Source: a virus. Taken from it: DNA of 39,938 bases. Within the stretch, counting starts at the first letter, position 1; the number at the start of each line of letters is the position of its first letter. The notes beneath the pieces are model-generated. The model saw nothing but the letters and a program-made list of their open reading frames with translations. It was not told the DNA's origin and made no database searches. Positions 1 through 39,938 of this stretch are shown here, one piece after another. The stretch lies in IMG/VR virus record IMGVR_UViG_3300045988_121860, positions 1-39,938 of that record; one strand, given 5' to 3'. Made by a program: the position numbers and the translations under genes.

Positions 1-507
1 GTCGTCGATCGCTTCACTGTTCCCCTGTTCCCCTGTTCCCCTGTTCCCCTGTTCCCCTGTTCCAGGCGCGAGGGTGTCGCGAGGCGTCGCGACAGTGTCG
101 CGAATTGTTGCGACGGTTTCGCGAATGGCGTCGTTCTGCGGGAAAGTGGTGGCGCCCCCCTCTTCGGGTTCGGGGATGCGTGACGCCTTCGGTTTATCTA
201 CCCTCTGGTGCTTTCCCCACCCCGTTACTAGGAAATAGGTCCTAGATGCGACGGTATAGCGAAGGATCAAATCCGCTTCGGAAAGCCTCGCGAGACCGTC
301 GCGAACCTTCGCGACAGTCTCGCGAGGATTCGCGACCATATCGTGCGGATACAGCGCGGCCACGATCAGAGCCACGTCATCACGGCCCCGGCCATGGTCA
401 TCCACATACGACCAGAGCCCAATGAACAGCAGCCGATCACTGTCCGACAGGGCTGCGATATCCGGGCTCGACCAGAACTCCGGCTTGATAGACCGAATCC
501 TCATCAT
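1..507 (-). CDS. Replication initiator / replisome-organiser-like DNA-binding protein, N-terminal 169 codons; the gene crosses the circular junction and continues 39883 down to 39536 (about 284 aa in total)
   Basis: Own translation of the minus frame (codons on 1-3, 4-6, ...) finds no stop between 507 and 1. The first in-frame stop upstream is tta at 520-522. ATG-ATG sits at 507-502 with AGGAGGAA just upstream, and there is an ATGA overlap with the stop of gene 504..956. The N-terminus MMRIRSIKPEFWSSPDIAALSDSDRLLFIGLWSYVDDHGRG carries the IKPxFW / RLLFIGLW signature I recognise from phage replication/DnaD-like proteins. The frame is continuous with ORF 39536..39826 through the 55-nt overlap. 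The ORF is absent from the track because it runs off the window edge. Confidence 0.75.
   Translation of the reverse strand, partial: MMRIRSIKPEFWSSPDIAALSDSDRLLFIGLWSYVDDHGRGRDDVALIVAALYPHDMVANPRETVAKVRDGLARLSEADLILRYTVASRTYFLVTGWGKHQRVDKPKASRIPEPEEGGATTFPQNDAIRETVATIRDTVATPRDTLAPGTGEQGNRGTGEQGNSEAIDD
18..63. repeat. Octanucleotide tandem repeat (TGTTCCCC)x5 + TGTTCC inside the initiator gene
   Basis: Read directly: 18-57 is five exact 8-nt units and 58-63 is a partial sixth. On the coding (minus) strand it encodes GTGEQGNR-GTGEQGNS in the linker of the initiator. Confidence 0.95.
77..124. promoter_or_regulatory. Phased TCGCGA hexamer array A (candidate origin iterons)
   Basis: TCGCGA at 77, 87, 98 and 119, and TTGCGA at 108. 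Spacing is 10/11/10/11 bp, about one site per helical turn. The array lies in the coding linker of the initiator. Confidence 0.55.
288..335. promoter_or_regulatory. Phased TCGCGA hexamer array B (candidate origin iterons)
   Basis: Five perfect TCGCGA at 288, 299, 309, 320 and 330 with the same 10/11-bp alternation as array A. The array lies inside the initiator N-terminal domain coding sequence. Confidence 0.55.
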
Positions 508-956
508 TTCCTCCTGGCATTAAATACGGGGCTGGTTTGCATACGCCAGGTGAAGGCCGCCCACGCCTCGTCGTCCCACGCCCGCGCGGGGTCGGCGTCG
601 TCGGCCGCGCACTCGGCGGCGGAGTCAGCAAGGTCCTCCAGGTAGTAGGTCCAGTCGTCTACGCCCGCGTACAGGAACAGGTAGTAGCAGATGGGTATGT
701 GCCCCATGACCGCCTTCGCCCACTCGTGGAAGTCCTCGCCCGTGTAGCCAGCGTCGTCATAGTAGGGACCAAGCCACATCACGACGTGGCTGGCCGCATC
801 CTGGCATGGCCGACACTCCCGCCACTCCCAGATCGCCCCGCGGTCAGCGATCGTCTCCCGGCCGTACTGCTCGCCCTTAGGGATGCGGCGGCCGCAGGCA
901 TCGCACCTGACGCGCCCACGAGAACGAGGCGACCTCTCGCGGATGATGTCGCTCAT
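504..956 (-). CDS. Hypothetical protein with CxxC...CxxC zinc-ribbon-like motif (150 aa)
   Basis: ORF 504..1103 trimmed to Met50 (MSDIIRERS...). This ATG forms an ATGA overlap with the rusA stop at 953-956, and the longer N-terminus is Arg-rich shadow-type sequence. Confidence 0.7.
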   Translation of the reverse strand: MSDIIRERSPRSRGRVRCDACGRRIPKGEQYGRETIADRGAIWEWRECRPCQDAASHVVMWLGPYYDDAGYTGEDFHEWAKAVMGHIPICYYLFLYAGVDDWTYYLEDLADSAAECAADDADPARAWDDEAWAAFTWRMQTSPVFNARRK

Positions 957-1459
957 TCTGCGTCCTCCTGAATCTTCCGCTCCTCGACCTCCAGCCACTC
1001 GGCACAGTTGTAGGTGGCTGACATTCCCTCCTCGTCGACGCGGGAGACGTAGACGAGTACGCCAGGCTTGTAGCCGTCGGCGTAGTCCTTGGACGCGCGC
1101 CACGCCACGATCCTGCTGTCATCCTTGAGGACGCCGGGGCGCTTGTAGGGGGCGAGGGCGTCACCCACGGCACGCTGAAGCTTGTCCAGGTCCGGCTTCA
1201 CATGCGGAAAGACCCTGCCTTTAGCGCTCTTGGGGCGGGGTAGGAGGAAGGCCGTAGTGACCTCGACGGGCCCGTCGTAGCGGGGCTCCCAGCCAGCCTT
1301 GCGTGCGGCGTCCTCGGCGGCTCTGGCGACTCTGAGCCGCCACTGGTCGAGTTCGGGGCCGCGGTCGTGGGTGACGACCACCCGCTGACCCGAGGTGAAC
1401 GCCTTGGTTGAGCCCTCGGTGATCGGCTCACCGGGGACGAAGAAAGAGAATGAATCCAT
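953..1459 (-). CDS. rusA: RusA-family Holliday junction resolvase
   Basis: 168 aa. The N-terminus FFVPGEPITEGSTKAF..., the LLPRPKS segment and the KPDLDKLQRAVGDAL...VLKDDSRIV motifs are typical of RusA endodeoxyribonucleases. Confidence 0.85.
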   Translation of the reverse strand: MDSFSFFVPGEPITEGSTKAFTSGQRVVVTHDRGPELDQWRLRVARAAEDAARKAGWEPRYDGPVEVTTAFLLPRPKSAKGRVFPHVKPDLDKLQRAVGDALAPYKRPGVLKDDSRIVAWRASKDYADGYKPGVLVYVSRVDEEGMSATYNCAEWLEVEERKIQEDAE

Positions 1460-1485
1460 TGGTGTTCCTTGGTTTCGTAGGGAAG

Positions 1486-1878
1486 TTAGGCTGCTAGGAG
1501 AGTGAGCAGGTCGCCCTGCTCGGGCACCGGCGCGGCGTCAGCGTGGCCGGTGAGGTAGCAGGTGCAGCGGGGGTCATGGGTAGCGCGGGCGTCCCACGCC
1601 TGCCAGGAGTCGACGCCGTCGAGGATCGGGACGCGCCCCTGGGTGTCGGTGACCCAGCAGAGGGGCGCGTCGGCCGGCCAGCGGTCCATCCGGTGAGTGC
1701 AGGCGGCGTGGTCACCCGCCTGGCAGTCACCGCAGGCCCCGCCACGAGCGAGGAAGCGGCGGCAGGGGCACCGGTCGTAGAGGAACGGCCACTGGGCGTA
1801 GGCGCGCCGCATGGGAGGCAGCCAGGCGTGCTCTCGCACCCAGGCCGCCTCCTCAGCGGTCATCACGGGGGTAGTCAT
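1486..1878 (-). CDS. Cys-rich hypothetical protein (130 aa)
   Basis: ORF 1486..2190 trimmed to Met105 (MTTPVMTAEE...), which makes an ATGA overlap with the stop of 1875..2147. It carries a CPCRRFLARGGACGDCQAGDHAAC cysteine cluster. Confidence 0.65.
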   Translation of the reverse strand: MTTPVMTAEEAAWVREHAWLPPMRRAYAQWPFLYDRCPCRRFLARGGACGDCQAGDHAACTHRMDRWPADAPLCWVTDTQGRVPILDGVDSWQAWDARATHDPRCTCYLTGHADAAPVPEQGDLLTLLAA

Positions 1879-2147
1879 AGGTCGAAGAGGGGGATGGTCC
1901 CCATGGTCTCGTCGACGTCGTCGGCGGGCTGGTGGACAGCGAGGCAGGCGGGGCAGACGAGCGGGTCGGTGAGGTCGGCGGACTCGACCACGGTGCAGTG
2001 ATCCCTGAGGAACGGCATGCCGGCCATCTTGATCTCGTGGTCGCAGAGGCGGGTGAGCATGAACCAGGTGCCGCCCTGGTAGCGAGTGACCTCCCCGACT
2101 TCGACCAGGTGGCGGCGAATCCGCCCCGGCAGGAGGAGGCGGGTCAT
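1875..2147 (-). CDS. Hypothetical protein (90 aa)
   Basis: ORF track. ATGA overlaps at both ends link it into the early chain (2144-2147 and 1875-1878). Confidence 0.65.
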   Translation of the reverse strand: MTRLLLPGRIRRHLVEVGEVTRYQGGTWFMLTRLCDHEIKMAGMPFLRDHCTVVESADLTDPLVCPACLAVHQPADDVDETMGTIPLFDL

Positions 2148-2659
2148 GTCTCCTCCTGCCAGAGGCCGCGCTCGGCAGCCAGAGCCGCACAGATGGCCTC
2201 GAAGAGGAGGTCGTGGAGGCGGTAGACGATGATCTCCCCGCTAGGGTCGTAGCCCTGGTGGTAGCAGGATGCGAGGTCTCCTAGGGCGCTGAGGAGCCAG
2301 CCGATCCGCTCGGCGGGGTCCACGCCCAGGTCTCGGCCGCGGAGCGTGTATCCGATCATCTTCAGGATGGTCTCTAGATAGCCGTCTGGGTCCCGCTCGC
2401 TGAGGGCCTGGAGGCAGCGTGCGGCGACGATTCGTGCGCGCGCCTGCGCCTGGTCGCTGGGCTTGTGGGTGCGCGCCCGGTGCGCGGACTCGGCCCAGGC
2501 GGTGCACAGTTCTGAGACGTCCCGTGCGATGAGTGCGAGAGGGCCACCAGTCTCAGCGAGCTCCGTCCGACACGGGGGCATCGTGGCTCGGGCCAGGTCG
2601 GCCCGCCTGAGCATGGCCTCGAAATCGTGGCGGCGCTGTTCCATGGTCAGGGCGGTCAT
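2144..2659 (-). CDS. Hypothetical protein (171 aa)
   Basis: ORF track. The composition is non-shadow-like, and there is an ATGA overlap with the upstream stop at 2656-2659. Confidence 0.7.
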   Translation of the reverse strand: MTALTMEQRRHDFEAMLRRADLARATMPPCRTELAETGGPLALIARDVSELCTAWAESAHRARTHKPSDQAQARARIVAARCLQALSERDPDGYLETILKMIGYTLRGRDLGVDPAERIGWLLSALGDLASCYHQGYDPSGEIIVYRLHDLLFEAICAALAAERGLWQEET

Positions 2660-2994
2660 GCGGCGGCCCTCCCCCGCTCGGTGAGGGTGAGGAGGCGCGC
2701 CTTGCGGCCGGAGGGAGTGGTCCAGTAGCGCCCGGTCTCAGCGATGAGCCCCTTGTCCTGCAACTCCCTAACAGCAGTGCGGGCACGAGACGGGGACAAG
2801 ATGCGGTAGGTGTATCGCTCGACGTCGCCGAGGGTGAACATGAGTGGCGGTTGGATTGCGCGGAGCGCCTTCAGGACGACGGCCTGCGATGTGGTGGCGT
2901 CGGTGATGGAGTCGGCGGCCCACTGGCTGGTGACGGGGTCGTTGGCGCGCACAGAACCGCGCTCGCGGGGGTGGATGGTGCTGGCGGTGGTCAT
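2656..2994 (-). CDS. Winged-helix (MarR/PadR-like) DNA-binding protein (112 aa)
   Basis: ORF 2656..3219 trimmed to Met76 (MTTASTIHPRERG...), with an ATGA overlap with the upstream stop at 2991-2994. The C-terminal segment ...RARTAVRELQDKGLIAETGRYWTTPSGRKARLLTLTERG resembles a wHTH wing. Confidence 0.6.
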   Translation of the reverse strand: MTTASTIHPRERGSVRANDPVTSQWAADSITDATTSQAVVLKALRAIQPPLMFTLGDVERYTYRILSPSRARTAVRELQDKGLIAETGRYWTTPSGRKARLLTLTERGRAAA

Positions 2995-3278
2995 GCTGCG
3001 GTCTCTTCCTGGTCGTTGGGCTTCTGGAGTGCGCGGGACTCTCTGTCGCTGGCGTAGCGGGCGGCGAAGGCGAGAGTCATGACGGGCTTGGCTCCGTGTC
3101 GGACCGAGGCCCTGGGCTCGGACAGGAGGACCATGTCGAGTGTGCGGAGGAAATCCATGAGATCGGCGATTGCCTCGCCGCGCTGGTGCGAGACAGGGAT
3201 GTCGGGGAGCATCCGCCATAGGTAGTGGTAGCGGCCGCCGTCTAGGGGGACGATTTTGGAGACTGGGGAGATTGGCAT
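2991..3278 (-). CDS. Hypothetical protein (95 aa)
   Basis: ORF 2991..3317 trimmed to Met14 (MPISPVSK...), which is preceded by GAAAGGAA. The earlier ATG lies inside the upstream gene. Confidence 0.6.
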   Translation of the reverse strand: MPISPVSKIVPLDGGRYHYLWRMLPDIPVSHQRGEAIADLMDFLRTLDMVLLSEPRASVRHGAKPVMTLAFAARYASDRESRALQKPNDQEETAA

Positions 3279-3289
3279 GGGGGTTCCTT

Positions 3290-3478
3290 TCAGGCTTCGG
3301 GGCGGTTGCGCATCCATTCCTCCAGGTCGGAGGCGAGGATGATGTAGCGGCTGCCGGCGAGGCGGGCGGGGAGGTGGAGGTCGGGGTCGGTTGCTTTGAT
3401 GGCGCGGCGGAGGAAGTCGACGGAGAGGCCCGTCAACTCGCTTGCGCGCTGGAGGTTGTAGGCGATGGCGACGCTCAT
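3290..3478 (-). CDS. Excisionase/MerR-type HTH DNA-binding protein (62 aa), candidate Xis or early regulator
   Basis: ORF 3290..3658 trimmed to Met61. MSVAIAYNLQRASELTGLSVDFLRRAIKA...YIILASDLEEWM is the excisionase-family HTH pattern. There is an ATGA overlap with the stop of the 53-aa ORF at 3475-3478. Confidence 0.65.
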   Translation of the reverse strand: MSVAIAYNLQRASELTGLSVDFLRRAIKATDPDLHLPARLAGSRYIILASDLEEWMRNRPEA

Positions 3479-3636
3479 CGGTTCTCCTTTTCGGTGCGGA
3501 TGGTGTGGGCGGCGAGGATGGCGGTGAGGGTGACGGCGAGGAGGAGGACTCCCGTGTGGTGGCCGAGGGCTGCGGCGAGGACGCCCTCGGTGAGGATGGC
3601 GGCGGCGGCCACGGCTCCGAGGATGTAGGTGGTCAT
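3475..3636 (-). CDS. Small two-TM membrane protein (53 aa), not in the ORF track
   Basis: Own translation: MTTYILGAVAAAAILTEGVLAAALGHHTGVLLLAVTLTAILAAHTIRTEKENR. The ATG at 3636 overlaps the TGA of 3633..3947 (ATGA), and its own TGA overlaps the ATG of the Xis-like gene (ATGA). Confidence 0.6.
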   Translation of the reverse strand: MTTYILGAVAAAAILTEGVLAAALGHHTGVLLLAVTLTAILAAHTIRTEKENR

Positions 3637-3947
3637 GCCGCGACCACCTCGACGTCATCGCCCAGGGGGTAGTGCGATTCGATGGTCCAGCGGCCGACGG
3701 TGCGGCTGACGCCCTGGAAGATCATCCCGTGGGATGTGAAAATGACATCTGGGGTGAGGCCGAGAAGGTCGGCGAGGGCCTGCGATCCGCCATCGTAGGC
3801 GTGGATGTCGACCTGGAATTGGCCGCCGCGGTGCGCCCAGGCGTCGACCTTATAGATGTCGATGCAGTTGCGCTCGGCCTCGGCGATGAGGGCGTTCACG
3901 AGAGGCATGGCCTCGCTGATGGGGTGCTGGGTGGTGGGGTTGCACAT
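3633..3947 (-). CDS. Hypothetical protein (104 aa)
   Basis: ORF track. It is the second gene of the early operon and has balanced composition. Confidence 0.7.
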   Translation of the reverse strand: MCNPTTQHPISEAMPLVNALIAEAERNCIDIYKVDAWAHRGGQFQVDIHAYDGGSQALADLLGLTPDVIFTSHGMIFQGVSRTVGRWTIESHYPLGDDVEVVAA

Positions 3948-3963
3948 GGGGTTTCCTTAGGGG

Positions 3964-4185
3964 TTAGGCGGCTTCTGCCTGGGTGATGATCTGGCTGGCG
4001 GTGGTTCCGAGGGCGGTGGCGATGCGGCTGATTTCGTCGAGTTGGAGGCCGCGGCCGGTTCGGAGTCTGCGTTGGAGGGTGGAGCGGGGGATGTCTGTGG
4101 CCTTGCTGAGTTGGAGGAGGCTGGTGCCTGTGGTCTCCATCTGGTGGGTGATCGCCCGAATGATGGGCGGTGGGTTGGTGTCCAT
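3964..4185 (-). CDS. Cro-like HTH regulator heading the early operon (73 aa), probably leaderless
   Basis: ORF 3964..4239 trimmed to Met19 (MDTNPPPIIRAITHQMETTGTSLLQLSKATDIPRSTLQRRL...). It has a classic XRE-type HTH. The ATG lies 7 nt after a TACTGT -10 box and there is no SD. Confidence 0.7.
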   Translation of the reverse strand: MDTNPPPIIRAITHQMETTGTSLLQLSKATDIPRSTLQRRLRTGRGLQLDEISRIATALGTTASQIITQAEAA

Positions 4186-4192
4186 GTAGACC

Positions 4193-4222
4193 ACAGTAGG
4201 TGCCCATTTGGGCACCTGGCAA
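4193..4222 (-). promoter_or_regulatory. Early promoter with operator O1: -35 TTGCCA, 18-bp palindromic spacer GGTGCCCA-AA-TGGGCACC, -10 TACTGT
   Basis: Read on the minus strand: TTGCCA (4222-4217), operator 4216-4199 (perfect 8-2-8 inverted repeat), TACTGT (4198-4193). The ATG of the Cro-like gene is at 4185. Confidence 0.65.
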
Positions 4223-4267
4223 GTCGCTGGGAAACCCATCAGAACTTCGTTACCGTTCCGTCATCTT

Positions 4268-4284
4268 GGTGCCCAATGTGGCAC
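4268..4284. promoter_or_regulatory. Imperfect second operator-like site GGTGCCCAATGTGGCAC
   Basis: It shares the GGTGCCCA half-site with O1, and the second half is degenerate. It lies 10 nt upstream of the plus-strand HTH start codon. Confidence 0.4.
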
Positions 4285-4293
4285 AGTGGAGAC

Positions 4294-4575
4294 ATGAGCA
4301 CGCGAGCAACGAATCCTGGGGTCGGCCTCAACGCCGCTGCGGCCGCCGAACTGCGCACGCTCCGCGAGGAGCGGCACATGACCGTGAGCGGCCTCTCCGA
4401 CGCCTCAGGTATCCCCAAGCGCTCTCTCATCCGCCTACTACAGGCCGAGCGGCCCATCACCTTCGAGCCCCTGTGTGCGCTTGCTGATGCCCTCGGGGTC
4501 AGCGCCTCCACGATCATCTCCCGTGCCGAGGACCGCCTACGCGAGGAGCAGCGGATGCCTGCGTTCTCCTGCTGA
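4294..4575 (+). CDS. CI-like XRE-family HTH repressor candidate (93 aa)
   Basis: The ATG at 4294 is preceded by GGAGA and is in frame with ORF 4042..4575. LRTLREERHMTVSGLSDASGIPKRSLIRLLQAERPITFEPLCALADALGVSASTII is an XRE HTH. The gene is divergent from the Cro-like gene and is the only plus-strand gene outside the 28-30 kb cassette. Confidence 0.7.
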   Translation: MSTRATNPGVGLNAAAAAELRTLREERHMTVSGLSDASGIPKRSLIRLLQAERPITFEPLCALADALGVSASTIISRAEDRLREEQRMPAFSC

Positions 4576-4596
4576 CCGCACCCCATAGACGACGAA

Positions 4597-4629
4597 AGAG
4601 CCCCACCCAGATTCACTGGGCGGGGCTCT
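4597..4629. terminator. Bidirectional stem-loop between convergent genes
   Basis: AGAGCCCCACCCAG-attca-CTGGGCGGGGCTCT, 13 of 14 bp paired. On the minus strand it is followed by TTTCGTCGTC. Confidence 0.6.
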
Positions 4630-4702
4630 AGTCATCTGACCTCACCGACGATTGTCGGTGGCGGAGGCCGGTCAGACGGTAACGATTTCGTCAAAGAATC
4701 GG

Positions 4703-5212
4703 TCACGCGGCACCGAAACGCAGTGGCTCCTTCCCCTTGCGGGCACGACGCTCATTGATAAGGTCGCCAGTCGTCTTCTGCCACCAGCGCTTCGGTGCGG
4801 GAGCGACGTCGTCGGCTGGCTCGACGGCGGGCGACTCGGCCTCCCGCGCGGCCTTCTCAGCCGCGGCCGCCTGCCCCTGACGGACGATGGTCATGGCCTT
4901 CGCCGCGAAGGAGCGAGCCTCCCCGTAGCGCTTCACGTCGAGTTCGACGACGTGCGCATCATCGACGGTCTCGACGATGAGGAACTTCGTCGCCGCGACC
5001 TTCTTCTTGATGGCGAGGGCGAAGATGCCGACGGCGGCGACGCGGGTGGCGGTGAGTCGCTTGCTGGCCGCCTGACCGTCCTCGACGACGATGTCGACGA
5101 CGTCGGCCGGGGGGATGACGGTGAGGCGCTTCGGGACGCCGACTGAACCATCGGAGAAGACGGTGATCTTGCCGTCGTTCGCCTTGAACTGGGCGGAGTG
5201 GAAAAGTGACAT
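4703..5212 (-). CDS. Orphan protein between integrase and repressor (169 aa); candidate lysogen-expressed accessory gene
   Basis: ORF 4703..5230, with the start probably at Met7 (MSLFHSAQFKANDGKITVF...) after AAAGGAAAC. It has a central hydrophobic stretch ATRVAAVGIFALAIKKK and a basic C-terminal tail. I recognise no family with confidence. Confidence 0.6.
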   Translation of the reverse strand: MSLFHSAQFKANDGKITVFSDGSVGVPKRLTVIPPADVVDIVVEDGQAASKRLTATRVAAVGIFALAIKKKVAATKFLIVETVDDAHVVELDVKRYGEARSFAAKAMTIVRQGQAAAAEKAAREAESPAVEPADDVAPAPKRWWQKTTGDLINERRARKGKEPLRFGAA

Positions 5213-5226
5213 GGTGAGGTTTCCTT

Positions 5227-6477
5227 TCATGGGGTTGGGGTGGAGGTGAGGCCGAGGCGGGGTGCGACGGCCTCAAGAGCTTGGCGGGCCTGATCCAGGT
5301 CGGCGTGCTGGTAGCCCATCGACGTGGTGATCGCGGTGTGGCCCATGATGGCGATGACGACGGTGGCGGGGACACCGGCGGCCATGAGGAGTGTCGCCGT
5401 CGAGTGGCGGGCCTCGTGCACGAGATAGTACCCCCCATCCTCCTTGTGGACGCCAGCGACGTCCTGGAGGGCGCGCCACGCCAGGCGGTCGTCCTTTTTT
5501 GACCATGGGCCGCCGTCGGGGCGGGGCCACACGAGCCCGTAGGGGGACTCGGGGCAGTGGTCCTGCCAAGCGGTCAGGGCCGCTGCCATCCACGGCACCA
5601 GCGGCAGGACGCGGGAGCCCGCCGCGGTTTTGACCGGCCCCCAGTAGTAGCCGTCCATCAGGTGCTCATAGGTGACGCCGTCGGTGCCGGTGATGTCCTC
5701 GGCGGCGGTCATCTCTACGAGCTGGCGGTCTACGGTGAGCGTGCCGGCGTCGAGGTCGATCCGGTCCCAGGTGAGTCCCAGGCACTCCCCCTGCCTCATC
5801 CCCTGGAGGAGGGCAGCGACCCACCGGGAGGCGTCCTGCACGCTAGCGAGGCGGCGGGCGCGCTGGGTCGGGCCACTGGTGGCGTCGGGCAGGGGAGGCC
5901 AGGTGTCGGGCTCGGTGGCGGCCTTCAGGAGGGTGGCGGCGCTAGCGGCGGGGATGGCCTGCCGCTTGGAGGCGGCGGCCTTGGGCTTGGGGGCGAGCAT
6001 GACGGAGTCGGGGATGCGGTGGCCCTCGACGATGGCGGCCCTGAGGACGCGGTGGAGGATCAGCCGGACGTAGCGGATCGACGTCGACGACTTCCCGTCG
6101 CGACGCATCGTGGCCTCCACCTTGCGTAGATCGGTGACGGTGAGGTCGGTGAGGCGGCGGTGCCCGATGGTGGGGGTGACCCACTTACCGAGGAGGGCGA
6201 GGTCGTTGCTGTAGGTGCGGGGGCGGGCGGTGCGCTTGTAGTCGACGGCCCAGGTGTCGATCCATGCCTTGAGGGTGGTGCGTGGGCTGACGACGGTGGA
6301 CTGCTGCTCAGCGAGGACCTCCCGGCGGATGGAGCGCAGGGCGCGCTTGGCCTCGGCCTCGGTGGCTCGCGCTCGGGTGATGCGGCGTCGGCCGCCGGAT
6401 GGCGTGTAGCCAGCCTCGACGCTGGCTATCCATTTGCCGTCTTTGCGCTGGTAGACGGTGCCTTCCCCGTATGCCAT
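5227..6477 (-). CDS. int: Tyrosine integrase
   Basis: 416 aa. The N-terminal arm-binding-type segment is GTVYQRKDGKWIASVEAGYTPSGGRRRITR. The C-terminal catalytic region is ...HEARHSTATLLMAAGVPATVVIAIMGHTAITTSMGYQH (R..HxxR..Y family pattern). Confidence 0.9.
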   Translation of the reverse strand: MAYGEGTVYQRKDGKWIASVEAGYTPSGGRRRITRARATEAEAKRALRSIRREVLAEQQSTVVSPRTTLKAWIDTWAVDYKRTARPRTYSNDLALLGKWVTPTIGHRRLTDLTVTDLRKVEATMRRDGKSSTSIRYVRLILHRVLRAAIVEGHRIPDSVMLAPKPKAAASKRQAIPAASAATLLKAATEPDTWPPLPDATSGPTQRARRLASVQDASRWVAALLQGMRQGECLGLTWDRIDLDAGTLTVDRQLVEMTAAEDITGTDGVTYEHLMDGYYWGPVKTAAGSRVLPLVPWMAAALTAWQDHCPESPYGLVWPRPDGGPWSKKDDRLAWRALQDVAGVHKEDGGYYLVHEARHSTATLLMAAGVPATVVIAIMGHTAITTSMGYQHADLDQARQALEAVAPRLGLTSTPTP

Positions 6478-6500
6478 CGGATAGCCCTCCCTGGTCGGCG

Positions 6501-6521
6501 GCTAGCCATTCGGCTAGCCAT
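6501..6521 (+). promoter_or_regulatory. Two direct GCTAGCCAT repeats (candidate arm-type Int sites, int-proximal arm)
   Basis: GCTAGCCAT at 6501-6509 and 6513-6521, 24-44 nt upstream of the int start codon. Confidence 0.5.
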
Positions 6522-6593
6522 CTGTGGCCCAGGATAGCATATGAGGGGGCAAGCAGGTAACCCGTGATGTGGCTTGATTCTGCGGCTTCCCGG

Positions 6594-6640
6594 TCGGGCT
6601 GGCGGGATTTGAACCCGCGGCCCCCTGCTCCCAAAGCAGG
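6594..6640 (-). other. attP core: 3' portion of a tRNA-Pro(UGG) gene (anticodon stem to discriminator)
   Basis: The minus strand reads CCTGC-TTTGGGA-GCAGG (anticodon stem-loop, anticodon TGG, G37), GGGCC, GCGGG-TTCAAAT-CCCGC (T arm), CAGCCCG-A. No complementary 5' acceptor strand (CGGGCTG) is present upstream, so this is a fragment and not a gene. Confidence 0.75.
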
Positions 6641-6686
6641 TGTCAACCCAAGGGTGACCCCCTGAAAACACTCACTAAGCCACCGA

Positions 6687-6720
6687 CCAGCCATCCCAAA
6701 ACCAGCCATCAACTAGCCAT
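6687..6720 (+). promoter_or_regulatory. Three direct YAGCCAT repeats (candidate arm-type Int sites, distal arm)
   Basis: CCAGCCAT at 6687-6694, CCAGCCAT at 6702-6709 and CTAGCCAT at 6713-6720, in the same orientation as the pair at 6501-6521. Confidence 0.5.
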
Positions 6721-6781
6721 CTTTCCGGAACGCCGCACAAACCGCGGAATCACGCCACAAACAGCCCACAGAGACGACGAA

Positions 6782-6819
6782 AGGCGCCCCCACTACCTAC
6801 TCGGGTAGTGGGGGCGCCT
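6782..6819 (-). terminator. Late-operon intrinsic terminator
   Basis: Perfect 16-bp stem AGGCGCCCCCACTACC / GGTAGTGGGGGCGCCT with a 6-nt loop. On the minus strand it is followed by TTTCGTCGTC. It lies 19 nt after the last late-gene stop. Confidence 0.8.
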
Positions 6820-6837
6820 AGGCCTCATATGGGCCTC

Positions 6838-7101
6838 TCAGTCGTCAGCGAGGTCCCCGATCGGAGACTCCCCAGGACCACGCGGCAGGTCCCCCAAGGG
6901 CGCCCCACGGTCGAGGGCGATCGCGCGCGTCCTACGTGCGACCATCTCCCACTGAGCGGCCTCTCGACGGGCGGCCTGCACCTCCGTCTCCCGCCCCTGA
7001 CGGGCGCGCCAGAGAGCCCGGATAGCGGACCCGATCTGCCCGACCAGAGTAGCGGCGAGGCCGCTCGTGATGACGACGGCGATCAGGTCGGCTGCTCGCA
7101 T
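6838..7101 (-). CDS. Small lysis-cassette protein with N-terminal TM segment (87 aa)
   Basis: ORF track. The sequence is MRAADLIAVVITSGLAATLVGQIGSAI followed by a charged coiled region. It is the last gene of the late operon. Confidence 0.6.
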   Translation of the reverse strand: MRAADLIAVVITSGLAATLVGQIGSAIRALWRARQGRETEVQAARREAAQWEMVARRTRAIALDRGAPLGDLPRGPGESPIGDLADD

Positions 7102-7595
7102 CCCGTATCTCCTCTCTCTGCGGCGCGGGCCGCTGCGTCAGCCTCGCGAGCTTTCGCAACGGTCACACCGATCTGTGCCCGACGAAGTGGGGTGTCCGGC
7201 TCACGGCCGGGCTCCCACGCGCGACCCCAGGTGCGGGCCATCCGCTGGGCGATCATGAGGAGGAGAGCGATGATGATAAGGAGCGGCCAGCCCGGCCACC
7301 GGTCAGTGGTGAGCGCACGTAGAGTGTCCTCGACGGCGACGGCGAGGAGGCCGAGGGCGGTGAGGGCCGCCGCTGGCCCCTCGACTCCCCACCAGCCCCG
7401 CCACGCGGACGGGGCGCCCAGCAGGCACCCGATGATGGTGACGACGCACCCTAGGGCGACGTCCCAGGGCTGGATGTGGGGGCTGGTGAGGATGAGGGCC
7501 ATGGCGGCCGCCACGACCCCATACGTCGCCACCATCAGGGCAGTGACGATACGGGGCTCATGGAGGGTCCCCCAGATGCGGCGGCCCAGGCCCAT
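7083..7595 (-). CDS. Multi-pass membrane protein in the lysis cassette (170 aa)
   Basis: ORF track. It has about four hydrophobic segments (IVTALMVATYGVVAAAMALIL, LGCVVTIIGCLLG, AAALTALGLLAVAV, LLIIIALLLMIA). Its start shares nt 7595 with the stop of the upstream gene. Confidence 0.65.
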   Translation of the reverse strand: MGLGRRIWGTLHEPRIVTALMVATYGVVAAAMALILTSPHIQPWDVALGCVVTIIGCLLGAPSAWRGWWGVEGPAAALTALGLLAVAVEDTLRALTTDRWPGWPLLIIIALLLMIAQRMARTWGRAWEPGREPDTPLRRAQIGVTVAKAREADAAARAAERGDTGCEQPT

Positions 7596-7927
7596 CAGGA
7601 CGCCTCAGGCTCGCTGATAGCGGGCTGCTGCGTCTCAGCCGGGGCGGCGGCCAGCCACGGCACGTAGATGCGCAGCCAGGCGTCCACACCAGGTAGGGCC
7701 ATAATGCGGGTGACCGCACCCGTGATGGCGAGGACACCAGCGGCAGCGCCAGTGGCGACAGCCGGGTCCTGCTGGCTGGCGGCCGTGTAGACCACCGGAG
7801 CCAGGGCGCACAGGCCCACGAGGGCCTGGAAGACCGTCCGGATGACGGCGCGCGACGGATGAATTACCTGGGAGGCGGTAGCCTCATGCTTTCCCATGTT
7901 GTTCCTTCCTTGTTGGGTGGCGGTCAC
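7595..7927 (-). CDS. Holin candidate (110 aa, two TM segments)
   Basis: ORF track. There is an ATGA overlap with the endolysin stop. The TM segments are VIRTVFQALVGLCALAPVVYTAA and AAAGVLAITGAVTRIMAL. It lies directly after the lysin. Confidence 0.6.
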   Translation of the reverse strand: MTATQQGRNNMGKHEATASQVIHPSRAVIRTVFQALVGLCALAPVVYTAASQQDPAVATGAAAGVLAITGAVTRIMALPGVDAWLRIYVPWLAAAPAETQQPAISEPEAS

Positions 7928-9654
7928 CAGAGGCGGCCGCTGTTTGCCCGGCTGTTGTTGAGTGCGCGCTGGAGTGCGCCGATCGTGGCGGGGCCGGCCT
8001 CGCCGTCAACCCAGTCAGCGAAGTCCCAGCCTGCCGGCAGGTACTCGCGATGCCAGGCCATGATGAGGAACTGCAACGTCCTCCACGTGTCAGCCCCAAG
8101 GACGCCGTCGACGTCGAGCGCCGGGGAATCGTTGAGCGCCTGCTGCTGGTCGGCCTTCACGGCCGCGTTCAGGAACGACTGAAGCCGCTCAACCGCCGGG
8201 CTGCCGTCCTCGTTCAGGATGCCATCGATCGGGGTCCCCATGACCTGCTGGAGCCGCCCGATCGTCGCGATACCGAAGACGCCGTTGCAGACAAGTTCGC
8301 TCTGGCCGTCGCTCTTGTTCTTCTTTCCGGTGTAGGGGCTCGCCGACGACGCTGGGGCGGTCGCTGGCGCGGTGGCGGCGACCTGGCCGCCGCCCTTCAT
8401 CGTGTCCCACGCGCTGCGGTCACGCAGACGGTCCAGATCGAGACGCTTGCTGTAGCCAGGCAGGTAGCCGTCCTCGGTGTACTGGTGAATCAGGACGTTG
8501 CCGCCCCAGTAGGGGACGGTCGGGACGGCGGGGTCCGAGTAGGCGCGGCCGTAGTCGCTGTACTCGGGCCCACCGGCGTACCACAGCGGGAAACGGCCGG
8601 CCACAGCGGACCAGTCTCCGCTCTCCAGGCCCGCCCCGTTCAGGTAGATGCCCGGAGTGGATCCGATCTCGGCGACCATCTGGTTGAGGATCACGAGGGC
8701 GTCCGAGGGGGTCAGGTTGAGGGCGTCAGCCTCCCAGTCCAGCCAGAACGTCGCCCTTCCCGCGTAGCTCTTGGCGCGGTCGAGGAAGTAGCGGGCCTGC
8801 TCGTCCGCGCCCTCGTCGTTGGCGAAGAGGTAGAGCCCCAGCCTCTTCCCGGCGGCCAGTGTTGCCTCCGCCTGGGCACGCCAGAACGGATTCTCATAGC
8901 CGGTTCCCTCCGTCACCTTGACGATGACGAAATCAGCCCAGATCGCGCCGATATTGAGCCCGCCCTGGTGGCTGGAGATGTCGATGCCGTGCGCGTGCTG
9001 CGGCGCGGCAGCCTGAGATGCCGGAGCGGCCGGCTTGGAGGCCGGGGCCGACGCCTTCCACTTGGCGAACTGGGGCCACTGCGACAGGAATTTGCTCTCG
9101 TTGAAGCGGTGGCAGGAGGTCCACGCGCCTCGCTGAGTGTGCGGGTGCTCGCTGTAGCGCTCGGTCCGCGTCTCCTGCCCGGTCTGGTCCCCCGCGGTGC
9201 CCGCAATCGAGCCGTCCTCGGCGATCCACGCCTCCGCCACGAGCGGGTCGCCGCCGCCCTCGACTGCGACCACGACGTGGCCTACGCCGCCCTCGTTGCC
9301 CGCCGAGAGGATGATGTCGCCGACCTGGAAGCCGCCGGACGGGGTGAGGTCAGCGTCGTTCCACGGGACCTCGTTGAAGCCGTGCGACTCCATGCCGGCA
9401 CGCATGTTGCCGGTCCAATAGTCATTAATTTCGAGCAACGCGGAGTGCCCCCACGGCACCCCGTAGGTGTGGTGGATGCCGTAGGAGATGGCCCCGCACG
9501 CCAGACTGGAGCAGTCCGCGTTCTGGGGGCTGGAGACCCGTCCGTGCGCGTCAGCGGCCGCGTACCAGCTGCGGCGCTCGGGCTGCGAGTAGCCCACGTT
9601 CTGTTCGTCGCAGATTCGCCGGGCGATCTCAGCGGTGACGCTGCCGACGGTCAT
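7924..9654 (-). CDS. Multidomain endolysin: N-terminal Cys-peptidase (CHAP/NlpC-like), central GH25 muramidase, C-terminal wall-binding repeats
   Basis: 576 aa. The peptidase region is ...NADCSSLACGAISYG...GDIILSAGNEGGVGHVVVAV. The GH25-like region is HGIDISSHQGGLNIGAIWADFVIVKVTEGTGYENP...WLDWEADA...IHQYTEDG. The C-terminal PG-binding-like repeats are GVFGIATIGRLQQ and VDGVLGADTWRTLQ. Confidence 0.85.
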   Translation of the reverse strand: MTVGSVTAEIARRICDEQNVGYSQPERRSWYAAADAHGRVSSPQNADCSSLACGAISYGIHHTYGVPWGHSALLEINDYWTGNMRAGMESHGFNEVPWNDADLTPSGGFQVGDIILSAGNEGGVGHVVVAVEGGGDPLVAEAWIAEDGSIAGTAGDQTGQETRTERYSEHPHTQRGAWTSCHRFNESKFLSQWPQFAKWKASAPASKPAAPASQAAAPQHAHGIDISSHQGGLNIGAIWADFVIVKVTEGTGYENPFWRAQAEATLAAGKRLGLYLFANDEGADEQARYFLDRAKSYAGRATFWLDWEADALNLTPSDALVILNQMVAEIGSTPGIYLNGAGLESGDWSAVAGRFPLWYAGGPEYSDYGRAYSDPAVPTVPYWGGNVLIHQYTEDGYLPGYSKRLDLDRLRDRSAWDTMKGGGQVAATAPATAPASSASPYTGKKNKSDGQSELVCNGVFGIATIGRLQQVMGTPIDGILNEDGSPAVERLQSFLNAAVKADQQQALNDSPALDVDGVLGADTWRTLQFLIMAWHREYLPAGWDFADWVDGEAGPATIGALQRALNNSRANSGRLW

Positions 9655-9998
9655 GCCACGCCTCCCTGCTGCTCCTCCCAGCCCGCGGCGAAATTGACCG
9701 GACCGGCCTTGAAGGGATTGAGCCAGGCGCGGGAGACGTTCTTGTAGTACTTGCCAGTGACGATGATCCGCTCACCCGGCCCCACCATCGCGTCAGGCTG
9801 GAGGCTCTTGATGTCCTTCGCCTCCCCGGAGACGGACTGCATGTAGGCGTCGACGCGCTTGTCGACCTCCTCCTTGCAGTTGCGCAGGTACTCGCGGCGG
9901 GCGAACTCGGTGGAGACTCGCTCGGCCAGGCCGTTAAAGTCGGTGTCGGTCATAGCCTTGAGGCCGCGTTCTGACGTGTCCAGATATCCAGCAGGCAT
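9651..9998 (-). CDS. Hypothetical tail-region protein (115 aa)
   Basis: ORF track. It overlaps the lysin start and its own start abuts the stop of 9998..10648. Confidence 0.6.
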   Translation of the reverse strand: MPAGYLDTSERGLKAMTDTDFNGLAERVSTEFARREYLRNCKEEVDKRVDAYMQSVSGEAKDIKSLQPDAMVGPGERIIVTGKYYKNVSRAWLNPFKAGPVNFAAGWEEQQGGVA

Positions 9999-10648
9999 TA
10001 GCCCATACTCCTTGGTAGTGCGGTTGCGAATAGGGTGGAGTAGGCGGAGTCCCCACTAATGGAGAATGTTCCGCCTGTTCCGTACGCTCCGGTAAAACCG
10101 CAGCGAATCTTTGGATCCTGGCCCGCGGGGACCACACGAATCCCGGTGACGGTCACGGACGCGCCAGTGGAGTCATTGGGGAATCGAGCCCTGTAGGGGC
10201 GGTCCAGGAGAAGCACGGTGGCGTCAATGTCGCCCGCGCTGACACGGCCCCATACCGTGAATGACACCTGGACAATCCGGTCGTAGGGGCGCACACCCAG
10301 GTCAACCTGGGCAGCCCCCGAGTACTGATTGTTGCCGAGCTTCAGGGTATTGGCGACGACGACGCTGGCCTCCGCGGCCTGCACCTCATTGATAGGGCGC
10401 AGGATCCACGTTCCGCCGTTCTTGGAGCCGTCGGAGCGGTAGAGGATGCCGCCGACGTCGAGGTAGGCGGGGTGGGCTGCCGTGGGGGCGTGGCCGGCGG
10501 CCTCGGCCTTCGACAGGATCTCCCGGCCGGCGGCTACGGACTGGGCGGGGAAGATGATCCCCGCGGCGTCCAGGGCGTTCGGCCACGCGGACAGGAGGTC
10601 GTCCCCAGCCTCCGGGACCGGGACTCCCTTCCAGTGATTCGTGGGCAT
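9998..10648 (-). CDS. Minor tail protein (216 aa)
   Basis: ORF track. It lies after the fibre-like gene and is Gly/Ala/Val-rich with beta-type composition. Confidence 0.6.
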   Translation of the reverse strand: MPTNHWKGVPVPEAGDDLLSAWPNALDAAGIIFPAQSVAAGREILSKAEAAGHAPTAAHPAYLDVGGILYRSDGSKNGGTWILRPINEVQAAEASVVVANTLKLGNNQYSGAAQVDLGVRPYDRIVQVSFTVWGRVSAGDIDATVLLLDRPYRARFPNDSTGASVTVTGIRVVPAGQDPKIRCGFTGAYGTGGTFSISGDSAYSTLFATALPRSMG

Positions 10649-10660
10649 GTGTCCTCCTCG

Positions 10661-12709
10661 TTACTTCGTGTAACTGACTTCGATTGTCAGGTCGTGTGAC
10701 CAGTAGCCGTAACTGGCGTTCCCCTTGGTCTCAAAGGAGATCCCGCGGAAATAGCCACCCTTCCAGCTGTTCCACTGGTCTCGGGGGATCTGGATCCAGC
10801 GGCCGTCGCCGCGGCCCCAGCCGCCGGACTCATACCAGCGGTTGCCGCCACCGGAGTAGGATCCGGGCGCGGACTGGAAACCGTGGGACCCGATGCTGGC
10901 GACGCCGGTCTGCCCATACCAGTGCTTGCTGTAGGCGTAGACCCGCATGTTCGTGATCGTGGCTCCAGCCAGGTCGGCCGTCATATTCGGGAAACCAATC
11001 AAGGAATTGTAGGTCCAAGAACCGTAAGAACCCTGCGGCATATTGTCAGGCCATGACGAATCCGGGCTGCCATTGGAATATGCGCGCCACCAATTCGATC
11101 GGTACTTCTTGACATAATTCCGCTTCGGCTGCGGCTGCTCCGATGGCTTCGTGGCACCAAGGGAAACCGTGTGATTCGACTGGACAGTCTTCTCCGGGGC
11201 CAACCCCAGGTCCTGCACCAGCACATAGGGGGTCGGGAGGGATGCGTCGCTCTTCGTCAGCATGACGCCCTCTGCCCCGTAGGTTGACGCGGCCAGGAAC
11301 AGCAGCCGGTACGTGCCCGACGTCACCACCGTGAACGGCTGGAACGCCGCGTGGCTGGTCTGCAACTGGTTCCGGTTCTCCGACACTAGGCGCACACGGA
11401 ACTCGAAGGTGTCCTGCGCTCCGCCGTTGACCGGAGAGCCCTGCAATCTGGCCTCAAGCATGCTGTTCTGCTTGATCGAGTACCACGTCAGCATCGTGGT
11501 CGCCTGGTAGAGTCTCCCCGCTTCGAGGTCGACGACGATCTCGTACATGGAGTCGACTGAGCGCACGATATGGCTCTCATTGCCCCCCCATGACCAGCAG
11601 TCACCCCAGCCGATCACGCCCCTGGGCAGGGCGGCCAGGGTGTCGGCCAGGTCGGTGCCGCGCCAGGTGATTCGGTCGGCCACGGAGAGGGACTGTGCGG
11701 TTACCTCGCCGTCTCCGGTGATCGTCGCCTTCGCCAGGCCGTCCGTGCCGGTGATCGACAGGAAGTCTGAGCCGCTGGTGCCGAGCGTGACTACCTCGGT
11801 GGGCTGGTTCCCGACCGCCTTCACCACGTGCAGACCCGAGGAGTCCATGATCGCCGCGTCCCCAGAGGGGTCACCGGCCACGATCCGCGTAGACAGACGG
11901 ATCGTGTCAGCCAGCAGTTCCCCGGTGATCTTCGCGGATCCGGCCTGGAGCATCTGCGTCGTCACCTTCGCGAAGGTCGCGACCTTGGCCCAGAGTTCAT
12001 CCGAGGCGGTGATCTTGGGGGCGGTGACAGCGCCGTCGGCCAGCTGGACGTTACCGACGGTGCCGGGGACCAGCACCTTGCCGGCGACCAGCATGTAGTC
12101 CTGCCAGGCCTTCTCCTGCCCTGACCACACCTTGACACCGGTGGCCTGCTGGCCCGCGCCGGTCACCACCCACAGGTCCCCGTCCACGGGGGAGTCCGGG
12201 GCGGTCCCGGCGACGGTCACGCGACCAATCGCCCGCTTCAGGGCGTTCGCGGCCGCCTCACCCGACGTCGCAGCGGCGTCCTTCGCGGCCTTGACCTCCT
12301 CACCCAGGCGCTTCTGCGCCGCCTCGATCTCAGCCTTGGCGGCGTCCAGTTCTGCCTTCGTGCCGGCCGCCTCCAGGGCGATTCGGCCCGTCGCGCCCGT
12401 CGCGCGGGCCTGCCCGCCCTCAGGCAGGGAGGCAGGGCTCACCACCTGGTAGACGCGGCCGGTGCCGTCCTGGAGGCACACGCACTCAGCGCCGATGGCG
12501 GTCACGCCGCCGTCGGCCGGGGCGACGACCTCACTCACCGGGTCATCCGCCGGCAGCTCGACGCGGACCATGCCGCCATCCTCGATGTCGACGACGCGGC
12601 CAGTGGCCCAGGTACCGGCCTGACTGCCGGAGCCGTAGGACGCCTGCTGCGACGCCACTGCCGTCCTGGGGGACGGCTTGCGGTCGATCCACAGGTTCGG
12701 TCTCACCAT
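10661..12709 (-). CDS. Tail fibre / receptor-binding minor tail protein (682 aa)
   Basis: ORF track. It has an Ala/Lys/Glu coiled segment (AELDAAKAEIEAAQKRLGEEVKAAKDAAA) followed by long beta-rich domains and a Trp/Gly/Tyr-rich C-terminus. Confidence 0.7.
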   Translation of the reverse strand: MVRPNLWIDRKPSPRTAVASQQASYGSGSQAGTWATGRVVDIEDGGMVRVELPADDPVSEVVAPADGGVTAIGAECVCLQDGTGRVYQVVSPASLPEGGQARATGATGRIALEAAGTKAELDAAKAEIEAAQKRLGEEVKAAKDAAATSGEAAANALKRAIGRVTVAGTAPDSPVDGDLWVVTGAGQQATGVKVWSGQEKAWQDYMLVAGKVLVPGTVGNVQLADGAVTAPKITASDELWAKVATFAKVTTQMLQAGSAKITGELLADTIRLSTRIVAGDPSGDAAIMDSSGLHVVKAVGNQPTEVVTLGTSGSDFLSITGTDGLAKATITGDGEVTAQSLSVADRITWRGTDLADTLAALPRGVIGWGDCWSWGGNESHIVRSVDSMYEIVVDLEAGRLYQATTMLTWYSIKQNSMLEARLQGSPVNGGAQDTFEFRVRLVSENRNQLQTSHAAFQPFTVVTSGTYRLLFLAASTYGAEGVMLTKSDASLPTPYVLVQDLGLAPEKTVQSNHTVSLGATKPSEQPQPKRNYVKKYRSNWWRAYSNGSPDSSWPDNMPQGSYGSWTYNSLIGFPNMTADLAGATITNMRVYAYSKHWYGQTGVASIGSHGFQSAPGSYSGGGNRWYESGGWGRGDGRWIQIPRDQWNSWKGGYFRGISFETKGNASYGYWSHDLTIEVSYTK

Positions 12710-13764
12710 GCCAGTTCCTCCACGTCGACTCTCATCTGCCCGCCCGGCTTGTCCACCGGCAGGCTGTAGGCGGTCACCTTGCCGACGATGATTTCGTTCG
12801 CGTCGGTGTGGACGGCGATCACGTCGCCGGCCTCCAAGCGGGGGTCAGGGGCGATCTCCACGGAGCGTTTCGACGCCGCCGCGAGGGACGTCTCCATGTT
12901 CGTGAGCGCTGCCTTGTGGACGGCGGCACGGCTGTCAGCGGAGTTGACCTCCTTGCGCTCGGTCACCCACCCGTAGATGCTGGGCTCGTAGGGCCAGGAG
13001 GCCGCCGTCGCGGTGCCGGTCCACTTCACGGCTGGTTTCTTGTCGTTGGTCTGCTGCGGGCTACCGACGGTCACCCACCGGTTCGGGCGGCGCTCCACAC
13101 TCTTGCGGGGCGCCTCCACGAGGAGGTCGCGGCCCGTGTAGCGGGCCACCGGGTTGCGGGCAGTCGTCTGCGCCCACAGGTGCAGGCAGCCGTCCGCTTT
13201 GACCGCCCAGTTGATCCCCCTGGGGTGGCACAGGTCCCGGATAGCCTCAGTCCTAGAGTGACCCCACTGCGTGGATGTGGGCACCAGAGGATTCGGGGTG
13301 CCCGTGTCCAGGACCACCGGGAGAGTCCCAGCGAGGCGCTGAGCCTCGGACAGCACAGTCGCCCCGCGAGGCGGGGACGACGGCCACGCCATCGGATCCT
13401 GCTCAAGCACCTGGAGCAAGTCCAGGCACTCCACCTTCACCTTCCCGGAGGTGTCCTCCTCCCAGGACTGGTGCTGCCACCACCCCAGGTCCACCTCATC
13501 CCGGCCGGCCGGGGTTTCGAGGACGGCGACGACGTGACTGCGCTGGCCGTAGTTCGCGAGCGGGTCGGCTGGCGATTCTGGCACCCACCCTGACGGGCAG
13601 GTGAAGGACAGTTTGCCGGGGACCACACGGTCGCCGGACCAGTCGATCTGCACGTCCTCGCACGGGACGTCCAGGGCGACCACGGCCCGCCCCAGGTGGA
13701 CGTCAATCCTAGCCCCTACGGCGACAGGCCCGGCCAGCGCCTCAGTAGACGGCCCCGGCCTCAT
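12703..13764 (-). CDS. Minor tail protein in the Tal/baseplate-hub position (353 aa)
   Basis: ORF track. The call rests on synteny (after Dit, before the fibre). No motif was identified. Confidence 0.55.
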   Translation of the reverse strand: MRPGPSTEALAGPVAVGARIDVHLGRAVVALDVPCEDVQIDWSGDRVVPGKLSFTCPSGWVPESPADPLANYGQRSHVVAVLETPAGRDEVDLGWWQHQSWEEDTSGKVKVECLDLLQVLEQDPMAWPSSPPRGATVLSEAQRLAGTLPVVLDTGTPNPLVPTSTQWGHSRTEAIRDLCHPRGINWAVKADGCLHLWAQTTARNPVARYTGRDLLVEAPRKSVERRPNRWVTVGSPQQTNDKKPAVKWTGTATAASWPYEPSIYGWVTERKEVNSADSRAAVHKAALTNMETSLAAASKRSVEIAPDPRLEAGDVIAVHTDANEIIVGKVTAYSLPVDKPGGQMRVDVEELAW

Positions 13765-14462
13765 GGCATCCCCTGCACGCGCTTAGCGACCTCAAGCGCA
13801 GACCACGCCTGCCAGCCCGGAGTCTCCGGGTGCGCCTCACCGTAGTCCTGCCACTCACCCCAGGTAGTCACCGGGACAGCCCCCATCGGGGCACCGTCCT
13901 CGCGGGGCTCGTGCGCCGTCCACTTCACCGTCAGCTCGATCAGATCATCGAAGAGACGCCTCCGAGAGACGCCGGTGACGATGACCATCCTCGGCGGCAC
14001 CCCAGCAGTCGGGGCGGCCGGAATCAGCATGATCGGGTGGTGAGCCTGGAGCACCCACCACAGGTAGGGCTCGGCGTCGGGGTGGCAGGCGATGACGCCG
14101 CTCCCCGTCTCGGGCTCATCCCGGAGTGCCCACCGGGTCACCCCGCCGACGCGACTGGCCTTCGAGGACCACTCCACGGGGTCCTCATTGCTGACGTAGA
14201 TGAGGCCGGGTGCGCTGCGGCCGTCCCTGCCGGCCACGTGCACCCCGTACCAATCGCCGACGGGGCGGGTGAGCGACACAGTGTCGCCCCCCGCCCTGTA
14301 GGTGACCTCGACGCCGGGCGCGGCCAGGCCGTCAGCGATGAGGTGCTGCCCCTCCCCGAGGCGGGCCAGCACACGGTCACCAGCGGTCACCGTGACCGGC
14401 CCATCCACCAGCAGGGACGGCAGGCCCGACGTCGTGCCGATCCAGCCCTTGAGCGCCATCAT
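13761..14462 (-). CDS. Distal tail protein (Dit) candidate (233 aa)
   Basis: ORF 13761..14612 trimmed to Met51 (MMALKGWIGTTSGLP...) after GAGGAG. It is the first gene after the tape measure, and the longer N-terminus is Arg-rich shadow sequence overlapping the TMP gene. Confidence 0.6.
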   Translation of the reverse strand: MMALKGWIGTTSGLPSLLVDGPVTVTAGDRVLARLGEGQHLIADGLAAPGVEVTYRAGGDTVSLTRPVGDWYGVHVAGRDGRSAPGLIYVSNEDPVEWSSKASRVGGVTRWALRDEPETGSGVIACHPDAEPYLWWVLQAHHPIMLIPAAPTAGVPPRMVIVTGVSRRRLFDDLIELTVKWTAHEPREDGAPMGAVPVTTWGEWQDYGEAHPETPGWQAWSALEVAKRVQGMP

Positions 14463-14470
14463 GGCTCCTC

Positions 14471-17400
14471 TCAGTCGTTGCGTGAGACCTCGACGGCGAC
14501 ACGCTCGGCCTCGACGCGCATCCGGCCGACCAGTTCGCCGTCGACGTCGCGCACCTCCAGCACGCTCGGCGCGTTGCCGCCCTTGGACAGGAGGTCGTCG
14601 ATCTTCGACCACTGGCCGCCGGTGAAAACCGGCTCCGGGCGCCCGGTGGCGTTGAGGACCGTCGTCAACCCCGGCTGCAAAAGGCCCCCGCTGTCGAACT
14701 TGTAGAGCCCGGTGCTCGGGCTGCCGTAGATCGGGGTCTCACGGACCGGGATCCCGAAAGTCGGGGCCTCGACCATCATGCCGTTACCGGAGGCGATGGC
14801 GATGTGGTGCGCCGGAGCGCCCCAGAACAGGAGCGTGCCAGGCGTGTTGTAGGACCCGCCGGGCGTGCTGCCAGCCTGATAGCCGGCCGCCGTCAGGCGC
14901 GGAATCTGGGAGCCCATCTGGTGGGCCGCCCAGTACACGAGACCGGAGCAGTCGACGCCGGGCGGGATCGAGGATCCGCCCCACACGTAGGTTGCGCCGA
15001 TCGCCTTCCTCGCGGCGTTCACGATGTCGCTGGCGGCCATGGTCGCGGTCTTGCTCTTGAGCCACTGACCGAAACCGTCAACCCACTTGCCGGGCAGTGC
15101 GGCCGCCATGTCCTTGAAGAAGCCGGATCCGGGCAGGCCGCCCATGACGGCATTCATGGGGATGCGGATAAGGTTCTCGACCGCCCCGAGCGGGTCGGAG
15201 ATGATCGAGGCGACCGCATCCGCTGCACTGGAGAGCCAGCCGGTGGCCGCATCCCATCCGCTGCTGGCGGCTCCCTTGATCTTGTCCCAGATGCCGCCCT
15301 TGGCGAAAGCGGCGAATTTCGCGCCCGTGTCCCCGCCGGGGATGTGCGCCCCGCTACTCCCCCTGGCTGCGGCGTTCATCCGGTGGACGGCGGCGGGGCC
15401 GCCGACCGCCTTCACCCACTCCGGCCTCATGATGGCCTCACCGCCAGACAGGGCAATAGCGCCACCACCGTCAGGCGAGTAGAAATGGTAGATGTCCCGT
15501 CCCGGACTGTATCCGGGAAGGACACCACCGGTCGCGTACCCTGGGATTGGGCTGACGTCCGGGAGGCGGAGCGAGAGCCCCAGTTTCTCCGCAATGGAAT
15601 CGGCCGTCTTCTTAATACCATTCTTGTAAACGGTATTAATGATGAAGTTGATCGGCTTTGCAGCGATCCCCTTAACGGAGTCCCACACGGTCTGAATACC
15701 GGACTTCATGTTCTCGAAAGCCTTTTTGATATTCGTCGTGACCGTGTCGAAAATAGGCTTCAGAGTGTCCTGGAACCAAGATGCCACCGTGTTAATGGTG
15801 CTCTTGATGCCGTTCCAGACGGTCTTGATTCCGCCCCACAGGAGGTCGGCACCATTCTTGATGCCGTTCCACACCGTGGAGATGACGGGCTGCACATAGG
15901 TCTGGAACCACGAAACGACCGTGAGAACAGTCGACTTGATGCCATTCCAGATCGTGACGATGCCATTCCATAGGAACTGGGCGCCTACCTGAATCCCGGT
16001 CCACACTGCGGAGATGACCGGCATGACGTAGGCAGTGAAGAAATCTGCCACCACTTGCACGGCCGCCTTGATCCCATTCCAGATCGTGACGATGCCGGCC
16101 CACAGGAATTGTGCGCCCGCCTGAATCCCCGACCAGACAGCGGAGAGAACCGGCATGACGTAGGCGTTGAACCAGTCGACAGCGACGCCGACGGCAGCCT
16201 GAATCCCGGCCCACACAGCCTGAATCCCAACCCACAAATACTGTGCGCCGGTCACAATCCACGACCAGACCGTCGCCAGTGTTGGGGCCACGTAGGCCAT
16301 GAACCAATCCACAGCCAACTGGACCGCGACCTGAATCAGAGTCCAGACCACAATGAACGGAATGGATAATGCCCAAATCCCGACCTTGATAGCCGTCCAC
16401 ACGGCCTCAAAAACCGGCACCACATAGGTGCTGAACCAGTCCGCGACCGCCTGCACCGCAGTCTGAATACCCGACCAGACACCAGAAACGATGCTCACGA
16501 GCCCGTTCCAGATGCCCCCCAGAATGCCCACAGCGCCCGTGATAGCCGGCACCACGTAGGAGGTGAAGAACCCAGACACGGCGTTCCACACCGTATTCCA
16601 GGCCGAGCTGAGAGCATTCAGGGTCGCATCCCAGTATGGGGCAATCCAGTCCAGAAACTTGTGGAACTCCTCGGTGATAGCCGCCCACGCCTTCTTGCCT
16701 GTCTCCGTCTGGGTGAAAAACCACGCCAGGGCGGCGACGACGGCGAGAATCGCCGTCACGATGAGAATGTACGGGTTCGCATTCGAGACCACGTTGAAGG
16801 CCGCCTGGGCATTCTTCGCGGCATTGACAGCGCCTTCCATGGACTTGAGGCTGGTCACCCATTTCAGGATGCTGCCGGCCTGCTTGATCGCGTCAATCGT
16901 CGTCGTGGCCTTGTGGAGGCCATAGAAGGCGGTGGCCGCGGTGCCGACCGTGACGGCCAAGGTCGACAGCATCCCCTTGTGCTCAATACCCCAGGCCGTC
17001 GCCGTCAAGAGGGCGTCACCCACCTTGACGATGGCGTCACGCAGGCCCTCCAGGAAACTGGTCAGCGGGGAATTCGGGTCGAGCCCGAAAAGGGGCTTGT
17101 CCGTCTCCCCGGTGAAGATGATCTCCGTGAGCCCCTGCACCGACGGAATCAGCGTGTCATTGATCCACGTGCCGGCCTCGATAGCGGCGTCACGGACACT
17201 GAAGAGGAAATCCACCAGGGCAGAATCCTCTTCGAGGCCGAATAGCGAATCAGGTCCCTGATAGTCGCCGGAGAAAAGGATGCTAGCGACACCCTGTAGA
17301 CCGGGAACCAGGGTGCCGGTAATCCAGTCGCCGGCCGCACGGGCGGATTCGCCGATCTTGAAAAGGAAGTCGACAATACCGGAATCCTCTTCGAGGCCGA

Positions 17401-18361
17401 AGAGTTTATCGGACCCATCAAACTTCCCCTTGGAGAGAATGTCCCAGACGCCCTGAATCCCAGGGACAAGCTTGTCGTTGATCCACCCGAAAGCCGCCTC
17501 GGCTCCGGTGGCGACATTCCCCATGAAGTCAGTCAAGGCAGGCTTGATCTGGTCGACGATACCCATCGCACCAGACACAAGGGCGGCCTCAAGGTTCCCC
17601 CAGGCGCCCTCAATCGTCTTGGTCGACGTCGCCGCTTCCTTGGCGACATCCGTCATACCAAGATCCATCACCGCGGCATTGAATTCCTCGGCGGTGATCT
17701 CGCCCTTCTCCATCGCCTCACGGAAATTCCCCGTGTAAGCACCAGCCTCAAGGAGGGCCTGCTGGAGTTTCCCTGACGCGCCAGGAACCGCGTCAGCCAA
17801 CTGATTAAAGTTCTCGGTGGTGAGTTTCCCCTGACCGGCGGTCTGGGTAAGCACCATGCCGACGGACTTGAATGTCTCAGCATTTCCACCGGCGACGGCG
17901 TTCAGGTTACCGGCAGCCTCGGCGAGTTTGTCGTAGCCCTGGACATTGTTGGACGCCAGTTGGGCGGTGATCGACTGAATATCGGACAGGCCGTAGACGG
18001 TCTTGTCCGCGTATTCCTTCGTGCTCTTGGTGAGCCGGTCAACGTCGGCCGCGGACTTGCCCGCGAAGCCCAGGGTGTTCTTGAACTTGTTCGTCGCGTC
18101 GGAGGCGTCGATGGCCTGCTTCGCGATATCCGAGAAACCCGCAGCGAGTCCGACAGCGGACGTGACAGCCAGCGCCCCGGCCGCGATCTTCCCGACCTTC
18201 TGGAAAGCGCCACCCAGGCCGCTCGTGATCTTCCGCTCGGCCGGCCGAGTGTCGACGTCCCCCAGGGCCTCCTTGAGCTGCTGGGAGATCGCCTTGGTGG
18301 AGAGGGCAACCTGAATCCAGGCTGTGCCAATGGTGTGTCCCGTGGGCTTGCTACCAGCCAT
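14471..18361 (-). CDS. Tape measure protein with C-terminal NlpC/P60 peptidase domain (1296 aa)
   Basis: ORF 14471..18400 trimmed to Met14 (MAGSKPTGHTIG...) after GAGGAGG. It has three ~48-aa LFGLEEDS...VDFLF repeats (about 17060-17470) and about seven ~37-aa Trp-rich hydrophobic repeats (about 15690-16610). The NlpC/P60 segment is YVWGGSSIPPGVDCSGLVYWAAHQ...HHIAIASGNGMMVEAP (about 14723-15017). Confidence 0.9.
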   Translation of the reverse strand: MAGSKPTGHTIGTAWIQVALSTKAISQQLKEALGDVDTRPAERKITSGLGGAFQKVGKIAAGALAVTSAVGLAAGFSDIAKQAIDASDATNKFKNTLGFAGKSAADVDRLTKSTKEYADKTVYGLSDIQSITAQLASNNVQGYDKLAEAAGNLNAVAGGNAETFKSVGMVLTQTAGQGKLTTENFNQLADAVPGASGKLQQALLEAGAYTGNFREAMEKGEITAEEFNAAVMDLGMTDVAKEAATSTKTIEGAWGNLEAALVSGAMGIVDQIKPALTDFMGNVATGAEAAFGWINDKLVPGIQGVWDILSKGKFDGSDKLFGLEEDSGIVDFLFKIGESARAAGDWITGTLVPGLQGVASILFSGDYQGPDSLFGLEEDSALVDFLFSVRDAAIEAGTWINDTLIPSVQGLTEIIFTGETDKPLFGLDPNSPLTSFLEGLRDAIVKVGDALLTATAWGIEHKGMLSTLAVTVGTAATAFYGLHKATTTIDAIKQAGSILKWVTSLKSMEGAVNAAKNAQAAFNVVSNANPYILIVTAILAVVAALAWFFTQTETGKKAWAAITEEFHKFLDWIAPYWDATLNALSSAWNTVWNAVSGFFTSYVVPAITGAVGILGGIWNGLVSIVSGVWSGIQTAVQAVADWFSTYVVPVFEAVWTAIKVGIWALSIPFIVVWTLIQVAVQLAVDWFMAYVAPTLATVWSWIVTGAQYLWVGIQAVWAGIQAAVGVAVDWFNAYVMPVLSAVWSGIQAGAQFLWAGIVTIWNGIKAAVQVVADFFTAYVMPVISAVWTGIQVGAQFLWNGIVTIWNGIKSTVLTVVSWFQTYVQPVISTVWNGIKNGADLLWGGIKTVWNGIKSTINTVASWFQDTLKPIFDTVTTNIKKAFENMKSGIQTVWDSVKGIAAKPINFIINTVYKNGIKKTADSIAEKLGLSLRLPDVSPIPGYATGGVLPGYSPGRDIYHFYSPDGGGAIALSGGEAIMRPEWVKAVGGPAAVHRMNAAARGSSGAHIPGGDTGAKFAAFAKGGIWDKIKGAASSGWDAATGWLSSAADAVASIISDPLGAVENLIRIPMNAVMGGLPGSGFFKDMAAALPGKWVDGFGQWLKSKTATMAASDIVNAARKAIGATYVWGGSSIPPGVDCSGLVYWAAHQMGSQIPRLTAAGYQAGSTPGGSYNTPGTLLFWGAPAHHIAIASGNGMMVEAPTFGIPVRETPIYGSPSTGLYKFDSGGLLQPGLTTVLNATGRPEPVFTGGQWSKIDDLLSKGGNAPSVLEVRDVDGELVGRMRVEAERVAVEVSRND

Positions 18362-18427
18362 CCCGGCCCCTCCTCTATATGCTGGGAGGCCCCACAGCAC
18401 GCCACTGTGGGGCCTCCCTCGTGTTGG

Positions 18428-18838
18428 TTATGTGCTGGCCTGGGCGGCCAGTTCTGGGTGCCTGGCGAGCCAGCGGCGGGCCTTAGCGTCCTGCCTCTCC
18501 TGCGCCTCCCTAGCCTTCGCCTGCCAGCCCGGTTCGGGCGGCTCAGGCGGCTTCGGCAGTTCACTCTGCTTGGCTCCGACAGCGGAGGCGATGTAGCAGC
18601 AAATCTGCCAGGCAGCCATCCTGACGGCGGTCACCTCATCGGAGAGGGCGACATCCCCACCCATGGCCCGCCCGAGGGCGCTGCCGGGCGGGAGGCCCCG
18701 GATGAGGACCAGCAGCCGCCTAGGCGTCAGCCGGCCACGCCACAAGTCCAGCAAGTCGACGCCATAGACCCTGAGCAGGTCGGCCTCGATCTCCTCCCCA
18801 TACTCCCGCAGGAGCCCAGGGAGGCCGATCAGTTTCCC
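18428..18838 (-). CDS. Tail assembly chaperone gpT-like extension, reached by -1 frameshift from 18829..19188
   Basis: The -1 frame after GGGAAAC reads GKLIGLPGLLREYGEEIEADLLRVYGVDLLDLWRGRLTPRRLLVLIRGLP, the conserved gpT-type motif. ORF 18428..18754 is the ATG-bounded part of this frame. Confidence 0.7.
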   Translation of the reverse strand, partial: GKLIGLPGLLREYGEEIEADLLRVYGVDLLDLWRGRLTPRRLLVLIRGLPPGSALGRAMGGDVALSDEVTAVRMAAWQICCYIASAVGAKQSELPKPPEPPEPGWQAKAREAQERQDAKARRWLARHPELAAQAST

Positions 18839-19188
18839 GCGTTCAGGACCTCGAAAACCTGCTGAAGGAAGCCGCCCATAGCGTCAGCCGACACCTTCCC
18901 GTCCTTGCGGACGTGGTCCTTCACCTCGTCGTAGGCGTCACCCAGGACAGCCCTGGTGACGCGCATCATCGCGGCCGGGGAAGCGCTACCATCCTCCATG
19001 GCGGCCAGCGCCTCGATCACCTCCCAGTCGGACTGGAAGGCGGTCGGGTCGACGGCGACGGTCAGGCCGTCGACGGTCACCTCCACGATGCGGCCCCCGT
19101 TGGCCTCAGCCTCCTGGAAGTCCTTCGGCGTCGCGGCCCCAATCTCGCGGGCGTGCTCGGCCGTCTTGCTCGTCTTCTTGCTAGTCAT
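18829..19188 (-). CDS. Tail assembly chaperone gpG-like (119 aa)
   Basis: ORF 18829..19257 trimmed to Met24 (MTSKKTSKTAEHA...). It is acidic, lies between the major tail protein and the tape measure, and ends at the slippery site. Confidence 0.75.
   Translation of the reverse strand: MTSKKTSKTAEHAREIGAATPKDFQEAEANGGRIVEVTVDGLTVAVDPTAFQSDWEVIEALAAMEDGSASPAAMMRVTRAVLGDAYDEVKDHVRKDGKVSADAMGGFLQQVFEVLNAGN
18832..18838 (-). promoter_or_regulatory. -1 programmed frameshift slippery heptamer G GGA AAC
   Basis: The minus strand reads GCG GGA AAC TGA. XXXYYYZ = GGGAAAC sits immediately before the gpG stop. Confidence 0.7.
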
Positions 19189-19235
19189 GTCGGTCCCTTT
19201 CAGGTGGTGGCGGTCCCAGGTGTGTGGTGACCCCA

Positions 19236-19268
19236 CCCCGGCGCAGGGACCGACCATCCGCGCCGGGG
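19236..19268 (-). other. Stem-loop after the major tail protein gene
   Basis: CCCCGGCGC ... GCGCCGGGG, a 9-bp stem with a 15-nt loop and no U-tract. It could be an attenuator or an RNA-stability element. Confidence 0.35.
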
Positions 19269-19287
19269 CAGGGAGAATGAGGGCCTA

Positions 19288-19890
19288 TCAGGCCGGGATC
19301 AGCGACTTCGCGTTGCTGTAGATCACGTAGTCGCCCAGGACGCTCAGCTTGTAGGACCAAGCCGTCAGTTCGCCGACCTTGAACGCGACCTCGCCGCGCT
19401 CGCCCAGTTCCAGGCGGGGGAAGATAATCCGCATGCGGGTGCGGGCGTCCCCGGTGGAGGCGGTGTCGAAGACATCGAGCACGCCACTGAGCACGGTCAC
19501 CGTGCGCTGCGCCTTCGCCGTCAACTTGGCGACGTCGGTCTTCTGCGGGCCGGCCCCGATCTGCTCCTGAATCTTCTCCGCCTTCGCGTTCAGGAAGCGG
19601 GTCACGATATCCAACTGCGACTCGAGCAGGGCCGCCTCCAGGCCAGTCTCCGAAGAGTCCATGAACGTGCGAACCACGCCATGGCCTTGGTGGCCTTTGA
19701 TCTTGGTGACGGAGTCGTCCATCGTGAGTTTGATACCGTCGTCGGACAGCCACCCGCAGTCCTTCAGGGCGGTGGGGACGGCGGTGGTGAGGCCCTGGAT
19801 CTTGGTGGCGAGGGTGGGGTCGTAGGCGCCCAGGTAGAGACTGTCGTCGTCCGACCCGAAGCCGAGTACGTTGTCGGCATTCACTGCCAT
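19288..19890 (-). CDS. Major tail protein (200 aa)
   Basis: ORF track. It lies upstream of the G/T chaperones and has size and composition typical of siphovirus tail tube proteins. Confidence 0.75.
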   Translation of the reverse strand: MAVNADNVLGFGSDDDSLYLGAYDPTLATKIQGLTTAVPTALKDCGWLSDDGIKLTMDDSVTKIKGHQGHGVVRTFMDSSETGLEAALLESQLDIVTRFLNAKAEKIQEQIGAGPQKTDVAKLTAKAQRTVTVLSGVLDVFDTASTGDARTRMRIIFPRLELGERGEVAFKVGELTAWSYKLSVLGDYVIYSNAKSLIPA

Positions 19891-19901
19891 TGGTGTTCTC
19901 C

Positions 19902-20288
19902 TTACGGTTGGTTCCGTGTGGTGATCTGGTAGGTGGCCGTCGCGCGGGCGGCCGTGATAGTCGGGTCGGGCGACTCTGCTGGGGCGTTCCCCGTGACCTT
20001 CATGACCGGGTGGTCGTGACCGGCCACGAGGGCGTTGATCGCTGCGTCAACGCGAAGGGCCAGGCGCATTGCCTGGCCCGTAGTGGGAGCGAAACTGTCG
20101 ATGGTGACCTGACCGGTACTCAGGACCCTCTGGTGCTGGCCCTGCCCGCCCGTAGCGATCACCAGGACCAGAGGATCCGGCGGATACCCGTTCGCGTAGG
20201 GGACGGTGGACACGACCTGCACGTCAGGCAGGGCCGCCTTCAACATGGCCATCACCAGGGCCTTCGTGTCCCTCGATGTGCCGGCCAT
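19902..20288 (-). CDS. Tail terminator / tail completion protein candidate (128 aa)
   Basis: ORF track. The call rests on synteny immediately upstream of the major tail protein. Confidence 0.55.
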   Translation of the reverse strand: MAGTSRDTKALVMAMLKAALPDVQVVSTVPYANGYPPDPLVLVIATGGQGQHQRVLSTGQVTIDSFAPTTGQAMRLALRVDAAINALVAGHDHPVMKVTGNAPAESPDPTITAARATATYQITTRNQP

Positions 20289-20545
20289 CAGCCGTCACCT
20301 CCCCCGATGCTGCCCAGCACCCTCTCCAGGGTGTGATGCTTGATCTGCTCCATGCCCGCATCCTTCGTGCCGGCGTGGATGTAGGCGCGGGCGCGCTTCC
20401 CCTTGTTGGAGGAGTGCACCTTGAAACCATCCCCCGCGCGGGCGCGCAGTTCCTCGGCGGCCTCGTTGACGACGCCCTGGGCCTCATCTGAGGACACGAG
20501 CGCCCGGATGCCCTTGCGGTCGAGCTTGAATCTCACGACGCCCAT
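20288..20545 (-). CDS. Neck/head-tail joining protein, HK97 gp10-like position (85 aa)
   Basis: ORF track. Its start shares one nt with the upstream stop (TGATG). Confidence 0.55.
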   Translation of the reverse strand: MGVVRFKLDRKGIRALVSSDEAQGVVNEAAEELRARAGDGFKVHSSNKGKRARAYIHAGTKDAGMEQIKHHTLERVLGSIGGGDG

Positions 20546-20886
20546 CAGGTGCCCCCCGTCTGTCGTGGGTCGGTGGCGGCGTGGAGCGTCACCACGCTGC
20601 CCTTGGGCCAGCGCGCCGGGGCACCCTCGACCCTGTACGTGATGCCAGCGACGCGCAGGAGATCGCTGGAGCGGATATCCGGGTGCTTGCCGCGCCAGTA
20701 CAGAGTGGGCTGGCTGACGACCGGCGCTGACCCGGCAGTGACCGGCTCGCTGGTGCCGCCGGGGTTGAGCAGGGCGGGCGGCAGGGCACTCTCCAAGACC
20801 GGTCCGGGGACAGCCTCACCGTACTGGTCTGTGCCACCGTCGCCCGCCCTGAGTCTCGTCACGGCGACCAGGCCGGCGGCGATCAC
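20545..20886 (-). CDS. Head closure / head-tail adaptor candidate (113 aa)
   Basis: ORF 20545..20934 trimmed to the GTG at 20886, which forms a GTGA overlap with the stop of 20883..21284. Confidence 0.55.
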   Translation of the reverse strand: MIAAGLVAVTRLRAGDGGTDQYGEAVPGPVLESALPPALLNPGGTSEPVTAGSAPVVSQPTLYWRGKHPDIRSSDLLRVAGITYRVEGAPARWPKGSVVTLHAATDPRQTGGT

Positions 20887-21284
20887 GGGGCCACCGCCGG
20901 AGCCAGCAGATCCACCTCGAACGCCGCACCACATCGGCCGCCCAGTTGCTTCAGTTCAGCCGCCCGCAGGAACAAATCGCCTTCCGGATTCGAGTAGGCG
21001 TACTGGTCAGTGAACGGGCCCGTCGTGTGCATCTCACTGGCCAGGAGGCCCCTGGGCTCCGGAAGCCCGTCAGCCGCCCCCTGCTCGGCCTGCAACGCGC
21101 GCTTCACGACCGCGCAGGCGATGCGCTTCAGTGTAGACAGAGACGCGTGCTGCCAGCGCGGCGCAGAGGACTTGATGAGGTCCGTCGCGTCCTCCAGGAG
21201 GACCGCGGCCCGCTTGTGCTCCTGCTCAGACAGGCCACGCCACCGCGCCTCCAGGTCCTCGACCGTGGCGAAGGTGTCAGCCAT
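20883..21284 (-). CDS. Head-tail connector (gp6-like) candidate (133 aa)
   Basis: ORF 20883..21386 trimmed to Met35. MADTFATVEDLEARWRGLSEQEHKRAAVLLEDATDLI resembles gp6-type connector N-termini. The extension is Pro/Arg shadow sequence. Confidence 0.6.
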   Translation of the reverse strand: MADTFATVEDLEARWRGLSEQEHKRAAVLLEDATDLIKSSAPRWQHASLSTLKRIACAVVKRALQAEQGAADGLPEPRGLLASEMHTTGPFTDQYAYSNPEGDLFLRAAELKQLGGRCGAAFEVDLLAPAVAP

Positions 21285-21531
21285 TCTTGCCCCGCTTCGG
21301 GGTCTCCTCCTCAGGCGGGGTGGCGTCCTCGGGGTCCTCGGGCTCCGTGGACTCCTCGGGGCTGGTCTCGGCGTGCTCGCCACCAATATCGGCGGCGTCG
21401 ATACCCCACTCCTCCAGGAGTGGCGTCAGAGCGGTGAGCGTCTCCTCGTCGACGTCAGCGACCCCATCCACGAACTGCACGTGCGGGGTAGTCACCAGCA
21501 ACGACGGGTGCTTGTGGCAAGTGATTCTCAT
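21277..21531 (-). CDS. Hypothetical head-module protein with acidic tail (84 aa)
   Basis: ORF 21277..21573 trimmed to Met15 (MRITCHKHP...) after GAGAGGAAA. Confidence 0.6.
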   Translation of the reverse strand: MRITCHKHPSLLVTTPHVQFVDGVADVDEETLTALTPLLEEWGIDAADIGGEHAETSPEESTEPEDPEDATPPEEETPKRGKNG

Positions 21532-21595
21532 GATTTCCTCTCTCTCTGAGGCAGGCGGGGGCGCCCCGCGCACTGTGGGGCACCCCCATGCCGCG

Positions 21596-22570
21596 TCAGC
21601 CAGCAGCCACCGTCAGGACGCCGTGAGCCTTCTCGTTGCCGTACTCCAGGCCGATCTCGCCGTAGAGCTGCACGTCATCCGACGCCCCGGTCTTTGCCAG
21701 CGGCTCAGCGAAAAAGTGCCCCTTGCCGGGGATCTCCATGAAGACCGGAGACAGCTGCTCCAGGGACGCGACGATCAGCTTCGTGGGCGGAACGTAGCGG
21801 TTCAGCATGATGTTCAGGGACCCGAAATCGGTCTCGATGGTCTTCAGGTTGACGCCGCCGACGTTGCGGGACGACTCCTGGTACTTCGCCTCCTTGATGA
21901 AGACCCTGGTGAGGGCGCGCTTCAGCGTGGAGTTCACGATGAGGGTCCGGGTCTCGCCCTCCTGGAGGCCACCGTTCGTCCAGACCTTCTCGATGAGGTC
22001 AACGACGTCGGCCTCAGTGAGTTCGCTGGCCTTGTGGGTGGTGGTCGCCACGTTCGTGGTGATCGCCTCGATGAGGCCGCGAGTCTTGCGGGGTGTCTGG
22101 TTGTCCGTCGGCTTGGCGTACTTCCCGGTGATGAAGGTCTTCTCGACGTCACGGCCGATCTGCTTCAGCTGGGTGCCGATCTGGAAGGCCAGTTCGTCGG
22201 CGGGCAGGACGGTGCTGCCGATGGTGACAGTCGTCGACCCGGTTGCCGGGGTCACCTGCTTGGTTGCGCCCTGGGCGGTGTAGGAGACGGACACGGCCTC
22301 CTGGTGGATCTCGGTGACGTTGGAGGCGGCGAAGCGCTTGCGGGCCTCGAAACCGGGGGCCTTCGCGCCCTCGGTGCGCTGGCGGCCGTCCTCGGCGTCG
22401 CGCAGGTCGTAGCCGGACCAGGACCACTCGGTCCCGCCGATGGACTTGCCGCCGGTCAGTCCACCGATTGAGGACAGCAGCGGCGTGTCCTCGGGGCTGG
22501 CGGCGAAGAGTTCGCCGACGTAGTTCGGGCAGTTGTAGGTGGTTGCCATGCCGGTGATTCCGGGCATCAT
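21596..22570 (-). CDS. Major capsid protein (about 323 aa)
   Basis: ORF track. It lies after the scaffold gene, with AAAGGAG upstream of a double ATG (the start could be 22567). The composition is typical of capsid proteins. Confidence 0.8.
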   Translation of the reverse strand: MMPGITGMATTYNCPNYVGELFAASPEDTPLLSSIGGLTGGKSIGGTEWSWSGYDLRDAEDGRQRTEGAKAPGFEARKRFAASNVTEIHQEAVSVSYTAQGATKQVTPATGSTTVTIGSTVLPADELAFQIGTQLKQIGRDVEKTFITGKYAKPTDNQTPRKTRGLIEAITTNVATTTHKASELTEADVVDLIEKVWTNGGLQEGETRTLIVNSTLKRALTRVFIKEAKYQESSRNVGGVNLKTIETDFGSLNIMLNRYVPPTKLIVASLEQLSPVFMEIPGKGHFFAEPLAKTGASDDVQLYGEIGLEYGNEKAHGVLTVAAG

Positions 22571-22595
22571 GGCTCCTTTCGTTCGTGATGGCTCA

Positions 22596-23144
22596 TCAGT
22601 GGGAGCCGAGCTTCAGGGCCTTCAGGGAGGCCGTGAGTGTCTGGTCTCCGGCCGCTTCGGCGGCGGCGATCTGCTCATCGAGGGAGGCGGCTCCCGCGCC
22701 GGGCGGGTTGCCGTGGTGGCGGACGACCGGCTGGGCGGGGGCCTCGGTGGGCTTGGCCTGCTCGGCGGCCCACGTCTTGACCTGCTCGGCCCAGGCGGCG
22801 GGGTCGTCTCCGGGGCCTGCGAGGATGTCGACGGGGACGCCGGTCTTGGCGGCGACCTCGGCGCGCTCCTTCTCGGCCCGCATGGCGGCCAGGTCGGCCT
22901 GGAGGCTGGCTAGGGTCTCGGCCTGCTTCTGAGCCTCGGTCTTGCTGGCGTCCTCAGCGGCCTTGATCTGGGCGGCGAGGTCGGCGGCGCGCTTCTCGGC
23001 GGCCTTTCTCGCGGCCCGCTCGCTGGCTAGGGCCTTCTTGCCGGCGTCTCCGAGCGTGTCGGTGGCGTCGCCCGTCGCGGGCTCCCCACTGGTCTGCTCG
23101 GTGGCCTCGGCCGGCTCTGTGGCCTCGTTGGCGGTCTTGTCCAT
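22596..23144 (-). CDS. Scaffolding protein (182 aa)
   Basis: ORF 22596..23228 trimmed to Met29 (MDKTANEATEP...) after GAGGGAGAA. It is an Ala/Glu/Lys-rich coiled-coil and lies directly upstream of the capsid gene. Confidence 0.7.
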   Translation of the reverse strand: MDKTANEATEPAEATEQTSGEPATGDATDTLGDAGKKALASERAARKAAEKRAADLAAQIKAAEDASKTEAQKQAETLASLQADLAAMRAEKERAEVAAKTGVPVDILAGPGDDPAAWAEQVKTWAAEQAKPTEAPAQPVVRHHGNPPGAGAASLDEQIAAAEAAGDQTLTASLKALKLGSH

Positions 23145-23224
23145 TGGGTTCTCCCTCGGTGATTGGTGCCATCGCGGCACGACAAAGCCCCCACCATCGC
23201 GGCAGGGGCTCGGTAGGTGTTGGG

Positions 23225-23974
23225 TCACTCGGCGGGGGAAACCCCGTCAGTGAAAGACTCAGGGGCGACGCGGCGCATCTCGGCGGCGATCGCCTTGTCG
23301 TCGACGGCGGCCCCAGACGCCTTCACGGCCGCCCTGGCCTTGTCATAGGTGGCACGCAGAGCCTTCGGGTCATAGCCATGGATGTTGGCCGCCTGGCCCT
23401 TCCATAACGGCGTCGGGACGCACGAGCAGTGATCGTGGTAGGCGTGCCCCTGCCCGGCCGTCGTGGCACTGGCGTAGACAAAACCACGGGAGGCGAGCAT
23501 GCTGCACCAGGCGCAGCAGCCGCCAGGGCCGGGCACGCGCGCCCACCGAGGTCGGGCAGGGTCGACGGCGACGTTCCGGTGCACCGTGTCCTTCCCCTGC
23601 TGCCCAATGAATCGGGACAGCGCGTTCCCCAGGGTGGCCTGCACCCCAGCCGGTTCAGCGCCCCACAGGCCGCCGACCGCCCAGCGGGTCGCCTGCGCCA
23701 CCTGCACCTCGGACGGCCCGTCAGCCAGGATGGCCGAGTAGGTGCCGCCGACGGCGTCGGCACGCAGCCGCTCATACCACTCCGCAGCACTGGACGCGGC
23801 TAGGTCGCCGTACTGGGCGGCGATGGCCGGCATCACCGCCAGAAGAGCATCACGCGCAGCCTCAGGGCTGGACAGGTCCAGGCGCCCAAACGCCGCCGAC
23901 AAGGCCGCCAACGCCATCCGCGTGGCCTCATCCAGGCCGCGGGACAGGCGCTCTAGGTCAGCCCGCGTCGTCAC
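23225..23974 (-). CDS. MuF-like minor head / head morphogenesis protein (249 aa)
   Basis: ORF track. It lies after the portal and carries a C-terminal CCAWC...HDHCSC motif as in SPP1 gp7/MuF-type proteins. Confidence 0.7.
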   Translation of the reverse strand: MTTRADLERLSRGLDEATRMALAALSAAFGRLDLSSPEAARDALLAVMPAIAAQYGDLAASSAAEWYERLRADAVGGTYSAILADGPSEVQVAQATRWAVGGLWGAEPAGVQATLGNALSRFIGQQGKDTVHRNVAVDPARPRWARVPGPGGCCAWCSMLASRGFVYASATTAGQGHAYHDHCSCVPTPLWKGQAANIHGYDPKALRATYDKARAAVKASGAAVDDKAIAAEMRRVAPESFTDGVSPAE

Positions 23975-25445
23975 CGCTGGTCACCTCGACCGGGGCCTCA
24001 GTGGGCTCCTGCGGCTCCTGCTCGGGCGGGGTGGGCGTGGACGCCAGCAGACGATCCAGCACCCCACCAGCCTGCGCCCGCTTGATCTGCGACCGAATCC
24101 TGACGATCTGCTCAGCACTGTACCCCAGTTCCTCCAGGGCCACGTCAGTCTGAGCGAGCTCCGGAATCGCGCTGATCTGCTTGACCACGGCGTCGGACTG
24201 GCTGACGACACTCGGCATGGCCGGGTTGCGCCACCTCGTGGCGAGATTCCGCACCTCGTCATCCATCTCAGTCACGGGGATACCGTCACGGAGGCAGATG
24301 GCGTCCTGCACGATCCGGTTCAGGCCGTAGCCGATAGATCGCGTCGTGTTCTGCGCCTCGATGACCAGGTCCTCCTTGGCGGCGTAGATCGCCTCAGCCG
24401 AGGACGGGTTGTCCTGGACGATGCCGAGCGCGGAGATCGGCAGTGACGTCGCCGAAGCGAACTCGGCCGCGAGCGCCCTCTTCATCGCCAAGAACGGCTC
24501 CATGCTCTGCTGCGGGATCACCTGGAGATCGGGCTTGTCCCCGTCCTCGTCCTTCGGCAGCGATTTGAGGCGCCCCATGTACCAGGACCAGAGCGGAACC
24601 TTCTCGCCCTGGGCGTCCTGGAACATCGTCTCATCCGCCCCCAGCAGCAGCAGCGCCGGAGCCGCGTACAGGTCGCTACTGACTTCGGTGCGGAAGCCTG
24701 CCCTGACGACGCGGTCCGTGATGGACATGACCTCGCGGCTGATACGCGACCGCCCAAACGGGCGGCCGAGCGCAGGTCGGTACGGCAGAGGCTCCATAGG
24801 GACGCGCCCCAGGGAGTGGTCCATCCTCGCGACGGCCACCCACCCCCGGTCGCCCAGGGCCAGGCGAGTCACATGCTCAGCCGTCAGCAGCAGCATCGAC
24901 GTCGGCTTGCCGTTGTCATCCGCAGAGTCCACCAGCAGGCCAGCCTCCAGGCCACGACGACGCACATCCCACAGGCCAGTAGCCCACAGAGCGTCAGCAC
25001 CCGTCACAACCACGTCAGGGTCACCCGCAGCCGGATCACCCGGCAGGGCCACCACGAACGAGCAGCAGTAGGTGAGGGTCGCGTCCACAAGCTCGGGCAC
25101 GAGCAGGTCGAACCTGTTCTCGTGCAGCAGCGACATGGCCCCTAGGGGGTCCTCCTCGCCTGACGGCGACGTGACCCCATCCCACATGCAGCGGGACGCC
25201 AGCGACGTGACCGCCTTATCCGGCCAGCCACAGACGATATCCAGTTGGTCCCGCATGTAGGGCGGCACCGAGGCACCCAGGAACGCCACGTTCACCTGCA
25301 TGTCCCGGTACTGGCGGCGGAGAGCGTTTCGGGCGCGCTTGGCCTGCCACTGCTTGACCAGGCGGGCCATGAGGGCGGCGTCATCCTCAGCCAGGCCGAC
25401 GACGTCGGTCGGCACCGGAGAGTAGTAGGCCCACTGGTCCATCAC
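23958..25445 (-). CDS. Portal protein (495 aa)
   Basis: ORF track. The size, the position after terL (ATGA overlap) and SPP1 gp6-like features support the call. Confidence 0.85.
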   Translation of the reverse strand: MMDQWAYYSPVPTDVVGLAEDDAALMARLVKQWQAKRARNALRRQYRDMQVNVAFLGASVPPYMRDQLDIVCGWPDKAVTSLASRCMWDGVTSPSGEEDPLGAMSLLHENRFDLLVPELVDATLTYCCSFVVALPGDPAAGDPDVVVTGADALWATGLWDVRRRGLEAGLLVDSADDNGKPTSMLLLTAEHVTRLALGDRGWVAVARMDHSLGRVPMEPLPYRPALGRPFGRSRISREVMSITDRVVRAGFRTEVSSDLYAAPALLLLGADETMFQDAQGEKVPLWSWYMGRLKSLPKDEDGDKPDLQVIPQQSMEPFLAMKRALAAEFASATSLPISALGIVQDNPSSAEAIYAAKEDLVIEAQNTTRSIGYGLNRIVQDAICLRDGIPVTEMDDEVRNLATRWRNPAMPSVVSQSDAVVKQISAIPELAQTDVALEELGYSAEQIVRIRSQIKRAQAGGVLDRLLASTPTPPEQEPQEPTEAPVEVTSGDDAG

Positions 25446-26917
25446 ATCACCACCCCCACGCGGGCACCGGCCAGTTCGCGCGGCCTGCGCTTCGTTGTCT
25501 TCGTGGCCCAGTGGGCCAGTGTCAGTGCGTCCATCCCGGCTGAGGTCATCCCCTCCGGGGCGGTCCAGCCGAACCCGCCGGATGCGCCGATCTTCCGGCG
25601 GGAGATGACGGCGGCCTCAGCCTCAAGCTCGGCGTCGTCCGGGTGCGACAGGGTGCGGTCCCGGATCGCGGCGTCCATCATCGCGTGCGCGGCGATGACC
25701 TGATCCGTCGTCGGCGTCCAAATCACCTTCGGGCTGAATCCTGCGGCGCGGAGGCGGTCAACCAGGTCGCCCGCGCCGGACTTGCCGTCGACGACGATCT
25801 GCGCCCACCGGTCCCGGTGCTCGGTCAGGTAGTCCAGGATCCAGTGGACGCCCTCACCCATGTTGCGCACCCCCTGCGAGGTGCACAGCTGAGCATAGAC
25901 AGCCTCACTCTTGCGCTCAGGCTTGCGGCCAGCGCGAGCCAGGGCCACCGTAGAGCCGTCCACCGAGAACCTCACGGCCGCGCACCAGCGCAGCCCGCTC
26001 GGGGCGTCGTCCACCGTCAGGGCGTTCCACGCCTCGCGGCCGATTGCCTGAGAGGCGACCTCCGGGTCCCAGATTCCCAGGCCCTCGCGACGGAACGACT
26101 CTGGCCCCAGTTGGCGCTTCATCCGCAGGATCGCCGACTCCGGCGTCCGATGCGGGAAACTCGGGTTCGCCTTCCGCCACTGCTTCCTGTCGTCCGGGTC
26201 CGCATCGTCATCCGCGCCGACCTCGACATACAGGCCATCACTCATCTCACCCGCGAGCGCTTGCTTCCTGAACGTCGTGAACGCCTCAGACGGGTCCGTC
26301 GGGCGCGGCGGCGTACCCAACCTCAGGATCAGTGGGTTCGGGGCGGTATTGACCGCGGGCACCATGTCATCCAGCGCCCGCTGGCCGAGGATCTGCGCCT
26401 CGTCAAAGACGATGATGTCGACGCCGGCGAAGCCACGGCCGAAGCCGCCCTCGCGGGCGCCGAACAGGATGCGGCTCCCGTTGGTGAACCGGATCTGCTG
26501 CTGGCCGTTCGCCTGCCTTGGTCGGCCGTCGATGTACGGGGCGATCTCCGGCTTCAGGGCGAGCCCCTGCATCGACGCGAACGTCTCATCCGCCGTCCTC
26601 GTGCGGTGTGCCGTCCAGAGGACGAAGAGCCCTTCGTTCAGGGTGCACAGGGCGAAGATCATCGCCCCGAAGGTAAAAGTTTTGCCCGCTTGACGGCAGA
26701 TCGAGACCTGCACGCCGTCGATGCTGGCCGCGTAGAGCCCACTCTTCCGCTTCGCCAGGATCGCGCGCCCCAGCCCGTCCTGCCAGCGGTCGAAGGTCAG
26801 GCCGAAGCGCTTCGCCCGGTCGCGGACGGCCGGCCAGCCCGTGGACGTGATGCCCTCGGGCAGGATGAGGTGCTTGGCGATGTCGGACAGGCGCGGCTCA
26901 GATGTCCCCGAGCCCAT
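25442..26917 (-). CDS. terL: Terminase large subunit (491 aa)
   Basis: ORF 25442..27058 trimmed to Met48 (MGSGTSEPRLSDIAKHLILPEG...). It has a Walker-type segment (VSICRQAGKTF) and DIIVFDEAQ, and its start overlaps the terS 3' end. Confidence 0.85.
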   Translation of the reverse strand: MGSGTSEPRLSDIAKHLILPEGITSTGWPAVRDRAKRFGLTFDRWQDGLGRAILAKRKSGLYAASIDGVQVSICRQAGKTFTFGAMIFALCTLNEGLFVLWTAHRTRTADETFASMQGLALKPEIAPYIDGRPRQANGQQQIRFTNGSRILFGAREGGFGRGFAGVDIIVFDEAQILGQRALDDMVPAVNTAPNPLILRLGTPPRPTDPSEAFTTFRKQALAGEMSDGLYVEVGADDDADPDDRKQWRKANPSFPHRTPESAILRMKRQLGPESFRREGLGIWDPEVASQAIGREAWNALTVDDAPSGLRWCAAVRFSVDGSTVALARAGRKPERKSEAVYAQLCTSQGVRNMGEGVHWILDYLTEHRDRWAQIVVDGKSGAGDLVDRLRAAGFSPKVIWTPTTDQVIAAHAMMDAAIRDRTLSHPDDAELEAEAAVISRRKIGASGGFGWTAPEGMTSAGMDALTLAHWATKTTKRRPRELAGARVGVVM

Positions 26918-27194
26918 CTTCGTCTTCCGTTGCCTCGGTCGCCGTCTGCCGCTCATGCTCCTCGCGAGCCAGGTCGATCTCCCGGATGGTCTTGTCCACC
27001 TCCAGGAGGCGACGGGATAGGGCGGCCAGGTCGCGGGCAGGGGTGCTCGGGTCATCAATAGACGCAGCGAGGCGACGGCGAAGCGTCACCATCACGTCCC
27101 TGCTGTCCCCGTGCTCCGTCGCATCCAAGACGCTCCCAGGGGCCTGAGGAGCCGTCTCGTCGTCCCTCACGGCACGGAGTCTCGCGGCACTCAT
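26898..27194 (-). CDS. terS: Terminase small subunit candidate (98 aa)
   Basis: ORF 26898..27200 with the ATG at 27194 after AAGGGGG. LRRRLAASIDDPSTPARDLAALSRRLLEVDKTIREID resembles actinophage small terminases. It lies between HNH and terL. Confidence 0.6.
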   Translation of the reverse strand: MSAARLRAVRDDETAPQAPGSVLDATEHGDSRDVMVTLRRRLAASIDDPSTPARDLAALSRRLLEVDKTIREIDLAREEHERQTATEATEDEDGLGDI

Positions 27195-27259
27195 AAGCAC
27201 CCCCTTGGGAAAAAACAGTGGGGAGAGATGCCGCTATACCCACGGGGGGGCGAGAATGG

Positions 27260-27290
27260 CCGGGCGGGGGGTATATCCCCCCTGTCCCGG
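27260..27290. other. G/C-run palindrome in the HNH-terS gap (candidate cos/terminase recognition element)
   Basis: CCGGGC-GGGGGG-TATAT-CCCCCC-TGTCCCGG with a perfect core GGGGGGTATATCCCCCC at 27266-27282. A G7 run lies at 27244-27250. Confidence 0.3.
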
Positions 27291-27306
27291 TGTTTCTGTG
27301 GCTACT

Positions 27307-27627
27307 CTACCATGTTTCGTGGTCGGTTGTTGGTTTGATTCTGGCCGTTTGGTTGCGTTTCCGTTTTGGTGGCCGCACTTTTCTGCCGTTTCCTTTGTGT
27401 TGGTTGCATTTTCGGCAGATGATTTGAATATTGTCTAATGAGTCGTTTCCGCCTCGACTGTGAGGCACGATGTGGTCGGCCTCAGGGCTACTAGGCAGTA
27501 GGCTAGCGTCCCAGGCGAGGCGGACGTGGCAGAGCGGACAGTGCTCTAGTCCTGCCGCGCGCGCGCTGCGCTTGGCCGCTGCTGCGTTGTGGAGCCAGCG
27601 TGTGGTGCCGGTGCGTGAGGTGGTCAC
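27307..27627 (-). CDS. HNH endonuclease (106 aa), packaging-associated
   Basis: ORF 27307..27732 trimmed to the GTG at 27627, 5 nt after GAGGAGG. CPLCHVRL...ADHIVPHSRGGNDSLDNIQIICRKCNQHKGN is a canonical HNH motif. It lies immediately upstream of terS/terL. Confidence 0.85.
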   Translation of the reverse strand: MTTSRTGTTRWLHNAAAAKRSARAAGLEHCPLCHVRLAWDASLLPSSPEADHIVPHSRGGNDSLDNIQIICRKCNQHKGNGRKVRPPKRKRNQTARIKPTTDHETW

Positions 27628-27653
27628 GTCGTCCTCCTCGCGCGCGCGTGCGC

Positions 27654-27694
27654 ACGCGGCCCGCGTCACGCTGCTGTGCGTGAGCGGGCCGCGT
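27654..27694 (-). other. Very stable hairpin in the late-operon leader
   Basis: The arm ACGCGGCCCGCGTCACGC (27654-27671) pairs with GCGTGAGCGGGCCGCGT (27678-27694): 17 bp with one bulge and a 6-nt loop. It lies directly upstream of the HNH SD. Confidence 0.5.
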
Positions 27695-27737
27695 CGCTTC
27701 TCCCCATTCCCTTCTCCCCAGAAGGGTAGCAACAGTG

Positions 27738-27768
27738 GAGCCCAGCAGTCTTGTGGACGGCTGGGCTC
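27738..27768. other. Second hairpin in the late-operon leader
   Basis: GAGCCCAGC (27738-27746) pairs with GCTGGGCTC (27760-27768). An inner GTC/GAC pair extends the stem. Confidence 0.45.
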
Positions 27769-28047
27769 TGACAGTTTGCCTATGTTCGTATGATGCGTGT
27801 TTCAGTGGCGATGTGCAAGTGGTGGTCGTGCCTGGCGTGTTGCGGTTTGGTTACGGGGTCGGGGTGGTTTGTTGTGGGGTGCCCCCGTCATTCATCCCCT
27901 GCCCCTGCGTTGATATCCCTGCCCCCCTTGTTTAGTGGGGGTGCCCTTGTTTCGCGAGGGGGTGGGTGTCCATGATGGGCGCCCCCTTGCTGTAGCCCCG
28001 CCCCCTTTAGTGTGGCCCACCCCACTGTTTGCATACACCCCCTGGGC

Positions 28048-28077
28048 TTGCACCCATTCGGTATGCAGGCATACACT
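28048..28077 (+). promoter_or_regulatory. Cassette promoter PA: -35 TTGCAC, 18-bp spacer containing palindrome GTATGC-AG-GCATAC, -10 TACACT
   Basis: TTGCAC at 28048-28053, palindrome at 28061-28074, TACACT at 28072-28077. AAAGGAA and the ATG at 28114 follow. About 80% identical to 29265-29330. Confidence 0.6.
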
Positions 28078-28113
28078 AGAGCCATCGGAACAGACAGAAA
28101 GGAACTCCCCAGA

Positions 28114-28368
28114 ATGTCCGCCACCATCGCAGCCGCCACCTACCTGGCCCGCTACTACGGCCCCGAGGCCGTCACCGTCTACTCCCTCCCCGACGTCGAA
28201 GGTGAGGCTATCGATGTCCACTGGGCCGGCGGACTCGCCACAATCCACCAAGTGAACAGCGCCGTGTGGCGCGTGAACTGCGCCCTCGCCCACCAGGACG
28301 TGAACCTCCTCCGCCTGCCGAAGACGGTCGAAGAGATGATCCTCGCCGCCAAGGCGACCACCAACTGA
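28114..28368 (+). CDS. Cassette protein 1, hypothetical (84 aa)
   Basis: The ATG at 28114 is in frame with ORF 28012..28368 and is preceded by AAAGGAA. No family recognised. Confidence 0.65.
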   Translation: MSATIAAATYLARYYGPEAVTVYSLPDVEGEAIDVHWAGGLATIHQVNSAVWRVNCALAHQDVNLLRLPKTVEEMILAAKATTN

Positions 28369-28379
28369 CCGCCCCCGTT

Positions 28380-28402
28380 GCCCGCCCCGAAATGGGGTGG
28401 GC
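28380..28402 (+). other. GC hairpin between cassette genes 1 and 2
   Basis: GCCCGCCCC-gaaat-GGGGTGGGC, 9 bp with one G-T pair and no U-tract. Confidence 0.4.
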
Positions 28403-28423
28403 GCCCCCAGAAAGGAAACCACC

Positions 28424-28750
28424 ATGGCCCGCTACAACTGGAACCCTGCCACCGCCTCCGACTACCCCGGCGCTGTCCTGGTCGCTACCGCTGACGATGG
28501 CGCGGTGATCCGCCTCCACCTGGATGCCTTCGACGACGAGGTTGAGGCGGCCTTCGTGATCGAGACGCACCCCGGCCGGTTCGTGACGACGGAGGAGTCG
28601 TCTTGCTGGCCGGCGGTGGAGCGCTACGTCCCGCGCGAGGAGTGGACGCCTGAGATGTACGGCAGCCTAGACGTCCCGTCCATGCGCCACCCCGACCCGG
28701 CGGTGACGGAGGCGATCGACGTCTACCGCCGGGCGATGCTGAACGACTGA
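28424..28750 (+). CDS. Cassette protein 2, strongly acidic hypothetical (108 aa)
   Basis: The ATG at 28424 follows GAAAGGAAAC and is in frame with ORF 28397..28750. By my count there are 20 Asp+Glu against 8 Arg+Lys. Confidence 0.65.
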   Translation: MARYNWNPATASDYPGAVLVATADDGAVIRLHLDAFDDEVEAAFVIETHPGRFVTTEESSCWPAVERYVPREEWTPEMYGSLDVPSMRHPDPAVTEAIDVYRRAMLND

Positions 28751-28760
28751 ACACCCACCT

Positions 28761-28786
28761 GCCCGGCCCTACCGTGGGGGCCGGGC
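28761..28786 (+). terminator. Stem-loop after cassette gene 2
   Basis: GCCCGGCCC-taccgtgg-GGGCCGGGC, a perfect 9-bp stem with no clear U-tract. Confidence 0.4.
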
Positions 28787-28805
28787 CTGACCTAGAGAGG
28801 AGAAG

Positions 28806-29045
28806 ATGATGAGTGCTGAGACTGAGCGCGCATTGGAGGAGGCTGTGATGGCGCACGTGGCCTCCGAAGGAGATGGTGACATGGTTGGCGCGTGGCTGCT
28901 GCTCGCACAGACGGAGCGGCTCACAGATGCGGAGGAGGGGCGTAGCGCCTATCACTCCCACCTGCGGGGGAACTCGTTCACGATGGTGGGCATCTGCGAC
29001 GCCTGGAAGCACTCGGTTATGGCGAGCACGGTGAGGGACTCATGA
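28806..29045 (+). CDS. Cassette protein 3, acidic hypothetical (79 aa)
   Basis: ORF track. GAGAGGAGAAG lies upstream, and the stop overlaps the start of gene 4 (ATGA). Confidence 0.65.
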   Translation: MMSAETERALEEAVMAHVASEGDGDMVGAWLLLAQTERLTDAEEGRSAYHSHLRGNSFTMVGICDAWKHSVMASTVRDS

Positions 29046-29260
29046 ACAACCAGGAGGTCCCGAGCTTGTTGGAGTTGGACCGCCTGCGCTGTGAGGTGGA
29101 GGCGGTTCGTGAGGTGCTGGATGAGATTGAGAACCAGCGTCGGGCCGCGGCGGTGGCTGCGGTGCGTGCCGGGAAGGGTAAGGCTCCGGTGGCGCTCGCG
29201 GCGGGGGTGACTCGGCAGACGTTGGACCGCTGGCTTGGTGTGTGGCAGCGCACATCTTGA
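29042..29260 (+). CDS. Cassette protein 4: small coiled-coil + C-terminal HTH protein (72 aa), candidate cassette regulator
   Basis: ORF track. KAPVALAAGVTRQTLDRWLGVW has an HTH pattern, and the N-terminal LLELDRLRCEVEAVREVLDEIENQRR is coiled-coil-like. Confidence 0.6.
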   Translation: MNNQEVPSLLELDRLRCEVEAVREVLDEIENQRRAAAVAAVRAGKGKAPVALAAGVTRQTLDRWLGVWQRTS

Positions 29261-29264
29261 GAGG

Positions 29265-29294
29265 TTGACCCCATTCAGTATGAGAGCATACACT
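29265..29294 (+). promoter_or_regulatory. Cassette promoter PB: -35 TTGACC, 18-bp spacer with GTATGA-GA-GCATAC, -10 TACACT
   Basis: TTGACC at 29265-29270, palindrome at 29278-29291, TACACT at 29289-29294. This is a duplicate of PA including the 5'UTR up to the ATG at 29328. Confidence 0.6.
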
Positions 29295-29327
29295 TAAGCC
29301 ATCGGGAACGAAGAAAGGAACCCCAAA

Positions 29328-29582
29328 ATGAGCACCATCCGCAAGGCCCTCAACACCATCAAGAACACCGACTACGCCGCCGCTGGCCAGATCAAGGTCA
29401 TCGACCTCGTGGATGGCACGATCGCCATCGGCCCCCGCGGCCAGTACGTCCAGGAGAGCCGCGACCTCGGCCTCATCATCAACGGCCGCGTGGCCGCCTG
29501 GCCGGACGATGACCCCACCGACGCTGACCTCCGCGCCGCCGTCGCCGCCCTCCTCGGCTACGACCCTGAGACCGCCAACTGA
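29328..29582 (+). CDS. Cassette protein 5, hypothetical (84 aa)
   Basis: ORF track. AAAGGAA lies upstream. It is the same length as protein 1, with a similar first few codons. Confidence 0.65.
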   Translation: MSTIRKALNTIKNTDYAAAGQIKVIDLVDGTIAIGPRGQYVQESRDLGLIINGRVAAWPDDDPTDADLRAAVAALLGYDPETAN

Positions 29583-29670
29583 CCCGCCTACCCGCCCGGA
29601 TGGTCGCAGCGGGGGTTCGGCTCCCCCGCCGGGCACGACCCCTAACCCAACTACCCCAAAGAGAACAGTC

Positions 29671-29898
29671 ATGAACCTGTACCCCACACGCAACGAAGCC
29701 ATCGAGCACGAGATTCGCGACGTGCTACGCCAGAGCGAGGACGCCACCGGCCCGATCGATGACGCCTTCGACATTGACGCCATCGCCGACGAGACCATCA
29801 CCATGTTCATCACCAAGGGCAGGATGATCACCTACTGCCTGAGCCCCGACATCTACCCAAGCAAGTTCTGGGAGATCGTCGAGAAGCACACCCGCTGA
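29671..29898 (+). CDS. Cassette protein 6, acidic hypothetical (75 aa)
   Basis: The ATG at 29671 (MNLYPTRNEAIEHEIRD...) is in frame with ORF 29413..29898, whose longer N-terminus is Pro/Ser/Thr shadow sequence. Confidence 0.6.
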   Translation: MNLYPTRNEAIEHEIRDVLRQSEDATGPIDDAFDIDAIADETITMFITKGRMITYCLSPDIYPSKFWEIVEKHTR

Positions 29899-29909
29899 CC
29901 GAATACGGG

Positions 29910-29938
29910 AGGCGCCCCACCTGGCTGGTGGGGCGCCT
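29910..29938. terminator. Bidirectional terminator between the cassette and the end of the early operon
   Basis: AGGCGCCCCACC-tggc-TGGTGGGGCGCCT, followed by TTCGTC on the plus strand. It lies between convergent stops at 29898 and 29942. Confidence 0.7.
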
Positions 29939-29941
29939 TCG

Positions 29942-30196
29942 TCATGTTCGTAGGACCAGTAGCGGCCCTTCCTCTCTCGGGTGGTCCGGTAGCCTCATGA
30001 TGGCGCATCCAGGACCGAAGGGGACGGCCTTGGCTGGCAGCCTGCCGGGCCGGTTGATGGCGATGGCGACGCGCGCGATCGCGCCTGCTAGGCGGTCCCA
30101 CTCGGCGTCCTCGGTGTCACGCTTGGCTTGCTCCTCGGCGCTCGCGGCCACCCAGGGCGCTTCGGCCCATGGGTGCGCGATCTCGACGTCGGTCAT
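29942..30196 (-). CDS. Hypothetical protein (84 aa), last early-operon gene
   Basis: ORF track. ATGA overlap with the upstream stop at 30193-30196. Confidence 0.6.
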   Translation of the reverse strand: MTDVEIAHPWAEAPWVAASAEEQAKRDTEDAEWDRLAGAIARVAIAINRPGRLPAKAVPFGPGCAIMRLPDHPREEGPLLVLRT

Positions 30197-30408
30197 TTCA
30201 TGTCTCCGATTGCGTCTCGGGCTTCGGTGAGCATGCCGATCACCTTCCCTATGGCCTCGGTGGCGTCGGCGGTTGGTAGGCCGGCTGCGAGGCCGCCGAT
30301 GGCGGCGGCGTGCCCCATCATGGCGGCGGTGAGGCTTCCCTTCATGGATGCCTTGACGGCTTCCTCGGCGACGGCGGCTAGCGCCGTCTGGATCATCTCT
30401 GGTGTCAT
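30193..30408 (-). CDS. Hypothetical Ala-rich protein (71 aa)
   Basis: The ATG at 30408 (MTPEMIQTALAAVAEE...) is in frame with ORF 30193..30870 and forms an ATGA overlap with the stop of 30405..31172. Confidence 0.55.
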   Translation of the reverse strand: MTPEMIQTALAAVAEEAVKASMKGSLTAAMMGHAAAIGGLAAGLPTADATEAIGKVIGMLTEARDAIGDMK

Positions 30409-31172
30409 GCTGCCCTCTCCTTTCGTCTTGCGGCGGCGGCGAGTAGGTCGCCGACGTGGTATCTGCCTTCGTGGTCGGTGAGGTGGCCCCTGTGTTTCCA
30501 GAGTCGGATGGTACCGGGGCGTGTGGGGTACCCGGCTTGGGTGAGGAGCCGGGCCCCTTCGTCGGGGGTGACTAGCCAGTCGGCGGCCGCCTCCAGGTGG
30601 CTCGCGAGGAGCGGCTGGAGTTCCCACTGGGTGTCGCAGGCCGGGCAGCGCGCCCACGAGGATCCCGCCGCCGCGTAGACGGGCTGGTCGCAGATACCCC
30701 GGTCCCCCAGGTCGGTGAGGCACCGCCCGTAGAAGCGAGCATCCTCGGGGACGTCCACGAGCGCCGTGATGGCCCGGATAGCGGCCAGGACCTCGGGGAT
30801 GAGGGTCGCTAGCTCGGGCCGGCCGGGGTGCGCGGACGCGCCCCTGAGCGCCCATGAGACCTCCGTCCATGTCTGCGGGGTGTTGGCCCCGAGGAGGTCA
30901 TGTGTCGCCCACTTCGCCCATTTGAGTAGCGTCCTCTCGTGGGCGCTCGCGGCCTGGACGACGCCCAAGCGGACCGGGGGTCGGCTGCACGGCGTGGTGG
31001 CAGCCCCGCCGCCTTGGCCGCGCCTGAGCCCGGCCTTGGCGGCGTCGAGGGCGCCCATGAGCGCCACGATGCCGTGGGAGGCCTCTGCGAGCCGCTGGCA
31101 GGCCGTGACGCTCACGTACCGGTCACCTCGCAGCGGCTCCCCCGTCACGGGACAGGAACGGGCGTCAGTCAC
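30405..31172 (-). CDS. Zn-ribbon + C-terminal MerR/excisionase-type HTH protein (255 aa); candidate late-gene regulator
   Basis: ORF 30405..31304 trimmed to the GTG at 31172, which overlaps the upstream stop region. CDQPVYAAAGSSWARCPACDTQW is a zinc ribbon. LVTPDEGARLLTQAGYPTRPGTIRLWKHRGHL is HTH-like. The start is uncertain. Confidence 0.5.
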   Translation of the reverse strand: MTDARSCPVTGEPLRGDRYVSVTACQRLAEASHGIVALMGALDAAKAGLRRGQGGGAATTPCSRPPVRLGVVQAASAHERTLLKWAKWATHDLLGANTPQTWTEVSWALRGASAHPGRPELATLIPEVLAAIRAITALVDVPEDARFYGRCLTDLGDRGICDQPVYAAAGSSWARCPACDTQWELQPLLASHLEAAADWLVTPDEGARLLTQAGYPTRPGTIRLWKHRGHLTDHEGRYHVGDLLAAAARRKERAA

Positions 31173-31359
31173 CGTCGCCCCCGCCCTGGGCTCGCTTGGC
31201 GGCGTAGCGGATGGCGTCGGCGATCTGCTGGACGGCCCTCTCCGCCGTCTCGGCGCGCTCGCGGAGGCCCCTGATCTGGATGAGCGCGAGCCACAGGGCG
31301 ACACTCAGGCACAGGGGCAGGAGGACAGTCGCCGCCCACTGGAGCAGTCCGAGCCACAT
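31165..31359 (-). CDS. Small membrane-anchored protein (64 aa)
   Basis: Met13 of ORF 31165..31395 (MWLGLLQWAATVLLPLCLSVALWLALIQI...). Its start shares one nt with the upstream stop (TGATG). Confidence 0.55.
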   Translation of the reverse strand: MWLGLLQWAATVLLPLCLSVALWLALIQIRGLRERAETAERAVQQIADAIRYAAKRAQGGGDGD

Positions 31360-32042
31360 CACTTGTCCTCCTCCTCGATAATCTGGGCGGCCCACGCGAG
31401 GGCGTAGGCACCGGCGTCGATGAGGTCATGACGCGGCGAGAAGTTATCGCACAGGGCGGTAGTCACGTCCCCCACGAGGGAGGAGAGGACGATGAAGCTT
31501 CCTGAGTCGGAAAGCACCTCGATCCTCGCTCGTGCGGCCTCCAGGGAGTCGCGGCGCGGGTTCTCCAGGTCGGCCCAGTCGACGCAGATGCGGGCGACCA
31601 TGGCGAGCGGGGCGACCTTGCGGGATGCGCTCTGGACGCTGGCGAGGGCGTCCAGGAGGAGCGAGAGGCGGTCTGCCGGCAGGGTCTCGGCGTCGACCAT
31701 AGGGGCCCCCGCGATGTCCTTGACGCGGGTGACGGCCCGGGCGAGCGCGGTGGGCTTGTCGACAGTCAGGTAGGAGAGGACTTCCAGGAGGGGTGGCTCC
31801 AGGGACTCGATTACGTCGATCCCCCGGAACGCGTCCTGTAGGCGCTTGAGCGCGGCGGTGGGGACGGGGGTAATATCCTCCCATTTATCGATGCGTACAC
31901 CGAAGTAGCCTTGCGGAAGGAAGTGCGTATCAATCCCGTATCCACCGTGCGTCGCCCTCACCGCGAATTTCCCGTCAATTGGGCTGCCATGAATACTGCC
32001 CTTAATGATGCGGATGAGGGGTGCTGTAGGCCAGTTGGTCAT
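31359..32042 (-). CDS. Hypothetical protein (227 aa)
   Basis: ORF 31359..32228 trimmed to Met63 (MTNWPTAPLIRIIKG...) after AGGAGTAACC. The extension is Arg/His/Pro shadow sequence. Confidence 0.65.
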   Translation of the reverse strand: MTNWPTAPLIRIIKGSIHGSPIDGKFAVRATHGGYGIDTHFLPQGYFGVRIDKWEDITPVPTAALKRLQDAFRGIDVIESLEPPLLEVLSYLTVDKPTALARAVTRVKDIAGAPMVDAETLPADRLSLLLDALASVQSASRKVAPLAMVARICVDWADLENPRRDSLEAARARIEVLSDSGSFIVLSSLVGDVTTALCDNFSPRHDLIDAGAYALAWAAQIIEEEDK

Positions 32043-32044
32043 GG

Positions 32045-32293
32045 TTACTCCTGAGTCTTGATGCCGAGGGTGGCGGCGGTTTCGGGGGTGATGTCGATGG
32101 GGTCTTTTGCGGCGGCGGCGATGGTGAGCCGGTTTGCGATTCGGAGTTGTTCGCCGACTTCGAGGACGGCCTGGGTGAGGGCTATGAGTGCGGCTGTCGG
32201 GTATCGCGCATGGTCGGTTGCTTTCCACATGCTCTCGTTGACTGCGTCGAGGAGTTCGGCCGCTTCGTCGCGCCTGAGTACATGGTCGGTCAT
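32045..32293 (-). CDS. Hypothetical protein (82 aa)
   Basis: ORF track with balanced composition. Confidence 0.6.
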   Translation of the reverse strand: MTDHVLRRDEAAELLDAVNESMWKATDHARYPTAALIALTQAVLEVGEQLRIANRLTIAAAAKDPIDITPETAATLGIKTQE

Positions 32294-32308
32294 TTCGGTC
32301 TCCTGGGG

Positions 32309-32515
32309 TTACTGGGTTCGGATTGTGAGGTCTTCTGTGGTGGCTTCATGGCCGCATTTTTTGCAGCGGATGATGGCTATTTGCCCCCAGTGGACTCGGG
32401 TGACGTGGTGCGGTCGCTCACTGTTCCCGACCGCATGGAATTCGACTGTCACTTCCGGTTGAAGGTAGTGGTCGCCGCACCGGATTCGGTACTTGTCTGG
32501 GTCGTATACGGCCAT
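32309..32515 (-). CDS. Hypothetical Cys4 zinc-ribbon-like protein (68 aa)
   Basis: ORF track. RCGDHY...RCKKCGHE. Confidence 0.55.
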   Translation of the reverse strand: MAVYDPDKYRIRCGDHYLQPEVTVEFHAVGNSERPHHVTRVHWGQIAIIRCKKCGHEATTEDLTIRTQ

Positions 32516-32516
32516 G

Positions 32517-32654
32517 TCAGCCTCCGATGATTGCGCGCCAGGTGGCGGTGATGATCCAGATGATGACGCTGATGACAGCGAAGCACGCGGCCATGGCGAG
32601 GGTGAGGCCGACGGCGTATCCGAGGCGCTGGCTGAAGGTGGGGTTGGGTTTCAT
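32517..32654 (-). CDS. Small membrane protein (45 aa)
   Basis: Met64 of ORF 32517..32843 (MKPNPTFSQRLGYAVGLTLAMAACFAVISVIIWIITATWRAIIGG) after AGGAGA. Confidence 0.5.
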   Translation of the reverse strand: MKPNPTFSQRLGYAVGLTLAMAACFAVISVIIWIITATWRAIIGG

Positions 32655-32727
32655 TGGGTCTCCTAGGGTGATTGTGGGTTGGGGGTGGTGGCTGGCCCCG
32701 GCGTGGTGTCGGGGCCAGCCGTTGGGT

Positions 32728-33222
32728 TTAGAAGGGGGGCTCGCCGGGGTGGGCGCCCCCGGTCCCCCACGGGTCCTGGGCCGCCGTGGGGACGTTCCCC
32801 GACCCGAACGCCGCAGGCTGTGCAGGCTGCTGCGCGAACCCACCCTGCTGGCCGGTGGGGGCCTGCTTCGTCACCTGGGCGCGCTGCCTGCGCAGGTCCG
32901 GGCCTATGTGGTCCACTTCGAGTTGCAGGACGCTGCGGTTCTCGCCTTCGCGGGTGGTGTAGTCCCGCTGGCCTAGGCGTCCCTGGGCGATGACCCACAT
33001 GCCCTTGCGTAGGGACTCGGCGACGTTCTCAGCCATGTCGCCCCATGCGCTGGCTCGCATCCACATGGTTGTGCCGTCCGTCCACTGGGAGGCGCTGCGG
33101 TCGTAGCGGCTCGGGGTGGAGGCGATGGAGAGGTTCGCGACGGGTTTCCCTGCCGGGGTGAACCGGAGTTCCGGGTCCTGACCGAGAACGCCGCACACGG
33201 TGATTACGGTTTCGTTAGCCAA
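32728..33222 (-). CDS. ssb: Single-stranded DNA-binding protein
   Basis: 164 aa. It has an OB-fold N-terminus (VITVCGVLGQDPELRFTPAGKPVANLSIASTP...WMRASAWGDMAENVAESLRKG), a Gly/Gln/Pro-rich linker and an acidic tip ending EPPF. The TTG start follows GGAAGGAAAAG. Confidence 0.9.
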   Translation of the reverse strand: MANETVITVCGVLGQDPELRFTPAGKPVANLSIASTPSRYDRSASQWTDGTTMWMRASAWGDMAENVAESLRKGMWVIAQGRLGQRDYTTREGENRSVLQLEVDHIGPDLRRQRAQVTKQAPTGQQGGFAQQPAQPAAFGSGNVPTAAQDPWGTGGAHPGEPPF

Positions 33223-33252
33223 TGGCTTTTCCTTCCTGGGGAGTGGTCATAT

Positions 33253-33288
33253 TGTCGCGTTTTCGCCCGGTTTTCGCGAATCGCGACA
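33253..33288. promoter_or_regulatory. TCGCGA-type motif cluster upstream of ssb
   Basis: TGTCGCG-TTTTCGCCC-GG-TTTTCGCGAA-TCGCGACA. The outer inverted repeat is TGTCGCG/CGCGACA, and there are two perfect TCGCGA (33274, 33281). GGTTTTCGCGAATCG resembles GGTTTCGCGAATGG at 115-128. The cluster is non-coding. Confidence 0.5.
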
Positions 33289-33314
33289 TGCCGGGATGAT
33301 TCGAGTGCGGCTGG

Positions 33315-33545
33315 TCATCGCTTCTCCGTATTTGACGAGACCGTGACATGTTCGGCCAGGATCAAAACCTGGAGTGCGACCAGCCCGTCATCGAACGGGA
33401 CTATCCTCGGGTTCTCCCGTACGAACCAGGGGAACCGGTCTCCGTCGACGAAGATTTCGCTACCAGAGACGGTGATCTCCTTAGCGAGCCGCACGTCGTC
33501 GACCTGGGCGGGGATGTCTCTTGACTTGGGGGCTGTAGGGGTCAT
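33315..33545 (-). CDS. Hypothetical protein (76 aa)
   Basis: ORF track. ATGA overlap with the upstream stop at 33542-33545. Confidence 0.6.
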   Translation of the reverse strand: MTPTAPKSRDIPAQVDDVRLAKEITVSGSEIFVDGDRFPWFVRENPRIVPFDDGLVALQVLILAEHVTVSSNTEKR

Positions 33546-33880
33546 GATTCCTTCTCAGGGGTGTAGACGATGATGTAGGGAGTGCCGTCGTCAGGTAGCG
33601 TGTGGTGCATGCAGCAGCAGCCACCAATGGGTTCCCAGCCGTTTGCCTCGTAGTGCTGCCAGGCATCCCCGTTCTTGTCGACGACGACGGTATCGATGGG
33701 CAGGTCACTCCCGTCACCCTCAACCGGACGCGGGGCGTGCTCCTTGAGGCTGTCGATCTCCTCCTCCAAGATGGCGATGTGGTGGATGAGCGCGTAGATG
33801 TCGATAATCGCGCTCTCGTAGCCGCACTTCTCGTACTCGTAGTTCCTGAGCTTGTCGACAATCCTGGCCGGGACGCTCAT
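33542..33880 (-). CDS. Hypothetical protein (112 aa)
   Basis: ORF 33542..33976 trimmed to Met33 (MSVPARIVDKLRNYEYEK...). ATGA overlap with the stop of 33877..34137. Confidence 0.6.
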   Translation of the reverse strand: MSVPARIVDKLRNYEYEKCGYESAIIDIYALIHHIAILEEEIDSLKEHAPRPVEGDGSDLPIDTVVVDKNGDAWQHYEANGWEPIGGCCCMHHTLPDDGTPYIIVYTPEKES

Positions 33881-34137
33881 TTCTCCTCCAGCATTTTGAT
33901 CGTGGAGTTGAGGTGGTAGTTCTCTTCCCGGAGGGTGGAAATCGTGTCCTTGAGTTCGGTGATCCTGGCCCGGCACTCGTTGGCGTGATCCAGGAGGTCC
34001 TCGATGTCGTCGGCCATGGCCTCGGGGTCTCCGCTGGCTGCTCCTCCGTAGCCTTTTCCTTCCCGGTAGGAGTTCAGCGAGTCGCGGATGTCCTTGGTGT
34101 TCCAGAGCCAGGGATGCCGGGTGGCGGGGGTAGTCAT
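33877..34137 (-). CDS. Hypothetical coiled-coil protein (86 aa)
   Basis: ORF track. The C-terminal segment is RARITELKDTISTLREENYHLNSTIKMLEEK. Confidence 0.6.
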   Translation of the reverse strand: MTTPATRHPWLWNTKDIRDSLNSYREGKGYGGAASGDPEAMADDIEDLLDHANECRARITELKDTISTLREENYHLNSTIKMLEEK

Positions 34138-34138
34138 T

Positions 34139-34639
34139 TCAGTTCCCTCCGTCCTGGTAGCGGGTGAGCCAGGCGAGGGCGAGGGCGCCTACCTGGGTGA
34201 CTTCGGCGATGAGGTCGGCGTTGTGGCCCGTGTCCTGGGCGTTGTCGTAGGTGAGGGCGGCAGCCACCTCCCCGACCTCCTCAGCCAATGCGTAGAAGCG
34301 CGACTCGTCCGTGTGACCGTCCGCGTCCAGCGTCATCCCCGGATGCTTGACGGCAGCCCGCTCGTACTCAGCGACGAACGCGGCCGCCGGGTCCTCGACG
34401 CCGTAATCGAAGAGGGTGGAAGCCGCGTCAGCGGCGATCTCACGCAGCGCCCCCGTGATAACGTTGCGCCGCTTGATCTCGGGCGTGACCTCGCCGTTGG
34501 CATTCTTGCCGATGACCGCCGACCCGATGAGGGCGAGACGTAGGTGCCAGCGAGAGACGGAGTGGAGCGTCGAGTCGCTGAGGACCCCCGCAGCAGCCGC
34601 GATCTTCTTGGCGGTCTCAGTGAATGGACAGTTGGTCAT
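34139..34639 (-). CDS. MazG-like nucleotide pyrophosphohydrolase candidate (166 aa)
   Basis: ORF track. ALAEEVGEVAAALTYD and DLIAEVTQVGALALAWL resemble the EExxE/helix pattern of all-alpha NTP-PPases. Confidence 0.5.
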   Translation of the reverse strand: MTNCPFTETAKKIAAAAGVLSDSTLHSVSRWHLRLALIGSAVIGKNANGEVTPEIKRRNVITGALREIAADAASTLFDYGVEDPAAAFVAEYERAAVKHPGMTLDADGHTDESRFYALAEEVGEVAAALTYDNAQDTGHNADLIAEVTQVGALALAWLTRYQDGGN

Positions 34640-34697
34640 GGTGTTCCTTCCGGTGGGTGTGGGTGATGAGGATGAGGGTGATGAGGAGGACGGTCAT
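34617..34697 (-). CDS. Possible 26-aa hydrophobic micro-ORF bridging two genes
   Basis: Own translation: MTVLLITLILITHTHRKEHHDQLSIH. The ATG forms an ATGA overlap with the stop of 34694..34915, and the 3' end overlaps the MazG-like start. It could equally be non-coding spacer. Confidence 0.3.
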   Translation of the reverse strand: MTVLLITLILITHTHRKEHHDQLSIH

Positions 34698-34915
34698 GCC
34701 GCCTCCGTGGGGTGGTGGGGGCAGACGACTTCCCCGTCCATGTCGTCGGTGATCTCCCAGCCGAGACGGCGCGCGAGGGCGTAGGCGGCGTTGAGGAGAG
34801 TGATGTTCCGGTCCGTGTCGTCGGGGCCTTCGGGGAGGTCGATCCGCGCCTCACAGCCGGGCCAGTCACAGGACATCGACACATAGGCCCGCCGAACCGG
34901 GATGACCTGGATCAT
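34694..34915 (-). CDS. Hypothetical protein (73 aa)
   Basis: ORF 34694..35068 trimmed to Met52 (MIQVIPVRRAYVSMSCDWPGCEARIDL...). ATGA overlap with the upstream stop. Confidence 0.55.
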   Translation of the reverse strand: MIQVIPVRRAYVSMSCDWPGCEARIDLPEGPDDTDRNITLLNAAYALARRLGWEITDDMDGEVVCPHHPTEAA

Positions 34916-35118
34916 CGCGACCTCGCCTCCACCGAGACGCACCCCAAGCCGAGGAGGGAGACAGTGCAGAGGTAGGATAATCCGAGGCCAGCTACCCACT
35001 TCACCCACATCGCGACCGCTAGGGTGCGCACCAGCATGGCGAGGGCAATGAACGCGCCGAGCACGCACACTGCGACGAAGGCAAACAGGCAGAGCGCCAG
35101 GAAGTCGCGTGCGCCCAT
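34912..35118 (-). CDS. Small two-TM membrane protein (68 aa)
   Basis: ORF 34912..35235 trimmed to Met40 (MGARDFLALCLFAFVAVCVLGAFIALAMLV...). Confidence 0.55.
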   Translation of the reverse strand: MGARDFLALCLFAFVAVCVLGAFIALAMLVRTLAVAMWVKWVAGLGLSYLCTVSLLGLGCVSVEARSR

Positions 35119-35119
35119 C

Positions 35120-35902
35120 TCACTGCCCCCCGTCCTGGAAGAGGTCGGTGGGGTCGGGGTACTGCTGGGGCTGCTCGACGGCAGGGGTAAGGCGGCGGGC
35201 GCCGCCGTCAACGCCCAGGTCACGCATGAGCCCATCCACCGTGAACCCCTGAATCGGGAGATGCTGCCCCTGCGCCGCCTTCACCTTCAAAGACCGCAGG
35301 CCCGTCAGGTACGTCTCCCCAGGCGCCCGCATCTCCACGGTCCCCGTCACCTCGAACGGCAAGGACTTCTCCGCACGCACCTTCCACGTCTTGTCCGTCG
35401 TCGGCCGCCCATTCGCCATGACCGTCACCTGCTCCAGGCGCGCGGTCACGAGCACAGGGCCGGGGTGAGAGTTGAGCGCGGTCACGAGCTTGCGCCACTG
35501 CCGCTTCGCCGTGTTCCACTGGTCGATCGTCATGGAGGTCTTGCCGCGTCGGATGGTGACGGCTTCCTGCTCGCCGATGAGCATGTCCCAGATGTTGGTG
35601 ATGGAGTCGACGACGATGCAGTTCGGCTTACCGCCGCGGGTGGGTTCGGCGCTGGCGTCTCGGACGGCCTGGAGGATGGACGCCATGGTGCCGTCGTGCT
35701 CGACGATCTCGTAGCGGACGCCCGGCAGGCTGCCGTACATGTCGGCGTCGGATTCGCCGACCTCGATCCAGAACGTGCGGCCGATCAGGTCGGAGGCGCT
35801 GAACGCTGCGGCGGCGTAGGACTTGCCGGACTTCTCCGCGCCGGCGAGGAGGAGGAACGGCCAGGAGACCTGCCCGGTCGGCTTGCGTGTCTTGAGAGCC
35901 AT
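35120..35902 (-). CDS. RecA-fold AAA ATPase, Sak4-like recombination protein (260 aa)
   Basis: ORF 35120..36055 trimmed to Met52 (MALKTRKPTGQVSWPFLLLAGAEKSGKSYAAA...). It has Walker A GAEKSGKS and Walker B-like CIVVDSITN, and lies next to the exonuclease. Confidence 0.65.
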   Translation of the reverse strand: MALKTRKPTGQVSWPFLLLAGAEKSGKSYAAAAFSASDLIGRTFWIEVGESDADMYGSLPGVRYEIVEHDGTMASILQAVRDASAEPTRGGKPNCIVVDSITNIWDMLIGEQEAVTIRRGKTSMTIDQWNTAKRQWRKLVTALNSHPGPVLVTARLEQVTVMANGRPTTDKTWKVRAEKSLPFEVTGTVEMRAPGETYLTGLRSLKVKAAQGQHLPIQGFTVDGLMRDLGVDGGARRLTPAVEQPQQYPDPTDLFQDGGQ

Positions 35903-35904
35903 GG

Positions 35905-36762
35905 TCAGTCCTTGTCTGAGTCGAGGTAGTAGGCGGGGGCGGAGATCTGGTGGACTTCGGCGGGGATACCAGGCCAGTCCCCCGATTCGAGGCAGTCCCG
36001 GTACAGGCGCAGCGCCTTCTCCACCTTCGTCTTTCCGAGGTCGTCGAAGCTCCAATCCATCTCGCAGACGGACACGAGGTATGGGGCGCGCTTGGAGACG
36101 ACGACGTGGAGGAAGCGGGCGTCCTCGCTGGTGAGGTCACGCCAGATGCGCCGGTACCAGGCTCGCTGCACGTCGTAGCCGTAGCGGGCGGCCGCCCTCG
36201 TGAAGGCGTCGGGCTGGGCGTCGTCCGTGGTCTTCAGGTCCACCAGGACGTGCGCGCCGTCCCCTCCGACGGGGGGCATGATCCAGTCGAGGCGTCCACG
36301 CATCCACACGCCGGTTCCGGGGTCCTCGTTGAAGACGCTGACCTCCGGGTCCCCGTCGGCGAAGATGCGACGGCACAGGGGGTGCTCGGTGACGGCGGCG
36401 GCGCAGTCGTGGATGGCGTCGTAGATGTCCTCCTTCAGGGGGATTCCACCGTCGGCGCGGACGCCGGCTGCCCACTCGCGGGCCGCCTTCGTCCCCGTCG
36501 AACCGGACGCGGACAGCACATCCTCCGGGTAGCACTCCAGGTGCGCTCCCACGCCGAGCACGAGCGAGTGGACGGCGCTCCCGAAGTCGAACTCCGGGCG
36601 GGGCGCTCGCGGCGAGTTCCGGTAGTGGTGGAGGGCCGCGGGGGCGTCCAGGATCATCTTGGCTTCAGTGGATGACAGGGAGCGGTGGAGGGTCGGGTCG
36701 GAGTGATACCACTGCTCGTCGAGGCCGTGATAGATGCCTGGCTTGTCGATGATGAGGCTCAT
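35905..36762 (-). CDS. PD-(D/E)XK exonuclease (RecE/Cas4-like) (285 aa)
   Basis: ORF 35905..36921 trimmed to Met54 (MSLIIDKPGIYHGLDEQWYHSDP...), with an ATGA overlap with the upstream stop. The motifs are RGRLDWI...VLVDLKTT...YDVQRAWY. Confidence 0.7.
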   Translation of the reverse strand: MSLIIDKPGIYHGLDEQWYHSDPTLHRSLSSTEAKMILDAPAALHHYRNSPRAPRPEFDFGSAVHSLVLGVGAHLECYPEDVLSASGSTGTKAAREWAAGVRADGGIPLKEDIYDAIHDCAAAVTEHPLCRRIFADGDPEVSVFNEDPGTGVWMRGRLDWIMPPVGGDGAHVLVDLKTTDDAQPDAFTRAAARYGYDVQRAWYRRIWRDLTSEDARFLHVVVSKRAPYLVSVCEMDWSFDDLGKTKVEKALRLYRDCLESGDWPGIPAEVHQISAPAYYLDSDKD

Positions 36763-37052
36763 AGCGGGTAGGTCCTTACGCGGCTGGGTGTGGGTGCTGG
36801 TGAGATGCAGGGGTGACCGGCGGCGGCGAGTTCGGCGACGGTGGGGTTGCCGCGCCGCTTGGGCTCGTGGCGCACGCGGTCGCTTAGACGGATGCCCGCG
36901 CGGCGTCTGGCCGCACTGCATGGGCGACAGAGGCCGTTCCCGTGGTGGAGGCGCGTGCCGGGCCAGTCAGTCACGAGGGACATGGAGGGGCGAAGTCGTC
37001 TCCCACAGTCACGGCAGCGCTGCGGCTGCGACCAGTCCAGGGTGGTCTTCAT
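36759..37052 (-). CDS. Zinc-ribbon hypothetical protein (97 aa)
   Basis: ORF 36759..37196 trimmed to Met49 (MKTTLDWSQPQRCRDCGRRL...GLCRPC). ATGA overlaps at both ends. Confidence 0.55.
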   Translation of the reverse strand: MKTTLDWSQPQRCRDCGRRLRPSMSLVTDWPGTRLHHGNGLCRPCSAARRRAGIRLSDRVRHEPKRRGNPTVAELAAAGHPCISPAPTPSRVRTYPL

Positions 37053-37531
37053 TGGAGGTACCCCCCGTCCTTGACCATGTCTGCGGACGTGAGGACGTCG
37101 GTGACCGCGCCGTCTAGGGCGGCTAGCGGCCCGTTCAGGGCGACGCTGGCGAGATCCGTGATGGCCTGCTGCTCGACGGCGGCGAGGTTGACCCACTTCC
37201 TGATCTGGTCACCCCTGGATTGCTTGACGAGCCGGGACCGGACGCCACGGTAGTGGCCCTCGGGGGTGCGGAGGAGGATCTGCCCGCTGAGCGAGGTGAC
37301 AGTGAGGTCGCCGGGCTGCCCGGTGGGGCGTCGCTCCCCGTCGACGACGAGGATCATGGGCGCTGCCGGCCATGGTGTGGGCTCCTCGGGGGCGGCTTCC
37401 AGAATGACCACCTCGGTGCAGTCGTCGATGGCGTCGGCGCTGCTGGCGGTGACCCTCGCCGTGTGCCATGTGCCGTCTGCGTCTCGGCAGGCGACGACGT
37501 CGCCCAGTCGCGGATGGTGGTGGCGGCTCAC
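37049..37531 (-). CDS. Hypothetical protein (160 aa)
   Basis: ORF 37049..37612 trimmed to the GTG at 37531, which forms a GTGA overlap with the stop of 37528..37752. Confidence 0.55.
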   Translation of the reverse strand: MSRHHHPRLGDVVACRDADGTWHTARVTASSADAIDDCTEVVILEAAPEEPTPWPAAPMILVVDGERRPTGQPGDLTVTSLSGQILLRTPEGHYRGVRSRLVKQSRGDQIRKWVNLAAVEQQAITDLASVALNGPLAALDGAVTDVLTSADMVKDGGYLQ

Positions 37532-37752
37532 TGCTCGCCCCTCTCGGTGATCTGGATGAGGCAGTGCTCGCGGCGGATGAGGCCGGTCTGGAGTGAGCCG
37601 ACGTGGCTCCACCCGTCGCGCTGGAGCTTGCGGACCTGGCGGCGGCCGATCGGCCCCCAGGTGGGGATCCAGCGGGCGTCGTAGATGCGGAGGCGGGCCA
37701 CCGTCTGGTCGCCCTCACTGCTGGAGGTGGTTATGTCGATCTCGGGGTACAT
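37528..37752 (-). CDS. Hypothetical protein (74 aa)
   Basis: ORF track. AGGAAGGAA lies upstream of the ATG. Confidence 0.6.
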   Translation of the reverse strand: MYPEIDITTSSSEGDQTVARLRIYDARWIPTWGPIGRRQVRKLQRDGWSHVGSLQTGLIRREHCLIQITERGEQ

Positions 37753-37781
37753 GGGGTGTTCCTTCCTGGGGAGGTTGGGGG

Positions 37782-38042
37782 TTAGAGGCCGTCGACGAGA
37801 GTGTCAGAGTCGACGTAGAGGAGGTTGGCGAGCGAGTCGAGGAGCCGCGCCCGGTTGGTGGCGTGCCGGCCGATCGCACCCCAGGGGAGGTTGGCGTCGA
37901 TCCGGCCGGCCCCGCGCCACTGCCGGTCCCGCTCATCGAGGGCCGCAGCCTCCGAGTCCTGGTAGTCGGCGCAGGCGCACAGGAACTCGGCTGCGTCGGT
38001 GACGTCGACGCCATCGCCGCCGATGTGGTCGAGGCGGCTCAC
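37782..38042 (-). CDS. Hypothetical protein (86 aa)
   Basis: ORF 37782..38057 trimmed to the GTG at 38042, which forms a GTGA overlap with the stop of 38039..38632. Confidence 0.5.
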   Translation of the reverse strand: MSRLDHIGGDGVDVTDAAEFLCACADYQDSEAAALDERDRQWRGAGRIDANLPWGAIGRHATNRARLLDSLANLLYVDSDTLVDGL

Positions 38043-38632
38043 AGGTCCGCCACCCATGCCATCCAGGCGGTGGTCTCCTCGGCGAGGTCATTGGAGGAGA
38101 GGGTGTCGTCCCTGGTGGGGGTAGCCCACACGCCGCCGTCCTCGTCGTCGATGCGGGTCCAAGATCGGCCGGACTCGTCACGGACGACGGTGCCGACGGG
38201 GAGGACCTGGAGGTCGTAGGAGTACATGCGGGCCTGACCGCAGGTGGAGTTGGTGACGGCGCAGAGGATGGACTGGAGGCGGGCGATCTGGTCGGCGTGG
38301 ATGCTGGCGGCATTGTCGGCGGCCGTCTTCCACTGGTTCCGGTAGAGGTCCACCTGGCCCTTGAGTTGGTCGATGGTGTCGCGCTGTTCGCGGATGGTCT
38401 GGGCGAGGGCCTGCTCGCTGAGGGTGGGCTCCGCAGCCTCGGCGACCTGCTGGGCCTTGCGCTGGTCGGCGGCGAGGTAGAGGAGGCTGATCGCCCCGAT
38501 GGCGTCTCCGCCTGCCCGGTCGAGGAGGTCGCGGGCTTTGGTGGCGTAGGTGGCGGCCGCGTCGTCGCGGGCTTGGGCGCAGGTGGCGAAGTCGCCGCGC
38601 ACCGGCTTGGGGTAGAGGTTTTCGATCCTCAT
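38039..38632 (-). CDS. Hypothetical protein (197 aa), first gene behind the second operator-controlled promoter
   Basis: ORF track. AAAGGAC lies upstream. The central region is coiled-coil-like. No family recognised. Confidence 0.65.
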   Translation of the reverse strand: MRIENLYPKPVRGDFATCAQARDDAAATYATKARDLLDRAGGDAIGAISLLYLAADQRKAQQVAEAAEPTLSEQALAQTIREQRDTIDQLKGQVDLYRNQWKTAADNAASIHADQIARLQSILCAVTNSTCGQARMYSYDLQVLPVGTVVRDESGRSWTRIDDEDGGVWATPTRDDTLSSNDLAEETTAWMAWVADL

Positions 38633-38685
38633 TTTTTACGGTCCTTTGTTCTGGGGATTGGGTAGGTTGGGTTGGGGTGCCCGCG

Positions 38686-38729
38686 TTGCCCACGTGGACA
38701 ACCTTAGGTGCCCATTTGGGCACCGTCAA
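38686..38729 (-). promoter_or_regulatory. Second early promoter with the same operator: -35 TTGACG, spacer = GTGCCCAAATGGGCACC, -10 TAAGGT, plus flanking imperfect operator TTGTCCACGTGGGCAA
   Basis: On the minus strand: TTGACG at 38729-38724, perfect palindrome at 38724-38707 (identical 18-mer to 4199-4216), TAAGGT at 38706-38701. A second 6-2-6 site TGCCCA-CG-TGGACA lies at 38687-38700, centred 22 bp away. Confidence 0.6.
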
Positions 38730-38855
38730 GGCGAGATGGCGGCTGTTACGTGTTCGTGATGGGGGGTGGGTGGCGGGGCTGACCGCACAGCGCGTTAACG
38801 CGCGTGAATCCACCCCGAAATCGCACGACCCTACGCCGGCATCGTCAAACGGGGA

Positions 38856-39539
38856 TTAGGCCGCTCTAGGGGCCTTACGTGCACGATTCGGGGCACTTCC
38901 GGCCCCACCGTCACCCCCGAGGTGCGACGAACGCGCCAGAGCGGCCAGCACCTCACGAGCCCGAGCCGCCCCATCGCCCGACGACTCAGGCGACGGTGCA
39001 GCCGTCAACTCGGGCACCGGGCGGGCCGCCGGGAGCGCGTCAGCCCACGGCACACGCCCCACGCCCAGGGCGTGATCCATCCGGGACAGCACCTCCGGCA
39101 GCGGCGTCGCCGGCTCCAACTCGGCCACCTGAACCGCCTGGGCCAGCGCCGCACGCCCGTGCCGGTCCGCTTCGACGTCGTCGACGCCGTTGCCGATCGC
39201 CCGCAGGAAGCCCCGCAGGTACGCCGACTGCTCGAAGCCGCTGCGGCCCTCCGTTGGCAGGCTGTGGCGCTCGCGCCAGGCCCGGATGCGCTCGCCACGG
39301 ACGGCCTTCGCGGCCCGGTTCACGTGCTGCGGTTTCGCCGCCCCGTAGGTCTCGACGTTGCCGGACGCGACGCGGCGCACCGCCTCCGCGAGCACCTCGT
39401 CGGTCATGTCCTGGTCCAGGAGCGTCATCCAGGCGCGGATGCGTCGCTTACCACCCTCGGCGTCGACGATGCCGGGCAACATGCCGGCGTCCACGAGGAT
39501 GCCGATCGCCAGAGAAACCCCTGTCGCCGTAGCCATCAC
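38856..39539 (-). CDS. Replication-module partner protein (227 aa), helicase-loader position
   Basis: ORF track. The GTG/ATG start overlaps the initiator stop (GTGA at 39536-39539). No Walker motif was seen, so the functional assignment rests on position only. Confidence 0.55.
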   Translation of the reverse strand: MMATATGVSLAIGILVDAGMLPGIVDAEGGKRRIRAWMTLLDQDMTDEVLAEAVRRVASGNVETYGAAKPQHVNRAAKAVRGERIRAWRERHSLPTEGRSGFEQSAYLRGFLRAIGNGVDDVEADRHGRAALAQAVQVAELEPATPLPEVLSRMDHALGVGRVPWADALPAARPVPELTAAPSPESSGDGAARAREVLAALARSSHLGGDGGAGSAPNRARKAPRAA

Positions 39540-39938
39540 AGGCCCTCCTTCGCGAACTGCTCGGCCAGGTCGTAGAACACCTGCCCGCCCTGTGGTCGCC
39601 CCTGGGGGCGTTGGGCTTGGAGGCGGAGGGTGTCGAACTTTTGGCGGAGCTTGGGGACGCTGAGGACGTTGGCGCGCCAGAAGTCGTTGCCCTCAGCCCA
39701 GTCGATGATGCGGGTGATCTCTTCGACGGTGCGGTCGTCTCGGTCGATCATGAGGCGTGCCTGCGTGCGCCAGGCGGCGGTGACGCGTGGGGCTCGTCCG
39801 GTGCGACGCTGGACGCTCGCGGCCATGGCGTCGCAGACGGCGTCGACGTCGGGGCGGGGGTCTTCGACGGCGTGCAGATCGACGTCGTCGATCGCTTCAC
39901 TGTTCCCCTGTTCCCCTGTTCCCCTGTTCCCCTGTTCC
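39536..39938 (-). CDS. Replication initiator, C-terminal part (continues from 1..507; 39884-39938 duplicates 1-55)
   Basis: ORF 39536..39826 stays open upstream to the window end in the same frame (…EAIDDVDLHAVEDPRPDVDAVCDAMAASVQ…). The C-terminal WAEGNDFWRANVLSVPKLRQKFDTLRLQ resembles the DnaD/replisome-organiser C-terminal motif. Confidence 0.7.
   Translation of the reverse strand, partial: EQGNRGTGEQGNSEAIDDVDLHAVEDPRPDVDAVCDAMAASVQRRTGRAPRVTAAWRTQARLMIDRDDRTVEEITRIIDWAEGNDFWRANVLSVPKLRQKFDTLRLQAQRPQGRPQGGQVFYDLAEQFAKEGL
39884..39938. repeat. 55-nt exact copy of 1..55 (circular-closure overlap)
   Basis: GTCGTCGATCGCTTCAC + 4 x TGTTCCCC + TGTTCC is identical at both ends of the window. 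Confidence 0.95.

What the first reader, a model, noticed from the sequence alone, without database searches (positions are those of the whole stretch)
77..335. Two helically phased TCGCGA arrays flanking a low-GC spacer inside the replication-initiator gene: a lambda O/ori-like origin
Nine perfect TCGCGA and one TTGCGA fall in two blocks of five, with first bases at 77, 87, 98, (108), 119 and at 288, 299, 309, 320, 330.

Spacing alternates 10/11 bp, giving 21-bp dimers. That is one palindromic hexamer per helical turn, all on one face of the DNA.

A by-eye scan finds only about twenty more TCGCGA in the remaining ~39.5 kb, so ten sites in ~260 bp is a strong local enrichment.

Both blocks lie inside the initiator ORF. 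The hexamer alternates between two codon phases: xxT CGC GAx encodes Arg-Asp/Glu, and xTC GCG Axx encodes Val/Leu-Ala. The heptad peptide repeat (xxR[DE]TVA) therefore does not explain the DNA pattern on its own.

Between the blocks G+C drops to about 52% over 190-280 (hand count), and there is a CTAGGA-N6-TCCTAG inverted repeat at 228-245.

Iterons plus a meltable spacer inside the initiator's own gene, followed by an overlapping partner gene (38856..39539), mirrors lambda O-ori-P.
Basis: partly seen in the sequence, partly recalled or inferred. Interest (0 to 1): 0.8.

Follow-up and report, generated by a model that had tools for sequence, protein, structure and literature searches.

The report
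Replication origin inside phage initiator gene
A temperate actinobacterial phage carries, inside its replication-initiator gene, two helically phased arrays of the palindrome TCGCGA that are conserved as DNA rather than as protein, so they are most likely the initiator's binding sites at a lambda-like origin shared by hundreds of actinobacteriophages.

Summary
Nine TCGCGA plus one TTGCGA lie at the stated coordinates with 10/11-bp spacing, and 9 of the window's 29 sites fall in 259 bp (P about 1e-12).

The hexamers are not a by-product of the peptide repeat. Synonymous recoding gives about 1.2 sites and never more than 6. In 22 close relatives, third-codon positions inside hexamers vary in 1 of 20 columns, against 74 of 135 elsewhere.

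The gene (507..1 joined to 39883..39536 on a circular contig) encodes three parts:
- a predicted winged-helix N-domain;
- a disordered linker;
- a C-domain homologous to the C-terminus of lambda O (hhalign 96%).

One array encodes the presumed recognition helix and the other encodes the linker.

The two-block TCGCGA layout recurs in phages of Mycobacterium, Gordonia and Propionibacterium and in prophages across Actinomycetota. Some relatives carry different short repeats at the same two places. The two blocks stay in helical phase across spacers of 16 to 24 turns.

The overlapping downstream gene co-varies with the C-domain, as lambda P does with O, but it is not a P homologue.

An 8-bp G-tract array (17-63) follows the iterons in one subfamily.

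The origin reading is well supported computationally but untested experimentally. It is a new variant of a known kind.

The parts
1..507 (-). 5' part of the initiator gene (codons 1-169). The ATG codons are at 507 and 504. The Shine-Dalgarno sequence GGAGGA at 514-509 favours the second ATG, which would give the 283-aa MRIRSIKPEFW... form.
   Evidence: PHROG 2149 'replication initiation protein', E = 4e-77. Database relatives start MRIRS.
39536..39883 (-). 3' part of the initiator gene. It encodes the helical C-terminal domain (aa 175-263), which is homologous to lambda O residues 199-275.
   Evidence: ORF across the circular junction. (AlphaFold2). (hhalign probability 96%, E = 3.5e-9, 33% identity). 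(PHROGs annotated 'replication initiation O-like' and 'DnaD-like helicase loader').
288..335 (.). Iteron block I (first in gene order): five TCGCGA at 288, 299, 309, 320 and 330. It encodes aa 58-74, which overlap helix 61-77. That helix precedes the beta-hairpin wing, the usual position of a winged-helix recognition helix.
66..124 (.). Iteron block II: TCGCGA at 77, 87, 98 and 119, TTGCGA at 108, and degenerate GCGCGA at 66. It encodes aa 128-147 of the disordered inter-domain linker.
17..63 (-). Perfect 8-bp tandem array: CTGTTCCC x5.9 on the + strand, which reads (GGAACAGG)6 on the sense strand. It starts 12-13 bp after the last perfect hexamer and encodes PGTGEQGNRGTGEQGN. It is the only quadruplex-type motif with G4 tracts in the genome.
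   Evidence: TRF, 100% matches. (unique G4-tract motif, 0.2 expected)..
125..287 (.). Spacer between the blocks. It encodes the wing and the end of the N-domain. G+C dips to 51.6% over 190-280. The block-to-block distance of 211 bp is about 20 helical turns.
228..245 (.). Inverted repeat CTAGGA-N6-TCCTAG. Its arms are invariant in all close relatives even though they require the rare codons AGG and CTA. It is not conserved across the wider family.
38856..39539 (-). Partner gene (226-227 aa). Its start overlaps the initiator's stop codon (GTGATG). It is inherited together with the initiator's C-domain, not with the N-domain.
   Evidence: No Pfam, PHROG or NCBIfam hit. No fold match. Not homologous to lambda P.
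39884..39938 (.). Assembly overlap, identical to 1-55. This marks a circular contig, not a biological repeat.

Best explanation
The region is the phage's replication origin, embedded in the initiator's own gene.

Shown here:
- The TCGCGA lattice is constrained as DNA, independently of the protein it encodes.
- The lattice travels with one type of N-terminal domain.
- The lattice exists as two blocks that keep a common helical phase.
- The initiator's C-terminal domain is homologous to that of lambda O, and it travels with the overlapping downstream gene.

Inferred:
- The winged-helix N-domain binds one hexamer per helical turn on one face of the DNA.
- The two blocks, about 20 turns apart, are joined into a single looped or wrapped complex, in the manner of the lambda O-some.
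- The O-like C-domain then brings in the partner protein and, through it, the host replicative helicase. No helicase, primase or polymerase gene was found among the phage ORFs scanned.
- Strand opening occurs next to block II. This could be in the purine-rich G-tract array, which sits where lambda has its purine-rich A+T tract, or in the low-GC spacer.
For: DNA-level constraint:
- Recoding the peptide with the genome's codon usage gives a mean of about 1.2 TCGCGA and a maximum of 6 in 20,000 trials, against 9 observed. The joint probability of the nine sites is 2e-11. The R-D/E-phase sites need the rare T-ending codons CCT, GTT and ATT, used 5-19% of the time.
- In 18 distinct sequences from 22 relatives, third-codon positions inside hexamers vary in 1 of 20 columns, against 74 of 135 elsewhere (Fisher P = 1.6e-5) and 11 of 12 between hexamers.

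Family-wide conservation:
- The same two blocks occur in Mycobacterium phages Panchino and BigNuz, Gordonia phages Denise and Bantam, and Propionibacterium phage PFR1, at 41-51% protein identity.
- 63 of 80 prophage loci across Actinomycetota have at least 4 sites in the first 560 nt. The density is 8.9 per kb there, against 0.63 per kb in the flanks.
- Reverse test: of 119 viral contigs fetched only by the DNA pattern of three phased TCGCGA, 97 have the array inside a homologue of this N-domain.

Specificity classes:
- Relatives without TCGCGA carry other short palindromic or alternating repeats at the same two places, and the same motif appears in both blocks.
- Across the family, the commonest block-I hexamer recurs 3.0 times in block II, against 0.05-0.16 times in control segments.
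- Initiators with an unrelated N-domain but the same C-domain have their own two-block repeats.

Phasing: the two lattices are in phase at about 10.6 bp per turn in 45 distinct site patterns, with spacers of 16 to 24 turns. The mean cosine of the offset is 0.83, against a null of -0.04 +/- 0.11.

Protein:
- The AlphaFold2 model has a winged-helix N-domain, a disordered linker and a helical C-domain.
- Fold matches are weak. They are all winged-helix DNA binders, and the best is a staphylococcal RepA_N initiator.
- The C-domain is homologous to lambda O residues 199-275.
- The partner gene co-varies with the C-domain, and the initiator-partner overlap is the same as in lambda O/P.

Precedents:
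- Lambda ori lies in the middle of O (PMC7466680).
- The pSK41 Rep boxes lie centrally within rep and encode a dispensable linker, and pPR9 shows an N-domain-plus-ori swap (PMC5703833).
Against: - There is no experimental evidence of binding or of origin activity for any member of the family. None was found in the paper searches.
- GC skew shows no switch at the locus.
- There is no clearly A+T-rich unwinding element. The 8-mer array is 62% G+C. The low-GC spacer is not positionally conserved in distant homologues.
- The N-domain matches no Pfam or NCBIfam initiator family. Its structural matches are weak (best E = 0.026).
- The partner has no detectable similarity to any helicase loader.
- A non-coding low-GC region at about 27.1-27.5 kb could also host an origin and was not excluded.
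Confidence: 0.75

Rival explanations
1. The arrays are binding sites for the initiator, or for another phage protein, but they serve only in autoregulation. Bound protein inside the gene would block or slow its transcription, and the true origin lies elsewhere.
For: Binding sites inside a protein's own gene can act as roadblocks. No unwinding element is clearly identified. Another low-GC non-coding region exists at about 27.3 kb.
Against: The C-domain is homologous to lambda O, whose iterons in the same gene position are the origin. The same gene-internal layout is the origin in pSK41. Two phase-locked blocks of up to five or six sites are more than a roadblock needs. Autoregulation and origin function are not mutually exclusive.
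Confidence: 0.1
2. The arrays form a centromere-like partition site. Plasmid R1 parC has two sets of five roughly 11-bp repeats bound cooperatively by an adaptor protein, and this could be similar.
For: The two-times-five layout at one site per helical turn resembles parC (from memory of the R1 system, not tested). Among the weak fold matches are the centromere binders TubR and AspA.
Against: No ParA-, ParM- or ParR-like gene appeared among the ORFs scanned. The phage has an integrase, so it is expected to integrate. The arrays travel with an initiator-family N-domain fused to a lambda O-like C-domain.
Confidence: 0.05
3. The pattern has no DNA function. A heptad peptide repeat, together with slippage and concerted evolution of a 21-bp repeat, produced it.
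For: The 21-bp period equals seven codons, and the peptide xR[DE]TVAx does repeat.
Against: The hexamer occurs twice per heptad, in two codon phases. Synonymous recoding never reproduces the count. Wobble positions are frozen while neighbouring codons and amino acids change. The hexamer is identical in genes whose encoded proteins are only 30-50% identical. Block I lies in a folded helix, not in a repeat domain.
Confidence: 0.03
4. The hexamers relate to restriction-modification. TCGCGA is the NruI site, so the cluster could be a decoy or a methylation target.
For: TCGCGA is a known type II recognition sequence (PMC9516812 and others listed).
Against: Helical phasing, the two-block layout, linkage to one N-domain type, and replacement by unrelated motifs at the same positions in relatives have no restriction-modification rationale. 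The site is neither avoided nor enriched in the rest of the genome, where 20 are observed against about 21 expected.
Confidence: 0.02

Closest known systems
Bacteriophage lambda O protein / ori-lambda / P
   Same: - The iterons lie inside the initiator's own gene, in the part between the DNA-binding N-domain and the C-domain.
- The C-domain is homologous: hhalign 96%, lambda O residues 199-275.
- A purine-rich tract on the sense strand follows the last iteron directly. In lambda it reads AAAAGAAAAAAGAAAAGA.
- The next gene overlaps by 4 bp, and here it co-varies with the C-domain.
- The N-domain-plus-iterons module and the C-domain-plus-partner module exchange independently.
   Different: - The N-domain is not a Phage_rep_O domain. 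hhalign aligns only the C-domain.
- Lambda has four 18-bp iterons about two turns apart in one block. Here there are 6-bp palindromes, one per turn, in two blocks about 20 turns apart, and one block lies inside the DNA-binding domain's coding sequence.
- The tract after the iterons is G-rich (62% G+C) rather than A+T-rich.
- The partner is not a P homologue.
RepA_N plasmid initiators of Firmicutes (pSK41 Rep, pTZ2162 RepA)
   Same: - A winged-helix N-domain binds Rep boxes located centrally within the rep gene.
- The ori-encoded central segment is a linker.
- The C-domain is host- or partner-specific.
- Natural chimeras swap the N-domain together with the ori (PMC5703833).
- The best fold match of the model is 4pt7, a RepA_N N-domain.
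   Different: - No member of the alignment matches the Pfam RepA_N domain at E <= 1. The fold match is weak (E = 0.026).
- RepA_N iterons are longer, semi-palindromic and A-tract-centred (PMC7145576).
- RepA_N has one block, not two.
- The C-domain here is lambda O-like rather than DnaG-binding.
Iteron plasmids whose Rep protein also binds repeats in the unwinding element (RK2 TrfA, F RepE) and DnaA-trio origins
   Same: An array of double-strand binding sites is followed immediately by short tandem repeats. In those systems the repeats are bound in single-stranded form by the initiator (abstracts of PMC4081077 and PMC10602881, listed). Here the gap from the last hexamer to the 8-mer array is usually 13 or 23 bp.
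   Different: Those unwinding elements are A+T-rich 13-mers or trinucleotides. Here the repeat is a G-tract 8-mer inside a coding sequence. It is present only in a subfamily: 29 of 96 unbiased loci. Single-strand binding is untested.

Membership tests
Lambda O-type initiator with gene-internal origin | The C-terminal domain is homologous to that of lambda O (the part that contacts P) | tested here: met
   hhalign of alignment A1 against lambda O gives probability 96%, E = 3.5e-9 and 33% identity over 75 columns (window aa 187-262 against O 199-275). PHROGs 391, 277 and 9773, annotated 'replication initiation O-like', hit aa 204-264.
Lambda O-type initiator with gene-internal origin | The N-terminal DNA-binding domain belongs to the Phage_rep_O family | tested here: not met
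   No Pfam hit for the protein or for any of 26 relatives. hhalign aligns only the C-domain.
Lambda O-type initiator with gene-internal origin | Repeated initiator-binding sites lie inside the initiator's coding sequence and are constrained as DNA | tested here: met
   Actual binding was not tested.
Lambda O-type initiator with gene-internal origin | An A+T-rich unwinding tract lies next to the iterons | tested here: inconclusive
   After the last iteron comes a purine-rich G-tract array of 62% G+C. A 42-52% G+C dip lies between the blocks, but its position is not conserved in distant homologues.
Lambda O-type initiator with gene-internal origin | A downstream overlapping gene encodes a P-type helicase loader | tested here: inconclusive
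   The position, the 4-bp overlap and the co-variation with the C-domain are met. Homology to lambda P is not (hhalign probability 0.05%). No fold match was found.
Lambda O-type initiator with gene-internal origin | The fragment supports initiator-dependent replication | not testable with these tools
   This needs an ori-cloning or marker-frequency experiment.
RepA_N initiators (pSK41 type) | RepA_N domain (PF06970) at the N-terminus | tested here: not met
   None of 26 family members hits it at E <= 1. There is only a weak fold match to 4pt7 (E = 0.026, probability 0.96).
RepA_N initiators (pSK41 type) | The origin repeats lie centrally in the gene and encode a linker between the N- and C-domains | tested here: met
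   Block II and the 8-mer array encode aa 128-163, inside the segment 118-174 with pLDDT below 50. Block I, however, lies in the folded N-domain.
Type II partition centromere (R1 parC type) | An adjacent partition NTPase gene and a ribbon-helix-helix adaptor gene | tested here: not met
   No such hit appeared among about 27 ORFs scanned, including all neighbours. An integrase is present. Not every ORF of the genome was scanned.
G-quadruplex-forming sequence | Four or more G tracts of at least 3 G, separated by loops of 1-7 nt, on one strand | tested here: met
   The sense strand of 22-57 reads (GGGG-AACA)n with five G4 tracts. It is the only motif of this strength in the genome, with 0.2 expected from shuffles. 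Whether it folds in vitro or in vivo was not tested.

The most novel reading that the evidence does not exclude
Two unusual features may be functional.

(1) Block I, bound by the initiator, is the DNA that encodes the initiator's own recognition helix. This would be a built-in route to new origin specificities, and it could explain the several iteron classes seen at identical positions.

(2) In this high-G+C lineage the A+T-rich unwinding element may be replaced by a (GGGGAACA)n array on the non-template strand of the initiator gene. Transcription of the gene through the array would then open the origin by forming an R-loop or G-quadruplex beside the iteron complex. This would be the counterpart of transcriptional activation of ori-lambda.
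Probability: 0.15. Interest if true: 0.85.

Novelty: new variant of a known kind. Interest (0 to 1): 0.62.

Why it matters
It gives a concrete, testable origin prediction for a very large group of actinobacteriophages and prophages. A protein search found 467 deposited phage records with a match, including cluster N and P mycobacteriophages and Gordonia, Streptomyces and Propionibacterium phages. I found no mapped origin or described iteron for this initiator family.

A roughly 500-bp cassette containing both the initiator and its origin would be a ready source of vectors for Mycobacterium, Gordonia, Actinomyces and their relatives.

The layout also adds to the small set of cases where a regulatory DNA lattice is written through a coding sequence in two reading phases. 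It offers a natural series of specificity classes for studying how initiators and iterons co-evolve.

Tried and rejected
- Near-identity DNA search of 1-1500 against deposited phages found no match.
- The first genome-contig scan with the single protein found nothing. The scan with the alignment worked.
- Sequence searches of the PDB with the protein and with the profile gave only chance hits.
- Pfam and NCBIfam gave nothing for the initiator or the partner.
- The partner was modelled with AlphaFold2 (pLDDT 65) and searched with Foldseek. No match had E below 0.5, and lambda P at rank 9 (E = 4) is meaningless. The 'P-like' label therefore rests only on position and co-variation.
- The cumulative GC skew shows no turning point at the locus and was judged uninformative.
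- Promoter and terminator scans of 1-1600 found nothing. Rfam found only a borderline tRNA-like hit elsewhere.
- The mycobacteriophage RepA paper (PMC7157519) concerns a different RepA family, related to pMSC262-type plasmid initiators, and maps no iterons.
- I first took the 8-mer array to be family-wide (64 of 80 loci). That sample had been fetched with the peptide GTGEQ[GR]NRG. In a sample fetched without that bias, only 29 of 96 loci have the array, and none below 38% N-domain identity. It is a subfamily feature.
- The low-GC spacer as a conserved unwinding element was rejected as a family-wide feature.
- The CTAGGA inverted repeat as a family feature was rejected.
- The 207-aa 'truncated initiators' in the databases were considered as possible phase variants. 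They are more likely assembly artefacts.
Full report
**What the window is.** The first 55 bases equal the last 55, so the window is a circular assembly with a unit of 39,883 bp and 66.9% G+C. It is a temperate tailed phage. PHROG hits identify:
- an integrase at 5227-6477;
- an endolysin at 7924-9654;
- a single-strand-binding protein at 32728-33222;
- a RecE-like exonuclease at 35905-36921;
- a RusA resolvase at 953-1459.

From gene size and position I also take 14471-18400 to be the tape-measure gene and 23958-27058 the portal and terminase genes; these were not scanned.

No helicase, primase or polymerase was found among the roughly 27 ORFs scanned. Homologues of the gene next to the initiator occur in Actinomyces bowdenii and A. 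gaoshouyii. The closest genomic relative of the initiator is in an Actinomyces metagenome-assembled genome. The host is therefore probably an Actinomyces.

**The observation.** Nine of the 29 TCGCGA in the window lie in 259 bp, where 0.19 are expected (P = 7e-13). All eight within-block gaps are 10 or 11 bp. Tandem Repeats Finder reports periods of 10/11 and 21 bp. G+C over 190-280 is 51.6%. The inverted repeat is at 228-245.

**The gene.** The arrays lie in a minus-strand ORF that runs 507..1 and continues 39883..39536 (284 aa, or 283 from the better-placed second ATG).
- It matches PHROG 2149 'replication initiation protein' over its full length (E = 4e-77).
- It has no Pfam or NCBIfam hit.
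- An AlphaFold2 model from 26 sequences gives a confident N-domain (aa 1-117, pLDDT about 90) with a winged-helix layout. Its helices are 22-34, 45-52, 54-59 and 61-77, followed by the hairpin 81-86/89-94.
- Residues 118-174 form a disordered linker, and 175-263 form a helical C-domain.
- Fold matches are weak and are all winged-helix DNA binders. The best is 4pt7, a staphylococcal RepA_N initiator N-domain (E = 0.026).
- The C-domain is homologous to lambda O residues 199-275 (hhalign 96%, E = 3.5e-9, 33% identity).

In gene order, the block at 288-335 comes first. It encodes aa 58-74, most of the helix that precedes the wing, which is the usual recognition helix (an inference from the general winged-helix fold). 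The block at 66-124 encodes aa 128-147 of the linker.

**Is the DNA pattern more than the peptide repeat?** Yes.
- The hexamer occurs twice per seven-codon repeat, in two codon phases.
- Recoding the first 155 codons with the genome's own codon usage gives a mean of about 1.2 TCGCGA. It never gives more than 6 in 20,000 trials, against 9 observed.
- The five Arg-Asp/Glu-phase sites each require a T-ending codon (CCT, GTT, ATT), in a genome where 10% of third positions are T.
- In 22 IMG/VR relatives at 85-95% protein identity (18 distinct sequences), third-codon positions inside hexamers vary in 1 of 20 columns. The figure is 74 of 135 elsewhere in the same alignment (Fisher P = 1.6e-5) and 11 of 12 between the hexamers.
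- Where the residue before Arg changes (Ile, Val, Leu, Ser), the codon still ends in T.
- The window's TTGCGA at 108 is TCGCGA in every relative.

**The family.** A protein search of deposited phages finds 467 records.
- In Mycobacterium phages Panchino and BigNuz, Gordonia phages Denise and Bantam, and Propionibacterium phage PFR1 (41-51% identity), TCGCGA again forms two blocks with 10/11-bp spacing at the same gene positions.
- Of 80 prophage loci from many actinobacterial genera, 63 have at least four sites in the first 560 nt. The density is 8.9 per kb there, against 0.63 per kb in the flanks.
- Conversely, of 119 viral contigs retrieved only by the DNA pattern TCGCGA-N4/5-TCGCGA-N4/5-TCGCGA, 97 have the array inside a homologue of this N-domain. 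Some of those homologues are only about 30% identical.

**Specificity classes and modules.** Family members without TCGCGA have other short palindromic or alternately oriented motifs at the same two places, also 10-11 bp apart. Examples are TCAGTGA/TCACTGA, CGCCGA/TCGGCG, CTCAAGAG, GAGACTC and GAGACACTC. The same motif is used in both blocks of a given gene.

Across the family, the commonest block-I hexamer recurs 3.0 times in the 90 nt of block II. It recurs 0.05-0.16 times in control segments.

Among close relatives the gene is mosaic.
- L020 and L021 keep the N-domain and arrays but have a different C-domain.
- L024-L030 keep the C-domain but have an unrelated N-domain. They lack TCGCGA and have their own two blocks of repeats, followed by an (AGAGAA)n tract and palindromes.
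- The downstream 227-aa gene follows the C-domain, not the N-domain.

So there are two modules, [N-domain + repeats] and [C-domain + partner]. This is the organisation known for lambdoid O/P and for the pSK41/pPR9 Rep chimera.

**Phasing between blocks.** The blocks are 211 bp apart in the window. Over 45 distinct site patterns, with spacers of 16 to 24 turns, the two lattices keep a constant phase (resultant length about 0.85). The phase offset is near zero at 10.6 bp per turn. The mean cosine is 0.83, while shifting block II by random codon multiples gives -0.04 +/- 0.11 with a maximum of 0.39.

The helical repeat was fitted, so 'same face' depends on 10.6 bp per turn; at 10.5 the offset is about 2 bp. 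Shared ancestry inflates the count, but the phase holds across eight spacer-length classes. This points to one complex spanning both blocks, by looping or wrapping. That last step is inference.

**The 8-bp array.** Twelve to thirteen bp after the last perfect hexamer lies a perfect (GGAACAGG)6 array on the sense strand (window 17-63).
- It is read in three frames as GTGEQGNRGTGEQGN.
- This peptide is among the most conserved stretches of the protein alignment, although it lies in a disordered linker.
- In variants the peptide changes while the G tracts persist. Examples are the 7-mer GGGAACA in phage Alderaan, and L110 and L089.
- It is the only quadruplex-type motif with G4 tracts in the genome, with 0.2 expected.
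- Lambda has a purine-rich tract on the sense strand at the corresponding place.
- The array is not universal. In loci fetched without bias towards it, 29 of 96 have it, and none below 38% N-domain identity.

Its role is open. It could be an unwinding or single-strand-binding element, an aid to R-loop or G4 formation, or a shared junction that favours module exchange.

**The spacer.** The G+C dip is kept in all close relatives (51-56%). The arms of the CTAGGA-N6-TCCTAG repeat are invariant there, despite needing the rare codons AGG and CTA. Neither feature is conserved in position across the family.

**Literature.** Searches of the held library found no description of these arrays or of an origin for this initiator family. 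The library is incomplete, so prior description cannot be excluded.

**Verdict.** The steps shown are the DNA-level constraint, the linkage to the N-domain, the phase coherence, the homology to the lambda O C-domain and the modular inheritance. The steps inferred are binding, looping, helicase recruitment through the partner, and the site of opening. It is a new variant of a known kind.

Noticed in passing
It is translated in three frames as GTGEQGNRGTGEQGN, and it is the only G4-tract quadruplex motif in the genome. It is conserved in a subfamily of the initiators and often marks the junction where N- and C-modules are exchanged.
   Followed up: yes
L019 3001-3630; proteins P0058, P0067, P0070, P0071 and P0086: Many database 'initiators' of 184-207 aa are frameshifted at the 8-mer array, which has 4 copies instead of 6 (a loss of 16 bp). 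The C-domain remains intact in another frame. A 34-nt array is exactly the shortest that a de Bruijn graph with k = 33 would return, so these are probably assembly artefacts rather than phase variants. This is unresolved.
   Followed up: partly
window 1-55 and 39884-39938: There is a 55-bp terminal duplication, so the window is a complete circular contig whose break falls 19 nt from the 8-mer array.
   Followed up: yes
L024-L030 (for example L024 2425-3000): These initiators have the same lambda O-like C-domain and the same partner gene, but an unrelated N-domain (MTRSSDRR...). They carry their own two blocks of repeats (ATACGA or AACCGA types), followed by an (AGAGAA)n or A-rich purine tract and strong palindromes.
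   Followed up: partly
window 6594-6689 (-): A borderline Rfam tRNA match (29.7 bits against a cut-off of 29) lies just beyond the integrase gene. ARAGORN does not call it. It may be a tRNA-derived attP core.
   Followed up: no
window 39550-39555: A lone TCGCGA lies near the 3' end of the initiator gene. It is conserved in all relatives that share the C-domain, including those whose N-domain uses other repeats, so it probably reflects coding conservation rather than an extra iteron.
   Followed up: partly
window 27100-27520: A non-coding, T-rich, low-G+C region (33% over 40 bp at 27409) lies upstream of the ORF I take to be the terminase gene (not scanned), with only weak TTGGTTGC-type repeats. 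It is possibly a cos or regulatory region, and it was not excluded as an alternative origin.
   Followed up: partly
window 15935-16207: A 132-bp tandem repeat (2.1 copies, 78% matches) lies inside the 1309-aa ORF that I take, from its size and position, to be the tape-measure gene (not scanned). The lowest-G+C spot of the genome lies nearby, at about 15613.
   Followed up: no
L049, L061, L083, L106 and L116: Family loci with full TCGCGA arrays sit in assemblies labelled Campylobacter, Pseudobdellovibrionaceae, Rugamonas, Pirellulaceae and Burkholderiales. These may reflect mis-binning or contamination, or a wider host range.
   Followed up: no

Follow-up and report, generated by a model that had tools for sequence, protein, structure and literature searches.

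A cassette of six plus-strand genes (28114-29898), flanked on one side by the HNH/terminase operon and on the other by the end of the early operon, was analysed in a phage genome of 39,938 nucleotides (this whole stretch of DNA is called the window hereafter). The cassette was found at the same position in each of 30 related phage contigs of about 40 kb. Its helix-turn-helix (HTH) gene, g4, was conserved in all of them, palindromes overlapping its promoters occurred together with this HTH, and the other five genes (the cargo) varied from phage to phage. The reading preferred here, with a probability of roughly 45%, is that of a self-contained accessory unit, independent of the immunity repressor and organised like an anti-CRISPR/anti-CRISPR-associated (acr-aca) operon with a co-regulated neighbour. 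An anti-defence function, argued from this likeness, would be a reasonable guess and not a result; the cassette is a useful lead rather than a surprise.

The phage and its host

A direct repeat of 55 nt at the ends of the window indicated a complete circular assembly, and a tyrosine integrase was encoded at 5227-6477; the phage is temperate and its source is a human metagenome. The host was probably Actinomyces, a call whose sole basis was one NCBI protein name: among the g4 matches listed, the only organism name coming from a genome record was that of Actinomyces massiliensis (a hypothetical protein). The g4 family comprised 196 protein clusters in metagenomes. No prophage copy was found in the bacterial genomes scanned for g4, and the scan with TerL gave no relative above 46% identity, its matches being in Bifidobacterium, Microbacterium, Cellulomonas and others. 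The nearest GenBank relative was the P. freudenreichii phage G4 (TerL 57% identical), in which gp66-gp68 were followed directly by the HNH gene gp69, with neither reverse-strand genes nor a cassette.

Organisation of the cassette

The six open reading frames of the original prediction (84, 108, 79, 72, 84 and 75 aa) were all present, and the same six genes were returned by an independent gene caller, in this contig and in identical contigs from other samples. All were on the plus strand: g1 (28114-28368; 84 aa, pI 5.4), belonging to no known family; g2 (28424-28750; 108 aa, pI 4.4, net charge -12), for which the predicted excess of acidic residues was exact (20 D+E vs. 8 K+R); g3 (28806-29045; 79 aa, or 78 if the start is at 28809, pI 4.8); g4 (29042-29260; 72 aa, pI 8.0, net charge +1), the HTH gene, whose start overlapped the stop codon of g3 as ATGA (29042-29045), in agreement with the coupling proposed; g5 (29328-29582; 84 aa, pI 4.4); and g6 (29671-29898; 75 aa, pI 4.6). 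The proteins had been described as net acidic without exception, which was accurate for five of the six but wrong for g4. The argument drawn from small acidic proteins was itself weak, because 47% of the small early proteins of this phage have a pI below 5; acidity, considered as a sign of DNA mimicry or Acr function, was discarded as uninformative. No membrane segments were detected from sequence in the six window proteins.

Every other called gene was on the minus strand, as had been stated, except for a CI-like HTH gene at about 4297-4575. This gene has the orientation of the cassette, which does share the strand of the repressor. The base composition of the cassette was not distinct from that of the rest of the genome, either in GC (0.59-0.69 vs. 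about 0.67) or in GC3 (0.78-0.93 vs. a genome mean of 0.835 +/- 0.062).

GC hairpins were present, as predicted, 3' of g1 (28379-28403, plus strand; 10-bp stem, -21.8 kcal/mol, no U-tract, followed by the g2 ribosome-binding site), g2 (28761-28786, plus strand; -25.2 kcal/mol) and g5 (29609-29629, plus strand; -26.0 kcal/mol), and a fourth one was found 3' of g6 (29908-29940; 14-bp stem, -33.6 kcal/mol), between g6 and the convergent last early gene (29942-30196, minus strand). The fourth is proposed to be a bidirectional terminator. None of the four had a U-tract or was called by the terminator scan, and a terminator function is therefore something that we infer. All four were conserved in the relatives: the g1 hairpin was kept even beside g1 alleles of 51-58% identity, and the terminal hairpin was retained at the end of the cassette with a variable loop. 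On the left, the cassette is bounded by a non-coding region of about 420 bp extending from the HNH start to the first promoter (27628-28047), which is context and not cargo; its first 200 nt or so were almost invariant in the relatives and included two hairpins with compensatory changes, and the remainder was G/T-rich and less conserved. No known RNA family was found in the cassette using Rfam.

Promoters and palindromic operator

An element of 41 nt was present in two copies (28048-28088 and 29265-29305) which were 80% identical (chance expectation 0). Each copy contained a predicted plus-strand promoter with an 18-nt spacer: P1 (28048-28077; direct-repeat family D1), with TTGCAC at -35 (28048-28053) and TACACT at -10 (28072-28077); and P2 (29265-29294), beginning 5 nt past the g4 stop codon, with TTGACC at -35 (29265-29270) and TACACT at -10 (29289-29294). 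The term “near-consensus”, applied to both in the original prediction, was generous: P2, the only plus-strand promoter called by the promoter scan, agreed at 9 of 12 positions and P1 at about 7 of 12 by hand count. The palindrome reported in the spacers was confirmed as GTATG-N4-CATAC in both copies. The putative operator O1 (GTATGCAGGCATAC, 28061-28074) lies in the P1 spacer and reaches three bases into the -10 box, and the putative operator O2 (GTATGAGAGCATAC, 29278-29291) lies in P2. A conserved box, AGCCATCGG, was located at or just past the predicted transcription start of P1 (28080-28088, plus strand) and downstream of P2 (29297-29305, plus strand).

The arrangement TTG...GTATG-N4-CATACACT..AGCCATCGG was kept in all 44 promoter copies collected from 31 phages. 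In every one of them the palindrome overlapped the -10 box and its half-sites were invariant; the AGCCATCGG box was nearly so, and variation was seen in the N4 centre and in the flanks. In the relatives, too, this promoter element stood ahead of the opening gene of the cassette. In the genome studied here the palindrome was confined to the g4-encoding cassette.

The CI/Cro operator was a different palindrome, GGTGCCCA-TT-TGGGCACC, located at 4199 and 38707. Sites of the GGTGCCCANNTGGGCACC type were found at these two positions, in degenerate form at 4268 and 38685, and once with three mismatches at 14125; there were none within 27600-30000. Control of the cassette by CI was rejected, because the CI operator differs in sequence and is missing from the cassette. 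The cassette resembles P-left of mycobacteriophage L5 in several respects (a promoter close to the right end of the genome, leftward transcription of many small non-essential genes, and an operator overlapping the promoter). The P-left operator, however, reportedly belongs to the immunity repressor gp71, whereas the cassette has no CI-type operator and encodes its regulator within the unit.

The HTH protein g4

g4 was the sole cassette gene present in all the relatives (30 of 30, and 24 of the 24 loci spanning the whole cassette). A search with the HTH as a marker beside variable small genes in other phages had been suggested; g4 anchored variable cargo in all 30. It closes the P1 unit and, in many relatives, the whole cassette. 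The AlphaFold2 model (pLDDT 93.8) consisted of a long N-terminal helix (residues 9-42) and a helix-turn-helix (47-54 and 58-71), whose core, GVTRQ, was invariant and whose next three residues, T[LV]D, were nearly invariant in the relatives. Database matches were weak: HTH_28, HTH_23 and HTH_29 in Pfam (under the cut-offs); only an IS630 transposase in NCBIfam, at chance level (E 0.027, 13.9 bits vs. a cut-off of 100); and only RelI in the PDB sequence search (E 0.047). The top PDB matches of the fold search were Fis dimers, sigma region 4 and DeoR, none of them significant (best E 0.25), and small actinophage HTH proteins were also among the fold matches.

Among the 101 loci fetched, the exact palindrome was nearly confined to those encoding g4 or a g4-like HTH. 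One locus of another phage lineage (L099) encoded a protein of 165 aa whose C-terminal HTH was g4-like (E 3e-7), and contained five exact and two near palindromes in 6.9 kb (0.04 expected); those inspected were just upstream of gene starts. Judged from these sequences, g4 probably represses P1 and P2, and most likely does so independently of the immunity repressor.

Variation of the cargo

Each cargo gene was present in 6 to 17 of the 24 full-length cassettes, as against 24 for g4, and was thus missing from 7-18 of them, which indicates that no cargo gene is essential. Crude clustering sorted the cassette genes into 19 groups, of which one was g4, one was an artefact of overlapping frames and several were doubtful singletons; at least 14 plausible small-gene families were recognised as cargo in the 30 relatives. 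g1 was confined to this phage lineage, and its alleles fell into two classes, of 99% and of 51-58% identity. g2 was also lineage-restricted (its 21 protein clusters were metagenomic throughout and shared 71% identity or more), and its AlphaFold2 model, built with 21 close homologues, was unusable (pLDDT 48.6). g3 had two allele classes (about 93% and about 55% identity) and was missing from 8 of the 24 full-length sister cassettes. g5 always accompanied P2, and in a second phage lineage (L099/L100) a homologue of 71% identity likewise followed this operator-promoter. g6 was a member of a wider uncharacterised family (consensus YTTRxEAI...DIDAIADE...FW.IV) also found in other actinobacterial phages and prophages; a sister lineage encoded homologues of 70-88% identity in its forward early operon, together with SSB, suggesting that at least g6 is used in lytic growth, and a distant homologue was located between lysin and integrase in the locus L083. 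Many sister cassettes opened with two membrane proteins (38 aa and 60 aa), and some with a mini-GNAT acetyltransferase (Acetyltransf_7, E 2.7e-5, just under the curated cut-off).

Cargo identities were bimodal (55% vs. 93% alleles), g2 and g3 alleles occurred in each of their four possible pairings, and the linkers were 78-89% identical beside gene alleles of 66-76% DNA identity. Alleles and whole-gene presence or absence apparently reassort at the conserved hairpin linkers, which make a tidy case for the exchange of single genes between phages. The early regions of this lineage were, however, mosaic in general (R5 showed 32%-72% identity, and R1 was present in 8 of 24 loci), so that variability alone is no mark of an arms-race locus.

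The six window genes had been considered to have no recognisable functions, rightly so: none of the proteins had a significant match in Pfam, PHROGs, PADLOC, NCBIfam, PDB or the GenBank phages, the weak HTH matches of g4 apart. PDB sequence searches with the single proteins and with g5 and g6 profiles gave nothing below E 0.04, and no match to GenBank phages was obtained by megablast of the region or by tblastn with the six products. When ten of the cargo proteins encoded in sister cassettes were compared with Pfam, PHROGs, PADLOC and NCBIfam, the sub-threshold GNAT match (family F10) was the only one.

Comparison with acr-aca operons

The acr-aca operons combine anti-CRISPR genes and an autorepressor of the HTH type (for example Aca1, Aca2, Aca10 or Aca11/13). 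Aca operons have a DNA motif over the promoter, a conserved element in the 5' UTR, and adjacent operons with the same regulator (PMC13551039, PMC6765145). The cassette shares with them a predicted strong promoter with an inverted repeat over its core; small unrelated genes followed by a small, often translationally coupled, HTH gene; cargo differing between related phages around a conserved regulator; and, as in the operons described in those two papers, a neighbouring operon with the same operator and a conserved element where the 5' UTR begins. Unlike them, it has a GC hairpin after almost every gene, and no cargo gene here corresponded to a known Acr (Pfam, PHROGs, NCBIfam, PDB sequences and GenBank phages). 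g4 was outside the described Aca families (Aca1-Aca13), compared via Pfam, NCBIfam and PDB; its long helix and C-terminal HTH (Fis-dimer matches, not significant) are not an XRE-type fold, and none of the 50 entries listed in its PDB fold search was described as an Aca protein. The acr-aca reading of the original prediction was supported for the architecture and strengthened by the comparative data (conserved HTH, variable cargo, operator over the -10 box, adjacent module with that operator), but found no direct support for an anti-defence function: no significant Acr, anti-defence or defence match was obtained. To our knowledge, neither an Acr from oral Actinomyces nor an anti-defence protein from Actinomyces phages has been described.

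According to the mechanism proposed here, P1 and P2, both of the host-sigma type, would drive g1-g4 and g5-g6, respectively; there being no hairpin between g4 and P2, P1 transcripts that read through the hairpins of g1 and g2 would continue into g5-g6. The g4 protein made from the P1 transcript would dimerise, bind both palindromes and block RNA polymerase, so that naive DNA would give a burst of cassette expression followed by a low level held by g4. The five cargo proteins would be exchangeable host-directed accessory factors, and the linkers, each a hairpin plus a ribosome-binding site, would allow alleles or entire genes to be reshuffled from phage to phage. Binding and repression by g4, this timing of expression and any anti-defence activity are what we infer from the sequences. 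Our best guess is that the cargo acts early to counter defence or to take over the host; counter-defence, strictly defined, can only be put forward tentatively. If the regulatory model is true, g4 together with its 14-bp operator would be a simple, searchable marker for accessory-gene islands in a very common group of human oral phages. The dozen or more small cargo families are concrete candidates for anti-defence tests. If the cargo is unrelated to defence, the cassette would be one more autoregulated accessory operon, and an ordinary one.

Alternative explanations

A somewhat doubtful alternative, already raised in the original prediction, is a moron island which the prophage would express from CI-independent promoters and g4 would keep at a constant low level, to the benefit of the lysogen, through lysogenic conversion or superinfection exclusion, and not of the infecting phage. 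The definition of morons is said to come from Juhala, Hendrix and colleagues. Like the lambdoid morons (lambda bor and lom, the HK97 morons), the cassette would be an autonomous unit, with its own predicted promoters and a terminator-like hairpin; it runs opposite to its neighbours, as lambda bor does, on the strand of the CI-like gene, and is inserted near the cos/terminase junction between genes that are adjacent in phage G4, whose early operon runs directly into HNH. CI-type operators are absent at P1 and P2, although present at the immunity switch and at one other early site. The distant g6 homologue beside the L083 integrase is also in line with this explanation, and superinfection exclusion would suit the tiny membrane proteins opening many sister cassettes better than counter-defence would. 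The six window proteins, however, had no membrane segments, no cargo protein matched any PADLOC defence model, and the close g6 homologues were in an early lytic operon. The cassette also differs from morons in its typical composition and GC3, in its six genes, two modules and dedicated autoregulator, and, where morons are sporadic, in being present in all 30 close relatives with differing cargo. acr-aca operons are expressed in lysogens too, and a moron island and the accessory unit preferred here are therefore not mutually exclusive.

It is unlikely that the cargo consists of ordinary early accessory genes (host shut-off, metabolism, replication helpers), with g4 as a Cro-like shut-off regulator. 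The wide distribution of the g6 family in early operons of actinobacterial phages, the mini-GNAT placed first in some sister cassettes and the general mosaicism of the early regions are all consistent with such genes, and nothing was directly against them except that the presence/absence pattern makes none of them essential; this would be a less specific version of the acr-aca-like unit. Similarly unlikely is the more ambitious proposal that oral Actinomyces phages use the cassette to shuffle counter-defence genes, with several cargo families as new defence inhibitors and g4 as founder of an Aca-like family that could serve as a search handle. The operator-promoter and linkers would then, just as improbably, be standard joints for swaps by homologous recombination, somewhat integron-like but with no integrase, and the inhibitors, no more probably, would include g1, g2, g3, g5, g6 and the mini-GNAT, acting against CRISPR-Cas, restriction and other defence of Actinomyces.

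The possibility that the palindrome is not the g4 site, but that of a host factor or another phage regulator, or part of a specialised promoter, with g4 acting otherwise, was considered improbable. Operator and HTH were both invariant, which leaves no covariation between them and makes their link one of co-occurrence, and the additional AGCCATCGG box shows that the promoter holds more information than one operator. Against this, the palindrome and a g4-like HTH were paired in two phage lineages and both absent from other related loci, the palindrome was restricted in this genome to the g4-encoding cassette, and the CI/Cro operator had another sequence.

A RelS-RelI-type toxin-antitoxin pair, in which g3 would be the toxin and the coupled g4 the autorepressing HTH antitoxin, was rejected as very improbable: residues 19-64 of g4 aligned weakly with residues 30-75 of M. 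tuberculosis RelI (PDB 9SDC, E 0.047) and the gene order and ATGA coupling are those of Rv2663-Rv2664 (PMC13284704), but g3 had no PDB match at E up to 5 (RelS included), is acidic, unlike the RelE/BrnT-type RNases, and is dispensable, g4 being preceded by other genes in the 8 of 24 sister cassettes without g3, and the toxin-covering N-terminal alpha-1 helix and loop of RelI have no counterpart in g4 (offset 11 residues), whose first helix in the model starts at residue 9. In M. tuberculosis the RelS toxin gene is followed by the coupled gene for the HTH antitoxin RelI (PMC13284704, PDB 9SDC), and g4 is like RelI in its small size, in its predicted long dimerising helix and HTH, and in being second in a coupled two-gene unit.

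Gene content of the cassette and of the phage genome

The six plus-strand genes of the cassette (g1, 28114-28368; g2, 28424-28750; g3, 28806-29045; g4, 29042-29260; g5, 29328-29582; g6, 29671-29898) are classed here as a putatively autoregulated phage accessory operon resembling acr-aca operons (anti-CRISPR operons with an HTH autorepressor, Aca) and morons. An independent gene caller returned the same six genes from the window and from identical contigs of other samples. Their sizes, the g3/g4 ATGA overlap and the g2 charge count (20 D+E vs. 8 K+R) agreed with the original description; the original count of all the products as net acidic failed for g4, which is basic. Acidity of the cargo (the genes other than g4) is uninformative, since 47% of the small early proteins of this phage had a pI below 5 (median net charge -3.9 per 100 residues), and the composition and GC3 of the cassette matched the remainder of the genome. 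The GC hairpins predicted after g1, g2 and g5 were present, as was one after g6 (a 14-bp stem between convergent genes). All four lacked a U-tract, and none was detected by the terminator scan.

The window was the entire metagenome scaffold ZHAN15-1_SAMEA2737886_METAG-scaffold_200 (39,938 bases), whose name would fit a human cohort, oral or gut. Its 55-nt terminal direct repeat (1-55 and 39884-39938) shows that a complete phage genome had been assembled as a circle. The phage is a temperate siphovirus of high GC, whose large terminase shared no more than 57% identity with its counterparts in the Propionibacterium freudenreichii phages G4, Doucette, E6 and B22. A tyrosine integrase (5227-6477) and a divergent pair, formed by a CI-like gene (approximately 4297-4575, plus strand) and a Cro-like gene (3964-4185, minus strand), were encoded; apart from g1-g6 and the CI-like gene, all genes called were on the minus strand. 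The single named g4 homologue came from Actinomyces massiliensis, which makes an oral Actinomyces the probable host; no close prophage turned up when representative bacterial genomes were scanned. A tRNA-like sequence adjoining the integrase gene (6594-6689, minus strand; Rfam RF00005, 29.7 bits, just over threshold) probably represents the core of attP; a host tRNA gene would then be the likely integration site.

Operator-promoters and their candidate regulator

As originally noted, the cassette had its own promoters with a palindrome in the spacer: two 41-nt copies, P1 (28048-28088) and P2 (29265-29305), each with TTGNNN, an 18-nt spacer containing GTATG-N4-CATAC, and TACACT. They were the sole such sites in the genome (chance expectation 0). 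In all, 44 copies were found in 31 phages, one to three in each, with the consensus TTGnnncCATTnnGTATGnnnnCATACACTnnAGCCATCGG; GTATG, CATACACT and most of AGCCATCGG were invariant, with variable flanks and a variable central tetranucleotide. P2 began a few bases 3' of the g4 stop codon whenever the g5 module was present; without this module, a terminal hairpin or another gene came after g4. RNA polymerase has little sequence requirement in the promoter spacer, and the invariance of the left half-site GTATG at this location therefore points to a bound protein. In some relatives (L025, 4638; L035, 4618) a third, further-upstream operator-promoter copy ran straight into an ATG (TACACTatAGCCATG), suggesting a leaderless transcript.

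We infer that the palindrome is the binding site of a g4 dimer, which would thereby cover the -10 box. In this genome GTATG-N4-CATAC occurred only in the g4-encoding unit, and among the 101 loci fetched the exact palindrome was found almost only where g4 or a g4-like HTH was encoded. An unrelated phage lineage with a T4-type terminase, represented by L099 (1-6884, IMGVR_UViG_3300006247_000187) and L100 (3300022485_000031), contained, within 6.9 kb, 5 exact copies of the palindrome and 2 near ones (vs. 0.04 expected), and those inspected immediately preceded gene starts on one strand or the other; it encoded a g5 homologue (71% identity), a DUF3310 protein and, adjoining the latter and the terminase, a 165-aa protein whose C-terminal HTH was g4-like (E 3e-7). 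The same operator-promoter preceded several genes on both strands of this lineage (e.g. 1610, 3592, 4344 and 5417).

GVTRQ, the HTH core of g4, showed no variation, and T[LV]D[RK]WLG, directly after it, almost none; with the HTH and the operator both invariant, there was no covariation to test. The structure model was confident (pLDDT 93.8), with a single long helix (residues 9-42) followed by a helix-turn-helix, and had no significant match in the PDB, the nearest folds being Fis dimers (E 0.25), sigma region 4 and the DeoR DNA-binding domain. The nearest viral models were small “HTH DNA binding domain” proteins of Gordonia, Mycobacterium, Arthrobacter and Microbacterium phages. The g4 profile gave just four matches below 1e-10 among 1.84 billion representative proteins, and the family is therefore narrow.

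The operators of the CI/Cro pair (GGTGCCCA-TT-TGGGCACC) had a different palindrome, and occurred in two places, the immunity switch and 38707-38724, with none in the cassette. The exact second copy at 38707-38724 (GGTGCCCATTTGGGCACC; 0.58 matches expected) was in an intergenic gap (38633-38855) within the early operon, accompanied by a degenerate copy at 38685-38702 (compare 4199-4216 and 4268-4285), and may mark another promoter under immunity-repressor control, at a distance from the switch.

P1 and P2 resemble host primary-sigma promoters and, being free of a CI operator, should fire on naive DNA regardless of the immunity state; g4 made from the P1 transcript would then turn off both P1 and P2. 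In phage G4, HNH is the final gene before the right end, and in cos phages the genome end packaged last enters the cell first. By synteny with phage G4, the cassette would be approximately 1-3 kb from this first-entering end, a predicted position which would suit an immediate-early function. The regulation proposed for P1 and P2 follows the logic of acr-aca operons, including the control of adjacent operons, recently described for Aca regulation, and conserved 5' UTR elements (PMC13551039; PMC6765145).

Cargo in related phages

The viral-contig search with g4 yielded 30 related loci (contigs mostly of approximately 35-41 kb), 24 of which spanned the whole cassette. In all 30, a plus-strand cassette was located between HNH/TerS (small terminase) and the same early genes. 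The flanks were conserved: on the left, TerS and HNH were 74-100% identical to the window wherever the locus extended to them, and on the right, R3, a 236-aa early protein, was present in 24 of 24 full-span loci (83-92% identity). Within the cassette, g4 was present in every locus (30 of 30, 24 of 24 full-span; 68-85% identity), followed by g2 (17 of 24; approximately 55%, 75-78% or 93-94%), g3 (16 of 24; approximately 55% or 92-95%, one at 82%), g1 (9 of 24; 51-58% or 99%), g5 (9 of 24; 76-90%) and g6 (6 of 24; 56-88%). Cassette length varied from 1.2 to 3.1 kb, and the rest of the space was taken up by other small-gene families, among them a 109-aa mini-GNAT and two tiny paired membrane proteins; plausible cargo families numbered at least 14 in total. 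All four combinations of g2 and g3 allele classes were found, and the hairpin-plus-RBS linkers were 78-89% identical next to gene alleles of 66-76% DNA identity; recombination therefore occurs between genes.

The mini-GNAT acetyltransferase, absent from the window, was the first gene in several sister cassettes (e.g. L037, 4929-5258; L019, 4718-5047). It carried the motif RQGEGIARAL, scored slightly under the Pfam cut-off for Acetyltransf_7 (E 2.7e-5) and had no sequence similarity to any PDB chain; the anti-CRISPR AcrVA5 is also a small GNAT, of similar size. The membrane proteins (38 and 60 aa) opened approximately half of the sister cassettes (e.g. L014, 4936-5318; L061, 8943-9325), and the leaders of these cassettes had a short hairpin, ATCGGG-AACGAA-CCCGAT, directly 3' of the conserved AGCCATCGG box, recalling the 5' UTR RNA motifs of Aca operons (PMC13551039).

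In accordance with the lack of recognisable functions originally noted, g1, g2, g3, g5 and g6 had no significant match in Pfam, PHROGs, PADLOC, NCBIfam, PDB sequences (single proteins and profiles) or GenBank phages, and the structure model of g2 was unusable. Genes g1, g2 and g3 were found in this phage lineage only, and g5 additionally in L099. The g6 product belonged to a wider uncharacterised family. In a sister lineage of 43-45 kb, members were encoded together with SSB in the forward early operon; further members came from distant phages and prophages of actinobacteria, at times as the N-terminal domain of longer proteins. In L083 (4636-5160), L085 and L088 this domain (YTxRxxAI...D[IV][DE]AIA.E...FW.IV) formed the N-terminal part of proteins approximately twice as long (approximately 130-140 aa, estimated from likely start codons); the L083 gene was between lysin and integrase.

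Nature of the cassette

The regulatory half of the acr-aca reading was well supported by the comparison with relatives, and the anti-defence half, though possible, was unsupported. The cassette had the architectural features of acr-aca operons, but lacked the two that define the class: a regulator from a recognised Aca family, and an Acr that is known or demonstrated. The anatomy is accommodated equally well by a moron or exclusion island expressed in lysogens, a reading favoured by the lack of a CI operator at the cassette and by the membrane proteins of the sister cassettes; both readings can be true together. A generic early accessory operon would be a less specific version of the best explanation; mosaicism was general in the early region of these phages (the early gene R5 was 32-72% identical, and R1 was present in 8 of 24 loci), and cassette variability alone is therefore not special. 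A RelS-RelI-type toxin-antitoxin pair formed by g3 and g4 is unlikely, as the similarity of g4 to RelI was marginal (E 0.047) and did not extend to the toxin-covering helix, and g3 was acidic, had no RelS similarity and was often absent from relatives. The cassette is a promising subject for experiments in a host group that has been little studied, though not a surprising one.

Elements flanking the cassette

Approximately 200 nt directly upstream of the HNH start (27628-27830) were almost invariant in 10 relatives and contained two hairpins whose stems showed compensatory substitutions (alignment A6, columns ~30-75 and 118-150); it may serve the late HNH/terminase operon as a structured leader, or have a role in packaging. 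Between TerS and HNH, a GC hairpin (GGGCGGGGGGTATATCCCCCCTGTCC) was followed by a T-rich run (27262-27287), and a cos site would be expected in this region by synteny with phage G4. On the other side of the cassette, R3 (30405-31115, minus strand) had no Pfam match; it carried a pair of Cys residues and, towards the C-terminus, an HTH-like region, and showed weak homology (E 0.003), in a syntenic position, to phage G4 gp66, a sigma-70 family factor by RefSeq annotation.

Follow-up and report, generated by a model that had tools for sequence, protein, structure and literature searches.

Two DNA segments in the window, the 39,938-nucleotide stretch of viral DNA analysed here, are probably host-type promoters with an operator for the product of the gene g4, and g4 would in this way autoregulate a terminator-bounded, moron-like island of cargo genes. 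The evidence consists of the anatomy of the two segments, the conservation of individual positions within them, their co-occurrence with g4 and the diversity of the genes behind them. The accessory island (28048-29938) comprises two transcription units with six genes, oriented against the phage operons (Table 1).

Table 1. Features of the accessory island in the window
Feature	Position	Strand	Remarks
Module copy A, class A	28048..28113	+	Adjoins cos/HNH region
Copy A promoter	-35 TTGCAC 28048-53; -10 TACACT 28072-77	+	18-nt spacer
Copy A dyad	GTATG 28061-65 / CATAC 28070-74	+	
Copy A predicted start and leader	+1 A 28084; AGAAAGGAA 28096-28104	+	30-nt leader; +1 inferred from leaderless variant
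g1, 84 aa (family F05 / fam4)	28114..28368	+	First cargo gene behind copy A; GC3 coding signal
g2, 108 aa (family F03)	28424..28750	+	
g3, 79 aa (family F02)	28806..29045	+	Acidic; stop codon overlaps g4 start (ATGA)
g4, 72 aa (family F01)	29042..29260	+	Long helix 9-42, then two-helix HTH (47-54, 58-65)
Module copy B, class B	29265..29327	+	Starts 4 nt past g4 stop codon
Copy B promoter	-35 TTGACC 29265-70; -10 TACACT 29289-94	+	18-nt spacer
Copy B dyad	GTATG 29278-82 / CATAC 29287-91	+	
Copy B predicted start and leader	+1 A 29301; AGAAAGGAA 29312-20	+	27-nt leader
g5, 84 aa (family F04 / fam0)	29328..29582	+	First gene behind copy B
g6, 75 aa (family F12)	29671..29898	+	By eye resembles fam6 proteins
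Perfect 12-bp GC-rich hairpin, AGGCGCCCCACC-TGGCT-GGTGGGGCGCCT	29910..29938	.	Predicted terminator

Anatomy and conservation of the module

The initial annotation described the two segments as about 80% identical, and a global alignment of 28048-28116 with 29265-29330 gave the same picture (58 of 71 columns, 82%). Their local alignment score was 39, whereas 3,000 segments of 66 nt drawn at random from the window averaged 6.8 and reached at most 15. A 36-nt degenerate core (CCCATTCRGTATGNNNGCATACACTNNAGCCATCGG) matched the two copies only, with no match expected in shuffled sequences, and an nhmmer profile of the module found no third copy in the window; the 39.9-kb genome has only two of the dyads. 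The modules are richer in AT than their surroundings (46-52% GC). The 18-bp spacer and the TACACT -10 box were found in both copies with the sequences and coordinates originally given, as was the palindrome GTATGC-AG-GCATAC, perfect in copy A (28061-74) and with one mismatch in copy B (29278-91). Both copies fit the SigA/sigma-70-type pattern (TTGnnn, TAnnnT, spacing within 16-19 nt), the spacer being 18 nt in the window and 17 nt in the related contigs L049 and L075. A consensus promoter scan listed copy B with 9/12 matches; copy A was absent from the listing because its -35 box matches TTGACA, the E. coli consensus, at 3/6 positions by manual count.

Conservation was assessed in about 70 non-redundant module copies from about 50 related viral and metagenome contigs, which yielded 68 unique copies when 49-mers were considered. 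In these, TTG, GTATG, CATACACT and AGCCAT (as AG, CA) were invariant or nearly so, and the spacer positions beside GTATG carried about 0 bits. The proposal that both segments look like complete promoter-operator-leader modules agrees with the near invariance of TTG, the dyad, TACACT and AGCCAT. Spacer bases are normally not read by RNA polymerase, and reverse-complementing GTATG yields exactly the CATAC sequence that runs into the -10 box. Since GTATG and the core are fixed while the neighbouring spacer bases are free, the conserved dyad has a 5-4-5 form (GTATG-N4-CATAC). The 6-2-6 palindrome originally described was not supported, as its sixth positions are complementary in 29 of the 68 unique copies, where shuffling predicts 32.5. 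The inverted repeat spans about -23 to -10, overlaps the core promoter and is conserved beyond the promoter's own needs.

Two further suggestions held in part. The half-site GCATACAC is indeed present a third time at 28031-38, but its position is not conserved in the relatives, which have GTGTGCAC, GTATACAC, GCATGCAC, ACACTCAC and other sequences there. The parallel drawn with the TGCCCA-N2-TGGGCA sites extends to geometry only, and those sites (4201, 38709) lie elsewhere.

The predicted start site agrees with variants of the module found in other contigs. In five of them the arrangement is leaderless, TACACT-ATAGCC-ATG, with the ATG 7 nt past TACACT, and it heads a well-conserved open reading frame of 133 aa whose GC values are strongly biased by codon position (0.71/0.40/0.9). 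Leaderless mRNAs are common in Actinobacteria, and this geometry supports the assignment of the -10 box and the start site. Variants with long leaders have a hairpin, AUCGGG-AACGAA-CCCGAU, that begins exactly at the predicted +1. The leaders in the window fold no better than shuffled sequences (z about 0) and are unstructured, and no Rfam family was found in 27200-30400 at E <= 1. The dyad itself is too weak as a DNA hairpin (-1.9 and -2.8 kcal/mol). On these grounds, an RNA or structural element was rejected. An operator of the MerR type, which works by activation through DNA distortion, was also discarded. In that arrangement, the dyad is centred in an over-long spacer of 19-20 bp; here the spacer is 18 nt and the dyad, whose centre was calculated to fall at about -16.5, merges into the -10 box. 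In addition, the winged HTH of MerR-type regulators is N-terminal and precedes a coiled coil, whereas the family of g4 (F01) has the opposite order, helix then HTH.

The identity between copies A and B is 0.71 within genomes and 0.78 between genomes. As the former is not above the latter, and the copies in the window are just 82% identical, the duplication appears to be old, with no general homogenisation; the same values speak against concerted evolution of copies A and B. One contig, L042, is a possible exception to this lack of homogenisation. In the relatives, every class B copy comes after the F01 C-terminus, ...GVWQRTS*.

The accessory island and its phage

The genes behind the two copies differ, as the initial annotation had stated: g1 and g5 both encode 84 aa, and BLASTP produced no alignment between them. 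The idea that the module fronts swapped cargo was borne out in the relatives, where at least eight unrelated first-gene families follow it. The position of g1 is taken in relatives by other families, a fam6 gene lies directly behind a module copy in L075 and L076, and the island layouts differ between contigs. There are two module copies in this island and up to four elsewhere. The location of the island also varies: its neighbour is the integrase in L094 and the terminase in both L098 and the window. F01 and the promoters with the dyad are retained when the position changes. Searches of PHROGs, Pfam, PADLOC and NCBIfam with the proteins of the island returned nothing beyond weak HTH matches for g4. 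Among the cargo are small membrane proteins, very acidic proteins and a GNAT-like protein; searches with cargo from other lineages yielded only a GNAT match below threshold, a zinc finger of the ROS/MucR type and a winged-HTH protein.

The hairpin at 29910-29938 is located between the stop codon of g6 (29898) and that of the convergent gene 29942-30196. As single-stranded DNA, its folding energy is -18.6 kcal/mol (z = -5.9), and it was not called in a scan for T-tract-dependent terminators. It probably terminates transcription in both directions and thereby closes the island. The GC content of the island, 65.3%, is close to that of the genome, 66.9%, so the island does not look like recently imported DNA.

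The phage that carries the island is temperate, siphovirus-like and uncultured, with Actinomyces as the probable host. The host attribution is based on one protein, WP_315210511.1, named as from Actinomyces massiliensis. The nearest portal proteins, 52% identical, belong to Propionibacterium freudenreichii phages. Comparison with cultured phages showed no DNA similarity except a 44-nt hairpin, and no F01 homologue was found in them by tblastn. In a collection with one genome per species, the DNA pattern of the module had no match, and the F01 profile returned only an unrelated HTH protein of Nitrospirales. No tRNA was found in the window. Other HTH genes are present in the phage; one of them, 3964-4239, has a match to the repressor family phrog_4583.

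The g4 product as candidate regulator

The initial annotation took the palindrome to imply a second dedicated regulator. This is plausible, and g4 is the candidate: it is constant in the islands, it co-occurs with the module and its lineages have their own dyads. The AF2 model of g4 (pLDDT 92) shows a long helix plus an HTH. Its matches to Pfam HTH_28 and HTH_23 are weak and below the cut-off, and a Foldseek search with the model gave Fis as the best match, which is not significant (E > 0.5). When the F01 profile was compared with PDB sequences, chain 9sdc_A, RelI, was found with a borderline E = 1.4e-3 over 41 residues that include the coiled-coil and HTH part. RelI is the closest solved relative of g4 by sequence; it was not recovered by Foldseek with the g4 model.

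F01 is the sole protein family present in all the islands and is always last in the first operon. Loci were also collected with the protein as the query, independently of the DNA module; in every one whose upstream sequence was long enough, a module lay 0.5-1.4 kb before F01, and in many cases another came directly past the F01 stop codon. The members of the main family are 74-93% identical; therefore, their co-occurrence with the module could be plain synteny. Divergent F01 lineages, at about 45-60% identity, keep the architecture with a dyad form peculiar to each lineage, and inside one island all copies are of the same dyad type. The dyad is GTATGAT-C-ATCATAC in the two copies of lineage P0127, GTATATG-TGT-CATATAC in the two copies of P0122, GTATG-N5-CATAC in P0135 and TATGA-N4-TCATA in L064. 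Lineage P0128 has TATGA-N3-TCATA in three of its 3-4 copies, the other having one arm mismatch, and a symmetric change distinguishes its copies (TATGAT-C-ATCATA vs TATGAC-C-GTCATA). The spacing of the TATG-CATA core varies from 3 to 6 bp among lineages. The comparison across lineages covers six of them, several represented by a single contig. The recognition helix TPQTLYRW is found with GTATATG-N3 in L049 and with TATGA-N4 in L064, showing no simple tracking of the half-site.

According to the mechanism that we favour, the two segments would be paralogous copies of one regulatory module heading two transcription units. Each would be composed of a housekeeping-sigma (SigA-type) promoter, TTGnnn-18 nt-TACACT; an operator, GTATG-N4-CATAC, at about -23 to -10 with its right arm fused to the -10 hexamer; a conserved discriminator/start region, AGCC-A(+1); and a short unstructured leader with the extended Shine-Dalgarno sequence AGAAAGGAA. 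Transcription would initiate at both promoters by the action of the host RNA polymerase, with no phage factor. The g4 product would dimerise through its long helix, bind the dyad through the C-terminal HTH and occlude the -10 region, acting in repression rather than activation. The promoter in copy A, PA (g1-g4), would be under negative autoregulation by g4, and that in copy B, PB (g5-g6), under the same control. The outcome would be a self-contained, dosage-limited platform, presumably expressed in the lysogen. Because conservation between phages covers both the module and the operon's g3-g4 end, these two can act as homology arms for the exchange of cargo.

Alternatively, the promoters and the operator may be real and the dyad bound by a protein other than g4, such as a phage immunity or early HTH protein or a host regulator. 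The phage encodes further HTH proteins (e.g., 3964-4239), the assignment of g4 as a DNA-binding protein is weak, and no DNA binding is known for RelI-like proteins. We nonetheless consider another binder unlikely. The presumed immunity operators are unrelated in sequence and located elsewhere, F01 is the only constant protein of the island, and the dyad travels with F01 across phage backbones and genome positions. Besides, the form of the dyad is specific to the lineage and common to the copies of an island, a pattern not accounted for by a conserved host factor. A dyad with no protein partner at all seems quite improbable. It could reflect promoter architecture, a recombination or packaging site near cos, or a recent duplication, given that no more than about 300 bp separate copy A from the HNH/terminase region, the probable cos, and that the right arm is largely set by the -10 hexamer. 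Against this, copy B and the third and fourth copies of other lineages are inside the island, far from cos; GTATG is invariant in the 68 unique copies next to free spacer bases; symmetric changes keep the dyad across lineages and between copies; and the identities of the copies (82% in the window, 0.71 within vs 0.78 between genomes) point to an old duplication.

It is also rather improbable that the core of the island is a toxin-antitoxin-like pair with the toxin first, as in RelS-RelI, MqsRA and HigBA. In such a case, g3 would be the toxin, g4 the antitoxin and autorepressor, and the duplicated promoter an extension of toxin-antitoxin autoregulation to the neighbouring cargo. The stop codon of g3 overlaps the start of g4 (ATGA), with like coupling in other lineages; the sizes, 79 and 72 aa, mirror those of RelS (78) and RelI (85); and the F01 profile has a borderline match to RelI (9sdc_A, E = 1.4e-3; PMC13284704). 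However, g3 resembles none of RelS, RelE and BrnT in sequence or fold. Its profile had no match among PDB sequences at E <= 10, and its AF2 model, helical and with a pLDDT of 67, is too uncertain to use and gave no significant fold match. Moreover, g3 is absent where F01 directly follows F03 (L005, L009, L015) or F17 (L012), the upstream partner differs by lineage (a 227-aa ROS/MucR-like, a 195-aa acidic or a 96-aa protein), and PADLOC gave no match.

An extension of the autoregulated island is that the module and F01 form a mobile, self-regulated expression platform, a miniature regulon with one to four identical promoter-operator-leader units and one regulator. This is conceivable, although we regard it as doubtful. 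The platform would shift from one phage backbone to another, lying beside cos in some and beside the integrase in others, and would be a dedicated hotspot at which recombination in the conserved leader swaps the accessory cargo. Functions in exclusion, defence or anti-defence might be among those of the cargo. F01 might release the whole gene set on a signal, and the system would be functionally like an integron-like cargo array with no integrase.

Significance and comparison with known systems

For a family of oral phages that are uncultured and probably infect Actinomyces, the favoured mechanism would provide a concrete regulatory circuit made up of a promoter, an operator, a leader and a candidate regulator. 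None of their cultured relatives carries it. In the literature, we found no description of transcription signals for this phage family. The island is where these phages would keep and swap accessory genes, and it is a natural place to seek functions in lysogenic conversion, exclusion and anti-defence. The module, with its host-type promoter, 14-bp operator and strong ribosome-binding leader, could become, together with the 72-aa regulator, a genetic tool for Actinomyces or other high-GC bacteria. The concept brings no new principle; morons, autorepressed operons and mosaic junctions located in conserved regulatory DNA are already known.

Phage morons are independent accessory transcription units, a concept due to Juhala and Hendrix (reviewed in PMC3594210). 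As with morons, the island is self-contained, has its own predicted host-type promoters and terminator, runs against the flow of the phage operons, and has small genes whose content varies among similar phages. Unlike morons, its GC content is not deviant (65.3% vs 66.9%) and it has six genes with a single promoter type that is present in two copies here and in as many as four in other islands. Classical morons are described simply as promoter, gene and terminator, whereas the island appears to carry its own regulator and operator.

The mycobacterial ClpC2 is an actinobacterial autorepressor with the repeat CGTCAAC-n5-GTTGACG over -35/-10 and a leaderless transcript (PMC10030653). The module resembles ClpC2 and the lambda-type Cro/CI systems in the inverted repeat over the -10 box, repeated at more than one promoter, and in a candidate regulator encoded within the controlled operon. 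With ClpC2, it also shares the actinobacterial setting and, in some variants, predicted leaderless transcripts. It differs from these autorepressors in that the operator sequence is unrelated and g4, with 72 aa arranged as helix then HTH, has no sensor domain; unlike the lambda-type Cro/CI, the module has no evident link to a lysis-lysogeny switch.

RelS-RelI is a toxin-antitoxin system of M. tuberculosis (Rv2663-Rv2664, PDB 9SDC); RelI has no demonstrated DNA binding, and RelSI has no known operator (PMC13284704). As in RelS-RelI, g3 and g4 are small and overlap, the HTH-like coiled-coil protein is encoded by the second gene, and the family is specific to Actinobacteria. In contrast to that system, g3 has no RelE/BrnT-like features and is replaceable or absent, and the F01 operons carry conserved promoter dyads.

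The SAS of Cluster K mycobacteriophages has a 13-bp consensus, GGGATAGGAGCCC, with many scattered sites per genome, and the associated ESAS have 17-bp inverted repeats with a variable spacer (PMC3203893). The SAS consensus GGGATAGGAGCCC had no match with up to two mismatches. The module resembles SAS/ESAS, whose function was inferred from position only, in that a repeated sequence including the ribosome-binding region, accompanied by inverted repeats as in ESAS, lies just before the starts of genes of different families. Unlike them, it combines promoter, operator and leader, and its two copies are found in one island only.

Genomic setting and duplication of the module

The contig closes circularly, its first 55 nt matching the last (terminal repeat), and has a GC content of 66.9%. 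As judged from its sequence, the phage is temperate and siphovirus-like. No close cultured phage was found; the best portal match, 52% identical, was to Propionibacterium freudenreichii phages. One homologue of g4 (WP_315210511.1; n = 1) is deposited under Actinomyces massiliensis; related contigs are numerous and derive from metagenome and virome datasets. Almost all genes lie on the minus strand, the exception being six small plus-strand genes, g1 to g6, which form an island flanked by the HNH/terminase end on one side and by the tail of the early operon on the other. Copy A of the module heads g1, copy B heads g5, and a perfect GC hairpin closes the island.

Features of the contig and of the island
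Feature	Position	Strand	Detail
Terminal repeat	1-55 = 39884-39938
Tandem repeats	17-63		six CTGTTCCC units
Repeats of about 21 nt	67-142, 268-343		contain TCGCGA
Cro/CI-like repressor	3964-4239
TGCCCATTTGGGCA site	4201-4214		perfect at 4201; imperfect partners nearby (incl. 4270-4283)
Integrase	5227-6477
Tape-measure-like gene	14471-18400		1309 aa
132-nt-period repeats	15795-16441		at least 5 units, 60-81% identity
Large terminase subunit (TerL)	25442-27058
Small terminase subunit (TerS)	26898-27200
HNH endonuclease	27307-27732
Inverted repeat, 13 bp	27738-27768		GAGCCCAGCAGTC-N5-GACGGCTGGGCTC
Copy A (predicted promoter PA)	28048-28113	+	predicted +1 at 28084
g1	28114-28368	+
g2	28424-28750	+
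g3	28806-29045	+
g4	29042-29260	+	tail at 29240-29260
Copy B (predicted promoter PB)	29265-29327	+	predicted +1 at 29301
g5	29328-29582	+
44-nt stretch	29594-29637		hairpin GCGGGGG-TTCGGCT-CCCCCGC
g6	29671-29898	+
Terminal hairpin	29910-29938		12 bp; -18.6 kcal/mol, z = -5.9
TGCCCATTTGGGCA site	38687-38722		perfect at 38709; imperfect partners nearby
DnaD/O-like replication-initiator fragment	39536-39826
RecE-like exonuclease, SSB, RusA
Portal protein

The duplication described in the initial annotation is real: the copies share 82% identity over 71 aligned columns, and their local alignment score of 39 compares with a maximum of 15 among 3,000 random window segments. The hexamers, the 18-nt spacers and the palindrome GTATGC-AG-GCATAC were found as described, as were a third GCATACAC in the window and the difference between the genes behind the copies (g1 and g5 are unrelated). 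A degenerate 36-nt core matched only the two module sites (0 expected), a module profile search found no third copy in the window, and only two dyads of the module type occur there.

Conservation of the predicted promoter, dyad and leader

Scanning viral contigs twice for the DNA pattern gave 18 loci. A search with the g4 protein (family F01), chosen to avoid selection on the DNA motif, returned 31 viral and about 20 metagenome loci. In every locus with enough upstream DNA, the module lies 0.5-1.4 kb ahead of F01; in many a second copy immediately follows the stop codon of F01, and some have a third. The 72 non-redundant instances gave 68 unique 49-mers, in which the -35 TTG, GTATG, CATACACT, and the AG and CA of the AGCCAT start region are invariant or nearly so, while the spacer bases flanking GTATG are essentially random, as are the four bases at the dyad centre. 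The sixth palindrome positions are complementary in 29 of the 68 (32.5 expected by chance); therefore, the selected element is GTATG-N4-CATAC. The annotated 6-2-6 palindrome is present in the window, but the conserved dyad is 5-4-5, and the extra half-site at 28031 did not hold up, its position varying in relatives. Within genomes, identity between copies A and B is not elevated in general. In locus L042 the copy after F01 (4222 vs 3073) is nearly identical to the middle copy, unlike typical counterparts of copy B, which suggests occasional gene conversion.

Both segments are very likely promoters with leaders, and would be of host type, independent of phage factors. In five contigs (L032 2623, L042 2603, L073 443, L074 98, L082 123) an extra, third copy has an ATG 7 nt past the -10 box, reading TACACT, ATAGCC, ATG. 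The ORF that begins here is conserved, encodes a very acidic protein of 133 aa and shows a strong GC bias by codon position. By sequence, its geometry is that of a leaderless mRNA, a type common in Actinobacteria, and for this reason the predicted +1 is placed at the A of AGCC-A. The L094 homologue of the 133-aa protein (2094-2465) lies behind a module copy with the long leader.

In a second class of copies (L034 778, L035 2859, L037 148, L049 ~3496, L075 164, L094 ~2000 and ~3400) the leader is longer, and the hairpin AUCGGG-AACGAA-CCCGAU starts exactly at the predicted +1. More distant lineages retain a hairpin at a similar place, its G-C stem being longer; that of the divergent P0127 lineage has more G-C pairs (UCGGGGG...CCCCCGA). 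These hairpins may stabilise the 5' end of the mRNA. The window leaders, of 30 and 27 nt, are unstructured (z ~0) and end in AGAAAGGAA, complementary to the 3' end of actinobacterial 16S rRNA. The module region has no Rfam matches. The dyad was also considered as a hairpin and rejected, its folding being negligible.

Variable cargo and the candidate regulator

The islands follow the order module, variable cargo, sometimes the g2 and g3 families, F01 and, in some, a further module with the g5 family and other genes; their arrangement varies from contig to contig. The first gene behind counterparts of copy A is of one of at least five unrelated kinds. With the long leader it encodes a 34-38-aa membrane peptide; the others are a 109-aa GNAT-like protein, a 98-aa protein, the g1 family and the leaderless 133-aa protein. 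This supports the proposal that the module stands in front of swapped cargo. Behind counterparts of copy B the first gene is usually of the g5 family, the exceptions being a 94-aa protein and a gene (fam6) resembling g6; the GNAT-like family (F15) is behind copy B in L049 and behind copy A elsewhere. On inspection of the alignment of copies, contig-to-contig homology extends through AGAAAGGAA and stops a few bases short of the start codon. Both the module and the g3-g4 end are conserved and would supply the homology for exchanging cargo. Searches of PHROGs, Pfam, PADLOC and NCBIfam assigned no function to the island proteins.

No family other than F01 occurs in every island. The F01 gene always comes last in the first unit, and its start overlaps the stop codon of the preceding gene, whichever that is. 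The F01 C-terminus is ...GVWQRTS where copy B is present and ...GDWTRKR where it is absent, in exact correspondence; therefore, one mosaic junction falls within the final codons of the F01 gene. The tail that goes with the absence of copy B is also written ...GDWTRKR(KE). An AF2 model of F01 (pLDDT 92) has a long helix (9-42) followed by a two-helix HTH. Pfam HTH matches were below threshold and the top Foldseek match, Fis, was not significant; the HTH assignment is weak. Searched as a profile against 1.84 billion representative proteins, the family proved narrow.

The profile search also supplied divergent F01 lineages, whose genomic contexts were retrieved. They have the same architecture and each its own dyad, shared by the copies within one island: GTATGAT-C-ATCATAC in two copies in P0127 (L075, L094, L095); TATGA-N3-TCATA in three of 3-4 copies in P0128 (L072, L097, L098), one copy having a single arm mismatch; GTATATG-TGT-CATATAC in two copies in P0122 (L049); GTATG-CTGGT-CATAC in P0135 (L096); and TATGA-TTTG-TCATA in L064. 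P0128 copies differ by a symmetric change (TATGAT-C-ATCATA vs TATGAC-C-GTCATA). Each divergent lineage has its dyad over the -10 of a TTGnnn-17/18-TAnnnT promoter, and half-site spacing differs by up to 3 bp across lineages. There is no simple mapping between recognition-helix and half-site sequences (L049 vs L064), and main-family members are close relatives of one another. Since the island lies beside the integrase in L094 and beside the terminase in L098 and the window, the promoter-operator-regulator set moves as a unit. Directly upstream of the first module of the L049 island, a sequence resembling a tRNA 3' half (GGTTCGAATCCC, minus strand, 3200-3270) could be what remains of an attachment site, or a phage tRNA.

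A dyad with no protein partner is disfavoured, given its position-by-position invariance and its symmetric variants; the dyad is probably a protein-binding site. Another phage or host protein could be that partner; this too is disfavoured, as the dyad moves with F01 and varies with it. We consider g4 the likelier binder, with reasonable though not high confidence, in line with the second dedicated regulator that had been proposed. The initial interpretation was largely right, subject to three corrections: the 5-4-5 form of the dyad, the rejection of the third half-site, and the cassette HTH g4 as likely regulator. The dyad would then be the operator of a g4 dimer. Because it spans about -23 to -10, binding should repress, a prediction that we hold slightly above even chance against activation; PA (g1-g4) would be negatively autoregulated and PB (g5-g6) placed under coupled control. 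The island core might instead be a toxin-first toxin-antitoxin pair like RelS-RelI, whose gene order and sizes it matches (PMC13284704), and the F01 profile matches RelI (PDB 9SDC, E = 1.4e-3). However, g3 is acidic and without RelE/BrnT features and is missing in some islands; in other lineages unrelated partners take its place.

Related systems and neighbouring elements

The module and g4 would represent a previously undescribed promoter-operator-regulator family organising an accessory-gene island in uncultured oral actinophages. The island is functionally like morons (own promoter, own terminator, variable content; PMC3594210) but differs in its normal GC and in having a regulator and a repeated operator of its own. 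Similar, too, are actinobacterial autorepressor circuits such as that of ClpC2, whose pseudo-palindromes are repeated over -35/-10 and whose transcript is leaderless (PMC10030653). The module differs from Cluster K SAS/ESAS (PMC3203893) in consensus, copy number and content, and from MerR-type spacer operators in geometry, with a regulator of different domain order. Of the parallel drawn with TGCCCA-N2-TGGGCA, the unrelatedness of sequence stands; the sites are elsewhere in the window. The TGCCCATTTGGGCA clusters, at the 5' end of the Cro/CI-like gene and upstream of 38039-38632, are probably the immunity operators meant.

The 315 bp of non-coding DNA between the island and the packaging genes (61.9% GC, GCCCCC-rich motifs) includes the 13-bp inverted repeat immediately upstream of the HNH gene start and is likely a cos or late-promoter region. 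Four Gordonia phages (Cafasso, Aleemily, ObLaDi and Morgana) match the 44-nt stretch between g5 and g6 at 93% identity in intergenic DNA, which in Cafasso lies between genes 154 and 153 without annotation; Caudovirus D_HF2_7 matches it at 89%. The stretch is no tRNA and matched 0 Rfam families; it may represent a shared mini-element, terminator-like or mobile. The 132-nt-period repeats sit within the tape-measure-like gene. The repeats near the window start are candidate origin iterons because they adjoin the replication-initiator fragment gene.
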